A stretch of DNA of 64,000 bases from Mytilus edulis (Eukaryota): NCBI RefSeq assembly GCF_963676685.1, contig NC_092347.1, positions 4,774,001 to 4,838,000 of the forward strand, in the 5' to 3' direction. How positions within the stretch are numbered: the first letter of the stretch is position 1; every line of letters starts with the position of its first letter. Of the stretch, positions 1 through 64,000 are shown one piece after another. The notes under the pieces were generated by a model. It was given only the letters and a program-made list of their open reading frames with translations, made no database searches and had not been told where the DNA came from. The position numbers and the translations under genes were made by a program.

Positions 1-3000
1 GCAAACATATTATACGGATTTGTGAATAAGGTTTATTGTGTGGTCATTGTAAAAAGTAAAAAAACAAATTATAGTTAATATAATAATATGTTTGTCGTAT
101 TATAATTTGCACAATAATAACTTGTACACAATACATAACTAACGAGTACCAAACAGATAATGTTCCTATGGTGTGTGTGACTTGCAATCATATATCTAGT
201 CTGCATAGCACACCGCGCATTTAACTGGAAACAAAAGACAATATAAATGCTGTACTAATTCATTGAGTCTACATACATTCATTCTTTGCACGTCATGGAA
301 TCATTTCAAATGGCTTTCAACTGGATGAACTCATTTGTTAAAAAGTTTTATCAGTTGAAGCAAGATGCTCAATCAAAGGTCAATGCAAAAAAAAAAAGCC
401 GATTTCCACACAGTTAATCTTGATAATCTCAACTTTAAAATTGCATTATTTTATCTTTTTTAACATTAAAATAATTGTTTTTCTCGTTTTCTCCCCCTTT
501 TTAAGGTTTAGATCGTTGTTTTATTGACGTTTCGAGTTTCGAATATCACGACGATACTTGTACTTTTAGACCAGTGTGAAGTCAGTTCCATTAAGATAAG
601 GAACACTTTTATCAGTTGATCTTGTTTGAATGCTATTGACATATTAATCTACCGGCATATTGCTTTATTTATTTTATAATTACTTTTTGTGTATTTCTAG
701 TCACGTTGAGATAATTCAAATTTGTTTAAAACATAATGAATTCTCACATCAATACAACATTAATGGATAAATTTTAACATTCTAAAAATCAGTCTGTAAA
801 AATAAATAAAATGATCATTTCACTTTAAAGGTTAACCCTTATATTAATATATATATATATATACTTTGTTTTTTCATGTGTTTACTTAGAATGCCAAAAT
901 CTTTAGATCCTTGATTGTTTTAACCTATGAAATAAATGGACAGTTACAACTTATTCTTTGTCAAAACTTGTACCCAATGCATATGCTATATGAGATTTGT
1001 TTTTGAAGAATAAATTGAAATGTTTGTGTATGATAAAATAAAAGGAGGATAGGGAGGATTGTGTCAAATATACACCAATAAAAAGTAAAAAAATAATTGA
1101 ATAAAACATTCAATCTTCAACGATATACAGGTATTTGTCTATCAGTGTTGAACTCCAAAACGTGCCGAGTTGGAAAAGTTGTATATTAATTTAACAGAGA
1201 TTATCTATGATCTGCCATTAATACCAATTTCTCTTAATGGCAAACCGTTTAGAGACTAGAAACGCAGGCCACTGACGAGGTTCCTAACTTGAAGCAGACA
1301 CACTATAAATTTTCATAGCTATAATATAAAAAAGTTTGTTTTGCGATAGCATCCCTCGATTTATATGGAGGTTAAATTCCGATATAATTAAGTTTTCATT
1401 ATATTTTTTTTCCTTTTTGATACTGAAACTCAGAACAATGTTGTTGTTTAAGATTTTTATCGCAACTTTTATTCGTTTTTTTCCTTCAAATAATTTGAAT
1501 TTTTCATTATATTAAAAATTACTGGCTTTTATATCTGATTGTAAGAGATATTTCATAGTTTGATATATCAAATCAGCTTTCAAATTTCAATTACTTTAGT
1601 ACCGCGAAGAGATGTGAAGCCTTGGAGACTCCTCGTAATCATATCTTGTATTTATGATGATTGATGGCACCCAAAGGGTCAACAAATGGGTTGTCTTGAA
1701 TACTACAGGAAGTCACACTAAATGTAATCTGTTTTTTTAAACTACTAGACCAAACTAACACATATTCAGATGGAACGCTTTATGGAAAGTATTATATAAA
1801 AAAATGTAAATTTACTGATGTTTTCGTCAGATAAAATATATGTAAACTTAAAATCAAAGCTTAATGTTTATATTGGAGTAATATTTCCACTTTAGCGTTG
1901 ACTATATTACTGTAATTTTAGAAACCGTTACTTTTTCTGAGACATAGCTATCAAATACTTAGCCTGCTAAGTTGGTCAGAGTGCTACTCTGCACAAAGAT
2001 TCTCATGAAAGATATATGAGAAAAACAAACGATATCAAAATTAGTGCATGAACAACAAAAACACACATAAAGTAAATGAACAGCGCTATCATTGTTGTTC
2101 GTCATTTCTAAGTAACAATGAGACCTTCATCTGACACGGAGCAAAAATGAAATAAAAAGGGGAACAGATGCATATAATGTTATAAAGGGACATAAAACTG
2201 ACGCTACACACATTTGTACTTGATCTGAGCTATGAGGTAGTAAGAATTGTATAAGTTTTATACCATTTGGTTGAGGCAAACTTAAGTTAGAGAACAGAAA
2301 CGAAAGCCTAGCATTTTTTTTCAATTTGTAAAGGGTCATATCTTATATCAAAGTGACACCACCTATATTTAAACTTGACCTGTGTTTTGTGGTAATACGC
2401 ATTGTGTATAAGTTACCTAACATTGTGAGAGGAAAACAAAAAAGAGTTAAGAGAACGGAAACCAATTTTGGGACGTGCAGACGCACATATGGATATGGGT
2501 TAAACTTAATGCCTACTCCGCTACGACGGGGTCATAAAGATACAGCAATGCTATCACTTCATAGATAATATACGTTAATTTAAGATTTCTCAATGTTTGT
2601 CTCAATCAAAAAAAGTTTGTGCACATCATTTATACAAGGATTGGTTCTTCAAACTTGCATACAATATCTGGTTTTTTTTTGGTTATATAACGGTCGATTC
2701 ATGATTATTAAAAGAGAGGCGAAAGATACCGAAAAGAACAGTATACTACGTAATACTGAGCAAAAGAGTCTTAGAGACAACCCGAATTAAGTCTAAGGGT
2801 CATATAAACACCATGATAGTGATGTTACATCCTTATAACAGAATCAAATAGCTTTCCATCTTTTATTGCTTTATCATCGATACTTGAACAAAACTTTCTT
2901 TTCCATCAACACACATTTAGTGTTCCGATTATTGAGATACATAAAAACTTATCTATAAAGGTGGAATAACATTAGTCACTCGGTTGATTGATAATGTACG

Positions 3001-4493
3001 AACAATTTCTATGTAAACACGGGGAAAGATTCTTATTATCTAAATTGACATTTAGAAAAATAATATTTAACTGTAATGATGATAATGAAAATTCTACAAA
3101 TATTTTACGTGAAGTTGATACTTTATAGTTACTAAAATTGGAACTTGCAGCATGGTGAAGATTGTCTATTTATAACAGATTTTTTTTAATTTGTATCATT
3201 GTTTTAAAACTAGGTGGGTTGGGTTATGTTTTTTTCTAAAATAAATATTCTGATTCCCAATTTGACGGAGATAAAAATTCTTGTCAAGCAGAAAAAAATA
3301 TATTCTAAATGCTAAATAACCCCATACCTTATAGTGTTAAATTTTGAAAAAAAATAATCTGATTGGTCACGTTAAAAAACTAGATCTTTCCTGACTAAGA
3401 AAAAAAAACCATACCCCCCCCCTTTCTGAGGTTAATTGGTTGCTCCCTTTGGTCATTTTTGTCGAAAATCTAAATGTTAAAATCATACGACAAGCTTAAA
3501 GACGTGATCTTTCTGAAATACTTCTAATTCTCAAATTCCCCATAGTGGCGCCCACACCTAATATCCGATTTTTTTAAAGTAAAGAATTGCTTTATTTTCA
3601 AATGTAACGAATGTAAAAATCTAACTACTAAATGTGTTCAGATGTTTTACTGTTGAAATTCAAAATAACTTTTTCTAAAATTGAGAATGAAAAATATGCA
3701 TACAGATAGTTTTGAGTGGTTATTTATGAGACATAAGCATGTGAAAAAAAAACTTCTGCTGCATTATTTTGTCCCTTATAGCTATTATAAATGTAGTCTT
3801 TATTTGGATTTTTAGAAAAATAAATCAATTATATATGTTGAAGAAATTGGTTAGCAGTTTTGACATAGATTAAGTTAATTTTATATTTTCTAAAATAACA
3901 TCTTGAAAACGCTTGAGAGAGTTGTTGAATATGAGTTTGAAATTTCAGTAGAGGTACACCAACTTTATTGCATGTTGAACTTCGATTTAACTCGCCTGTT
4001 TTATGTCAAGGAATTTGATGTCACTCAAGCGGTTTAATTATGTCAAATGAAAAACAACACTATCATGCTACTTGCAACATCAGCTTAAATTCTATGTCTC
4101 TGGTGAAGACTAACAAGAGACAAAATACAAGGATTTACGTACAAGTTGTTAAAACCTCTTCATTAGTAAGACAATCCGAAATCTTTTTTCCTAGCATGTT
4201 TTGCTGTGATAAAAACTAAAGTTAAATTAGACCTTGCGGTATACATTAAACAATTCTTAACATTTATATATTAATAATACCAAGGGTTGAAAAAAAATCC
4301 TAGAAGGAAGAAGGACACCAAACTTCATGGCAAAAGAAATATAACCGAATAGAAATAAAAGTGCACAAAACACTGTTCAAACGAAGATAAAAAGAGAAGA
4401 CTAATTCAACTGGACAATAATTCAACTGAACCAAAGTCAAAGGTAAACTTGACAATTCCGAAAGGATAAGTAGTTTCTGCTCTACCATTGGTA

Positions 4494-5506
4494 TATGGCA
4501 CGCCGTTTTCATATTTATTCAAATTTGAAGATATCTTATTTATTTAACAAGATATCTTTAATTTTTATAAGATATCTTATTTAATTTGAAAGTAAATAAG
4601 ATATCTTTATTAGTTTATAAGATATCTCTATTAGTTTATAAGATATCTCTATAAGTTAATAAGATATCTCTATTAATTAATAAGATATCTTACTTCTTTA
4701 TAAAGATATCTTTTAAATACATACTTTATAAGATATATTATTAATTAATAGAGATATCTTTTAAACTAATAGAGATATCTTATTAATTAATAGAGATATC
4801 TTATAAACTAATAGAGATATCTTTATAACCAATTAAATAAGATATCTCTATAAGTTAATAAGATATCTCTAAAAGTTTATAAGATATCTCTATTTGTTTA
4901 TAAGATATCTCTATAAGTTAATAAGATATCTCTATAAGTTAATAAGATATCTCTTAAAGTTAATAAGATATCTCTAAAAGTTTATAAGATATCTCTAAAA
5001 GTTTATAAGATATCTCTATTAGTTTATAAGATATCTCTATTAATTTATAAGATATCTCTATTAATTAATAAGATATCTTACAAAGTATATAAGATATCTT
5101 ACTTCTTTATAAAGATATCTTTTAAATACATACTTAATAAGATATCTTATTAATTAATAGAGATATCTTAGAAACTAATAGAGATATCTTATTAATTAAT
5201 ACAGATATCTTAGAAACTAATAGAGATATCTTATTAATTAATAGAGATATATTATAAACTAATAGAGATATCTTATTAATTAATAGAGATATCTTATGAA
5301 CTAATAGAGATATCTTATTAAGTAAATAAGATATCTCTATTATAAACTATATAAAAGATATCTTATATAGTTAATAAGATATCTTATAAATTAATAGAGA
5401 TATCTTATATTTTAAATAAGATATCTTATATATTTAATAAGATATCTTTATAAACATTTTAATAAGATATCTTATTTAATATATAAGATATCTTATTTAA
5501 TAAATG
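4494..5506. mobile_element. Foldback-like AT-rich element made of ~21-bp AGATATCT-centred units in alternating orientation; left terminus TATGG (IS3EU-like), right terminus not recognisable
   Basis: Dozens of 'taagatatctct/agagatatctta' palindromic units in forward and inverted blocks. Begins tatggcacgccgtttt at 4494. Confidence 0.55.
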
Positions 5507-5639
5507 AAGAAGGTAAAGAACTAAACAACTGAACCACGCTGCAGTAATTATACAGGTACTAACCCAAGAGAAAGTAGTGGTTTTCTTTTATCTTAATGTT
5601 TTTCTCCATTTTGAGTTTTGATTTTATCACTTTTTGACC

Positions 5640-6170
5640 TATTTGTGGTCCATGTTGATGTTTTCCTCGATTCATGTTGATGCCTTTTGTGGTTCATGTT
5701 GATGCTTTTTGTGGTCCATGTTGATACTTTTTGTGATTCATGTGGATACTTTTTGTGATTAATGTTGATGCTTTTTGTGATCCATGTTGATGCTTTTTGT
5801 GATTCATGTGGATACTTTTTGTGTTCCATGTTGATGCTCTTTGTGATTCATGTTGATGCTTTTTGTGATTCATGTGGATACTTTTTGTGTTCCATGTTGA
5901 TGCTATTTGTGATTCATGTTGATGCTTTTTGTGATCCATGTTGATGCTTTTTGTGTTCCATGTTGATGCTATTTGTGATTCATGTTGATGCTTTTTGTGA
6001 TTAATGTTGATGCTTTTTGTGATCCATGTTGATGCTTTTTGTGATCCATGTTGATGCTTTTTGTGATTCATGTGGATACTTTTTGTGTTCCATGTTGATG
6101 CTGTTTGTGATTTATGTTGATGCTTTTTGTGATTCATGAGGATACTTTTTGTGATTCATGTTGATGCTTC
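5640..6170. repeat. 22-bp minisatellite (gattcatgttgatgctttttgt)
   Basis: About 24 direct tandem copies. Generates the repetitive pseudo-ORFs at 5593-6137. Confidence 0.9.
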
Positions 6171-6380
6171 TTAGATCTTCTCTGTATGATTCGTTTTGAT
6201 GCTGATTTTGGGCTATTACTCTATTTTGAAATTTCATATTGATGCATTATGGTCTATTAGTTGATAATTTGTTGTAACGATTTTGTTATTCAATTTTATA
6301 CTTTGTTGATACTTTGTGTATTTATTCTGTTATTCATGTTGATAATTTGTTGTATATTTATTGGTGATACTTGTTGTATC

Positions 6381-7033
6381 AACTAGATATCATTGAGATA
6401 GGAACCATCTCTGTGGGCCCCGCTGTGAATAATGTGCATTAAAAAATTGTATCTTTACCATAGGACATGGGTTTGTCAACTGAAATCAAAGTTTTTGACC
6501 TTGACCTTTGACCTATGAAGTTGTAAATAAATTATGACACACCCTTTGGTGTTGGTTTATAAACATGTCAAGTATAAACTTTGAAATGATAAAGGTTCTC
6601 AAGATATAGAGCGGACACAATCTTTACCATAGGACATGGGGTTGTCAACTGAAACCAAAGTTTTTGACCTTGACCTTTGACCTAGGAAGTTGCACATAAA
6701 TTATGACACACCCTTTGGTGTTGGTTTATATACATGTCAAGTATAAACTTTGAAATCATAACGGTTCTCAAGATATAGAGCGGACACGATCTTCACCACA
6801 GGACACAGGGTTGTCAACTGAAACCAAAGTTTTTTTACCTTGACCTTTGACCTAGGAAGTTGTACATACATCATGACACGCCCTCTGGTGGTGGTTAATA
6901 AACATGTAAAGTATAAAGTATGAAATCATAATGGTTCTCTAGATATGGAGCGGACACAAAGTGTTACGGACGGACGGACGGACGGACGGACAGACTGATC
7001 ACTATAGGGGACCGCCTTTGGCGGGACCCTAAT
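6381..7033 (+). mobile_element. Helentron-associated (HINE/pearl-like) non-autonomous element with three 169-bp internal repeats
   Basis: Units start at 6452, 6621 and 6790. (GACG)n microsatellite at ~6967-6992. Terminal hairpin ggggaccgcc-ttt-ggcgggaccc at ~7007-7029. Interrupts a degenerate satellite. Confidence 0.7.
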
Positions 7034-8300
7034 TATGTTATTAATGTTGGTACTTGTTGTATCAAATCTGTTTTAAATGTTGATACATTTGTGTACTCTT
7101 TGTGTCTATTTTGGACATCGGTATACTACAGTTGCCTTTATTTGGTATTAATGTTGATACTTTGTTGTACTTATTTTTGTTATTAATAATTTGTACTTTT
7201 TTCTATTGGTTTTCTTATTAATGTAAATACTTTGTTGTGTCTTGTTTTGTTTTTCATGTTGGTACTTAGTTGTATTAATTTTATTATTCATGCTGAAACT
7301 TTGTTGTATTTATTTTGTTATTTATGTTGATGCTTTGTTGTTTCTATTTTATTATTCATATTGACACTTTGATGTGACTATTTTATTATTCAGGTTGATG
7401 CTTTGTTGTATCTTTTTTATTGTCTATGTTGATGATTTGTTGTGCATATTTTATTTTTCAGTTTGATAATTTGTTGTAAAGTATTCATGTTGATAATTTG
7501 TTGTGCATATTTTGTTATTCAGGTTGATAATATGTTGTAAATATTTTTATCCATGTTGATACTAGTTTGTTGTTTTAATTTGAGTATTCATGTTGATACT
7601 TTGTTGTTTCTATTGTATTATTTAGGCTGATAATTTGTTGTTTCTATTTTATTATTCAGGTTGATAATTTGTTGTGCATATTTTATCATTCATGTTGATA
7701 ATTTGTTGTGCATATTTTATTATTCATGTTGATAAATTGTGCATTTTTGTTTGTTATTTATGTCGATGCTTTGTTGTATCTTTTTTATTATTCATGTTGA
7801 AACTTTGAAGTATCTACTTTGTTATTCATGATGATAACTTGTTGAATCTATTTTGTTATTCATGTTTATGCTTTGTTGTATCTATTGTATTATGTTAATG
7901 AGTTGTTATGTTGTCTTTTTAATGATTCATGTTATGTTTGGCCGGCCATACTATAATTTATGTTAATGTTGCACGGAAACATTTCGAAATCCATTGTTTG
8001 TGATTCGTTGTGCTGATTTATTTTAGTATATTTTGTAATTTATGTTGAAAATACTTGCGTCCTTATTTTGACATTGGATTGATTTATTTTGTATTTTGTA
8101 TTTTTTATGCTTCATGTTGATGCGGTGTAGGTTAATTTGGCGATACTTAGTTGATGTTTGTGTGACAATTTTGTGAGTCATGTTGATTTTTGTTTGTGTC
8201 CTTTAAATATATTGACAATGTTTTTTTTGTATCTATGTTCCAATACCTTGTTACTGTTGCTTATTGTCAATTTTGTGCTTCATGACTATATACTTTTTGG
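7034..8300. repeat. Degenerate ~33-bp satellite (ttattcatgttgataatttgttgtgcatatttt), related to the 22-bp array
   Basis: Recurring catgttgat core with a ~33-bp period. The same satellite is present at ~6170-6380, left of the insertion. Confidence 0.65.
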
Positions 8301-9993
8301 ACTAATTTGTGATGTTTTCATTCATCTTATACATTATAGGTACTTTACTTTAGATGGCGCTTGTTTGAGAGAATAATAACTACAATAGTATTTGTGTTGC
8401 TGGGTAGCTGTCTGATAAATGTTTACAGTCTGTTACTTGTACTTTATAGTTATACAACATGAGTCCATTCGTACTTTTAATTGTCTCAAAGTCGTTAAAA
8501 ATGATTTTTTATATTATCACAATCAAAAGGTCTTTAATTGTAATTAAGGCTACATAAAAAGAAACAAGTTCTTCCAAACACCAAACCTATTACATGCTAA
8601 GTTTAGTTTATAATTTTCAATCTAATGGTTAAGTACATTATAATTAACCTGACATTCAAGTGTCTTTAAATATCAGGTGGAATTAACTTAATTTACTTTT
8701 TAGACCAATAGTTTGTTTTATTCAAACTAAAAATATCTCTTGGATTTCATCGTATAGTACGCGTCACCGAATTCCTTTTACGTTTAATATTTTAAAAGGA
8801 AATACTAGTAAGAATTTTTGATACCGAAACCTTGTGAGCGTTGAACTATTTACGTTTTATATTATTAAAGGAAATACTAGTATCTAAGATTTTTTCATAC
8901 CGAAACATTTTGCGCGTTGAACTGAGTAATAGCAAATTAAAAAGATAAAAAAAACTCACCTGACTCCAGGTATGGTAAAATAATTAACACCGTGATACTC
9001 AGGTAGTAGATCATTCCGCTAAAAAAGTATTCCTTTTTAACATCCAAATATTCCAATCAGCTGATTAAGAGTCAATAACACGATCATAACACAGACAAAA
9101 TCCCCAAAGTAATACTTAGAAAAACTTTACGATAATCAAATAACTTTCCTTTGACAAATATTGCTTCATTAGTAATGACTGAGATCTCCTTTAAGGACTA
9201 TACTACACTATATAAATTACATTCTCTTGTGGAGTATACGATCTATCTGATATGTAATGGACAGGTTAACACCGGGTTTATATGTTTATCTAGGGTTTTT
9301 ACTAGTATTGATCAGCGGTGATCAACAGTGCTACAAGACAAAGTCACAAACTCAGTGAAGCAATTGAAAATTGATGGTGAAAATCTCTATTTGGGGGTGT
9401 TGCTTCAGTACGCCAATCATCAAGCAGAAAACAAGACTGATATATACCATACTTGTGAGTTGAGATTTGTCAGGATTCATGTAATAAAATCATCAGAGCC
9501 TCTTATCATACTGGTTTTTATTAGTCCTTTTCTGTTTGGAATATTGTAAAAGAAATCAAGATTAAATTGACTTAATGATGTAATCTAACGATGTAAAACT
9601 AGCTTAATAAGTGTCACACGCCGCTTTCAAATTTTCATTTATTTCTTTTTAATAGTGACAGTTTGGAGTGTAAATCAACATGATCAATACGCTTGGCAAT
9701 CTGTCTAGTGTCCAACATATTAAACATAACTTTTGGTTACACTTACGATAATACATTCTAGTAAATGTCCATCGATGAAATATACAAAACGTATGTAGAT
9801 CTATGACAGGTCCATGTCTGGTGCTTACCCAGAGTGTTTACCTACAGTTTTTGAAGTGTCTAATTTGCAATATGATCGACAGTGGAAGGTGAATAGGAAA
9901 TGTTTATTGGAAAACTTTTTTAATGTTGACAAAAGTTTAATATTTAATTTTGATTGGAATTACAATTATTTGGAAATTCAAAACAATTGTGTC

Positions 9994-10951
9994 TTTTTAT
10001 GCCCCACCTACGATAGTAGAGGGGCATTATGTTTTCTGGTCTGTGGCTCCGTTCGTCCGTCCGTCTGTGCGTCCGTTCAGGTTAAAGTTTTTGGTCAAGG
10101 TAGTTTTTGATGAAGCTGAAGTCCAATCAACTTGAAACTTAGTACACTTGTTGCTTATGATATGATCTTTTAAATTTTAAAGCCAAATAAGACTTTTGAC
10201 CCCAATTTCACGGTCCACTGAACATAGAAAATGAAAGTGGGAGTTTCAGGTTAAAGTTTTTGGTCAAGGTAGTTTTTGATGAAGCTGAAGTCCAATCAAC
10301 ATGAAACTTAGTACAATTGTTGCTTATGATATGATCGTTTTAATTTTAAAGCCAAATTAGACTTTCGACCCCAATTTCACGGTCCACTGAACATAGAAAA
10401 TGAAAGTGGGAGTTTCAGGTTAATGTTTTTGGTCAAGGTAGTTTCTGATGAAGCTGAAGTCCAATCAACTTGAAACTTAGTACACTTGTTGCTTATGATA
10501 TGATCTTTCTAATTTTAAGCCAAATTAGACTTTTGACCCCAATTTAACCGTCCACTGAACATAGAAAATGAAAGTGGGAGTTTCAGGTTAAAGTTTTTGG
10601 TCAAGGTAGTTTTTGATGAAGCTGAAGTCCAATCAACTTGAAACTTAGTAAACTTGTTGCTTATGATATGATATTTTTAATTTTAAAGCCAAATTAGACT
10701 TTTGACCCCAATTTCACGGTCCACTAATCATAGAAAATGAAAGTGGGCGTTTCAGGTTAAAGTTTTTGGTCAAGGTAGTTTTTGATAAAATTGAAGTCCA
10801 ATCAACTTGAAACTTAGTACATATGTTCCCTATAGTATAATCTTTCTAATTTTAATGCCAAATTAGATTATTACCCAATTTCACGGTCCATGGAACATGG
10901 TAAAGGATAGTGTGAGTGGGGCATCCGTGTACTTTGGACACATTCTTGTTT
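9994..10951. mobile_element. HINE/pearl-like element with five ~169-bp tandem internal repeats
   Basis: Terminal hairpin atgcccc...ggggcat and a (CCGT)n microsatellite. Units 'caggtta' start at 10078, 10247, 10416, 10584 and 10753. Ends ggggcatccgtgtactttggacacattcttgttt. Confidence 0.75.
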
Positions 10952-13900
10952 ATTGGACATTCACCACTAAAAAATTGGTTACACCCAGAACATGTATGCT
11001 TGCATAAAAGCCCCAAATGTATAGACACTCTGCGTATCAAATTCAAATAATACCACTCTAACATCTTCTTACTGCTATATTTTAAGCTTTGTTGGACGTG
11101 CTAAAATATAGTTGTCAGAGATAAAACCCGACCAAGACTTTATTCAGTTATATACGAACATAATCAAATTTTCACCTATCTTCGTCAAACTTTATCAATT
11201 GATTTGACAGAAGAGTCTGAATGTCTGTCTGTATACAGCGCATGATATCTGACTAGTTATTTTTTTTTAAACTTTTTTTTTATATTCCACTACTTGTAAT
11301 TAGACTCGATGTAATTCGGGGTAGGCACTTTCTTCAACTGTTGTCTGCTATCAGGAACTTTCCAAGATAGAAATGTTTCTAAAGTATTTGGGTAATCCTT
11401 GACCTTTTCCAATATGGACTTTAGTGTGGTCAAAATCATAAATTACATTATAATACTGTTACATACATGTACAGAATACACAAGCAAGTCAACTCATAAA
11501 AATCAGCTGAACATTCTTTACCGCTTTTGTTAAAGAGAAATCAAGCTTCTCGACGATAAAAAAAGATTGTGTCAAACTGCTATAGATCCAATGATATTAT
11601 TCCTGCAAATTGTGAGGTTCAAACTTCTTAGAATTATTACATTTTTGTCAATTGCAACAGGTCAAAGTAAATATTTTGTCAAAGTTTTTATGAAAATTAA
11701 ACGAGGCAAATCTATCCAAGTCAAAGTGTTGGGTACCCCTTTACAAAATGAAACAAGCTCAGACATTACCTTTAACACACTCATGTTTCCCTGTCATCGT
11801 ATAAACTATAAATTCTCGTTTCAGGTGAGGCAATACTGATAAATATAATGACTTCTATTATTTTGTGAGTTTATGTAAATCGTGTTGCATTTGTCTTGAA
11901 GTGAAATGTAAAATTGGAAAATATATCGATTACAACAGAAAGCTTTAATAATAACATTTGATATCAAACTTAATAATATCGGTTGTTTTTGGTTATGGAT
12001 TCTATTATGTTCTATTATCAGAACAGCATGCTATTGTTCATAGCCGTATTGATTCCATGTACTAGCTGTTTTACCGGAAAACATTACTAGAAAAAGAAAC
12101 ACTTTATTTGCTAATCTTAATAAATAAAAAGGGTATCGCAAGTCATTTATTTACCCAAGTGTTATAACATGACAACATTTGAACAGTCAATTAATTTATA
12201 ATAAAAGCCATTTAAAGCGGCAATTCCCGATTTGCAGAAAAAAGGTGAAATGTAACACGTTTTGAAAGCTCAGATCCATTACTAATTGTACATTTCACAT
12301 TAAGATGGGAGGAACAAATATCAATTAACAAATAACGTGAAAATTTACATATTTAATGGAAAATAAACAAATAAAATGCTTTAAAGTACAAGAGGTTTAC
12401 AATTGTAGAAAAGAGAGCATGCAAATGTTTTATTTAGGAATTGATTCAACAAATAAAGATTGAATGTAGAGACAGTATGATTGTTTATATGAGAAGATAA
12501 CTTTAACAAGTATTACTCTGGAAAAATCAACATTAAGTGATATACTAGTATCAACTGTTCAACATGTTCAATATTTAACCGCTTTTGTGAGACTGAGTAT
12601 CATTCAAATTGTGTTGATCAAAATGAAGGGCACAAAGTCCGATAGCCACTTAAAAAAGTTTTTGGTTGGACAGATTTGTTTTACCAAGCCACAAGCCACC
12701 TACGGATCCCCAATGAGTTTTTGGAAGAGTCTCTCTACATCAGGGAGAATGTGATACTCCCTTACATGAAACATCAAATGCAATTTTCCTATGCCGACTG
12801 GACGTGGCTGAGTATAGTTACACATCCCGCAAAACAATCTTTTATAGCAATTTTACGTTGGATGGGAAAAGTGAAGGTACCAGTCTTGTATTACAACTCC
12901 AGTTTCAAAACGTGGAGGGAAACAAAATAGTCTATTTTTTCCTGATTTTTTTTGTGGACTCAGTTTTTTTCTGTTTGATTATAGGTTTATGCTGAATTAA
13001 AACATATACATGTATATAGATTTAAAAAAAAATCTTTCATCTCTTCTGTGATATTAATCCAGGAAAGCGGAAGGATAATATCATGTTTACTGGAATTGGT
13101 GCGGCCTAGTAAAAACAGCAAACAGAAAGTAGAAAAAAAAATGTTTTGACTTCAGGGTTCGTAACTTTTTATTCTTCGTGGCATGACCCACTTTTTTTTT
13201 CGATTAAATCATAATTTCACATTAGTACATACATGATATGAACATGGATTTTTTTTGCTATGTAGCATTTTTTATTTTTTTATTTTCAAAGATCAGCTTG
13301 CATGTAAGCCTATGGAGCAGTCAATTACAAGACTGCAATCTAAAGGCTAACATTACTGCTGTAGTCCGGTCAACCTGTCATGTGAATTGGTCATCCACTG
13401 GTGATTCAATGTTTTCTTCTATATATTTTGTTGTTTAATAGTATTGTTGGTTACATATAGCTTTCACACTGCTCGTATCTCACATTTCATTGTTTTCATT
13501 AAGCTTAATGACACATTCGGCTTCATTCAAAAAGAACTTGAATCGTTTACTTTGAATGCACCAGAAGATTAATCTATTTTCGATAAAATATTTTTTTATT
13601 ATAAATTATTTAAGTCAATTATTTAAAACATTATAAAGTTAAGATTTATAATATTGTTTACAATCTCTAGAGGTCGTATATTCCTCCTGAAACAATCAAT
13701 TTTGACGACCAAACTGGGAGGTTTTACTACCACAATAACAGATGTGCTTTCCGAGTTATGGAGATTTACTACTGCAGTTGCAATAACTTATGATATAATA
13801 TTGTAGTAATTATTTAAATTCTCTTGAGCTTAGTGACTGTCACACTCATGTTTTGTACTAATACTTGTTATGAGCTTAGTGACTGTCACATGCATGTTTT

Positions 13901-14732
13901 GTACTTATACTTGTTATGAGCTTAGTGACTGTCATATGCATGGTTTGTACTAATACTTGTTAAGAGCTTAGTGACTGTCACATGCATGTTTTGTACTTAT
14001 ACTTGTTATGAGCTTAGTGACTGTCACACGCATGTTTTGTACTAATACTTGTTAAGAGCTTAGTGACTGCACATGCATGTTTTGTACTAATACTTGTTAT
14101 GAGCTTAGTGACTGTCACATGCATGTTTTGTACTAATACTTGTTAAGAGCTTAGTGACTGTCATATGCATGGTTTGTACTAATACTTGCTATGATCTTAG
14201 TGACTGTCAAGTGCATGTTTTGTACTAATACTTGATATGAGCTTAGTGACCGTCACATGCATGTTTTGTACTAATACTTCTTAAAAGCTTAGTGACAGTC
14301 ACATGCATGTTTTGTATTAATACTTGTTAAAAAACTACACATGCATGTTTTGTACTAATACTTGTTAAGATCTTAGTGACTGTCATATGCATGGTTTGTA
14401 CTAATACTTGTTAAGAGCTTAGTGACTGTCACATGCATGTTTTGTACTTATACTTGTTATGAGCTTAGTGACTGTCACACTCATGTTTTGTACTAATACT
14501 TGTTATGAGCTTAGTGACTGTCACGTGCATGTTTTGTACTAATACTTGTTAAGAGCTTAGTGGCTGTCATATGCATGGTTTGTACTAATACTTGTTATGA
14601 GCTTAGTGACTGTCACACGCATGTTTTGTACTAATACTTGTTATGAGATTAGTGACTGTCACATGCATGTTTTGTACTAATACTTGATATGAGCTTAGTA
14701 AAAATATAAAACAACACGTTTAATAATTCATT

Positions 14733-14774
14733 GCGTCCGAAGCGCTTTTCTGGATTTACCTTCATCAGGAACGC
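14733..14774 (-). ncRNA. Minimal type I hammerhead ribozyme (copy 1)
   Basis: Minus strand reads GCGUUC-CUGAUGA-AGGUAAAUCCA-GAAA-AGCGCU-UC^GGACGC. Stem I is GCGUUC/GGACGC, conserved cores are CUGAUGA and GAAA, stem III is the palindrome AGCGCU. Predicted cleavage after UUC, between 14739 and 14738. Confidence 0.85.
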
Positions 14775-15082
14775 TCAAAGCCAAACATTTGAAATCCGAA
14801 GATGTATAAGTACCGAAAATCGTTGAAGAGCTATATGTTAAAAATACCTAAAATAAATAGCCAAATTCATCTAAAGCCAACTTTGCCTGAGGGAGTTGAA
14901 ACCTTAGTTTTATAATAATTTCAAAATTTATAAACGGACAATTTTAGTAAAGTTTGTTTAATCATGTCAGTACCGAAACACTGACTACTGAGCTGATGAT
15001 ACCCTCGGGGACTGATAGTCCACCAGCAGAGGTATCGACCCAGTGATGTAAAAATATAAAACAACACGTTTAATAATTCATT

Positions 15083-15124
15083 GCGTCCGAAGCGCTTTTC
15101 TGGATTTACCTTCATCAGGAACGC
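15083..15124 (-). ncRNA. Minimal type I hammerhead ribozyme (copy 2)
   Basis: Identical to copy 1, 350 bp away. Predicted cleavage between 15089 and 15088. Confidence 0.85.
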
Positions 15125-16699
15125 TCAAAGCCAAACATTTGAAATCCGAAGATGTATAAGTACCGAAAATCGTTGAAGAGCTATATGTTAAAAATACCTA
15201 AAATAAATAGCCAAATTCATCTAAAGCCAACTTTGCCTGAGGGAGTTGAAACCTTAGTTTTATAATAATTTCAAAATTTATAAACGGACAATTTTAGTAA
15301 AGTTTGTTTAATCATGTCAGTACCGAAACACTGACTACTGAGCTGATGATACCCTCGGGGACTGATAGTCCACCAGCAGAGGTATCGACCCAGTGATGTA
15401 AAAATATAAAACAACACGTTTAATAATTCATTGCGTCCGAAGCGCTTTTCTGGATTTACCTTCACCGTCACATGCATGTTTTGTACTTTTACTTGTTAAG
15501 AGCTTAGTGACAGTCATATGCATGTTTTGTATTAATACTTGTCAAGAGCTTAGTGACTGCACATGCATGTTTTGTACTAATACTTGTCAAGATCTTAGTG
15601 ACTGTCATATGCTAGTTTTTACTAATACTTGTTATGAGCTTAGTGACTGTCACATGCATGTTTTATACTTATACTTGTTATGAGCTTAGTGACTGTCATA
15701 TGCATGGGTTGTACTAATACTTGTTATGAGCTTGACTGTCGCATGCATGTTTTGTACTATTACTTGTTAAGAGCTTAGTGACTGTCATATGCATGTTTTG
15801 TACTAATACTTGTAATGAGCTTAGTGACTGTCACATGCATGTTTAATACTTATACTTGTTATGAGCTTAATGACTGTCATATGCATGTTTTTTACTAATA
15901 CTTGTTATGAGCTTAGTGGCTGTCATATGCATGTTTTGTACTAATACTTGTTAAGAGCTTAGTGACTGTCACATGCATGTTTTATACTTATACTTGTTAT
16001 GAGCTTAGTGACTGTCATATGCATGTTTTGTACTAATACTTGTAATGAGCTTAGTGACTGTCACATGCATGTTTTATACTTATACTTGTTATGAGCTTAA
16101 TGACTGTCATATGCATGTTTTGTACTAATACTTGTTATGAGCTTAGTGGCTGTCATATGCATGTTTTGTACTTATACTGGTTATGAGCTTAGTGACTGTC
16201 ACATGCATGTTTTATACCTATACTTGTTATGAGCTTAGTGACTGTCATATGCATGTTTTGTACTAATACTTGTTAAGAGCTTAGTGACAGTCACATGCAT
16301 GTTTTGTACTAATACTTGTTATGAGCTTAGTGACTGTCATATGCATGTTTTGTACTGATACTTTTTATGAGCTAAGTGACAGTCACATGCATGTTTTGTA
16401 CTTATACTTGTTATGAGCTCTGTGAAATTTGGGGACTGCAGGTCTTGTTGTGCTATTATGCTGAGTTATTTTGAGTATGACAATTTTCTAATGTTTTCAC
16501 CCACGTGTAGCAAAATGATTAAAATCCGTATACACCCAGTTCTTATCACCTGCTGTAGGTGTTGTTTAGAAATCTTAAACTTTCATCTGTAAACACTTAA
16601 GACTCTGACAATGAATAAAGGACTTTAAAACAACACAATGCAAATTAAAGATTCATGTTTGTCCTACTCAATACTTCCCGTACTTTTAAAACATTTTCA

Positions 16700-16920
16700 C
16701 CATTCCTGAGTTGTTTCACATGGGCGAAATTCAATCCAAGGGCATCCCTAGTTTTTGGTTAAGTCCATGTTGCTCAGTCTTTATTTGTTCTATGTCGTGT
16801 TTAGTGTGCTGTCGTTCGTCTGTTTGCCTGTTTGTCTTTTTCTTTTTTAGTCATGCTTTTCTCAGTTTATTCTCGAATTATAAGTTTGAGTGTACCTTTG
16901 GAAAATCAATCGCCTCTCTG
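16700..16920 (+). mobile_element. Dispersed SINE-like repeat, family B (diverged copy)
   Basis: Similar to the reverse-strand copies at 48653-48830 and 48934-49100 (gtctttttc..ttttagccatggcgttgtcagtttattttcga motif). Confidence 0.6.
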
Positions 16921-18325
16921 TCATATGGTGTCTAAAACCAAACGTTTTAAAAGTTGAAGCGAAATATTCTTGATGTTACTCCTGGTTTTCTGTTGCAATT
17001 TTCTGTTCTTACATGGACACTTGAGCACATGTCTTAATCCTTCTGTCATTTTGTGCGTGAGTCAGTTTATATGTTACGCTCGTTCATGTACCCTTTACGA
17101 ACTTTACTAAAAGGGACTTTCTCTATGCACGCAAACTGACCCAACAGAGTTGTGAGAAGGAAAGACTGAGTGAAGGAGATTCAATGACCATATTGGCATT
17201 TTTTACAGTATTTTTTTTTTTTGCAATTGTATTTCCGTTTAAACAGTGTCACTTACTCTTTCTATATCGTCATACAATTTCCGACTCTAAAGTCAAATAT
17301 AGAAGGTTCATTAAAAAAAACTGTATACAAACATCTTTGTTAAAAATCAATGCATAATTAGTAAAAGTGCAGTATCAATTAGCTGAATTTCAAATAAAGA
17401 ATAGAAAGCAATTTGAAATGGCATTGTCAGTATACAGTATCATTAATATATGTACAATGTAGGTATCGAGTGCCAAATTGGGAACAATTCAGAGCTCTAG
17501 AATCAAATAATTATAATTATTCATATTTTTTCTGAAGCAACACTTCTGAAGATCTTCGTTGTAATTTCATTCAAGCGATTAGGACATTCCAATTTAGCAC
17601 TAATAAAATAGTTCATAAGGTCATCAGAAATAATCAATACGATACGTCTTTATTAGAAACAATTTCTTTCGAGTTAAATTTGAAGATACCGATCTTAGAA
17701 CTCGTGATAAAATTATCAACAAAATTATTACATTTTGACCAGAGATTGTGTTAGAACAGAAGTTGTGACCGCAGGTCATCAGACTATAGCTGCTTAGTAA
17801 TTAACTTGGGTCAATTATAATTATCCTTTTCTCAATGACAATAACCGATTGTAATCCCGTTATGTATAATTTCCTTCGTCACTTCAAACGAGAATAACCA
17901 ATATAGTTGTCCATTTCTTTGATTGTAATTGATATTTGACTGTAGTATAAAAGCATGTCAGACTGGTCATTATATTGATGAATCACAGACAACCGACTCC
18001 AAACATTTAAGTTAAACATTTGCAGGTCGCAGGTTCAGGACAGACATAAAGACAATCTCTGAAAAGATAAAGGAAGAAATCTTAAAACTGAATTTTATTC
18101 GCACTTTATACTGACGATGATTTTAACATATTAACATATTAAAATTTGTTTTGTAGAATATATTTTAGATATAAGTTTTTCGGTTTGGTTTAATTCTATT
18201 TCCTCTAAACTCTTTAAATGTTTATTTCGGTTCAAAAGCTAAATGCGAGTTTGATATGGTGAATTGTTACCAATCATGTCGACTAAATATTAAACTTAAT
18301 ATGTTTGACGGTAAACTAGTAGCAT

Positions 18326-18615
18326 GTTTATGCCACATTGATTGGCATTATGTTTTCTGGTCTGTGCGTCCGTCCGTTCGTCTGTCCTTCCTTCCGTCCG
18401 TTCGTCCGTCTGTTCCTCTAAGGTTAAAATTTTTGGTCGAGGTAGTTTTTTTTTATGAAGTTGAAGTCCAATCAACTTAAAACTAAGTACACCCTATGAT
18501 ATAATCTTTCTAATTTTAATGCCAAATTAGAGTTTTTATCCCATTTTCACGGTCCACTAAACATAGAAAATGATAAAGGAGATGGGGAATCCGTGTACTT
18601 GGGACACATTTTTGT
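18326..18615. mobile_element. Single-unit copy of the HINE-like element at 9994-10951
   Basis: Same termini, a (CCGT)n tract and one ~165-bp core unit. Confidence 0.75.
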
Positions 18616-19005
18616 ATAAGTTGCGATACATACGAGTTATTTGGTAGATCAGTTACCATATTAATAGTTGAAATCTTTGATGAAACCTGAAGCATTGTTT
18701 ATCATAAATGACTATTCATAAATGTTCTTTTTTGGGTCAATCATATCTTTGGTTCTAAAACTCTTAAAGTTGGACTTATGAAAAATGCTCAATTCAAAAT
18801 TTGACTGGAACACAGCAAAGTCGCTGCTGTACATGTGCAATATATTATGAATATTTGATGTTGATGTATGTATAAATATGTACATTCTTTAAAAAAAAAA
18901 AAAAAAGGTAAACTAGTTTATAATTTGTTATATATATTTTATTTCACAAATAGCACTATTTATCTACATGAAGTAAGAACTAGTATATTGTTCGCAGAAA
19001 AAATC

Positions 19006-19758
19006 TTAAACAATCGTCTCTTTTCTTTTCATTGGACTCGCTCCTTTCAACAGCATGCGCTTAATCTCCTTTGCAGCAAGGTGACCAGAATATCTATCGG
19101 TTTCGTTCTGAAGTACTGGTATGTTGGTTGTTGTATTAGAACAATGTCTCAAATACCCCCAGCATGCATCACTTAACTCTGGAACATAAAATTCTTCAGC
19201 AGCACATGTTATACCAACAACTGTAGTCACGTCCATAACAACACTTCCGGTGTGTACAAAGTTGACGAATTGTCTAAACACATCAATGTCGTAGTTATGT
19301 ATTGGTATGTTTTGGTTGTCGTTTTTCTTTGTTTTTTTCTGAATCTGTGGACTATTCTGTTGTAGAATCATATCTTGAAGTACTTTACTTCTTGACGCAA
19401 TGACTGCCTTTAAACCATGGACAAGGAAGCGTTGTGGTCCAATTTCGAATGTAACATCACAAAGTTGTGGCATAGACAAGATGTACTTGATATTGTTGAC
19501 TACTGTTTCTGTATTGGTCACGTGCATTGTATCACCAGGATCTTCAAGGTCATCCAAATCATCACCTTCATCGTCACTTTCACTTGAATTGTCAGTGTCT
19601 GAAGATGAACCGCTGTTGCAGTTATCTGATTCGGCTCCCGATGCTGACAAACTGGGTTCCGAGTCGGATACAAATACTGGAGATTCATAACCAGAAGAAG
19701 ACTCTTCTTCAGAGTCATCCAAGTTCAACAAAGGTACTCTGTCTGCTAAGAAGTTCAT
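19006..19758 (-). CDS. Intronless BTB/POZ-domain protein (serine-enriched protein-like), paralog A, 250 aa
   Basis: BTB signature LCDVTFEIG...VHGLKAVIASRSKVL...IPIHNYDIDVFRQFVNFVHTGSV...AAEEFYVPELSDAC. Acidic Ser-rich N-terminus. ORF intact and conserved with paralog B. Confidence 0.9.
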   Translation of the reverse strand: MNFLADRVPLLNLDDSEEESSSGYESPVFVSDSEPSLSASGAESDNCNSGSSSDTDNSSESDDEGDDLDDLEDPGDTMHVTNTETVVNNIKYILSMPQLCDVTFEIGPQRFLVHGLKAVIASRSKVLQDMILQQNSPQIQKKTKKNDNQNIPIHNYDIDVFRQFVNFVHTGSVVMDVTTVVGITCAAEEFYVPELSDACWGYLRHCSNTTTNIPVLQNETDRYSGHLAAKEIKRMLLKGASPMKRKETIV

Positions 19759-19819
19759 AGTTATAATGTATTTTGTTCTCTTTCAATTGATTTTATGATA
19801 TCCAGAAACAAAACTAAAT

Positions 19820-19898
19820 TCATTATATAATGCGCGGTATTTATGACAAGTGAGTATTCAAACTCCAAGCAAATCAGCTTGGAGTAATAATTGACAGT
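19820..19898 (-). promoter_or_regulatory. Putative proximal promoter of BTB paralog A
   Basis: TATATAA ~65-70 bp upstream of the ATG. Blocks tgacaagtgagt and atcagcttggagtaataattgacag are shared with the paralog B upstream region. Confidence 0.5.
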
Positions 19899-21000
19899 TA
19901 CTGATTTGAGATATTGACAATAGTTAGTTTTAATTATCATTAATTACAACTAATTAACAGCAGTTACTAACAAATTTTGAAATTATCACACTTAAGTATT
20001 TTAATTTAGTTATTCGAAAGAATCCATTTTTAACTGGGATAATATAATTAAGTTACTTTGAATTGCATCAGTTTTGGTAAAATAATATTGAATAACAAAG
20101 TAAAATTAATGCTCCAAATAGGTCTTTAAAACGATTGTAACAAAGACCATTACACTCACTGTTGGTTCCATTGTTTCGTAGATAAAAACCGACTGGTGTT
20201 AAATTAAAAATTGATCTTCATGGATTCAAAATTTATCATGGAACTCTGAACAAGACGCAGTTCATCTTGACTTAACAAACAAAAATGCATTTAGAAGATC
20301 TTTCAATATTTTCGTATGACAAGCAGTGGGGACTTTTATCATATGAATAATTTAATTTAGGAGGGGAAATATTAACATTTACAAGATATTTTGACATTCT
20401 GTAATGGCATGTGTGTGGACATTTCTGAAGATTTACCATATATATCATGATAAATGTATCTTGTCATGGCAGACGAGAAAAAATGTGATTTTGAAGGAGA
20501 ATTAAAGACTTTCTAAAATCAGGGGTGGGGTTGGAAAAAAACCTAGCGACTCATCTTAAATTATATTTGATTTTATTGTCATGTCATGCAGAATATATTC
20601 CATTCATTAGATTCTTAGTATCTCTTCCAGTTTTTTTTTTGTATAGTTTGAAGAAAGTAAAACTTTTCGAGGTCAAAGGTCAAGGTTATAGGTGATAATT
20701 GACCTGCTAGCCTTCAGGTATGTCACAAATTTTGACTGCCATTGAAATATTAAGTTTTGTTGAAGTATTGCCTTAAGAAAAAAATAAGAACTACGTCAAG
20801 CAATAAATCTACAAACTTGGGTTGGGAGACTTAAATATATCATAAAATTTAAATATCTATTAGGTTGTTACCTATAAAAAAAGATTTAAGTACGTAATCG
20901 GCTTCATTCAAGGTTGGTTGGGGTTTGTGGTCTTTTTTCTTCAATTCTATATTTGAAGTCACAAGTTAATATTCTCTCCTATTTTTTTCTATTATTTACT

Positions 21001-21116
21001 TTAACTTCTAATTCTTTTCTTTAACTTCTTATTCTTTTCTTTAACTTCTTATTCTTTTCTTTAACTTCTTATTCTTTTCTTTAACTTCTTATTCTTTTCT
21101 TTAACTTCTTATTCTT
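21001..21116. repeat. 20-bp tandem repeat (ttaacttcttattcttttct), ~6 copies
   Basis: Direct inspection. Confidence 0.9.
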
Positions 21117-21642
21117 TATTCTGTTGATTTCATTAAAATCTCATCTTTAAAGAACTCAGATTTTTAGTAACTTACTAACAATTCGAAAAGTCTACATATT
21201 AATCAATTCAAAACTGAATAGTTTTGTCAATTTTAGAAATACTACGGAGCTTCCTATTATAAAGTGAAGTAAACTTTTGTGAAGTCTCTAGTCTTTTATT
21301 AAAAAAAAATCATATGCATAATCGTTTTTATTAGAAAATAAAACAAATATCATTTGCATTATTCTTTTACTATGTCAAATTTGAGTTGCTGTCCGCTTGC
21401 AATCATTTTCGTAGGGAACAAAAATAATAAAATAACTAAAAATATTTAGGAATGGGCAATTCGTTTTGTATATAACGATTTTTGATTTTTGGACTATTTT
21501 AAATCTCGGACTATTTCGGAAATTAATTCTTACATACTTTGATTTATTAACCCTGCATGCTACCATCGCCCATGTGAAATTTTTAAATTGTTTGTATATA
21601 CATTGAACGACAAATTTATGTGACGTATAAAATTTTCTGACG

Positions 21643-22393
21643 GGCGTATGACATTTGCGCCGTTTTTTAAATTTTCATTCTTTCATTTGCACCGATTTCA
21701 TTTTTTCATTTGCGCCGATTTTATATTTGCTCCTAATTGGATTTACAGGTAAAAGAATACTTGTACATGTACTGTACCGTGAAGGTATATTGATAAAATC
21801 TGGTTATAAACTTAGGTTTTAGTTAATTTTTCATATTGTTCTGAACTTTGCTGTAAATTGATGGACATATTGCGCACTGCAACGAGCCGAGGAGTCAATT
21901 CTTTAACCATCGATGGCCATACACATAAGTACGTAAGCCAGACAAAGAAAAGATGGACTTCGTTATTGACAATTACAACAAATATAGAAGAGACGAAATC
22001 ACAAGAAAGGAATATATTAGATGTGTTGCCTATAAATACTCAGCAAGAACAGATTTATGATTTTAATGTATTCCGTTTTTATGGATTTGAATGCTGTAAA
22101 TAGATTTTCAATTCGTCATTTTAGTATAAACCAGAGTGCTTTTATCTAAGGTTTTTACTTCTTGATTTTAAAGTATGTGAATATAGTGTACAACTAGTTG
22201 ACGGAAGAGGTCTATGATGATAAATGAAAAATAACATGACTTGGATGGAGAGTTGTCTCATTTGCACTCATACCACATCTTCTTATATCTATTCACCTGT
22301 AATTAAACTGTAAATTACCTGTAAAAAATCGGCGCAAATGAAAACAAAAATCGGCGCAAATGAAAACAAAAATCGGCGCAAATGCAAAACGCC
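21643..22393. mobile_element. Mutator/foldback-like MITE
   Basis: TIRs ggcgtatgacatttgcgccg / cggcgcaaatgcaaaacgcc with tandem subterminal aaaatcggcgcaaatg repeats. Flanking direct repeat tttctgacg at 21634-21642 and 22395-22403 (a 9-10 bp TSD). Confidence 0.75.
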
Positions 22394-22429
22394 GTTTCTG
22401 ACGTCAGACACGCGAATCAATGAATGTGT

Positions 22430-22621
22430 TGTAATAATCCTGTGTGGGGATACGAGAGGCAAAATATTAGGAACTCATAAAATTACATCCTTTAATGGCG
22501 CTTGCAAAACGAAAAAGAGACAGTACATGTGATTACGATTACATACATGTATATAACAAAATCATATACGGACTGAACAGTATTTCCGGAAACGCGGATT
22601 CAACCCCCTATATATATTACA
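22430..22621 (-). repeat. 3' LTR (192 bp)
   Basis: tgtaata...tattaca terminal inverted repeat. Differs from the 5' LTR only at 22468 (t vs g). Confidence 0.95.
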
Positions 22622-22651
22622 AAAAAATTCTGAATTTGCAGGGACAGAAAT

Positions 22652-23215
22652 TCATTTTTGACACTGAACCTTCACAGTCTTAGTATTTATATACAATTTA
22701 CCAAAATCAAGCACTATCTTGTTAGTAAATAAATAATTGGTACCTAAAATCAACGGATTCGAGGTTTGAGATAGTATGTACACATGTAACCAATGTTTGC
22801 CAGTCGGAACTTTGTTCTTTATACGTGCTGTACCAACAATATTTATTGACGCATTATTTGCCAAAAGTATCTTTTCGTTTGCACTTTTAAAAGAATTACG
22901 GTAATGTTCTGGCAACGAATTAAAAAGTTGTTGTGATATTACATTTATGGAACTGCCACTATCTATAAGTGCGGCTATCTCTATATTGTCTATAGTAACT
23001 GGCATATATAAAAATTTGGGGCGAGATGACTCCTCTCCTTCTATTTCAGAACAAGTACTATCATATGAGTCAGATTCATTATTGTCACAAGTATAATTAC
23101 AAGATTGTACATGTACGTTGTGTTGTCTACTAGGAGAGCGACTACGCCTTCTGGCACTTAAGGGTGGTCGCCCGAGGGAGCGTGCCCAGTGTCCCCCGGG
23201 TTCTGACGGTTTCCC
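22652..23215 (-). CDS. pro: Retroviral-type aspartic protease, -1 frame relative to gag; pol truncated after it
   Basis: ALIDSGSSINVIS catalytic motif and LILGTNYL. The frame is open from the slippery site at 23215 through the annotated ORF 23005-22652. Confidence 0.88.
   Translation of the reverse strand, partial: GKPSEPGGHWARSLGRPPLSARRRSRSPSRQHNVHVQSCNYTCDNNESDSYDSTCSEIEGEESSRPKFLYMPVTIDNIEIAALIDSGSSINVISQQLFNSLPEHYRNSFKSANEKILLANNASINIVGTARIKNKVPTGKHWLHVYILSQTSNPLILGTNYLFTNKIVLDFGKLYINTKTVKVQCQK
23151..23215 (-). promoter_or_regulatory. Programmed -1 ribosomal frameshift signal (slippery heptamer plus H-type pseudoknot)
   Basis: G GGA AAC at 23215-23209 in the gag frame, then an 8-nt spacer. 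Stem 1 is CCCGGGGGA (23200-23192) / UCCCUCGGG (23179-23171). Loop CUGGGCAC can pair with downstream GUGCCAG (23157-23151). Confidence 0.8.
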
Positions 23216-24036
23216 TGTTGGCTTGAAAAACGTAAACAGTGTGACGCTGAATGCCCATACTGACTACAGAGCTGACATTGTGAACTTGGGTTAGCCTGAC
23301 CTTCACCATCCCACATACAATCGCGCCTAAAATGTTGTGGCCCTTTACAAGCGTGACAATAAAAGGATGGACGATTTTCGGGCCGCCTGTTCAAATTGTA
23401 ATCCCGCTGTTCTTTAGGGTAATCAGACTGACGGAAATTTTGATAATTTTGCCTGCGATTTTGAGGTTGCTGTCTGGGCTGTTCTGATTGAGCTGAAAGT
23501 TTTTGTATTGCACTTGTCAAATCTTGAATTTGTGATTTCAGTTCATGTACGACTGACGGGTTTTGTTCGGCAACAACAGCTTTAGGTGTAATTTGTTGTT
23601 TGATGGCAGAAACAGATATTTCATCATGTAACCTGTACCCGTATGCTTCGCCCATTTTGGCAGCTGATAGTGCACTATTACTGTCTTTGTGGTTACCTGC
23701 CCTTACAAAGAAAGCTAACTTTTCGGGAAGACCCTTGATGAATTTGGTGAGAATATCATGATCAGCTTTGTGTAATAATTGAGCTTTTTCTACAAGCTGG
23801 CAGTAAAAATCTTCGAGTGCTTGACCCGGTGACAACTTTATGTGTTCAAAAACCTCATTTTCTAGCATGATTGTTGGACTTTGCCAATCGAGATTAACAT
23901 ATTTTCTCTTAAACAGTTCAATAAGTTTTTCCCAGGAGCTTTTGTCATTGGATGTTAATGAGTTAAACCACGTGAGGGCTGGGCCCGTTAACTGGAGATG
24001 AAACGCTGCTATTCGCCTTTGGTTTTCATAAGGCAT
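23158..24036 (-). CDS. gag: Gag (capsid-like region and two CCHC zinc knuckles), C-terminal part
   Basis: LTGPALTWFNSL...SWEKLIELFKRKY capsid motif and KFIKGLP. Knuckles CHACKGPQHFRRDC and CQLCSQYGHSASHC (CX2CX4HX4C). Confidence 0.9.
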   Translation of the reverse strand: MPYENQRRIAAFHLQLTGPALTWFNSLTSNDKSSWEKLIELFKRKYVNLDWQSPTIMLENEVFEHIKLSPGQALEDFYCQLVEKAQLLHKADHDILTKFIKGLPEKLAFFVRAGNHKDSNSALSAAKMGEAYGYRLHDEISVSAIKQQITPKAVVAEQNPSVVHELKSQIQDLTSAIQKLSAQSEQPRQQPQNRRQNYQNFRQSDYPKEQRDYNLNRRPENRPSFYCHACKGPQHFRRDCMWDGEGQANPSSQCQLCSQYGHSASHCLRFSSQQGNRQNPGDTGHAPSGDHP

Positions 24037-24482
24037 GATATTATGTAGTGTAGCAAAAAAACAAGTCCATTTTCATGGGGATATCCCCCGAATTTCCTAC
24101 ACGGAGCTAATTTTTCCATGACAGCTGTATGTACTATTCTAGGTATACTTGTATGTTCTAATCTAGGCGTACTTGTAGTGTAACATGCACTTGTGTTATA
24201 AGTCAAATTATTTTGATGCAATCTGTTAACCAAACTTATTTGTGGTGTTAAAATTGGCATAGAACGATCTAATGTGTTGGTTTGAGAGGGCCTAGTCGGG
24301 GCTAATAAATGCAAACTTTGATCTAATTCTTGGTTTTGAGAAGGCCTAGTCGGTGCCAATAAATATGAACTTAAAAGTGAATCGTCGGTAAATTCGTCGT
24401 CCTTTTCAACTAATGAGTGTAAACTTAAAGTAGACTCACCATCGCTCATATCATTTAAATTGCTATATTTCGGCGCCGACAT
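24009..24482 (-). CDS. gag: Gag N-terminal part, separated from the rest by a frameshift at a T-run near 24055
   Basis: Ends in the capsid-start-like motif KFGGYPHENGLVF. The -1 frame continues FATLHNIMPYENQRR into the main gag ORF. Confidence 0.65.
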   Translation of the reverse strand: MSAPKYSNLNDMSDGESTLSLHSLVEKDDEFTDDSLLSSYLLAPTRPSQNQELDQSLHLLAPTRPSQTNTLDRSMPILTPQISLVNRLHQNNLTYNTSACYTTSTPRLEHTSIPRIVHTAVMEKLAPCRKFGGYPHENGLVFLLHYIISCLMKTKGE

Positions 24483-24748
24483 CAGCGAAGAAAAAAAACC
24501 AACACCGTAATGAGATAAATCTCACGTACAGATAAAAAAATTAAATGTGCATGTTAAATAATACGCCTGTAATGAGATGAATCTCACGTACAGAAAACTG
24601 GGATTCATAAGGCAACTTGAAGAAAATCATAATCTGCATACTAAACACAATTTAAACACACAAAGTTTATTATTTATTCAATAGTAACATACCAGACAAT
24701 GAGATCAATCTTACGTATCTGAATCACGAAAACTGGAAATGTAGAAAC

Positions 24749-25471
24749 TTATTGACAGTCAGCAGGCAGACGCAAGGCGATTCTTATAACCCATAACCTG
24801 GCTAATTCTGGTATAGGATGAACTCCATCGATATAAAGTGCGTAATTTAAATTATATGATGCCTGGGAACGCTCTCTATGTTTTCTGTTCCGTTCCAAGT
24901 CAAGACCAAATAATGGAGAGTTTTTATGAAAAAGTGTATTTATCTGTGAAATATATTTATTCACTTCTGTAATTTGATGTTCAAGTTTTTTATCCTGTGT
25001 TCGAAATTTTTCTGGAGAAGCGTGGTCGTGACGCTCGTTCCACAAGTAGATGGAATAATATGGGATTTCGAGAAATACCAGTGAAATTGTAGGATAATCT
25101 TTCAAAAAGTCATATATCTGTTTATATGTTTGACACACGTGTCGTACGGTCGTGAAATCCTCCGATCTTAAATCAATGAATTTTCCCTTTTTCTCTGTGA
25201 GATCACAGGTCCCGAGCCAAATGTAGAGTGTAATGTGGTTAGAGTCAAGTTCTTGAATTTTGGTTGCTAGATTGTCTTTAAGCCACCTATATTGTTCTTC
25301 AACACCCACACCACGCCTACACCAAAAATAAAGTTTATTCTCGGGGTGTCTTTGTGAATTAACGACCTCCTGTAGATATATCCCCTTGCTGTCAGAGAGT
25401 ATAACAGGAATTTTCCCTAAATTTCCTAAGGAATTCAACCTTGGTTCGAGGTTCCGAATTTGCTTATTCAC
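24749..25471 (-). CDS. SGNH/GDSL hydrolase (esterase)-like accessory protein of the LTR element, ~240 aa
   Basis: Block I VILSDSKG, block II RRG, block III IWLGTCDL and block V IDGVHP appear in canonical order and spacing. There is no ATG at the 5' end (GTG start, or a mutated or spliced start). Confidence 0.78.
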   Translation of the reverse strand: MNKQIRNLEPRLNSLGNLGKIPVILSDSKGIYLQEVVNSQRHPENKLYFWCRRGVGVEEQYRWLKDNLATKIQELDSNHITLYIWLGTCDLTEKKGKFIDLRSEDFTTVRHVCQTYKQIYDFLKDYPTISLVFLEIPYYSIYLWNERHDHASPEKFRTQDKKLEHQITEVNKYISQINTLFHKNSPLFGLDLERNRKHRERSQASYNLNYALYIDGVHPIPELARLWVIRIALRLPADCQ

Positions 25472-25671
25472 CTTCGATAAACTCTTAGGAAAATGTAAAG
25501 TACACTTAATATATTGTTAATAAATGAAAATGTTATTTCTAATAATTCGGACACACATACAAAAATTTGACCACCCACGTGGTTTTCCCACTTCAGTGAA
25601 AATTATGGGAAAAAAATTTCAGTTCATTTCAGTTCAGGTTTACACAAATAAAGTCCTTTGAATGAAGTTAT

Positions 25672-25689
25672 ATTTCGGGTCCTCCGCCA
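25672..25689 (-). promoter_or_regulatory. Primer-binding-site-like sequence TGGCGGAGGACCCGAAAT
   Basis: Immediately follows the 5' LTR and begins TGG (complement of tRNA CCA). Cognate tRNA not identified. Confidence 0.7.
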
Positions 25690-25881
25690 TGTAATAATCC
25701 TGTGTGGGGATACGAGAGGCAAAATATGAGGAACTCATAAAATTACATCCTTTAATGGCGCTTGCAAAACGAAAAAGAGACAGTACATGTGATTACGATT
25801 ACATACATGTATATAACAAAATCATATACGGACTGAACAGTATTTCCGGAAACGCGGATTCAACCCCCTATATATATTACA
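25690..25881 (-). repeat. 5' LTR (192 bp)
   Basis: Direct repeat of 22430-22621. Confidence 0.95.
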
Positions 25882-26909
25882 GTGTTTGTAGATAGATGTT
25901 TTTGTGTTCTGTTAAATTGTTCGTTTTAAAATTGTTACATGATGATGACTGCTGTACCCATATTTTGACTACTTTCTTTATTATGTCTGTTTAGTTCACG
26001 CATCATTGTAAATATAACGGAATTTGATGAGACTGTCATCAAAGTGAGAGGTTTAGCGCTTTAAAACCAGGTTTAATCCACCATTTTCTACATTTGAAAA
26101 TGCCTGTATCAAGTCAGGAATATGACAGTTCATGTCCATTCGTTTTTGATGTGTTTTGTCATTTGATTTTGCCATGTGATTATGGACTTTCCGATTGGAT
26201 TTTCCTCTGAGTTCAGTATTTTTGTGATTTTACTTTTTGTTACCCTTAATTACTCAAAACTTTTACCAAATTCTTTGATAGATACAAAGATTGGGTGTTA
26301 AAGTTTGGCTATACCTGTAGATTTTTTTGTTTCGCATTTTTTCCAGTTGGGACTGTTTATGTCTGATTATTTACCCATCGTTGAAGGCCGTATGCAGACC
26401 TTATCGCCATACGTACACGAGCAACACGACTGGTGCCATACATGGAGCAGGATTTGCTTACTCTTTTGTAGCACATGAGATCACCCGCGGTTTTGATGAC
26501 ATTCGTGCTAACGTTGTCCAGTCTTTTGCAAGATTAGATCGTATGTAAATAATTTGCATACTTTTACATATTCGAAACATAAATACCTACCTAGACCTAG
26601 AAAATTCAGAGTATGGACAGAATTCTTTCAGTAATGAACTAATCAAGCAGTGCATGAATTAATTACCTCAGAAATATGGTCTTATTTGCCCAGTTTTAAA
26701 ATGACATATCTAGCTGTTGTAGAGGACATAAAAGTTTATGCAGTGAATGTTAATACCAAACTCTGCTGTCTCATGGCTGAATTATATCTCTTCTTTTTGA
26801 AATATTTGTCTAATTTTGCCTTCTGCTTTTAGATTCATAGTTATTGACTACATGCATTGCTATATGTTAATAATAGTGCTCTCTGCTTGTTGGGAATTTC
26901 AAAATTATC

Positions 26910-27240
26910 TTGTGTACTAATTTTATTTTATGATAATGTGTGCTAATTTTATTTGATAATAATTTGTGCTGAGGTAAATTGATAATATGTATGCTAATCT
27001 TATTTGATAATAACTTGTGTGCTATCTTATATAATTATTTGTGCTAATCTTACATAATTATTTGTGCTAATCTTAATTAATTATTTGTGCTAATCTTATA
27101 TAATTATTTGTGCTAATCTTATATAATTATTTGTACTAATCTTATTTGATACTAATATGTGCTAATCTTATTTGATAATAATTTGTGCTATCTTATTTGA
27201 TAATTATGCGTGCTATTCTTATTTAATAATTATGTGTGCT
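26910..27240. repeat. Degenerate 23-26-bp AT-rich tandem repeat (tgtgctaatcttatataattatt)
   Basis: Recurring tgtgctaatctta motif. Confidence 0.75.
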
Positions 27241-27825
27241 TATATTGTTATGCCTATATGACTTGCCATACATGATACTTATTTTATTCCACTGATCGAG
27301 TTACAAAGGATTTTTTGCTTAAAAACTAGTTGATTCCTAGCTAGCTGTTACATGCTCAGCGAAACATTAATGTTGAAAATCTTTTTCTCGTTTGAATACT
27401 TTTTATCAATTGTCATTTCATGTCCTTTAAAAGCTGACTATTCGGTATGTTCTTTATAGTTACAAGTGATTTAAAGTTGGTATTTCTGTGCCATTTGGTC
27501 TCTTATGGAGAGTTGTCTCATTGGCAATCATACCACATTTTTTTTTATATTTCAAGCAATTCCACAGATGACTATTTTTATGTCCTTTTTCAAAATACTT
27601 ATGATGTCTGTGGCTATAAAACAGTTAAAGACCAGCTGATTACGAAAACTGTTTGACAATGACTTTAATACAACGTATTTTTAATATTCAACGCTGAAGT
27701 ACAACATATTTTTTATATTCATTAAAAAAGTATAAACTAATTTGTAAAGAATTATCATATATTTATTCCACAAAAAGCACTTTTTATCAACATTGTTAGC
27801 ACTATAATATATTGTTCGCAATGAT

Positions 27826-28578
27826 TTAAACAACAGTCTCTCTTCTTTTCAGTGGATTCACTTCTTTTATAAGTATGCTCTTAATCTCCTTTGCAGCATG
27901 GTGACCCGAATATCTATCGGTTTCGTTCTGGAGTATTGGTCTGTTGGTTGCTGTAGTAGAGCAACGTCTCAAATACCCCCAGCATGCATCACTTAACTCT
28001 GGAACATCAAATTCTTCAGCAGCACATGTCATTCCAACAACTGTAGTCACGTCCATAACAACACTTCCTGTGTGTACAAAGTTGATGAATTGTCTAAACA
28101 CATCAATGTCGTAGTTATGTATTGGTATGTTTTGGTTGTCGTTTTTCTTTGTTTTTTTCTGAATCTGTGGACTATTCTGCTGTATCATCATTTCTTGAAG
28201 TACTTTACTTCTTGACCCAATGACTGCCTTTAAACCATGAACAAGGAAGCGTTGTGGTCCAATTTCAAATGTAACATCACAAAGTTGTGGCATAGACAAA
28301 ATGTACTTTATATTGTTGACTACTGTTTCTGTATTGGTCACGTGCATCGTATCACCAGGATCTTCAAGGTTATCCAAATCATCACCTTCATCGTCACTTT
28401 CACTTGAAATATCATTTTCTGAAGATGAACCGCTGTTGCAGTTATCTGATTCACCGCCCGATGCTGACAAACTGGGTTCCGAGTCGGATACAAATACTGG
28501 AGAGTCATAACCAGAAGATGACTCTTCTTCAAGGTCATCCAAGTTCAACAAAGGTACTCTGTCTGCTAAGAAGTTCAT
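27826..28578 (-). CDS. Intronless BTB/POZ-domain protein (serine-enriched protein-like), paralog B, 250 aa
   Basis: Colinear with paralog A; I count 29 of 250 aa different. The true start is the ATG at 28578 (MNFLADRV), not the TTG at 28605. Confidence 0.9.
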   Translation of the reverse strand: MNFLADRVPLLNLDDLEEESSSGYDSPVFVSDSEPSLSASGGESDNCNSGSSSENDISSESDDEGDDLDNLEDPGDTMHVTNTETVVNNIKYILSMPQLCDVTFEIGPQRFLVHGLKAVIGSRSKVLQEMMIQQNSPQIQKKTKKNDNQNIPIHNYDIDVFRQFINFVHTGSVVMDVTTVVGMTCAAEEFDVPELSDACWGYLRRCSTTATNRPILQNETDRYSGHHAAKEIKSILIKEVNPLKRRETVV

Positions 28579-28637
28579 AGTTATAATGTATTTCGTTCTT
28601 TTCAAAATGCTTTATGATATCTAGAGACAAAACGGAA

Positions 28638-28727
28638 TTATTATATATGCAAAGTATTTTGACAAGTGAGTTTTGAAACTCTCACTCATTCAACTCATTA
28701 GATCAGCTTGGAGTAATAATTGACAGA
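28638..28727 (-). promoter_or_regulatory. Putative proximal promoter of BTB paralog B
   Basis: TATA-like TATATAA and the same conserved blocks as upstream of paralog A. Confidence 0.5.
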
Positions 28728-29699
28728 TACAAAAGAACTGTTTTGAAGCTTTGATTATACTTAATTTTAATCATTATTAATTATTAGTAATTAACATACT
28801 TTTTTTGTTTGCGTGATTACTTTGATTCAGGATTTTAAATAGAAACTAAAACTTAATTAGGATAATTGTTATCATGACATTAATTTTCAGTTGCACATTT
28901 TTACAACCATGTTCACTTTAAAATTTTACTTTTTTACATACTGTTTAAAGCGATATTGCAGCGAAATACAATCTTTGAATAAAAACATTAAAAAGATGTA
29001 TGTCTTATGCAAGCAAAGAAGTTAGACTAATTTTAAAATATCTCTAATTGTTTCACTTAAAGATACAAAATATAAAATTTGACCAATTCTACTGGAATTT
29101 GATCGCTTAAGAGTTTTTCAATATATTACGAAGATGCCAAAATGAAAGAATATGTATCAAAAGGATCATATCATACATTTTTTTCACACTAGATCTTTGG
29201 TTTCGGTTTATAAATGTATTATTTAAATTTCACAGGGGTGGGAGTTATATGTGTTTTTTTTTCTCCTAAAAAATGTATTCTGATCCCAGTTAAAAAACAT
29301 TGTGGTATAGATGACAACCAAAAAGTTCTGTTTGCAGCTTTCCCAATACCTTTATAGTGTTAAACATTGAAAAAAATATTTGATTGATATCGTTAAAAAC
29401 TAAAAAACTATAAAAAAATTCTGACTCAGACATAAAAACATACCCCCTTCAATTTAAATGGTTGCTTAAATGTTCCGCCATTTGAATGAAGAAACTAGAT
29501 ATTCTATGTAAAGAATGCATAAAATCGGTAGTAAAACTTTATTATTTTATCGTGTTTGTCCATAGTAATTTAAAGCTAAGGAATTCCGAATAAAACAGTT
29601 TGGTTTCAAACACTTTAATTGGACAGCGGGGAAAACAATCAGAAAAAATAGACAGTGCAACACAAACTGAAAACTGAGCAATATAAACTCTTCTAAAAT

Positions 29700-31035
29700 C
29701 AGGCAGGTACTTATATGTTCTTTAGCTGCAGGCAGGTACTTATATGTTCTTTAGCTCCAGGCAGGTACTTATATATGTTCTTTAGCTCCAGGCAGGTACT
29801 TATATGTTCTTTAGCTCCAGGCAGGTACTTATATGTTCTTTAGCTCCAGGCAGGTACTTATATGTTCTTAAGCTCCAGGCAGGTACTAATATGTTCTTAA
29901 GCTCCAGGCAGGTACTTATATGTTCTTAAGCTCCAGGCAGGTACTTATATGTTCTTTAGCTCCAGGCAGGTACTTATATGTTCTTTAGCTGCAGGCAGGT
30001 ACTTATATGTTCTAAAACTCCAGGCAGGTACTTATATGTTCTTAAGCTCCAGGCAGGTACTTGTATGTTCTTAAGCTTCAGGCAGGTACTTATATGTTCT
30101 TAAGCTGCAGGCAGGTACTTATATGTTCTTTAGCTGCAGGCAGGTACTTATATGTTCTTTAGCTGCAGGCAGGTACTTATATGTACTTTAGCTGCAGGCA
30201 GGTACTTATATGTTCTTAAGCTCCAGACAGGTACTTATATGTTCTTTAGCTGCAGGCAGGTACTTATATGTTGTTTAGCTGCAGGCAGGTACTTATATGA
30301 TCTTTAGCTGCAGGCAGGTACTTATATGTTCTTTAGCTGCAGGCAGGTACTTATATGTTCTTAAGCTCCAGACAGGTACTTATATGTTCTTTAGCTGCAG
30401 GCAGGTACTTATATGTTCTTTAGCTGCAGGCAGGTACTTATATGTTCTTTAGCTGCAGGCAGGTACTTATATGTTCTTAAGCTCCAGACAGGTACTTATA
30501 TGTTCTTTAGCTGCAGGCAGGTACTTATATGTTCTTAAGCTCCAGACAGGTACTTATATGTTCTTTAGCTGCAGGCAGGTACTTATATGTTCTTTAGCTG
30601 CAGGCAGGTACATATATGTTCTTTAGCTCCAGGCAGGTACTTATATGTTCTTTAGCTCCAGGCAGGTACTTATATGTTCTTTAGCTGCAGGCAGGTACTT
30701 ATATGTTCTTTAGCTGCAGGCAGGTACTTATATGTTCTTAAGCTCCAGACAGGTACTTATATGTTCTTAAGCTGCAGGCAGGTACTTATATGTTTAGCTC
30801 CAGGCAGGTACTTATATGTTCTTTAGCTCCAGGCAGGTACTTATATGTTCTTAAGCTCCAGACAGGTACTTATATGTTCTTTAGCTCCAGGCAGGTACTT
30901 ATATGTTCTTTAGCTCCAGGCAGGTACTTATATGTTCTTTAGCTGCAGGCAGGTACTTATATGTTCTTTAGCTGCAGGCAGGTACTTATATGTTCTTTAG
31001 CTGCAGGCAGGTACTTATATGTTCTTAAGCTGCAG
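29700..31035. repeat. 29-bp minisatellite (caggcaggtacttatatgttctttagctc), ~46 copies
   Basis: Period of 29 (29700/29729). Highly homogeneous. Confidence 0.95.
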
Positions 31036-32174
31036 ATAATTTCCTCTATGCCGATGATCTACTCATAATGCTACCCACATGTTATATTATATTTTCTAAT
31101 TTGGAAAGACACCATACTATCTTTGCTATCATGATCAAAGTTTTTAGAATTCCATCAATCACTTGTCATGAAAACAAGCTAGATAAATCAGAGATAGAAC
31201 AGCCTTATTTAGATTTGTCTAGATTTATAATAGTCCATTGTATACGTTATAATCACTTCTGATGTATGAGTATTATTTCTTTAAATCACAACTACATGTT
31301 ATTTCCATCACAGTAATGGCCTCTTAACCCGTCAGAGTAATATATTCCTACGCCAGACGTCTATGTAACTTAGAATTAGATGTATACAAATCCATATTTC
31401 ATCTTGGATGGTTTAATTTTGTTTTCTTAGACTAACAAACAATATTATGCCTTATTCTTAAATACATTTTTATCTCATTTAAAAAAATCAGTTGAAAAGT
31501 AGATAATCTAAAAGTAGGTTAATAGCATTTACGAGAATGATGATAACAAACTTTAATTTCCTCTTAACGAGTTTTAACTTGTCTCGTCTCTCAAACAAAA
31601 GTCTTATTGGATAAAAAAAGAAAAAAGGAAAAAAGGAAAAAAGTGTAACTTGAATTGCACTACTATTCCCCCATTTCGTTTTATTTTGAAACCCCACAAG
31701 CTTATCTCTATGGCTATGGTTTTATAAGATTTGCACAGTTTCACCTATAAACGAAAAAAAACCCTCAAAAACACACCAAAAGAAACAGACATCGCTAACG
31801 AGATTCAGTTAAGAAAAGCTGGATAATTTTGGATGATTTCCATACATTTTGACATTGTATTCGCATACATTATATACGAATACCCCCATCGAAAAAAAAA
31901 GACTTTCTTAAGGAATCATTTAGTATATTATCATAATTTTGATGAATGTTATGCATTTTCCAGTCGCTTATGATTGTGACTTCTTATCCACTTTCCGCAT
32001 GAAGACATATTTCTCGAATCACACTGGTCGGCGTGTGATATGAAATAGTGTTTCGAAAAAATCCAACGATTTGGTTGCCAGGTTTTGCAATGTGTGTTTG
32101 AAATTGCGACATTTACACTGGCTACTGAGTAACTCTTTATGTCAATGACGACTTTCAAAGGTCATGCACATGTC

Positions 32175-32371
32175 TATGGTGGCCGGTTAAGGCCATTTCG
32201 CGTTTTCGCCCTTTATATTATAAAGGGTGAAAACGCGAAATTGCGAAGTCGAAAACGCGAAGTCGAAAACGCAAAATCGCGAAGTCGATAACGCGAAAAG
32301 GCGAAATATTTCTTTCCGATTTCGCGTTTTCGACTTCGCGAAAATGCGAAATGGGGTTAACCAGCCACCAT
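32175..32371. mobile_element. IS3EU-like MITE
   Basis: TIRs tatggtggccggttaaggccatttcgc / gcgaaatggggttaaccagccaccat. Flanks catgtc/catttc (imperfect 6-bp TSD). Internal cgaaaacgcgaa repeats. Confidence 0.65.
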
Positions 32372-34142
32372 CATTTCCCCCTTAACAATGGAGATTCTTC
32401 AATAACATACAAAACACTATCCTGTTTCACATGGAACTATAAAGCGTCTACAAACAATAGAAATATATGATGTTTAGAGTAGTCTGGGTTTAGAGTAGTC
32501 TGGGTTTCTGAAAATTTTGTCTCAAGCGAACTAGTATATGAAGTGAATCGGTTATATTACACCAGGACAGTGATAATTTCTGCATTTAAAGAAGAAATAC
32601 GCTTAACAACTTATGAAAACTAGAAATTGATATCAAATATCATTATTTATTTCAATGATAGTTATAAACTCGCCATAGGCTCGTTTATTATTATATTGAA
32701 ATTAAACAACTCGAGTCAATATCAAGCGATATCAAATCCTCCATCGTTATGAGACCAAACAGTATCAATAGAACTAGATATCAATCATGAAAATTAAATA
32801 ACATTTAATTTCAGCATCAAACGTCCTGAAGACAGCAACATGTATATATTTCTATGACTTGCTTTGATGGTAGCAATCTGCGTGTTAGATAGTTTTAGCT
32901 AGATTCCTACAGAGTAATATATTTTATAAGTATCATGTTTTGAATACCAGAAAAAATCTGAATTCAAATTAAAAAGAGTGTTTTTTCCCTGTAACATTGA
33001 ATAATTAAAAAGTCATTTTGCGTGTTTTTCTTTAAAAGATTTGAATGAAGTAATTGTAGCTGGACTTCGATCAATCATTCAATTACTTGTATATTTTCTC
33101 TACAGTTTTTCATATCTTATCATCTTAACTTGTTTATAATTCTAATATGGTATTCTATGATCCTTGTAGTTGTGCCTTATAGTAAAGGCATGATTGTATT
33201 GGCTTTATTTGACCTTGATGTCCATGATACACCTTAAAGTATAGGAATAAATCTGGTCGATTTGTTTGACCCTATGATAGAGTACAGACAAATCATAGAA
33301 ACAGTATGACTATCTATATTTTCTATGCAATTACAGTTTTTGTATGATTCAGTAATATTGATAGATCATCTTTCTTCCCAGATTTTGATTTGGGTTATTC
33401 TGTGACTCACGTGCATCTTCTAATGCAAGTAAATATTTGTTCCTATTGATCTATGGCTGGTTCTTAACCTTAGTTTTCTCGTATTTCTTAAGTCATTATT
33501 TTAATAGTTCAAATAAAATTGGATAGTTTGATAGAGCTAATAAAAAGTTCTTTATAGTTATTGTTGATACAGTGTGCAACCTTATGTAACCATAAATAGT
33601 CTGAGATTAGCCTATAAAACCACGCGAGCTTTAAATAAGAATTTATATTAAAACAGTTAAGGCTAGAAAGATAAATATCTTTATAAAATTTCGTTCATTT
33701 ATTAGAATGACGTTTAATTTTGAAAACCGGCAAATGGCATTGCATTTTACTGCTACAATTTGATTGTTTTTATCAAAACATTCACTGATCATAGTTATTA
33801 CCGGTTAGCAATTCTTGTCATCATTTGATTTAAAATTTGGTGTTCAAGTTTCTTTCAATGGTGACTGAGTTGTTGAACTAGTTCATGTAAAACGACTATT
33901 AGCATGTTAACACTGAGGTTATGTGTTCGAACACCATAGTGGTAGGTGAATTCAGCTAGTTTTACTACTTCCTGAATGTGGCTTTAAATACTATTAATCA
34001 ATCAATCAATACATTTTCATTTAAATCAAAGTTTTCCTGATCGAGAAATATCTAGAGGCAAACAATGTTGACCCGTTAAGGTAACACAACTACAGAAAAA
34101 AGTTGAATGACGGATTAATCTTTACAATAAAGCATCTCTTAT

Positions 34143-34855
34143 GTAAGGATACATATTCTCCCCCTTCTGAACACGTCAACCCCAGTAAGGATACATATTC
34201 TCCCCCTTCTGAACACGTCAACTCCAGTAAGGATACATATTCTCCCCCTTCTGAACACGTCAACCCCAGTAAGGATACATATTCTCCCCCTTCTGAACAC
34301 GTCAACTCCAGTAAGGATACATATTCTCCCCCTTCTGAACACGTCAACTCCAGTAAGGATACATATTCTCCCCCTTCTGAACACGTCAACTCTAATAAGG
34401 ATACATATTCTCCCCCTTCTGAACACGTCAACTCTAGTAAGGATACATATTCTCCCCCTTCTGAACACGTCAACTCCAGTAAGGATACATATTCTCCCCC
34501 TTCTGAACACGTCAACTCCAGTAGGATACATATTCTCCCCCTTCTGAACACGTCAACTCCAATAAGGAAACATATTCTCCCCCTTCTGAACACGTCAACT
34601 CCAGTAAGGATACATATTCTCCCCCTTCTGAACACGTCAACTCCAATAAGGATACATATTCTCCCCCTTCTGAACACGTCAACTCCAGTAAGGATACATA
34701 TTCTCCCCCTTCTGAACACGTCAACTCTAGTAAGGATACATATTCTCCCCTTCTGAACACGTCAACTCTAGTAAGGATACATATTCTCCCCCTTCTGAAC
34801 ACGTCAACTCCAGTAAGGATACATATTCTCTCCCTCCATAACACGTCAACTCCAG
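34143..34855. repeat. 42-bp minisatellite (aggatacatattctcccccttctgaacacgtcaactccagta), ~17 copies
   Basis: Period of 42. Accounts for the four overlapping repetitive ORFs. Confidence 0.95.
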
Positions 34856-36841
34856 ATTTTTGTGAGAATCTTTGCTTTTTCTATGGAGATATCAGTTCTT
34901 TCTCGACTTTTGAGTTTTAAATGTCCCGTTATAAATATGTCCCGTCTATTTTTCAAGTGATCATTATATGGCGAAGTTCAATTGATTAAGTAGTTCTTCT
35001 ATTATGGCTTGACCAATATTTTGAAAGGTTTATATCAAAGGTTAAAATCCTTGCCAAAATTGGAGAACGTTTTCAATTACTATAGTTCAACTTTGATCTG
35101 AACCTTTTGAAAGCAGTGAATTCTCGAGGGAACTGAATGCTATCTCAGATTAATTATTATAATTGATTTATTGTAAGTAACTTAACGTTCAGCGACAAAT
35201 ATATTTCATGTCTATTCAGGACGAACAATCCTACAGATTTTCCTTACTGTTTACAAAAAGCAAATATTTAGATTACATGTCGCTTACATCCTAAATTAAA
35301 CTTGCATGCGATTCTAATCATGATGTCATTAGTTCCACATACGAAGAAAAGTTATGATGGATGGAAATATATGGAGCCATTTGATTTACGATTGATATCG
35401 TATTTAAGAGATTTTTTTGTTTATTTAGTTAAGAGATTGATTGTTCGCCTAAATGTTTATATTGTACATTAAAACAAACATAAAAGAATCAGTGGGTCAT
35501 TATAATGTTCAGAACTATTATCATCAATGTCAGTTAGGCCACCAAGATAAAAGACTTCCATAACGATATAAAATCGGAATCAATAAGTTTTGATTTGGTA
35601 CTAATATTCTTCTGGGAGTATACCACCTTATTAAATTATTACGTAAATAGTCAAACCGGGAATAAACACTGGAACAATTCCGGTAATAACTGTAGCAATT
35701 TATACGTCAACTTTAGGGGAATAAAAAAACTATTGACTCTTAATAACTCCCGCAACTGATTAGGTTACCAAGGGTATACTTGTTGATCAGCGGTACCACT
35801 TATATTTCTTCAAACTAAGTATAAATATTCGACTAAAATCAAGGATGCTAGAGTACAATATTAAAACCGAATTCTTGTAAACTCATACTGTAATTTGGAT
35901 TACTTGAACTTCTGTTTCCTTCCGGGTATACGTATTGATAAGAACATTAATTTAAGCATTGTTTATAGAATATTATGTGCAATCAACGGAAATAAGATTC
36001 AAACTCCCTTAAGCACAGTTGTGATCAGTCATTCCCCCCCCCCCCCCTTTTTTTTTTCTTTTTTAAAGGAGATTTTATCTCTCTTATGTGTTTGTCTTTC
36101 TTTGAATTACTAACTTTTACGCACTTTACTTTTCCATGAGGTAACAATTATTTCAGCAAGTAGTTTTAGCCTACTTTCTACTGGCATAGTTCATGATGTA
36201 ATAAACAGAAAAATCTAAATTTGCAAGTTGAATCTTTCTAAAAAGGTACGGAGGCTTCAGAATATCCTACATCAAGTCAACAAGAAGCTATACTTGTTAA
36301 TCGGATGTTGAATACACATACTATAATTTAATATTTTCTTCTGTGCGGGACATGTTCCTAATTCTATGTCTAATTCTAACCAATCGAATCTTAGCCACAC
36401 TATCCTATGTACGCCAACCATTCATAAGCTGTAGTAGTTATGATGTACTTTTAAGTTGGCGCGAATAAAGAATGAAACTAATAACTTGGCATCGTAAATT
36501 AATGCGAAAAAAAAGCAATAACCGTTACAGTTTGAAGCAAAACTAAATTTACCTTTTTTTTGAATTTCTGTATAGTTTGATCTGGGAATTGCCAATGATC
36601 GCGTCTTTCTGTACTGATGACGCCGTTGCATAAAATCAAATCTTCTATTCTTGAAGTGCAGTCGCCGAATTAAAGTTGGACAATTTGATGTTGATGGTTA
36701 ATGTTTGATAATTCTTCACTTTATTGAGACTCGAGATTATTAAGATCTTACTTTGACTACTACGGGGATTTTAGAAGTCATTGACAATCCAATATTTGAT
36801 TTAAGGTCTAGTACGTGCGATTCGATGCTTGAGTACTTTTA

Positions 36842-36965
36842 GATATAGGAAGATGTGGTATGAGTGTCAATGAGACAACTCTCCATCCAAATAACAATTT
36901 ATAAAAGTAAACCATTATAGGTCAATGTACGGCCTTCAACACAGAGCCTTGGCTCACACCGAACA
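36842..36965 (-). mobile_element. Dispersed SINE-like repeat, family A fragment
   Basis: ggaagatgtggtatgagtgtcaatgagacaactctcca is the reverse complement of the family A tail seen at 53085-53126, 27505-27550, 22245-22291 and 38680-38733. Confidence 0.7.
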
Positions 36966-39823
36966 ATTTTAGCATGCATTACATATTGTGTCGTTGTTAT
37001 TAAAGTTAGCCAGACATGATAACCATTTGGCTATTGTCGTGGATTTGGATGTATTTTACCCTAGGTGATGTTCACTCCTGGTGGCTACTTTCAGTGTCAG
37101 ATTAACACGACGAAAACCAGGAGCATGTTGCCTATAAGCAGTCATAGATAACAACAAAAAGCATGGTTCGGACCAAAGTCACGAGACAGTGAGATAGCGA
37201 TCCATTATCAAACACGATGTATGTATACAAGGCCTTCGAATGTCTTCGAACATCCATCTACCCAGCCAAACTAGGTTTGAGAGTGCATGCATCTCCGGAT
37301 CGCGAACAGTATACATACAGGTTATTGGCCGTCCCATTAAGGAATACATCAATAACCCAAATATCATTTTCATTGCATGATGATACTTAAACGACTTTCT
37401 TATTTATTTCTGTGTCACATCATGATAAAAAAAGGTTTTAGATTTTCTATTTGATTTTCATTTTTTACTATTCTTGAATATGGCGAATAACACTGTTAAG
37501 ATCTCTGATGGCATGAAAGTTGAGATGTATCTGCTTTCTCATCAAATGAAATTGCAACCGTAGACGCCATCTATATTAAATTTATTAAATAAGTGATACA
37601 ATGTATTCGTCTATTATATAGTTTATACACATTCGTCTCCCCTATTCATTTTTTAAATATATTATCTACTAACAATTCTTATTTAGGCAGACTGAAGTTG
37701 TTAAAAATATGAACATGCTTTGTCAATGATCAACTATGACAAAGTCGCAATTTCTAACTAAAACGTGATTAAAAAAATCCCTTTCACCTGGTCACTTTTC
37801 GGTTTACCGGTGTAGGCCCCTTATGTCACCTGGTCACTATTCTGTTTACCGTTGTAGGCCCCTTATAAGCACACTAATCATTTGAGTTGCCTGTCCCGGT
37901 TTATATCTGCTGTTTTGGTTTTTTAAAATATCTTTAAGTCTGCCGAAATCTGCAAACATGTTTGTAAATTAAAAACAATCGTTTTAAATCATATTAGTCA
38001 CGAGTGGGCCGAGACGCCAAGTCCTTATGACGGGGAAGCCTAAAACAATATTTGCATGCAGTTTTGTAAACTTTTAGTGCCAAGATTAAAATTTCCCCAA
38101 AAGAATGATCAATTAGGAACTTAGTTGATACATTGGCTATTGAATTACCATGGTATTAAATGGATTGGAAATATTTGTATCGGTTCTAAACATAGTTACC
38201 ACTATTACATATTTGTGTGAACAAAACGCTTGTTAACTCAACAAGTTGATTAGAATGCCTTGTTTGGAATTCTCTATGTTCTGTCAATAAAGATCAGGAG
38301 AGGCGAAAAGTATACAGTTGAAGTCATCGATCATAAAATCATCTTCTGTCATAACATAATAGAGAAACTCAGATTACATCACTATGCTTGGATGAATAGT
38401 CTAATCTTTTTTTATTTTTAAATTGTTTCAATATATCATAATAAATGACGTGACATTTTAGAACTAATTTTGGAAAGAAAACGAATTTCTGAAGTTTAAT
38501 TGATATGATATACGTCAAGTTTATATGAATTCGATTTCAGACAGTACATCAATCAGACCGTTAGTTTTCTCGTTTGAAATGTTTTACTTTTATAGCTTGC
38601 TATGCGGTAAAGGTTTTGCACACCGTTGAAGGTCGTACTATGACTTTTAATTGTAAACTTCTACTTCATGTGTTGGTATCTTATGGAGAGAGCTAGGTCT
38701 CATTGGCAGTCGTACATTATCTTTTTATTTTTATATTGTAGGAACTCAAAAGTTATTAAAGTCATATGATATTCAAATTAAAAACAATTTGAATATGCTT
38801 CTAATTGCTTACATAACTTAGTTTCAATTTTAAAAACGTGACTTTCTTTTAAAAGCCAATACTTTTAATTCATCAAAATATTTAGAAATGTACTTCCATT
38901 GAATTATTTCTTCCCAACCCCGTATTCACTGGTAGCTTATCCATATTCCGTGAGCTTAACCTCAAGACTTCTCGTTCGTTGCACAGTGCAATTGTGAAGG
39001 AAACCCCTAATTTAGATAATGTTAATTAATTCTGAAAGACATATTTTAATACACCCAAATTATTAAACAACTGTAATGACAAAATTAAATTTACAAAAAG
39101 AAACTCATGGAAAATGCATGTATCAACAACATTAAGCATCGCTCTTTTCATGTCTATCATCTCGGCTATTTATCACGTGCACCATGATTCTGTGTTGATT
39201 GGTTGTTGAAAGTCGGCAATAAAATGCGAAAGTTTTCAATGAACGAATGTTTTTTTTCTTCGATATAAATATGTGAAAAAAATAATGAAATCGTGCATAG
39301 AGGACTTAGTATAGAATATATATACATGTATTAATTTATCAATTTCCGAAACATTATAAATTCACATTTTTTTTAATCAAATAATGTTTGTAATGTATAA
39401 CGAAGTTTTTTTCAAGCGACATCACAATTAATAAATCTTTCATTTTTGCCATATGATTTATAAATAAATGTTCCTGTAAAATCAATACACATAGTCCAAC
39501 AGTTTTATCAACCCTTTTTGTTAGATTTATACAAGGATAATTCCAGTTTCACTGTTATTCTGTGAAGTGATTAGAAGTCTAAATGCAATCCATATTAAAA
39601 TTCTGCATGTCAGTGCCAGCTGCTTCACTACAAATAAAAGTCCCAAAGGGATACATTAAACACGAACTTAAGCAATCGCTTTCTTGTAAGGTGATTATGC
39701 TAATGAGATAGACTTTGATATAGGAAATTTGATACGTAGCTTAACTTAGGAAATCAAAGCTTGAACAAAAAAAAACCCTGATTTTTTAAGTGGGTGGTAT
39801 ATAGTGACGGGAAAGCCGGTCTG

Positions 39824-39978
39824 TACGGAAGTCCATAGGGGACCTACAAAAAAATGATATTGTTATTACGAAATAAATATATCGAAATAACGATCTAATT
39901 ATATTGAAATAACGATATATATATATCGAGATAACGATATAATATTATTTTTTTGTAGGTCCCCTATGGGCTTCAGTG
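39824..39978. mobile_element. IS3EU-like MITE with perfect 6-bp TSD
   Basis: TIR tacggaagtccataggggacctacaaaaaaa / tttttttgtaggtcccctatgggcttcagtg. TSD ggtctg at 39818-39823 and 39979-39984. Confidence 0.8.
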
Positions 39979-40425
39979 GGTCTGTCCAACTTGGCCAGTT
40001 TGACAGAATTTTGAGAAACATTGACGGAATCTTACAAACATGATGTTCCTATGCATCTTATATATTATGTCTGCATCTAACACGACAAGGACGAAGTCTT
40101 AGTCAAACTAATGTACACATTTGTATCCGATCCACTTCTATGTGAATGAAACTTTTAAGATCTTTTACCACATACTACCATTGGATACCTGCTTATATGT
40201 TATTTTTCCGAATATATTTTTACTTATAAACGGACATAACAGCTCCTGCTGAACCTCTCATCATCATTTATTGACAATGATTGAAACTTCCTAGCATATA
40301 TTAATATATTTTGTTGTGACATTGTGGACCACCTATTTTTTTTTTTTTTAATGTTAGTAAATTATGTTTTAGAATTTTCGGAGTATTTCAAAGACATAAC
40401 CATTGCTTTATTATGGCGTGGGTTA

Positions 40426-40547
40426 TAGTTTTGTGAGCTTTGTCACCTTATATCAAATGTAAGTAGTTTTGTGAGCTTTGTCACCTTATATCAAATGTAA
40501 GTAGTTTTGTGAGCTTTGTCACCTTATATCAAATATTAAGTAGTTTT
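40426..40547. repeat. 38-bp tandem repeat, 3 copies
   Basis: Unit tagttttgtgagctttgtcaccttatatcaaatgtaag. Confidence 0.9.
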
Positions 40548-41914
40548 CTGTAAATATCTGTTTTTATACAGCATCGTTTTAAATACATGTTATACAATAT
40601 TGAAAAGCAACATCATAAATTCGTATTAATACAATCTGTATTTGAATTATATATATATGTTATCATAGTAACTAAATGTAATCAGGAACGATTGATGTTT
40701 GGACAGTTCAATGTGTACTATGTTATGGGGGACAGGAAACACAGTAAGTTTTAATCGTTCCGATGAAGTCGTCTTTGTATAAAGAAGTGTGAACTGTTGT
40801 CTTAATATCAACCATAAACCAAAAGACAAATAAAAAATCATATTTAAAAGGACACAATTCATTCATTCAAAAAAAAAAAAGGAAAAAATATAAACCAAAA
40901 AATTGTAGATTAATAATATTCTGCTGATAGAAAGTTTCAAATCATTATCAAAAGAGAAATAACTCGATAGTTTTACAATTCTCGACTTGAGCTATATCGT
41001 CAAACTATTATAGGCATTTCACAAAATTGATTGTGTATAAATTTATTTATCACTGATTTTTCGATTAAGTAGGTTAACTGCAAATGATTCAAAAACATAG
41101 AAATCATATTTTTTTTTTTATTAAAAATTACCCTGGGAAAAGTATATCCAACAGTCTATATATATATTGTTTTTCTGAAGAGGGGCATATAAACAAAGTC
41201 AACCGTATTATCAAAAATAAGCGGCTGCTCGATGAGGGGGATATTGTTTCCATTCATATGTCATCTCTCCAAAAATAACTAGCTGCTGCACATTCAGAAA
41301 AGAAAATACTTCAATAATTATTACATCAAATATATGATTATGGAGCACAGTAACTTAAAACATTAAGCATATCATGGATATTAGCATTTTTGTAGAGGTC
41401 CTGAAATCCGAAATGATGGAGATCCTGAAATATTCTAGGGATGCTCAGTGATTTATAGATACCGTAAATTCGCATTATAGAGTTATTGACATATTTCAGG
41501 AGCTCCTAATATACAAAACTTTTGACTTAATATGTACCTAATAGAAACAAATTGTTGAAAAAGACACGAGTCTTGGCTGTATGAAATTAAGATATACTAG
41601 TAATGAATCAAATGTTAATATTTGAATGGAATAACTTGAACATTTGAACTATGAAATACGTTCAAAGTAATGGATCATTACTGAGGAGTGGGGATAATAA
41701 TCTCAACTGATATCTGATTTGTTAATTCTTGTTCAACTGAAAACCCTTTATGAGTAGTTCCCCTGAACGTGACTAAGTATCAAACTTATGTACTTTGCAA
41801 AGTTTTCAAGTCAATTGACCAAGACTGAGGGGGTGGATCGCTATGGAAATAAGATATGCCAAAGCATACAATCTGTACATCAAATAATGACTTTCCATTA
41901 GAGGTTTTCTTTAT

Positions 41915-44390
41915 ACTGACCTTATCACAAAATTTATCAATAACTCACCATTAATGGTTCCCCTCAAACTGACATAATCACAAACTTTATCAATGACTCA
42001 CCAATAATGGTTCTCCCCAAACTGACAAAATCACAAACTGTATCAATGACTCATCATTAATGGTTCCCCTCACACTGACATTAACACAAACTATATCAGT
42101 AACTCACCATTAATGGTTCCCCTCAAACTGACATAATCAGACACTTTATCAATAATAACTCACCAATAATGGTTCCCCTCAAACTGCCATAAACACAAAC
42201 TATATATATATCAATGACTCACCAATATGGTGTCCCTCAAACAGACATAACCAAACTTTTTTTCAATGATTCACCATTAATGGTTCCCTCAAACTGACAT
42301 AATCATAAATTATATCATTGACTAACTATTAATGGTTCCCCTCAAACTCAAACTGGCTTTATCAATGAAACACCATTTATGGTTTCCCTCAAACTGACAT
42401 AATCACAAACTTTATCAATGACTCACCATCTATGGTTCCCCTCAAACAATTTACCAATGACTCACCATTAATGGTTCCCCTCAAACTCAAACTGACATAA
42501 TCACAAGCTTTATCAATGAAACACCATTTATGGTTCCCACAAACTGACATAATTACGAACTTTATCAATGACTCACCGTTAGTGGTTCCCTCCAACTGAC
42601 ATAATCACAAATGTTATCAATAACTAACCATCAATTGTTCCCCTCAAACTGACAGAATCCATACTTAATCAATGACTCGCCATTAGTGGTTCCCTACAAT
42701 CTGACATAATCACAAATGTTATCAATAACTAACCATCAATTGTTCCCCTCACACTGACATAATCACAAATTTTATCAATAACTAACCATCAATTGTTCCC
42801 CTCAAACTGACAGAATCCATACTTAATCAATGACTCGCCATTAGTGGTTCCCTACAATCTGACATAATCACAATTATATCAATGACTCTCCATTAATGGT
42901 TTCCCTTAAAACTGACATAACCATAAACTTTATCAATGACTCACCATTAATTGTTCCCCTCAAACTGACATAATCACAAACTTTATCAATGACTCATCAC
43001 TAATGATTCCCCAAAAACTGACATAATCACAAACTTTATCAAATGACTCACCATTAATGGTTCCCCTCAAACTGACATAATCACAAACTTTATCAATGAA
43101 ACACCATTTATGGTTCCCCACAAACTGACATACTCACAAATTTAATAAATGAAACGCTATTTATGGTTTTCAACAAACTGACATAATCACAAACTTTATC
43201 AAATGACTCACCATTAATGGTTCCCCTCAAACTGACATAATCACAAAGTTTATCAATGAAACACCATTTATGGTTTCCCTCAAACTGACATAATCACAAA
43301 GTTTATCAATGAAACACCATTTATGGTTCCCTACAAACTGACATAATCACAAAGTTTATCAATGAAACACCATTTATGGTTCCCCACAAACTGACAATCA
43401 CAAACTTTATCATTGACTCACCATTAATGCCCCCCTTCCAAATGACATAATCACAAACTTTATCAATGACTCACCATTAATGGTTCCTAACAAACTGACA
43501 TAATCACAAACTTTATCAATAACTATCCATTAATGGTTCCCCCCAAACTAACAAAATCACAAATTTTATCCATGAAACACCATTTATGGTTCCCCTTAAA
43601 CTGACCTACTCACAAGCATTATCAATGACTCACCATTAGTGGTTCATCACAAACTTTATCATTGACTCACCATTAATGGTCCTCCCCCAAAAAAAATTGA
43701 CATAATCCCAAGCTTTATCAATGAAACACCATTTATGGTTCCCATCTAACTGACATAATCACAAACTTTATCAATGACTCACCATTAATGGTTCCCAACA
43801 AACTGACAGTGACAAGCTTTATCAAATGACTCGCCATTAATGGTTCCCCTCAAACTGACATAATCACAAACTTTATCAATGACTCACCATTAATGGTTCC
43901 TAACAAACTGACATAATCACAAACTTTATCAATAACTATCCATTAATGGTTCCCCCCAAACTAACAAAATCACAAATTTTATCCATGAAACACCATTTAT
44001 GGTTCCCCTTAAACTGACCTACTCACAAGCATTATCAATGACTCACCATTAGTGGTTCATCACAAACTTTATCATTGACTCACCATTAATGGTCCTCCCC
44101 CAAAAAAAATTGACATAATCCCAAGCTTTATCAATGAAACACCATTTATGGTTCCCATCTAACTGACATAATCACAAACTTTATCAATGACTCACCATTA
44201 ATGGTTCCCAACAAACTGACAGTGACAAGCTTTATCAAATGACTCGCCATTAATGGTTCCCCTCAAACTGACATAATCACAAACTTTATCAATGACTCAC
44301 CATTAGTGGTTCCCTGCAAATTGACATAATCACTAGTTTTATCAATGACTCACCATTAATGGTTCCCCTCAAACTGACATAATTACAAAC
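41915..44390. repeat. 53-bp minisatellite (aaactgacataatcacaaactttatcaatgactcaccattaatggttcccctc) with higher-order duplications
   Basis: About 46 diverged copies. Diagnostic variants recur at 413-bp (43521/43934) and 158-bp (42653/42811) offsets. Confidence 0.92.
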
Positions 44391-44752
44391 TAAACAATTA
44401 TTGATGATGAAGTTGGCAGAAACAACATGTCAAAGTTTTTCTTATGTGACTTTATAGATGGTGCTCAAGACAATTAAAGGAGACATAAACACATGACAAA
44501 TTATGAAAAAGCACACATTAGTAGTGGTTTATAGATCATATTTACATTTGATTTCCTTACTCAAACCACATTATTCTAATGAATATCTGTTATTTTTAAA
44601 TATAAAACAAAACATATTAGCCCAAGAGCCTTGGCTCACAGTAGCTTGAACATATTAGTATAAATCTTAAGATTGCTTGATGGTCAGCTTTTCAATAAAA
44701 CCCTAATGTAATAAAAATAAGCTAAAATCATAAAAATAATGTAACAATTTTA

Positions 44753-44869
44753 TTATCCTTCTCCTAAAATATCAAACTGGTATATAGTTATTCTACCAAA
44801 GAAATCTGTGCTATTGTTGAATATCACTTTTATTTTCTTCACATGATGAGGTTTATCTAGTTTAAAGCT
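44753..44869 (-). CDS. NR2C2AP: NR2C2AP (nuclear receptor 2C2-associated protein) coding exon 4 (last)
   Basis: SFKLDKPHHVKKIKVIFNNSTDFFGRITIYQFDILGEG*. TDFFGR is the recognisable C-terminal motif. Preceded by a U12 branch site and an AC acceptor. Confidence 0.9.
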   Translation of the reverse strand, partial: SFKLDKPHHVKKIKVIFNNSTDFFGRITIYQFDILGEG

Positions 44870-45162
44870 GTGCAAGTAGTTAAGGTAAAATTATAATCAA
44901 ATTCAAATAATATAAATCAGAGTATGTGGAAATCTATCTAGATATTTAATAAATTATAAAATACCTCCACAAAACACCTTTGATGCATAGAAAAACCATA
45001 TAAATTTAATTGTGTGCAATCAACCAGCTAACATATGACAAAGACATTTGTATTATCTTCTTTGCAGCAAGCTGGAAAAAAAAGTAGGAGCACTTTGGGC
45101 CTGTGTGTATAAATAAAAACGCTATCTTCATGAATTTAGATGATAAAGAAATAGTTTTTATC

Positions 45163-45733
45163 TTACCTCCTATACATTTCTACGAATATGATTGGTTAAA
45201 AGCGTCCGCGTGCAAACCGTGTATATTTGATATTAGGTAAGTAGGGAGGCGGGGCTTATTTCATACACGGTTAAGAGTGGAGTTACGTCCCTTTATATAC
45301 CATATTAGGTAAGAAGGGAGGTGGGGCTTATTTCATACACGGTTAGTAATGGTGTTACGTCCCTTTATAAAAACAAAACGGTACTGAGAAAAAATCTTAA
45401 AGGTTTCAACAAACGAAGAAATTGATGATTACGATGGAAATAAATTCATAAAACACATTTAAACCTAACAAGTTGTTCTTGTTGGCATCTGTTTTTGTAG
45501 GGTCAATGGAAGTAGTTTCTTAATGCTAACAATATCGAAGACTTGCTTATTTAAATAGGTCACTAGTCTAAATTCCACACGTTAAGATAGTCGGTAAGAT
45601 AAATTTGTTACATACATGTAGTGTGCTAGTGACGTAATATGGTATATATGGGGATTGGAGCTTCGCTCTCACCCCTTATGGAATTTACTGACCCCATATA
45701 TACCGTATTAGGTCACTAGCACACTATGTAACT
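45163..45733. mobile_element. Non-autonomous element with internal palindrome (class uncertain)
   Basis: Inverted repeat tagtgtgctagtgacgtaatatggtatatatgggg / ccccatatataccgtattaggtcactagcacacta at ~45619-45726. Internal ~72-bp duplication at 45230-45370. Confidence 0.5.
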
Positions 45734-46621
45734 AATAGTGTTGGGCACTGTTTTTGAGGGAGAGGAAGAATTTAGTGGGGAAGACTGTAGTCTGCTGGCA
45801 ATATACATGATAAATGTCATATGATTGAAAACCAGAAAATAATAAAAATTTTGTTCTATTTTTTCCTTCTTACATTTTTCTTTAAAGGTGTTATTTAATC
45901 AAAGTGATGGAAATCACTCATGGAAAGATTAGAAGAGTAGTTTGAATAATTTCATATTAAGGTATGGTGGGGAAAAATGAACATTAATAAAGCACTATTG
46001 TTGAAAATTGCATTAACACCAGGTCTTTAGAAGGAAACATACTTTTCCAGTATTAGGATAAAATGAGCTCAAATTAAAAAATATGGGTCTCTTAATTTGC
46101 ACAATTTTATTTAAACTGCAGTTTGTATCTTATTAAAAAAATGTTGCCTATTCTGAACATGTTTCAAAAATACAAAAAATTGCAAATCAAAAATTCTTCT
46201 ATTAAATGTTACCAACTATCCTTGTCAGACATAAAATCTAGATCAACAGCTAAGAACTTTAAAGTGTCATGATCAACAATAATCTAAACATGTTGTTTTG
46301 GGGCATTTTGTAAGTTAAAACAGAGGTTATATGACATTGAAGATTAAAAGTTGTAGATGACTAATGACTAAAATAGACATAATGATTGATGGGGAATAAA
46401 CTAATAAACAATGGTTTGTTATAATTCAAAGTTTTAAAATTTAAAAATGTTTCAAGCCAATTCCTGATAAAAAAAGTGAACTAATCTAAATTGTTGATTA
46501 ATTACAGATGATTATTGGAAATTTATCAAGTAAATTATAGGCCTTACTTGAATACCTTTTATATATTCATATTTATTTTCATGTTTTTTAGTCTTTTTTT
46601 TAAATCTTGTTAATCCATTAA

Positions 46622-46918
46622 CCCTTTACTCCATGGATATTTTATTTTTAAATACTTGATTCGCATAAGTTTTTTTTCAGTAAAAATAATCATCAGGTTT
46701 AAAGTGTTAATGCATTGTGAAAACTAATATTTCATCAATGAAATTCAAATCAGATATTCTCATGAATCTCCTTTCCATATTGGATACAATTTTTTTTTAA
46801 GTCTGATGCAGACATTTTGGAGACAAAGCATTTCAACTGAGGTACTACACAGGCATCAAAAGGCCTCATTATGGAGTAAAGGGGGTGGCGTCAAAAGGCG
46901 TCATTATGAAGGAAAGGG
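46622..46918. mobile_element. piggyBac-like MITE
   Basis: TTAA on both sides (46618-46621 and 46919-46922) and CCCTTT...AAAGGG termini. The right end is tandemly duplicated; the inner copy atggagtaaaggg matches the left TIR perfectly. Confidence 0.75.
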
Positions 46919-48024
46919 TTAATCATTTATCTTTCAGATATGATTTACAGAATCACTATGTAATGTAGATCAAAAGTAATAGGCAATAAATAAATCTATC
47001 ATCATTATATATCAAGCATCTAATATATACATTTGTGTATTAAATTATGAGGTAAAATATTTGTATATTAAGATGTGTGCAGGGTCTGTATAATTATGTA
47101 AGACTGAGGTTAATAAGTAATGTGGTCAATTTGATTGACAGTTTAGGAGGTGGGGCATTGTAATTAAAGGTCTACCTTGTCTCTGATTGTTTAGTGATAA
47201 TGACAGTTGTCAATCATACTAGTATTGTATAAATACCCATTTACCTAATCAAAATGTTTAAAAAAAAGCCTGCACATCAACACACCTTAATGACATACAT
47301 TTTTGAATGAACTGCTCCAATAATATACCCATTTTTCAGTTTATATGTGTATTATGTGCACATACATGAGAACCATAGGGAACTATATTTCAGTGTGAAT
47401 ACATTTAGTAACAGTAGCTAACCCGTCGTGTTGTTAGGGAGGTTGGTGCCTTAGTAAAGATTTAGAACAAGTTCTATTCTTTCCAAAAATCGAGGTGGGT
47501 GCTTTTTATCCCCAAGGTGCTTTATTTCGACAAAGATTTATATTTCTCAATCCACAAAACAAAACTTTTCTATAATTTTTCACTTTATAGATACGTTTAT
47601 TGTTATCTTCGCCTTTGACCTGCTGATCCTAAATCAATTGGGATCTTGCTCTTTCAAATTAGCATTCTAAAATTAAGTAAAGTGATTATTTGACACATGG
47701 CTAAACAAAAATCATCTGGAAACCAAATTTGTTTCAATTTCAGTTTATAAATTGAAGCTGTGACATAGATAAAAAAAATGGGGTGTTCCTATCCCAGGGG
47801 GCATCAACAAACTAACTAAATGCTAAATTTAAGACATATAGTGCACTATATAGCATCCCAAAACTAAAATTTTGCAAAGGTGGATCAGGGAGGGGTGCTG
47901 GGGGTGCAGGCAACTCCCTTTTGTGGGAAAAATTATTTAACATTAGGTAGATTGTGCATGGTGGGATGGCAGGGTTGACATATGGATTGTCACTTGAGAA
48001 TTTATAATATAACAAAAAGGATAT

Positions 48025-48189
48025 TTGTAATGAGTTGACATCATCTGGATAAAATTCTATTATTTTTTCTGATGTGTCTAATCTTTCTGCCCAACATTCT
48101 CGCCCAGCAAAACCTCCTTGAAATTTAATTCTGATTTCTGTAATAAGTTCTTCTTCATCAAACTCAACTGCTATCCACTGTGGTGATCC
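48025..48189 (-). CDS. NR2C2AP: NR2C2AP coding exon 3
   Basis: GSPQWIAVEF...IRIKFQGGFAGREC...EFYPDDVNSLQ with a ttcag acceptor. FQGGF and FYPxDxNSLQ motifs. Confidence 0.92.
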
Positions 48190-48652
48190 CTGAATATACA
48201 AGTTAAATTACATAAATGTATAATACACATTAAATTACATAAATATGTTATTAACAGATAGAGCTATAATCATGATAAAAATAAACATGATAAATGATCA
48301 CTGAAAAATTACATAAAAATAAGGTATTACAATTGTAAACTAATATTTAAATATATCCTTAAGGAAAAAAGGCATTCCAACAAGTACTTTTTCATTTAAA
48401 TTATTTCTAACTCAACTACCTTAAAGAACTTGTCTGAATGTTTTCCTTCATTTCACAGCGGTTATCCTTTGATTATTGTGTTCTATTATTGTCACTATTT
48501 AATGTTGTTTCTTAAAATTAATAATTTATTGGTACAATTTTAGATTTATTCTCCAATGAACCAACAATTCAAAACCTTTTCAAACTTGATAGAACAGATG
48601 ATTTTAGGGATCTTACTGAACTTAAAAGGAATGAATACATCTTCAACTTCTA

Positions 48653-49100
48653 TAAAAGAGGGACAAAAGATACCAAAGGGACAGTCAAACATATAAATCG
48701 AAAATAAACTGACAACGCCAGGGCTAAAAATGAAAAAGACAAACAGACAAACAATAGTACACATGACACAACATAGAAAACCAAAGAATAAACAACAGGA
48801 ACCCCACCAAAAACTAGGGGTGATCTCAAGTGATTTATTTAAACATAATCATGCATTTGAATATTTTTTTTAAAGCATTACTGTAAAAGTTATTGTTTGT
48901 TGTAATTAGATAACAGAAAATTGACCATTTTCATAAAAGTGGGACGAAAGATACCAAAGGGACAGTCCAACTCATATATCGAAAATAAACTGACAACGCC
49001 ATGGCTAAAAATGAAAAGGACAAACAGACAAACAATAGTAAACATGACACAACATATAAAACTAAAGAATATACAACACGAACCCCACCAAAAACTAGGG
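48653..49100 (-). mobile_element. Two adjacent copies of dispersed repeat family B (48653-48830, 48934-49100)
   Basis: Both copies share aaagataccaaagggacagtc...aaactgacaacgcca...aaccccaccaaaaactaggggt. Confidence 0.75.
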
Positions 49101-49555
49101 GTTTTAGTGCTACTCAAGATGGTTTCCTATGATTCATGATTTATCAATTTATCCCTATAGAAATCATATACATGTATGTTCTTTTATTTTCTTATTTAAC
49201 TATAAGTATACTGCATGCCCTAATCATTTAATTGAAATGTGTAAGGGCTAATAAATATTGTCCATTGTCTATTTAAAAATAATTTAGACTTGCAATTTAC
49301 CTCACCAGTTTAAACTTAACTTGGTTCAAAACAAAGCTGTGCGGTTAAGAAATTTTAAAATTTACATATCGTTTTGGGATAGTCAAGTCCAAATAATACA
49401 AAAACTACAAATTTATATGCCATGTTAAACTGAAGTGCAGTATAGGTTTTGCCAATCGTTGTAGGCTGAATAGTGACCTATAACTGCTTACTTTTACATT
49501 TTTTTCTAATATTGTTACAAAAAATTATGAAATCATATCAGCTTTTCTAAGCATT

Positions 49556-49742
49556 AGATAAAATACAAAGGTAACAAAGAAACAGGCCGGTAACAACGGT
49601 TGCCGGATAGTTTTTCTGCACGAGTAGTCAGGTCAAGGTCCGAGGCAATAGCAGAGGACCTTGACCTGACTACAAGTGCAGAAAAACTATTCGGCTGGTT
49701 GTAACCGGCCTGTTTCTTTTGTTTCTTTTGTTTTTTTTATCT
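49556..49742. mobile_element. Long palindromic (hairpin) non-autonomous element
   Basis: Imperfect ~85-bp arms (…tagtttttctgcacgagtagtcaggtcaaggtcc / ggaccttgacctgactacaagtgcagaaaaacta…) around a short loop. Confidence 0.7.
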
Positions 49743-50214
49743 GACTTGTACAACGTTTCAAGAAAGTAATAAAACTTTTAGCAAAACTAAACATTTGAAA
49801 AACTTAGATAGCCATAAAGCAGTAAATGCAAGTTATAGTATAAACACATTTTTTTTTTCATTTCCCTTCAACCGAGATTTTTTTTCAAGAAAAAAAAATC
49901 AGGAATCTAATAATTTTATAAAAAAAAAGAACCATTTCAAGTAAAAGATAAATGTTGTACGTATTTAAGACTTTCTAAAATGCAACATCGTAAAAAAGTA
50001 ATATATTAAAGAAATATTTTAGTGGTAAGTAAGATAACGTTTGATTTTTATGAATGAAACGGAAAGCGGAGAGAGGGAGGTCTAATTCATTTTAAAATAA
50101 ACAGGCTGTGATCTTAATTTTTGATGAAAAAATGTAGGATGTGCCATTCGGTCCCCCCATAAAAAAAATCGTAAAAATCGTGTGTTGGTTGCCAAATACA
50201 TGAATTTAATATTC

Positions 50215-50333
50215 AGTGGTGGGGGTCGCAGGGGTTGGAACAACCCTTTTTTTGACGATCAATGCATTTAAATGGGGACATAAAGTTGGACCCCCCCTGT
50301 TTTGTTCTGGATTTGGACCTGGATCCGCCACTG
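50215..50333. mobile_element. Deleted copy of the CAGTGGCGGATCC MITE family
   Basis: Ends ctggatccgccactg. Internal gatcaatgcattt matches 57686-57854. Confidence 0.65.
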
Positions 50334-51428
50334 ATATAAATTGGATAACAATATAAATGTATCAAAAGAATGAATTTCCTACTTCATTAGTGAATGTAAT
50401 GTTTATGAAAAAATGGATGTTGTCTTAATATTATATATATTCAGGCATATACTTTGATTTTTTTTAAAATTCATGCTCGTCTCTAGATCTGCAAGTGTTG
50501 ATCGGGATTAAACACGTGTTAATATATGATCCAATCGCAGCTTACCACCCTAAATTGAAGACATAAGTTGAATGATTTTCTTCTAGATTTGCTACTTATT
50601 TGGATGTGTGTTACATGAACACTTTTTGTTTATAGGATCCATAGTGCATTGGTGAGTTGATAGGGATTTTATCTTTTGATATTAGATTTGATTTTTATTT
50701 ACCTATATTCTGTCTTATTCTTATTTATATATACACGTCAGTATCATCATTTCTTTACTTTCAGCATTGTCCAAAATACTATTCATATCCATATATTGAA
50801 GAAAACATTTATTGACTGAATATTTTGCTTCAGAAAAGGGGCGGTATGTTCTTTTTTGAGTATATTAACTATTTTCTTTTCACACCATCACCCAAATGTT
50901 AAATTAGCACTATTAGCGGTATACGGAAAATCAGGAATCATGCAAAACATTAATTTGTCATCTGCTTGACCATAATAATTTTTTTCTCATAAAATTTGGG
51001 ATCAAAATATCTATTTTAGGAGAAAACCATACCCCCCCCTCTTTTTTGAAGTTAAATGTCTAATCCCTTAGTGTACTGATATGAATAGTATTTAACTGGA
51101 ACTGTTTGAAAAAAGATATTGATGCTAATGTAAATATTTTGTTCAATAAAAAGACAGGAAATAAGTTGGTGAACCAAAAAGTTCAAATCTAATTGAAAGT
51201 TAAAGTGCCCATGAACTTACTGCTGATCATGCACGAGTCGTACAAATAAATAATAGCCCATTTTGATCAATCAGAAATTAAAAAATATAAGTATAACCCA
51301 GACATAAAGAAGTGAGGTACATGAATAAGTACACATTATTAATGTGCCTAAAATTAAAATGATACCAATGTAAACATGAATCTGACTATATTATAAACTT
51401 CTTTCATGTCTACTTTATAAACTTGTAC

Positions 51429-51519
51429 CTGATCTGAATTCCAACATGTATCATCCTCTTCATCTACTAAATACTTTTTACCAAACTGTTTAGTATCCCT
51501 GTTTAGAACTGAACTCACT
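51429..51519 (-). CDS. NR2C2AP: NR2C2AP coding exon 2
   Basis: (R)VSSVLNRDTKQFGKKYLVDEEDDTCWNSDQ, bounded by AG and GT; phase 2 in, phase 0 out. Confidence 0.93.
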
Positions 51520-52855
51520 CTGTAAATACACAAAATTGTCTGTCATCTACAACTACTGTAATAAATAAACAACTGTAAATACATTGTACCACCTTTTTTG
51601 TATTTGAGAATTTTTATTCGAAATAACTGATTACAAATATAAAGCTTGGTTAAATAATTCTAAAAATTTGTAAGGCGATGGGTCTATGGGCCGCTCAAGG
51701 CCCCCAGCAGCTCTGAGAAAAATAACGCAAAATCGTGCATTCTGAGCGTTTCTCTGACTCTTTCTTACATTGAAACGCAAATAATTTTTAGCTATTTTTT
51801 CGACAATATTCTGGTCTCAAATTAAAAATATAGATTTATTGTAATTTAAGATTTTTTTTCGGTTTTAGGGACAAGATTAAAAGACCAATATGTAGGATAA
51901 AGCAAAAATCGTAATTCTCATAATCATTAATACCGGTCTGTCAGTTTTTGTCTTTTATTGTGCTGACTTTGGTGATTTTTTATGACTAGATTTAAATATA
52001 TATTAAGAGGGCAGTATTATACTTTATGTTTTAGTCCTACTTAGGTTGACAATATGGACCATCTTGACCTTGTTTTACGGTATTAATGATTCTTTTATTA
52101 TTGAAGACCCTCCAACAACTATCAAGATGGAGAACAGGAATAAAAGCTTTGACCATTGATTTGTACTTTTTCTATGCATTGACTCTGTGTGCGATTAGGT
52201 TCCGCGCACGTTTACTCCATATTCCTTTATTTTCTGTGAAAGGGTCTGAACACGACTTAATGCAAGTTTCACCCTCCAATGTAAAAGGTTATATGCCAAT
52301 ACATTGTTTTTTTTTCAAATGATTTGATACCGGGAAATTGGTGGTCTTACTTTAATGTAAACCATGGCAGCTGTCTAGATTTATCCTTAGGGGCATTGGT
52401 ATATGATAAAGATTTTTTTTTTATTTTTATTTTACTGATTAAAATATATGATACTTATAATACATATCTATCACTTCTGTGCATCTTTCGCCTAGTTTCG
52501 AGTGATTTAAACGACTCAGAGAAAATACCCAATTTTACAATCTATACTAAGAAGAATTGGGTATTTTCTCTGAGTCGTTTAAACCCGGGACACAGAAGTA
52601 CAAACAATAGACCATCAACTCTGAAAACCAAAAGTAAATGAGAAACATGGATGATGAAAAACATTCAGGGGCGACACCAGAGAGTGAAGAGAACGTGCTT
52701 CTTGCAAGACACTTTCCGTAAAAACAATTTGATATGAAGACAATCTTTTGTTTCAGTTCTTTTTTTTTTGTGTTTTTTTTTGAAATTTCCAACATGAGGC
52801 ATTTGCCTCATTTGCCTCAATGTAGTTACGGCCCTGCTAGTTACAAAATGAAAGA

Positions 52856-53126
52856 GCCTGTAATTCAGTGGTTGTCGTTTGTTTATCTGTTACATACATT
52901 TGACATATTTGTTTTTCGTTCATTTTTTTACATAAATAAGGCCGTTAGTTTTCTCGTTTGAATTGTTTTACATTGTCTTATTGGGGCCTATTTTAGCTGA
53001 CTATGCGGTATGGGCTTTGCTCATTGTTGAAGGCCGTACAGTGACCTATAATTGTTAATGTCTGTGTCATTTTGGTCTTTTGTGGATAGTTGTCTCATTG
53101 GCAATCATACCACATCTTCTTTTTTA
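52856..53126 (+). mobile_element. Dispersed SINE-like repeat, family A (longest copy in window)
   Basis: gccgttagttttctcgtttgaattg...ttgaaggccgtac...gttgtctcattggcaatcataccacatcttcttttt. Related copies at 27385-27550 and 38556-38733. Confidence 0.7.
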
Positions 53127-53738
53127 TAGTTAGTTACAAATCGACTAGTTATGAAACGACCAGGTTACAAAACACCCTGCACCCCATAAGGGTTGTAAGG
53201 CAATGAGAAAGCAATCCAACAACACAAATAAGTAAGTGCAAGTATAGTTCTATTTGTATTTTTGCATGAATTTTTTCCGCATTCATGACAGCTATTAATG
53301 GTATGTAGTTTGATCTATATTGTATTGGTGTATTGTTACCATAGTTTTCATTATTGTTCGTCCCACTGTGTGTATCACTATCCCTCTGCTCAACCTCAGG
53401 TTTGTATGTATTAGAAGGTACTCAAATAAGTGCTCCTTCGAAGGAGGGATTTCCTAATACAGATGCAGATACAGATACAGCTAGCAACTTTTATGCCTCT
53501 TTTCTTTTGGGATTTTTTTTCTTTTTCTGCTGATTATGTACTATCATTTTCAAGTGGTACAAATATAGAATAAAAATAATTTACATCAGGAAAATACATC
53601 TCATTAGAATGTACAAATGTATCATGATTATGTCATAGGGGTGTGTGGTCATCTGGAGAAATTTCCCGTTTCTGAAAAATTCGTACAACAAAGAATGATT
53701 AAGAGGGAACCTAGGTGTTATTTGTCATAAGGTATTAC

Positions 53739-53773
53739 CGAATTTTCGAGTTTTTGTTTGTTATTTTTCTCAT
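53739..53773 (-). CDS. NR2C2AP: NR2C2AP putative coding exon 1
   Basis: aaaATG start, MRKITNKNSKI-CG|gtaata. A phase-2 donor completes the Arg codon before VSSVLNR and gives a 135-aa protein. Confidence 0.7.
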
Positions 53774-56700
53774 TTTCAATTTTCTTCAATGTAGATTTAC
53801 ATTTTGTAGTATGAGATCCAAACGAGTTATTTTAAAACGTTTAAAAGATAAAGATGCAAAATCTGACAATATACCATAAATTAACGTACTAAATAGTAAC
53901 CAACAATACCCGTTTTATTTCTTCAGGACATCTTGCACTAATCATCTCAAACAAGATTTTGATTATGAAAAAATAGAAAGTGCTTTCGAAAATTACGTAG
54001 ATTAAAATAATTATGAGAGAGTCAAAAAAAAAAAAGAAGAGCTCTGATTGTCATCGTATAAATTTTGTTAAAAAATGACGGAAACTTCTTGAAAACTAAG
54101 TTGCCGGTTACTACAATAAATCTATTATATGACATATATATGTTCTCTATTGGAATGTTTGAAACCAGGAAACAGTTAGATTCAGACCCTCCTGGGACTA
54201 GTATAATACTCACAGGTCCCACTTACACTGAAGTTCATTTTTGCAATCAATTTGATAATTTCAATAAACTGGCATTGTCTTCTTTTCTTCTTCTTTAGTT
54301 ACAGAAAACCATCAACGTTTTGAAGATTACATTCTGGCGCATGCCTGATTGAGGTTGCTTTTTTAAAATTGATTTCAATTTAAAGATTACAACTGTCTAG
54401 GAAGCGGTTAAGCTAGCCGCAAGTATGAATATTTAGATAATCGGATAGATCTACTGGGAATATTTTATTTTTCTAATTTTAGGGCCCACCAAGAGCATAT
54501 AAATCAGATACAATGATTGAAGTGATTGAGTCAACAATTAGTCATTACAATATAACATAAATATCCCACTAAGCCTCAGTCAGAATCACACCCCCTTAAA
54601 AAAACACAAAACCGTCAATAACATACATTAAACACATATATTTATATTAAATGACCAGTATTAAGATCTGAGATCAAAAGAAATACCAATAAAATTACCA
54701 TTTTTTCCATAATAGTAAAGATTTTCTTGTGCTAAAATTCATCTAAATTATCAAAGTGCTAGGAATATTCTGAAAGAGTTCATCGCTAATTATTATAAAA
54801 TGGGCCTTTGATTGAGGAGTGGCGCCCATCCTCAGCTAGCCTTGTCAGCTGCTCAATTCTAACAAAAGCCAGGGGCGGATCCATGAATTTTGAAAGGGGG
54901 AGCGAAGTTTGTAAAGAATGCCTTACCTTACCGCTGAATCTTCTTCCGTCCTTCAGGACTGTGACAACCTCCATAGGAGTAGTAATCAACCTCCACCATC
55001 AAGAATATATTAACAGTTGTATGTACACAATATATACAGTTTTTTGTACACAGTGTTGCATTCACACGCGATTAGATGCTTATTTTTTGGCCGAGCGGAG
55101 CGAGGCGAAATTTTTTTGGACCTTTTTTGTGGCAAAAAAACATAAAATTAGTGTGAAATACACTTTTTAAACGTTTCCTGGCGTTGGGCATGGTTAATAT
55201 GTTTCACAAGAGACATATATAATGTGTATATATGTCTCTGGTTTCACCCATCAAAATTAAGGAAAGTGAGGGGTTCCAAATCAATCAACGACTATGCCAA
55301 TGTGTCTGAAATGATAACCAATTTATGAAAGACAGTCGACAAATGGAGACGTTAAGGCCACTTTCAGCAGGCAGGTTGCAGTCTGGTCTTGAAAAAAAGT
55401 ATTCAATATATCAGTTCGGCGAAACAGACATTTCTGTCAGACATGCAAACCCAGGCCTCAAAATTGTACGCCATTTTTTATTCATCATGTTCATTTAATG
55501 CGTAATAATTCTGTTTGAAATTTTCGTTTCTAATAGCAAAAAATTAAGTGGACAAAATTATTGTTTTTCAATCCAGATATGGCCAGAATTTTTATTAAAT
55601 ACAAAAATCAGAGTCAGTCTTTTTCTATCAAATTCCTTAGACTGCCTCCTCAAAACAAAGGGTTCGTACCTTAAGACTTTCTAGAGCTGGTACTGACTGG
55701 GAGTCATTATTCAGCTACTAGTATCATGTTATTTAAAATAAGCTGGAGCGTTTGGGGATAAACATGTTTTTGTAGATAAATAATATTGCTGTGGATTTTT
55801 TTTTTCATGAGAGTGTATAGAGTATTACTTTCTGTTTGGTTGAGTTGTGAAATAAAAGTTACTACGTTCCTTTGCTCAATCCTGTGTCGTTTTGAAAATA
55901 CATGGTTGTCACCCTCAGCCTTTTAAAGCAATGTGTTACTGTAATTCAAATTCCAAAATAACTGAGTGACTTATTTTGACGCACTGTTCAACTCCACCAT
56001 AGCGAATCACATGACTTTCAGTAAATTCCAGCGAAAAATATCTTTATAAGTAAAGAATTGTCGCATTAAAATTAAACACTAGAGTACACAGGAAATGGCA
56101 AAGTTAACGAAGTCTAGTCTGATAAATCATTTTACAAAAAAAAAGAAAAGAAAAAAAAAGCCCAAGCAAAAAAAAAAAGGATCCGCCACTGATTAAAAAA
56201 ACCAAAATAATAATAATAATAAACTTTATAAAAAATGCATTGAGTTGATTTAAAAGCTTGTGCAAAATTGTATTTTTTACCATAATGCTTGACTGTATTT
56301 AACTGAGGGGCACACAGATTTCAGGAAACATTTCTCTACAGAAAGCCGAAAACATAATGTTGAATAGGATTTTTAGGAAAAAACTACCATTGAATATTAT
56401 ATTTGCATGAACTAACCATTAATAAGAGGTCTGCCTGACATCATCCTCAATTTTAGATAAAAGATTTTCATTGCAGTTATACGAAAATATCATTATACAA
56501 CAAAAAACTTATAACTTAGCTATAGAAGTTGTGATATAACTGAAAAGTAAACATGTTATAATAGACAGAATAATTGTGATTAAATCTAAAAATCTAAAAG
56601 ATATGTTTTCAATTTTCCAATAATGATTTTTTAATCCACCAAAACTTTTTTTAGCATATGGTCATTACCAAAGAGACAGCATTTTCGACATATCCAGAAA

Positions 56701-56894
56701 TCAACGCCACTTTGCTCATTTGAATATTATACTAATAAAATCGGATACGGGTCACGGAAATTATATTGAAATGATAGGGATTTTTGAAAAAAATGTCTAT
56801 TTTAACTTTAATTTAATTTTTTTTAGCATATGGTCATTACCAAAGAGACAGCATTTTCGATGATAACATTGTTCACAGTTTGATTTTTACTAAG

Positions 56895-57120
56895 GAGGGC
56901 CCTCATGGGGTTTTTGATTATGTGATTACTTGGCCGTTTTTTTAATGATTATTTGATTATTAAGCCAAATATTTCATGATTATTTGATTACCTAGGACTG
57001 TATTTTTAGTTTATGATTATTTGATTACTAAAGATAAGCAAATATTTAATGATTATGTGATTATATTGGCAAAAAAAATGGTGATTATGTGATTACTAGG
57101 ACCCTCCCATGAGGGGCCTC
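56895..57120. mobile_element. MITE with GAGG termini and 6-bp TSD
   Basis: TIR gagggccctcatggg / cccatgaggggcctc. TSD actaag at 56889-56894 and 57121-57126. Internal gattatttgatta repeats. Confidence 0.8.
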
Positions 57121-57524
57121 ACTAAGATACGGCTATCTGCATACAAGTTAAGTTTGTTAATCGCGGAATACTCACTTTCTAACATATGAATATAGGGTTA
57201 GTAAATGCAATGACACTAAACTCAATTACAAGTATTTTTTTTGCATTTTGCATCCCCCATAGACATCCATTTAACTCAAGTTGCAAGTAGTTCTTTATAC
57301 TTTTCATTAGTTTGCTTTTCGGTCATTCGTTTTACCAATTTCTACTGGTTCAAATTTTATTTCATAACGTTAACTCGGGCGGTTAAAACAGAACCAGATT
57401 ACTTGACCTATATTGATTGAAAGAGAAAGTGAAAGTACAAATGTATACCTATATGCAATCCTTACACAGAGCGATCTTTCGAGTCAAAACTGCATCACAT
57501 TGTGCATGCCGAGATAAACAGACA

Positions 57525-57554
57525 ATGCCGAAGAAGGGAAAAGCTTTTGCAAAG
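57525..57554 (+). CDS. C15orf40: UPF0235 protein C15orf40 homolog, coding exon 1
   Basis: acaATG, MPKKGKAFAK|gt (alternative in-frame donor 3 nt downstream). The MPKK start resembles the vertebrate protein. Phase 0 fits exon 2. Confidence 0.7.
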
Positions 57555-57685
57555 GTAGTAAATAAAGGCAACAGTAGTATACCGCTGTTCAAAACTCGTA
57601 AATCATTTTATTTCATATTAATGTTAATGTTGATTGTTAAAATCGCTGTACGAAACTACAATGAGATACGTTCGGAGTGGGACAT

Positions 57686-57854
57686 CAGTGGCGGATCCAG
57701 GGGGGGGGGGGGGGTCCGGGGGTTGAAACCCCCCTTTTTTTGGCCGATCAATGCATTTGAATGGGAGCATATAGTTGGAACCCCCCCCCCCCCCCCCCCC
57801 CTTTTACTCTGGGTTGGGAACTCCCCCTTTTTAAAATGGCTGGATCCGCCACTG
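57686..57854. mobile_element. hAT-like MITE with 5-bp TSD
   Basis: TIR cagtggcggatccag / ctggatccgccactg. TSD gacat at 57681-57685 and 57855-57859. Confidence 0.8.
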
Positions 57855-58492
57855 GACATGTAAAAAGTCTATGCGTAAACCATACTGATATATAGCTCCA
57901 TTGGTGTCTGATGCCTTGTTACAAGTAGGATATTATAACAAGAACACGTTAATTTGCTATGGACATTGCTATTACCAACACGCTTATCCTGAGTTTTAAC
58001 GTGGTAATTCAACGGGAAACAGTCTAATAATTTTAACTTTGAGACTACCAGTCTTTGCCTGAGGCTTTTATAAATGCTACGTGCTTGGCAGAGAAGCAGC
58101 AACTATCTAGAATCCTATTTCACGAAATCGGAACGTTAACGTCTCTCCATGTATTGTATAATCGACAGAACAATTATTAACCAGTAGACATTGTACATTA
58201 GACAATCTCATAATCATACAGTGGGAATAAGTCGAATTTTACGCTCGTTATACTTCCTATCGAGTTTCCTATTAAAAAATGTATGAAACATCAAATTTGA
58301 TAAGGTAAAAACAAAATCATCAAACAAAAGTTGTACAATGTATCATAGTTACATTGCAGTCTCTTTATTTAAAACATACTATGCTGCATGTATTTGAATA
58401 AAGGCATGCGGCAGCAACAATATGACACAATCTTCATTACAATGATGTATTCAATTCAATATTTTATTTAAGTCTCATCTCTCAATAATATA

Positions 58493-60595
58493 CTAGAACA
58501 CACCCGCGAATCGCGGGCATATACAGCTTGTGAACTGTTGTAGGATGATTTTTTGTAAAAGATATTACATGTATGTATGGAGAATTTCATAAAAGGTATC
58601 AAAAGCCCTCTCCCTTTTCCCAAAGTCCGATATTTGTTTCCTTTCTGTTAAATTCAATTATTTTCGTGTGTCTGGCCTCAGACCACAATTATTCTTCTCT
58701 TTTGCTACAATGCTTCTTTTTGGTAAAAGTCAAATCAAATTAAAAATTTGCACCGTTTCAAACATGAAATAAATGTAATTGCTTTTATATAGATCATTAT
58801 TAGTCTTAATAAAATATGCTTCTAGGTCAATACATCAGCTAATTTGAGGGGTGGTCGGAGGGGTCCTGATCCCGAAATCCCGGGCTTATAACCATGAAAT
58901 CCCGAGATGCAGAATTTAAAGAAATTCATATCCCGAAATCGAAAAATATATTCCCGGATCCCGTAAGTATCAATCCCCAAATCCCGAGCTTAAAAAAACC
59001 CGAACCCGACGCCCCGAAAAAGGTCGGCATGCCTCCCTCTTATCTCTACCTTACTTTCATTTTTGCCAAATCACTATTTTCCCTTTCAACAATAAATGTT
59101 TATGCCCCATTTATGGGCATTATGTTTTCTATTAAAATTTTTGGTCGAGGTAGTTTCAGATGAAGTTGAGCTTGTTTTACCGTTATTTTAATATGTATGC
59201 AAGGAGTATGACCCCTTAAAAATTAAAACATTTCAAAGAAAACAGTAGACAGAATCAGGGACCTTTCTATACTCTATACTAATATAGAAAGTCCCTGACA
59301 TAATACAGAGAGTCTCTATATATTAAAGTAGTATAATCGTAGCTTACATGTAGATAAACGCGAAAAATAATTGTCCTCTCTAAGGATGTATAATAGTTGT
59401 GATTCTTGCGATCTGAACACCATAATATGAAGAACGCTCTGAATGGCTTATTTAGGTAGTTTTAGATGAAGTTGAACATGTTTAACTTATTTTAATATAT
59501 ATGCAAGTGGTATGACCCCTTAAATAGTAAGCATTTCAAAGAAAACAGTAGACAGAATCAGAGACTTTTTATACTAACATAGAAAGTCCCTGACAGAATA
59601 CAGAGAGTCTCTATATATTAAAGAAGTATAATCGTAGTTTATATGTAGATAAACGCGAAAGATAATTGCCCTCTCTAAGAATGTATAATCGTTGTGATTC
59701 TTGCGATCTAAACACCATGATATGGAGAACACTTTGAATGGCTTATTTATTTTTCATTTTTGTTATTCATCTTTCGATTGGCTGTACTTGTGTCACAGGT
59801 TTTACTTATTTTAATATATATGCAACTGGTATATTTAAACTTAAATAGTAAACATTTTAAAGAAAACAGTAGACAGAATACAGAGGGTCTCTATATATTA
59901 AAGTAGTATAATCGTAGTTTACATGTAGATAAATGCGAAAAATAATTGTCCTCTATAAGGAGCTATAATAGTTGTGGTTCCTTCGATCTAAACACCATGA
60001 TATGGAGAACGCTCTGATTGGCTTATTTATTTTTCATTTTTGTTATCATTTTCTTCTTGTAAATACATGTATATGCAGTTGTTGTTTTTTTAACACTTTC
60101 CTACACCCTAGCACATATAAATTATTATATATTTTTTAAAAACTTTATGATGACAATCCTATGAATTAATTATGATATCTATTATTTAGTGATCATTATA
60201 ACCAAATTCAGTCATCTGTATATAATTTAATTAATTGTTTCCCTATGTTTTAAGGTGTAAATAGTTGATCAAACTATACCCTTTGGGTAGTGCTCCACAT
60301 TTAATGGAGGAATATACAAGAAACTGAACTATCTATCATACGATTGGTTGTATTTGTGCATGTTTCAAACCGGAAGTCTTATCTATGACTAAAAGTCAGT
60401 CCGATGACGGAATCGTATCCGGACTCCTTTTTTGTCGTTTTTCTCCCAAAATAACTTAATCTGAATAATCATAAGAATGGATGACAAATGCGACTATGCA
60501 TGTTACCTATAGGACACAGAAGCATGATGATTGATTTGTTGTGGAAGGAAGAGAAGCGACACACAAAATGAGGTCTTCTTGTTTAATAGTATAGA
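58493..60595 (-). mobile_element. Non-autonomous Helitron
   Basis: Minus strand starts TC and ends with hairpin cccgcg-att-cgcggg followed by CTAG. Inserted between A and T with no TSD. Contains ~300-bp tandem repeats (59150-60050) and a nested MITE (~58847-59039). Confidence 0.8.
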
Positions 60596-60728
60596 TAATA
60601 CAACATTACATTAAATGTAAAAATATATAAATATAAAAAGAGAGCCATTCTGTACAGAATTACAAGAAACTATAACATCAAAAAATATATAAAGAATTCA
60701 TCTATTATAAAACATATTGACATTAACA

Positions 60729-61075
60729 TTATTTACGGTATAAAACATTTCTACGTCTATTTAAAATAAGATTGCAGGCTTTGGCACAGCTACGAATCAT
60801 ACTATTATCTGTAAATAAAAACACTAATTTCTGTTTATCATCAAAAGACATAAAATCACTATTAAAATGTGTTACTGCATCAAATATTTTTTTTCTTCTA
60901 AAATCGTCATAGAGGACACGATAAAATAACATGGGCTTCATCTTCTAAAATATTCATACAATTATCACAGACTCGATCTTTTAAAATTAATTTTTCAAAT
61001 CTCCCCGTTTCTATTCTTAGTGGTGCTACACCACATCGAAATTTGGCAAAAGAACTCCTTTGCGAAAATGGCCTG
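60729..61075 (-). pseudogene. 5'-truncated non-LTR retrotransposon ORF2 C-terminus (frameshifted)
   Basis: Minus strand reads RSSFAKFRCGVAPLRIETGR...RVCDNC...EDEAHV, the C-terminal zinc-finger region of LINE ORF2. The 3' tail aataaaatattgaattgaat lies beyond the Helitron at ~58449-58468. Confidence 0.75.
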
Positions 61076-61408
61076 TATGTAGCAGCTAGAACACGAATAT
61101 GTCCACTAATTAAGGCAATCTACTTCAATACATATCTTTACAATGCAATATTTAATTAAAGTATTGCTATGCCATTAAATTAGACAACTCTCAACCATTG
61201 ACCAAATGACGTGAAAATTAAACTTTGGCAATTATACCACATCTACATTTTATATTAATAATATGACGTACTTTTATCAATAAAATGCGAGACTTTAATA
61301 TAAAAAAAACATCATAATTAATCTATTTGTGATTAAAATTTGATTTTTTGGCATTTGTTTAAATATTTCTAAGGTGTTGTGTTATGTGTGTTTAACATTT
61401 CATTTCAG

Positions 61409-61517
61409 AAAACAAATGCTCAACCTACAGACGAAGGGCCTGTTATTATGAAGCCTGACAATTCTGTATCAATCAAAATTTTAGCCAAACCGGGTGCCAA
61501 GCACAATTCTATCACAG
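61409..61517 (+). CDS. C15orf40: C15orf40 homolog coding exon 2
   Basis: KTNAQPTDEGPVIMKPDNSVSIKILAKPGAKHNSIT, bounded by AG and GT. AKPGAK is a DUF167 motif. Confidence 0.9.
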
Positions 61518-61657
61518 GTAAACATTAATAATATTTAACTTGTCATTTTTGTTCTGTTTTCTTAATAAAATTTTGCCAAGCTTACCTGATTCAAAATTAG
61601 ATGATGTGTTTCAGAAAACCAGATCAAACTTACATTGACATCACATGCTTTTTACAG

Positions 61658-61785
61658 GTTTTGAAGACGATGGAATAGGCGTTCAAATATCTGCTCCACC
61701 AATGGACGGAGAGGCCAATACAGAACTTGTTAAATATATGGCCAAAGTATTGGGTATTAGAAAGTCGGATATATCACTAGACAAG
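61658..61785 (+). CDS. C15orf40: C15orf40 homolog coding exon 3
   Basis: [43 protein letters not shown]. APPxDGEAN is the DUF167/UPF0235 signature. Confidence 0.93.
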
Positions 61786-61867
61786 GTAAACACCATAATT
61801 ACTATATTATTTATTTTAGTATCTGTTTCTTGTTTCAATTATTAGATATTTCTGATAAAAGAGGATG

Positions 61868-62130
61868 AAAAGTAAAATTACAAAAATACTAAACTCCAAT
61901 GAAAATTTAAAACGGAAACTTTCTGATTTTGCCGTTTGATTTGGGATTCCCAAATCAAACGGCAAAATCAGAAGCTCAAACACATCAAACGAATGGATAA
62001 CAACTGCCATATTCCTGACTTGGTGTAGAAAATGGTAGATTAAACCTGGTGTTATAGCTAGCTAAACCTCAAATGAACCTCTCACATGTATGCTAGTCGC
62101 ATAAAGTTCCACCATATTGCATTGACAACG
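61868..62130 (-). mobile_element. Dispersed repeat family C copy
   Basis: Reverse complement resembles 26040-26238 (ccaagtcaggaatatg...ccattcgttt...ttttgtgattttacttttt). Confidence 0.65.
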
Positions 62131-62915
62131 ATGTGGATAAGGCAGTTTGAACTTTATGTATCAAAAAGTAAAATAACAAAAAATATCGAAGTTCAAGGTA
62201 AATTCATAACAAAAAGTCCTTAATTTTGTCAAATGGTAAAACCAAAAGCTCAAACTAGTATAAATTAAATACCGATAAGATTATTTTTAACAACTTTGTA
62301 TATATTCAAAAAATTTGTATCTGAACTGGTCGAACACAGATTTACTTCAGTAGACATTTGTTATTGTTAGGTTAAAGTTCTTGCTCATTGTTTTGGTAAG
62401 TGCTCAAGATTTAACAAATCTTGTAAAATTAGTGGACAATCATTCAGCATTTGTTATATGATTAAATAACCAGTTCAGAAATACAATATAAAGGTGTTAC
62501 ATTTTCGAAGCTGTGATATTTTTGTATAGAAAGAATGCTTTTTCCTTTGTGTGAAATAAATTGAGAAGACATTATCCCTACTTCTAATTGCATTGCTGAC
62601 ACTTAACAATTCGAAAAGATCGATTTGCTCTATTTCTCCCGTGAGTAAATATAAAGAGAAACCCCAAAGACAAAATCAGTCTTTTTTGGGTGTGTCTATT
62701 CCTAGGATATAGAAAATCTTTACGAAAACACATCAAATTTGGATATACAGGCGACACATACACACTGTATTGGCCAAAAAATAAAATAAAAAGAAATAAA
62801 TGTTATTTCGATTTATACTACACAGCTATTTAATCTGAACCGTTGAATGACAGCTTCAGTAAATCCACTGAACATTAAGATAAAAGTTTGACATTTTTTA
62901 TTGTTATATATACAG

Positions 62916-63005
62916 GGTTCCAGATCGCGAAACAAACTACTCATAGTTAATGGTCTAGAAAAAGATGTTATAATAACAAGTATCAAAAGCCAAATAGACA
63001 AATGA
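62916..63005 (+). CDS. C15orf40: C15orf40 homolog coding exon 4 (last)
   Basis: tacag|GSRSRNKLLIVNGLEKDVIITSIKSQIDK*. GxxSRxK motif. Total spliced protein is 118 aa. Confidence 0.88.
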   Translation, partial: GSRSRNKLLIVNGLEKDVIITSIKSQIDK

Positions 63006-63595
63006 AAGTTCAAGAAGGTGAAGACGATAAATAAGCAGTACGAGCTGACTATGTAGGATCAACGAACAGCATTTTCCTACAGTGCCTATATTATTAAATT
63101 GAAGGATGCGATCTCCATGTAAATACATTTTGCTTGCCAAATGAACAGATGCAATGGATGCAAAAGACATAACGAACACTAAAGTTCTAAGCTGAAGTCG
63201 TTCTAGGTTGTCTTTATCCCAAAGATTTGTGTCAACACTGAAATGTTTCCATTAATTAACATCAGTCTGAAAAAGAAAAATACTGTTTTATTTAGATATT
63301 TTATAATTTGTGAATTCAAAATATTTGCAGGTTTATTGTGACATTTGTTATTTGAAAAAATTAAAATGGACTGATCAAACATATGAATCATCTTCATTAT
63401 ATTTATTTAGATTATTATAATATTGAAAATAAAAACTGTCAATGACCAGAGGTTATTTTCTTGATTTATTAAAATTACACCCTATATTTAGATATTATAT
63501 TTTATAAAAAAACTAACCTCGTCTTCTTACTGTTACTTTTGTTTTGTTTTGTGGATTTTCTTGTTCCATTTCAGAAAAATGTACTTCATACCTGT

Positions 63596-63913
63596 AATAA
63601 AAATCATGTGAATCTCCTAAATAAGAAAGAACAATCCAGAAGTTAGTGTTGAATAATTCTTTGCACAATCTATATATGTTTTACTGAATCATATATGTGC
63701 ACTTTTTTAAGCTTCATAAAGATATGAGTACGGTAACTAAATCAACCAATACAATAAAAATCATGTGAATCTCCTAAATAAGAAAGAACAATCCAGAATT
63801 TAGTGTTGAATAATTCTTTGCACAATCTATATATGTTTTACTGAATCATATATGTGCACTTTTTTAAGCTTCATAAAGATATGAGTACGGTAACTAAATC
63901 AACCAATACAATA
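63596..63913. repeat. ~157-bp tandem duplication
   Basis: aataaaaatcatgtgaatctcc at 63596 and 63753; the two copies are nearly identical. Confidence 0.9.
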
Positions 63914-64000
63914 CTATACTATTACCTAATTTACCAAATTTTAAAACATTAACGTTGATAAAATCACCCAAAAATAGTCATGGCTCTAGAAATGTAATAT

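Follow-up and report, generated by a model that had tools for sequence, protein, structure and literature searches.

Structure of the Element

The 64-kb stretch of DNA that was analysed (the window) carries on its minus strand a 3452-bp element arranged as LTR, PBS-like site, SGNH-fold ORF, gag, (-1) protease and LTR. The 5' LTR (25690..25881, minus strand) and the 3' LTR (22430..22621, minus strand) are direct repeats of 192 bp that differ only at 22468/25728; the 5' LTR starts with TG, ends with CA and has a 7-bp terminal inverted repeat. The element is flanked by GTGT on the plus strand, at 22426..22429 (left copy) and 25882..25885 (right copy), and a 4-bp match of the flanks has a chance probability of about 0.6%. 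Both TG...CA LTRs and a target-site duplication of 4-6 bp, as in Ty3/Gypsy elements, are thus present. A PBS-like sequence starting with TGG abuts the 5' LTR (25672..25689, minus strand, lower boundary approximate); a tRNA gene search of the window and an Rfam search gave nothing that matched it. No further family copy or solo LTR was found elsewhere in the 64-kb window. The element sits between two BTB-domain genes, and a check of the tandem BTB duplication for an empty paralogous insertion site found none.

A previous, sequence-only reading of this DNA had described LTRs of 192 bp that differ by a single mismatch, a GTGT duplication and the order PBS, esterase, gag, (-1) pro and LTR. The repeats and the duplication are all seen in the sequence, and the order is borne out by the ORF frames and their coordinates, the PBS being present only as a PBS-like sequence. 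The insertion had also been called recent. The LTRs are indeed nearly identical, but the 95% interval of a divergence of 1/192 spans 0.01-2.9% and the 3' LTR may derive from a different insertion, so a recent insertion is only loosely shown.

The gag and Protease Frames and the 3' End

The gag gene of the window copy lies in two open frames, 24521-24009 and 24072-23158, that differ in phase. The N-terminal part (24069..24482, minus strand, candidate ATGs at 24482 and 24449) is 97% identical to the related protein P0209. The remainder (23158..24057, minus strand) comprises the capsid and the C-terminal part, with a match to Pfam Retrotrans_gag (E 9.7e-08) and two CCHC knuckles at 23358-23317 and 23277-23236. 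The break between them (24058..24068, minus strand) consists of 11 nt at a place that spans 10 codons in P0067 and P0214, both relatives, and the resulting frameshift falls before the capsid domain. The 5' part of pol follows at 22655..23263 (minus strand) and encodes an aspartic protease with a DSG motif at 22963 (Pfam gag-asp_proteas, E 4.2e-05; 96% identity to P0209 and P0211). Its frame is -1 relative to gag, and the overlap holds a single candidate slippery heptamer, GGGAAAC (23209..23215, minus strand); the RNA fold downstream of it was no better than that of shuffled sequences (z -0.14). The order expected of Ty3/Gypsy elements, an aspartic protease behind a gag that has a capsid domain and a CCHC knuckle, is found here, with gag frameshifted in the window copy.

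The protease frame ends at a TGA (22654-22652). As similarity to the pol of the relatives runs through this stop, the alignments indicate that the TGA is premature. The stop and the 30 nt behind it, which still resemble the post-protease region of the relatives, occupy 22622..22654 (minus strand) and end at the LTR boundary. The similarity reaches 22625 for P0214 and P0218 and 22628 for P0210, P0067 and P0212. Only 3-6 nt remain before the TG of the LTR, too few for a polypurine tract, and none was found before the 3' LTR: the last 15 nt hold 6 purines and end in a T run. Such a copy is unable to prime plus-strand DNA and is not expected to transpose any more. Mobilisable non-autonomous elements of the TRIM/LARD type keep the polypurine tract, which the window copy has lost; TRIMs retain both PBS and PPT, according to the available text of PMC10886601.

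Compared with P0212, the element lacks about 3.9 kb of pol, and from this length we estimate that a random deletion would end at exactly the LTR base about once in several thousand cases. With tblastn, RT, RNase H and integrase were detected neither within the element, in agreement with what had been noted from the letters, nor in the rest of the window, which also yielded no other pol remnant.

An SGNH-Fold ORF Ahead of gag

Between the PBS-like site and gag lies an ORF of 245 codons (24749..25486, minus strand, counted from the start position of the family), assigned by its fold to the SGNH/GDSL hydrolases. The open frame extends up to 25516 (255 codons from stop to stop, 25516-24749) and contains no ATG in the window copy. 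The codon at 25486-25484 encodes Lys, at the position of the first Met in 156 of 160 relatives. At the LTR/PBS junction there is a short frame of 16 codons that begins with ATG; the possibility that it supplies the start of the esterase by splicing was set aside, since the relatives begin at the downstream position.

The predicted structure (pLDDT 93) confirmed that the window ORF encodes an SGNH fold. In the fold search, the model matched 3p94 (Z 17.4, rmsd 2.9, 181 aligned) and 4rw0 (Z 17.4, rmsd 2.6, 172 aligned), and the Foldseek matches reached E 1.7e-07. Pfam gave no GDSL match for the window ORF, and its GDSL models match only 2-3 of 52 aligned family members; the assignment rests on the fold for this reason. 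With no Pfam match in most members, the ORF is likely to stand in annotations as a host 'hypothetical protein'. A profile search of the PDB sequences with the family returned 0 matches, and the only matches in a viral fold library were SGNH domains of a generic kind from phages and giant viruses. The ZfL2-1 esterase structure was not among the matches listed in the PDB fold searches, by which kinship is neither shown nor excluded.

The catalytic residues of the family were assigned by motif position. In the window copy, the codons are 25390-25388 for the block I Ser, 25312-25310 for the block II Gly, 25207-25205 for the block III Cys, and 24829-24827 and 24820-24818 for the Asp and His of the block V DxxH. 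The retained SDS and DGVH motifs and the GTCD in block III, as reported earlier, can be read in the translation. Across 160 relatives, Ser is conserved in 158, Gly in 149, Asp in 152 and His in 152, and the Ser-Asp-His triad is complete in 150. The family departs from the SGNH pattern at block III (GxND), where the Asn of the oxyanion hole (for its role, see the available text of PMC10792757) is replaced by Cys in 157/160 and kept in 2/160. The Cys at this position could lower or alter the putative activity.

Most relatives are basic (pI above 9 in 131/160). The maximal 19-residue hydropathy of the window protein is 0.88, and a value of 1.6 is reached by 7/160 relatives; this hydropathy scan revealed no signal-like or transmembrane segment in the window esterase. 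The esterase is 97% identical to P0001 of M. galloprovincialis, which begins with Met. The start position aside, all seven differences between the two are conservative, against 14% expected of random single-base changes. This count, used in place of dN/dS, gives signs of purifying selection on the family at the sequence level. The family comprises 670 clusters at 50% identity; its sequence is also present as contamination in one bacterial MAG at least.

Relatives and Architecture of the Family

The protease search returned 12 longer proteins, two of them at 96% identity with RT or RT and RNase H. The Mytilus coruscus gene models P0209 and P0211 are 96-97% identical to the window gag/protease and continue into RT or RT plus RNase H. 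P0067, an automatic gene model, joins esterase, gag, protease and RT. The complete PR-RT-RNase H-IN order is present in relatives only (P0212, P0215, P0217, P0220 and the locus L002), and P0217 and P0220 show weak dUTPase matches between protease and RT. L002 has an intact esterase, gag and pol, in this order, behind a PBS-like site, with an uninterrupted PR-RT-RH-IN frame of 1535 codons; its DNA shows one LTR end only. It is a distant relative of the window family: identity is 33% for the esterase, 29-30% for pol and 37% for RT, and gag is not alignable.

The esterase ORF is located upstream of gag in the window and in the loci L001 and L002, and the succession PBS-like site, esterase and gag is seen in 2/2 loci with DNA context. 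Three of 208 esterase-family proteins (P0013, P0067 and P0139) are joined to window-type gag/pol, and together with the window esterase they share one clade (26/177, support 0.999). Related esterases also appear joined to LINE-like sequence in automatic gene models. Judging by these comparisons, the esterase is an old component of the element family, as opposed to a chance nested insertion. Intact members appear to carry a stand-alone esterase-fold gene ahead of gag.

Full-text searches covering the main text of open-access articles, as distinct from the repeat databases Repbase, Dfam and GyDB, turned up no Gypsy element described as having an esterase ORF 5' of gag. The term 'esterase' is absent from the available text of PMC6238403, PMC8220671, PMC13524379, PMC12440569, PMC11673190, PMC8556966, PMC8905726, PMC10294476, PMC10886601 and PMC7264820.

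Origin of the Truncated Copy

Very probably, this locus holds a copy that is dead and has undergone an internal deletion, and that belongs to an autonomous Ty3/Gypsy family of Mytilus. The layout of this family, as read from the sequences, would be LTR-PBS-esterase-gag-(-1)pol-LTR, which the window copy follows up to the protease. An element still bearing its polypurine tract would have integrated, with GTGT duplicated at its target. Integrase would then have joined an LTR end from this family into pol just past the protease, either as a nested insertion in the same orientation or through an auto-integration circle. Finally, homologous recombination between LTRs would have removed about 4 kb or more and left one LTR pair with the original duplication. 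We consider this route to the truncation reasonably probable. For the whole explanation, namely a dead derivative, this route and a hydrolase function in intact members, we estimate a probability of about 0.7.

Of the two possibilities offered by the sequence-only reading, P0209, P0211, P0067 and L002 support the one that derives the copy by deletion from an autonomous family bearing the esterase. The other, a non-autonomous lineage propagated in trans in exactly its present form and making its own particles and esterase, would fit the near-identical LTRs, the intact target duplication and the PBS-like site. A precedent exists in the rotifer non-autonomous TelKA2n, described in the available part of PMC5408684 as having lost most of pol but not its extra ORF. 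This possibility is nevertheless extremely improbable, since the polypurine tract is absent, gag is frameshifted before the capsid, the esterase has no ATG and the window holds no second copy. It should be noted that three disabling changes are many for LTRs differing at 1/192, which speaks against the dead-derivative explanation and would agree with a parent that was already coding-dead but cis-competent, with its PPT kept, and owed its spread to intact members acting in trans, the final truncation alone being local. Such an element would be non-autonomous, neither particle-forming nor enzyme-carrying. The P0209 model splices over the position of the gag break and both the P0209 and P0211 models splice over the stop, so these breaks may be common to a subfamily and not private. 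However, there are many reasons for which gene predictors leave out such regions, P0001 starts with Met at 97% identity, and a divergence of up to 2.9% permits tens of changes after insertion; a coding-dead parent is in our view unlikely, though it keeps some weight. A further alternative explains the truncation itself, either by an assembly in which a nested copy's LTR and the outer 3' LTR were collapsed, or by an ordinary microhomology deletion ending at the LTR. The junction does coincide with a repeat boundary, but the window has no N gaps, long tandem arrays are resolved elsewhere in it, and a chance end on the exact LTR base is improbable, which makes this alternative quite unlikely.

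Possible Function of the SGNH-Fold Protein

In intact members, the first cistron of the element RNA would give a soluble, basic serine hydrolase of 245 aa. It is likely that this protein is an active hydrolase. On the model of the esterase of the ZfL2-1 LINE, for which a pI of 10.8, hydrolysis of pNP esters and binding to anionic phospholipids are described (available text of PMC3905857), it would most likely be a slow lipid/acyl-ester hydrolase that binds anionic membranes; the basic pI and the lack of a membrane span in the family resemble that protein. The esterase would then assist in positioning the particle of the retroelement at a membrane, as opposed to acting as a fusogen. This membrane-targeting role, drawn from the analogy, is tentative and stands somewhat below even odds.

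Other functions can be weighed against a plain hydrolase. The protein could mainly bind RNA or serve as a scaffold, as the OSK domain of Oskar does, or be a Cys-using acyltransferase: OSK is among the fold matches (Z 14.6), the O-acetyltransferases PatB and OatA have the same fold, and the family has a basic pI, a basic hairpin and the block III Cys in 157/160. Yet a common fold proves no function, OSK ranked beneath the ordinary GDSL hydrolases (Z 14.6 vs 17.4), and OSK is described in the available text of PMC10792757 as being without the Ser that 158/160 members keep, with the full triad in 150/160; we therefore find these functions rather doubtful. Still less probable is the idea, also raised in the sequence-only reading, that the esterase substitutes for env in the exit or entry of env-less particles. 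Such a role has been suggested as formally possible for the GDSL ORFs of rotifers (PMC5408684, PMC6431247, each in the text available), and the 96-97% identity of family members in proteins that bear the names of two Mytilus species is compatible with recent spread between hosts. The idea is weakened by the hydropathy scan given above, with neither a signal nor a transmembrane segment, and by the location of the ORF 5' of gag, away from the env position; an env role for GDSL ORFs without such segments is disputed in the same rotifer literature.

Comparison with Known Retroelements and Significance

The published systems are compared here as the available parts of their descriptions present them. 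The rotifer Vesta (Rodriguez et al. 2017, PMC5408684) is likewise an LTR retrotransposon with a stand-alone GDSL/SGNH ORF, which keeps its catalytic residues and has no coiled-coil or transmembrane part. Vesta carries a dUTPase between protease and RT, where P0217 and P0220 have their weak matches. Its GDSL gene, however, is ORF3 downstream of pol, whereas the window ORF lies between the PBS-like site and gag, and its invariant S, G, N and H are intact where the window esterase has Cys in block III, a comparison made by description. The ORF1p esterases of ZfL2-1 and of CR1, L2, RTEX and Penelope-like elements (Schneider et al. 2013, PMC3905857) share with the window protein the SGNH fold, the Ser-Asp-His residues, the basic character and the 5' position. 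In ZfL2-1 ORF1p, which belongs to elements that have no Gag, the esterase domain follows a coiled coil and has Asn195 in the oxyanion hole; the window esterase is instead a separate ORF beside a true gag.

Mollusc Ty3/Gypsy elements (Metaviridae; Thomas-Bulle et al. 2018, PMC6238403) share the TG...CA LTRs, the 4-bp duplication, gag and the PR-RT-RH-IN of the relatives; that survey is based on RT/RNase H, and 'esterase' and 'hydrolase' have 0 occurrences in its available text. Plant Ty3/Gypsy elements (Vicient and Casacuberta 2020, PMC7264820) also have additional ORFs upstream of gag, and Retrosat2 ORF0 is a plant example of an ORF upstream of gag-pol (PMC3485330); those ORFs belong to plants rather than animals and are not described as esterases in the available text of PMC7264820 (0 occurrences). 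Steamer (Farhat et al. 2022, PMC8905726) is a bivalve Gypsy element with similarly short LTRs (153-219 bp). Its TGTAACA start, Leu-tRNA PBS and single gag-pol ORF differ from the LTR start, the PBS and the separate gag and pol frames of the window element, and membership in Steamer was rejected on these features. The CG...CG termini and 3-bp duplication of Troyka (available text of PMC12440569) are not matched either.

The window copy itself is an inert fossil of little weight, and the interest lies in its family. Retroelement esterases are known from LINE ORF1 and rotifer ORF3; the position as first cistron 5' of gag in an animal Gypsy element appears to be new. The esterase stands 5' of gag in two Gypsy lineages whose gag is not alignable, with Cys fixed at the position of the oxyanion Asn. 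For the repeated capture of SGNH proteins by unrelated retroelements, P0001, which is natural, intact, small, soluble and stand-alone, and hundreds of its relatives could serve as test material. It is conceivable, though improbable, that an old retroelement-specific Ser-Gly-Cys-His hydrolase family acts as a portable 5' module of at least two Gypsy lineages and of LINE-like elements in molluscs and annelids, where it would modify lipids or anchor particles to membranes and so aid env-less movement between cells or hosts. If true, this would provide a mechanism, open to testing, by which LTR elements of bivalves spread horizontally.

Structure and surroundings of the element

The element (22430-25881) has a direct repeat of 192 nt at each end; the two repeats have TG...CA ends and differ at a single position. 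All of its coding sequence lies on the minus strand, on which 25690-25881 is the 5' LTR and 22430-22621 the 3' LTR. The GTGT target duplication named in the sequence-only reading is present on both flanks (a 4-bp match arises by chance in ~0.6% of cases). The proposed gene order was recovered as well: a PBS-like sequence starting with TGG directly 3' of the 5' LTR is followed by an esterase open frame of 255 codons (25516-24749), a gag (Pfam Retrotrans_gag, E 9.7e-08) and an aspartic protease (Pfam, E 4.2e-05), the last at -1 relative to gag with one slippery heptamer in the overlap. Downstream of the heptamer, the RNA fold is no better than those of shuffled sequence. RT, RNase H and integrase, reported missing from the element, are absent from the entire 64-kb window, which also holds no second copy of the family. 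The insertion had been called young, which holds only loosely, as one difference in 192 positions puts the divergence of the LTRs anywhere between 0.01 and 2.9% (95% interval).

An ATG that straddles the junction of LTR and PBS starts a frame of 16 codons ahead of the esterase (25690-25640, minus strand). At 24126-24372 and 24507-24597 lie short internal duplications, with units of 54 bp and 24 bp in the N-terminal region of gag and of 29 bp in the spacer between esterase and gag. The element is flanked by two tandem BTB/POZ-domain paralogues (19009-19782 and 27829-28611, both minus strand) with 88% nucleotide identity over ~1.08 kb. A MITE-like unit (21643-22393), whose inverted arms of 22-23 bp repeats lie ~600-700 nt apart, ends 37 bp from the element. 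Minisatellite arrays with units of 21-169 bp are many (4595-7893, 10076-10917, 13825-16419, 29700-31035, 34143-34855 and 41915-44391); a 46-bp array is broken by a 350-bp perfect tandem duplication at 14698-15464.

The esterase family and its possible role

The AlphaFold2 model of the esterase, based on a 52-sequence alignment (pLDDT 93.3, pTM 0.89), matched GDSL/SGNH hydrolases, in agreement with the fold suspected from sequence. Comparison with 3p94 gave Z 17.4 and rmsd 2.9 over 181 aligned residues, and that with the OSK domain of Oskar gave Z 14.6. Pfam left the window esterase unmatched, its GDSL models matching only 2-3 of the 52 aligned members. In the ESM Atlas, unnamed clusters labelled mollusc or annelid (taxa known for few members) ranked first, followed by clusters in which 21-30% of members carry GDSL families. 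The family is large, with 64 matches among 304 candidates and, at an E threshold of 0.001, 670 clusters (details from the best 150 of 670).

The catalytic Ser, Asp and His occur together in 150 of 160 members and the block II Gly in 149. The deviation noticed in block III recurs throughout the family, with Cys in 157/160 members. Judged by motif position, this Cys takes the place of the Asn described as the oxyanion-hole residue of SGNH hydrolases (PMC10792757). Apart from the start position, all seven differences between the window esterase and P0001, its M. galloprovincialis relative, are conservative, against only 14% among random single-base changes, which argues that purifying selection acted on the esterase while these copies diverged.

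The pI exceeds 9 in 131/160 members, and the proteins lack a membrane span. The nearest experimentally tested case in the texts consulted is the esterase of the ZfL2-1 LINE, described as basic, like the family here, slow on pNP esters and able to bind anionic phospholipids (PMC3905857). By this analogy, the enzyme may be a membrane-targeting lipid hydrolase, the role we rank highest, at a probability of roughly 0.4. A putative RNA-binding or acyltransferase role ranks behind it as unlikely, and that of an env substitute comes last as quite improbable.

Autonomous relatives of the element

The protease search returned 12 longer proteins. The M. coruscus gene models P0209 and P0211 match the window gag/protease at 96-97% identity and extend beyond it into RT, alone or followed by RNase H; relatives at 34-51% identity have the full PR-RT-RH-IN order. 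Esterase-family proteins are joined to window-type gag/pol in 3 of 208 cases (P0067, P0013 and P0139), and P0067 unites esterase, gag, protease and RT in one protein. Of the origins offered by the sequence-only reading, these proteins bear out a deletion derivative of an autonomous esterase-bearing family, of which the esterase is a genuine component. The identity of 96-97% to proteins under two Mytilus species names, M. galloprovincialis (P0001) and M. coruscus (P0209/P0211), would fit either recent activity or a horizontal transfer.

P0013, of a P0012-like clade, combines the esterase with only the C-terminal ~80 residues of pol and is probably another internal-deletion derivative. Its tail and the C-termini of P0212, P0217 and P0220 look chromodomain-like by eye, with no Pfam match. 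P0217 and P0220, relatives of window 22622-22700, have a weak dUTPase match immediately behind the protease, an arrangement also found in the rotifer elements Vesta, Juno and TelKA; the window copy ends roughly where this dUTPase-like segment would begin.

Defects and probable origin of the window copy

The window copy is damaged in four ways, all overlooked in the earlier reading. The esterase frame lacks an ATG: codon 25486-25484 is Lys, vs Met in 156 of 160 near-full-length relatives (45/205 were dropped for length). As gene callers always start with Met, it is the position of the start codon that counts; the esterases of L001 and L002, two loci with DNA context, have a real ATG at the family start position. 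The gag frame changes near 24058-24068, before the capsid domain, where 11 nt stand against 10 codons in P0067 and P0214. The TGA at 22654-22652 is premature, because similarity to P0067, P0210, P0212, P0214 and P0218 passes through it to 22628-22625. Finally, the protease frame runs straight into the 3' LTR at its first base, no polypurine tract (PPT) precedes this LTR, and in comparison with P0212 the copy lacks ~3.9 kb of pol. The three coding breaks may be particular to this copy or common to relatives; P0209 and P0211 splice over these positions and so cannot decide.

Without a PPT, the plus strand cannot be primed, and integrase acting at a target leaves internal sequence abutting the first base of an LTR. 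Since a PPT is needed for the plus strand, the exact 5' end and the target duplication indicate that the parent element had one; non-autonomous TRIMs are likewise described as retaining PBS and PPT (PMC10886601). Most likely, such a parent integrated, producing the exact 5' end and the target duplication; an element of the same family would then have inserted into pol, or an auto-integration circle would have formed, and LTR-LTR recombination would have yielded the present structure with the outer target duplication retained. The last two steps follow established retrotransposon biology. A collapse of the assembly would look the same. The window copy is an ordinary dead derivative.

A second lineage and possible carriers outside Gypsy

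One genome scan for the esterase pattern gave nine matches, three of them confirmed, at two loci: L001 (JBEVXV010000410.1) and L002 (JBEVXV010000340.1). Both are contigs of a GTDB Sedimenticola MAG and evidently animal Gypsy retrotransposon DNA contaminating it; P0039, whose label assigns it to a Ca. Thiodiazotropha MAG, is the same kind of case. In L002, the esterase is intact, gag is of the PNMA type and pol spans 1535 codons; the order is LTR end, PBS, esterase, gag and pol, with a single LTR end visible. The first 75 nt of L002 recur 10,804 nt downstream, where a CA-NN-TGG junction precedes them, a period that suggests a tandem or circular form; the ~3.7 kb from the pol stop to the LTR end (6846-10580) holds no ATG-started ORF >117 aa. 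In L001, the same type of junction is followed by an esterase with one in-frame stop and then gag. At 33% identity in the esterase and 29-30% in pol, with gag not alignable, this lineage is distant from that of the window.

In P0065 and P0066 (two of three long fusions) and P0118, the esterase is joined to PHD-finger or APE-endonuclease sequence, which we take to be LINE-like; P0065 carries a putative 2A-like motif where the two parts meet. In a midpoint-rooted FastTree tree (177 sequences, 238 columns; partials omitted save six with context), window-type, L001/L002-type and LINE-like members fall into separate clades of 26, 47 and 30 (supports 0.999, 0.85 and 0.88). The probability that randomly chosen tips group this closely is 0.0007 for the window-type and 0.014 for the LINE-like members, values based on few labels that kin share. 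That LINEs may also carry this esterase family, which would then extend beyond Gypsy elements, is a lead drawn from few labels and from fusions in automatic gene models.

Comparison with known elements

In rotifer LTR elements, the GDSL ORF is described as ORF3, downstream of pol (PMC5408684), whereas the esterase of the window family lies 5' of gag. The rotifer ORFs are assigned to an accessory pool on which Penelope-like elements also draw (PMC5408684; PMC6431247), and extra ORFs upstream of gag are reported in plants (PMC7264820). By published descriptions, the element is neither Steamer nor Troyka. Within the main texts of openly accessible papers, among them studies of molluscs, annelids and LTR elements, no description of an esterase 5' of gag was found. 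The esterase-first architecture of the family is real, a variation on the known theme of retroelement esterases, and it is testable.
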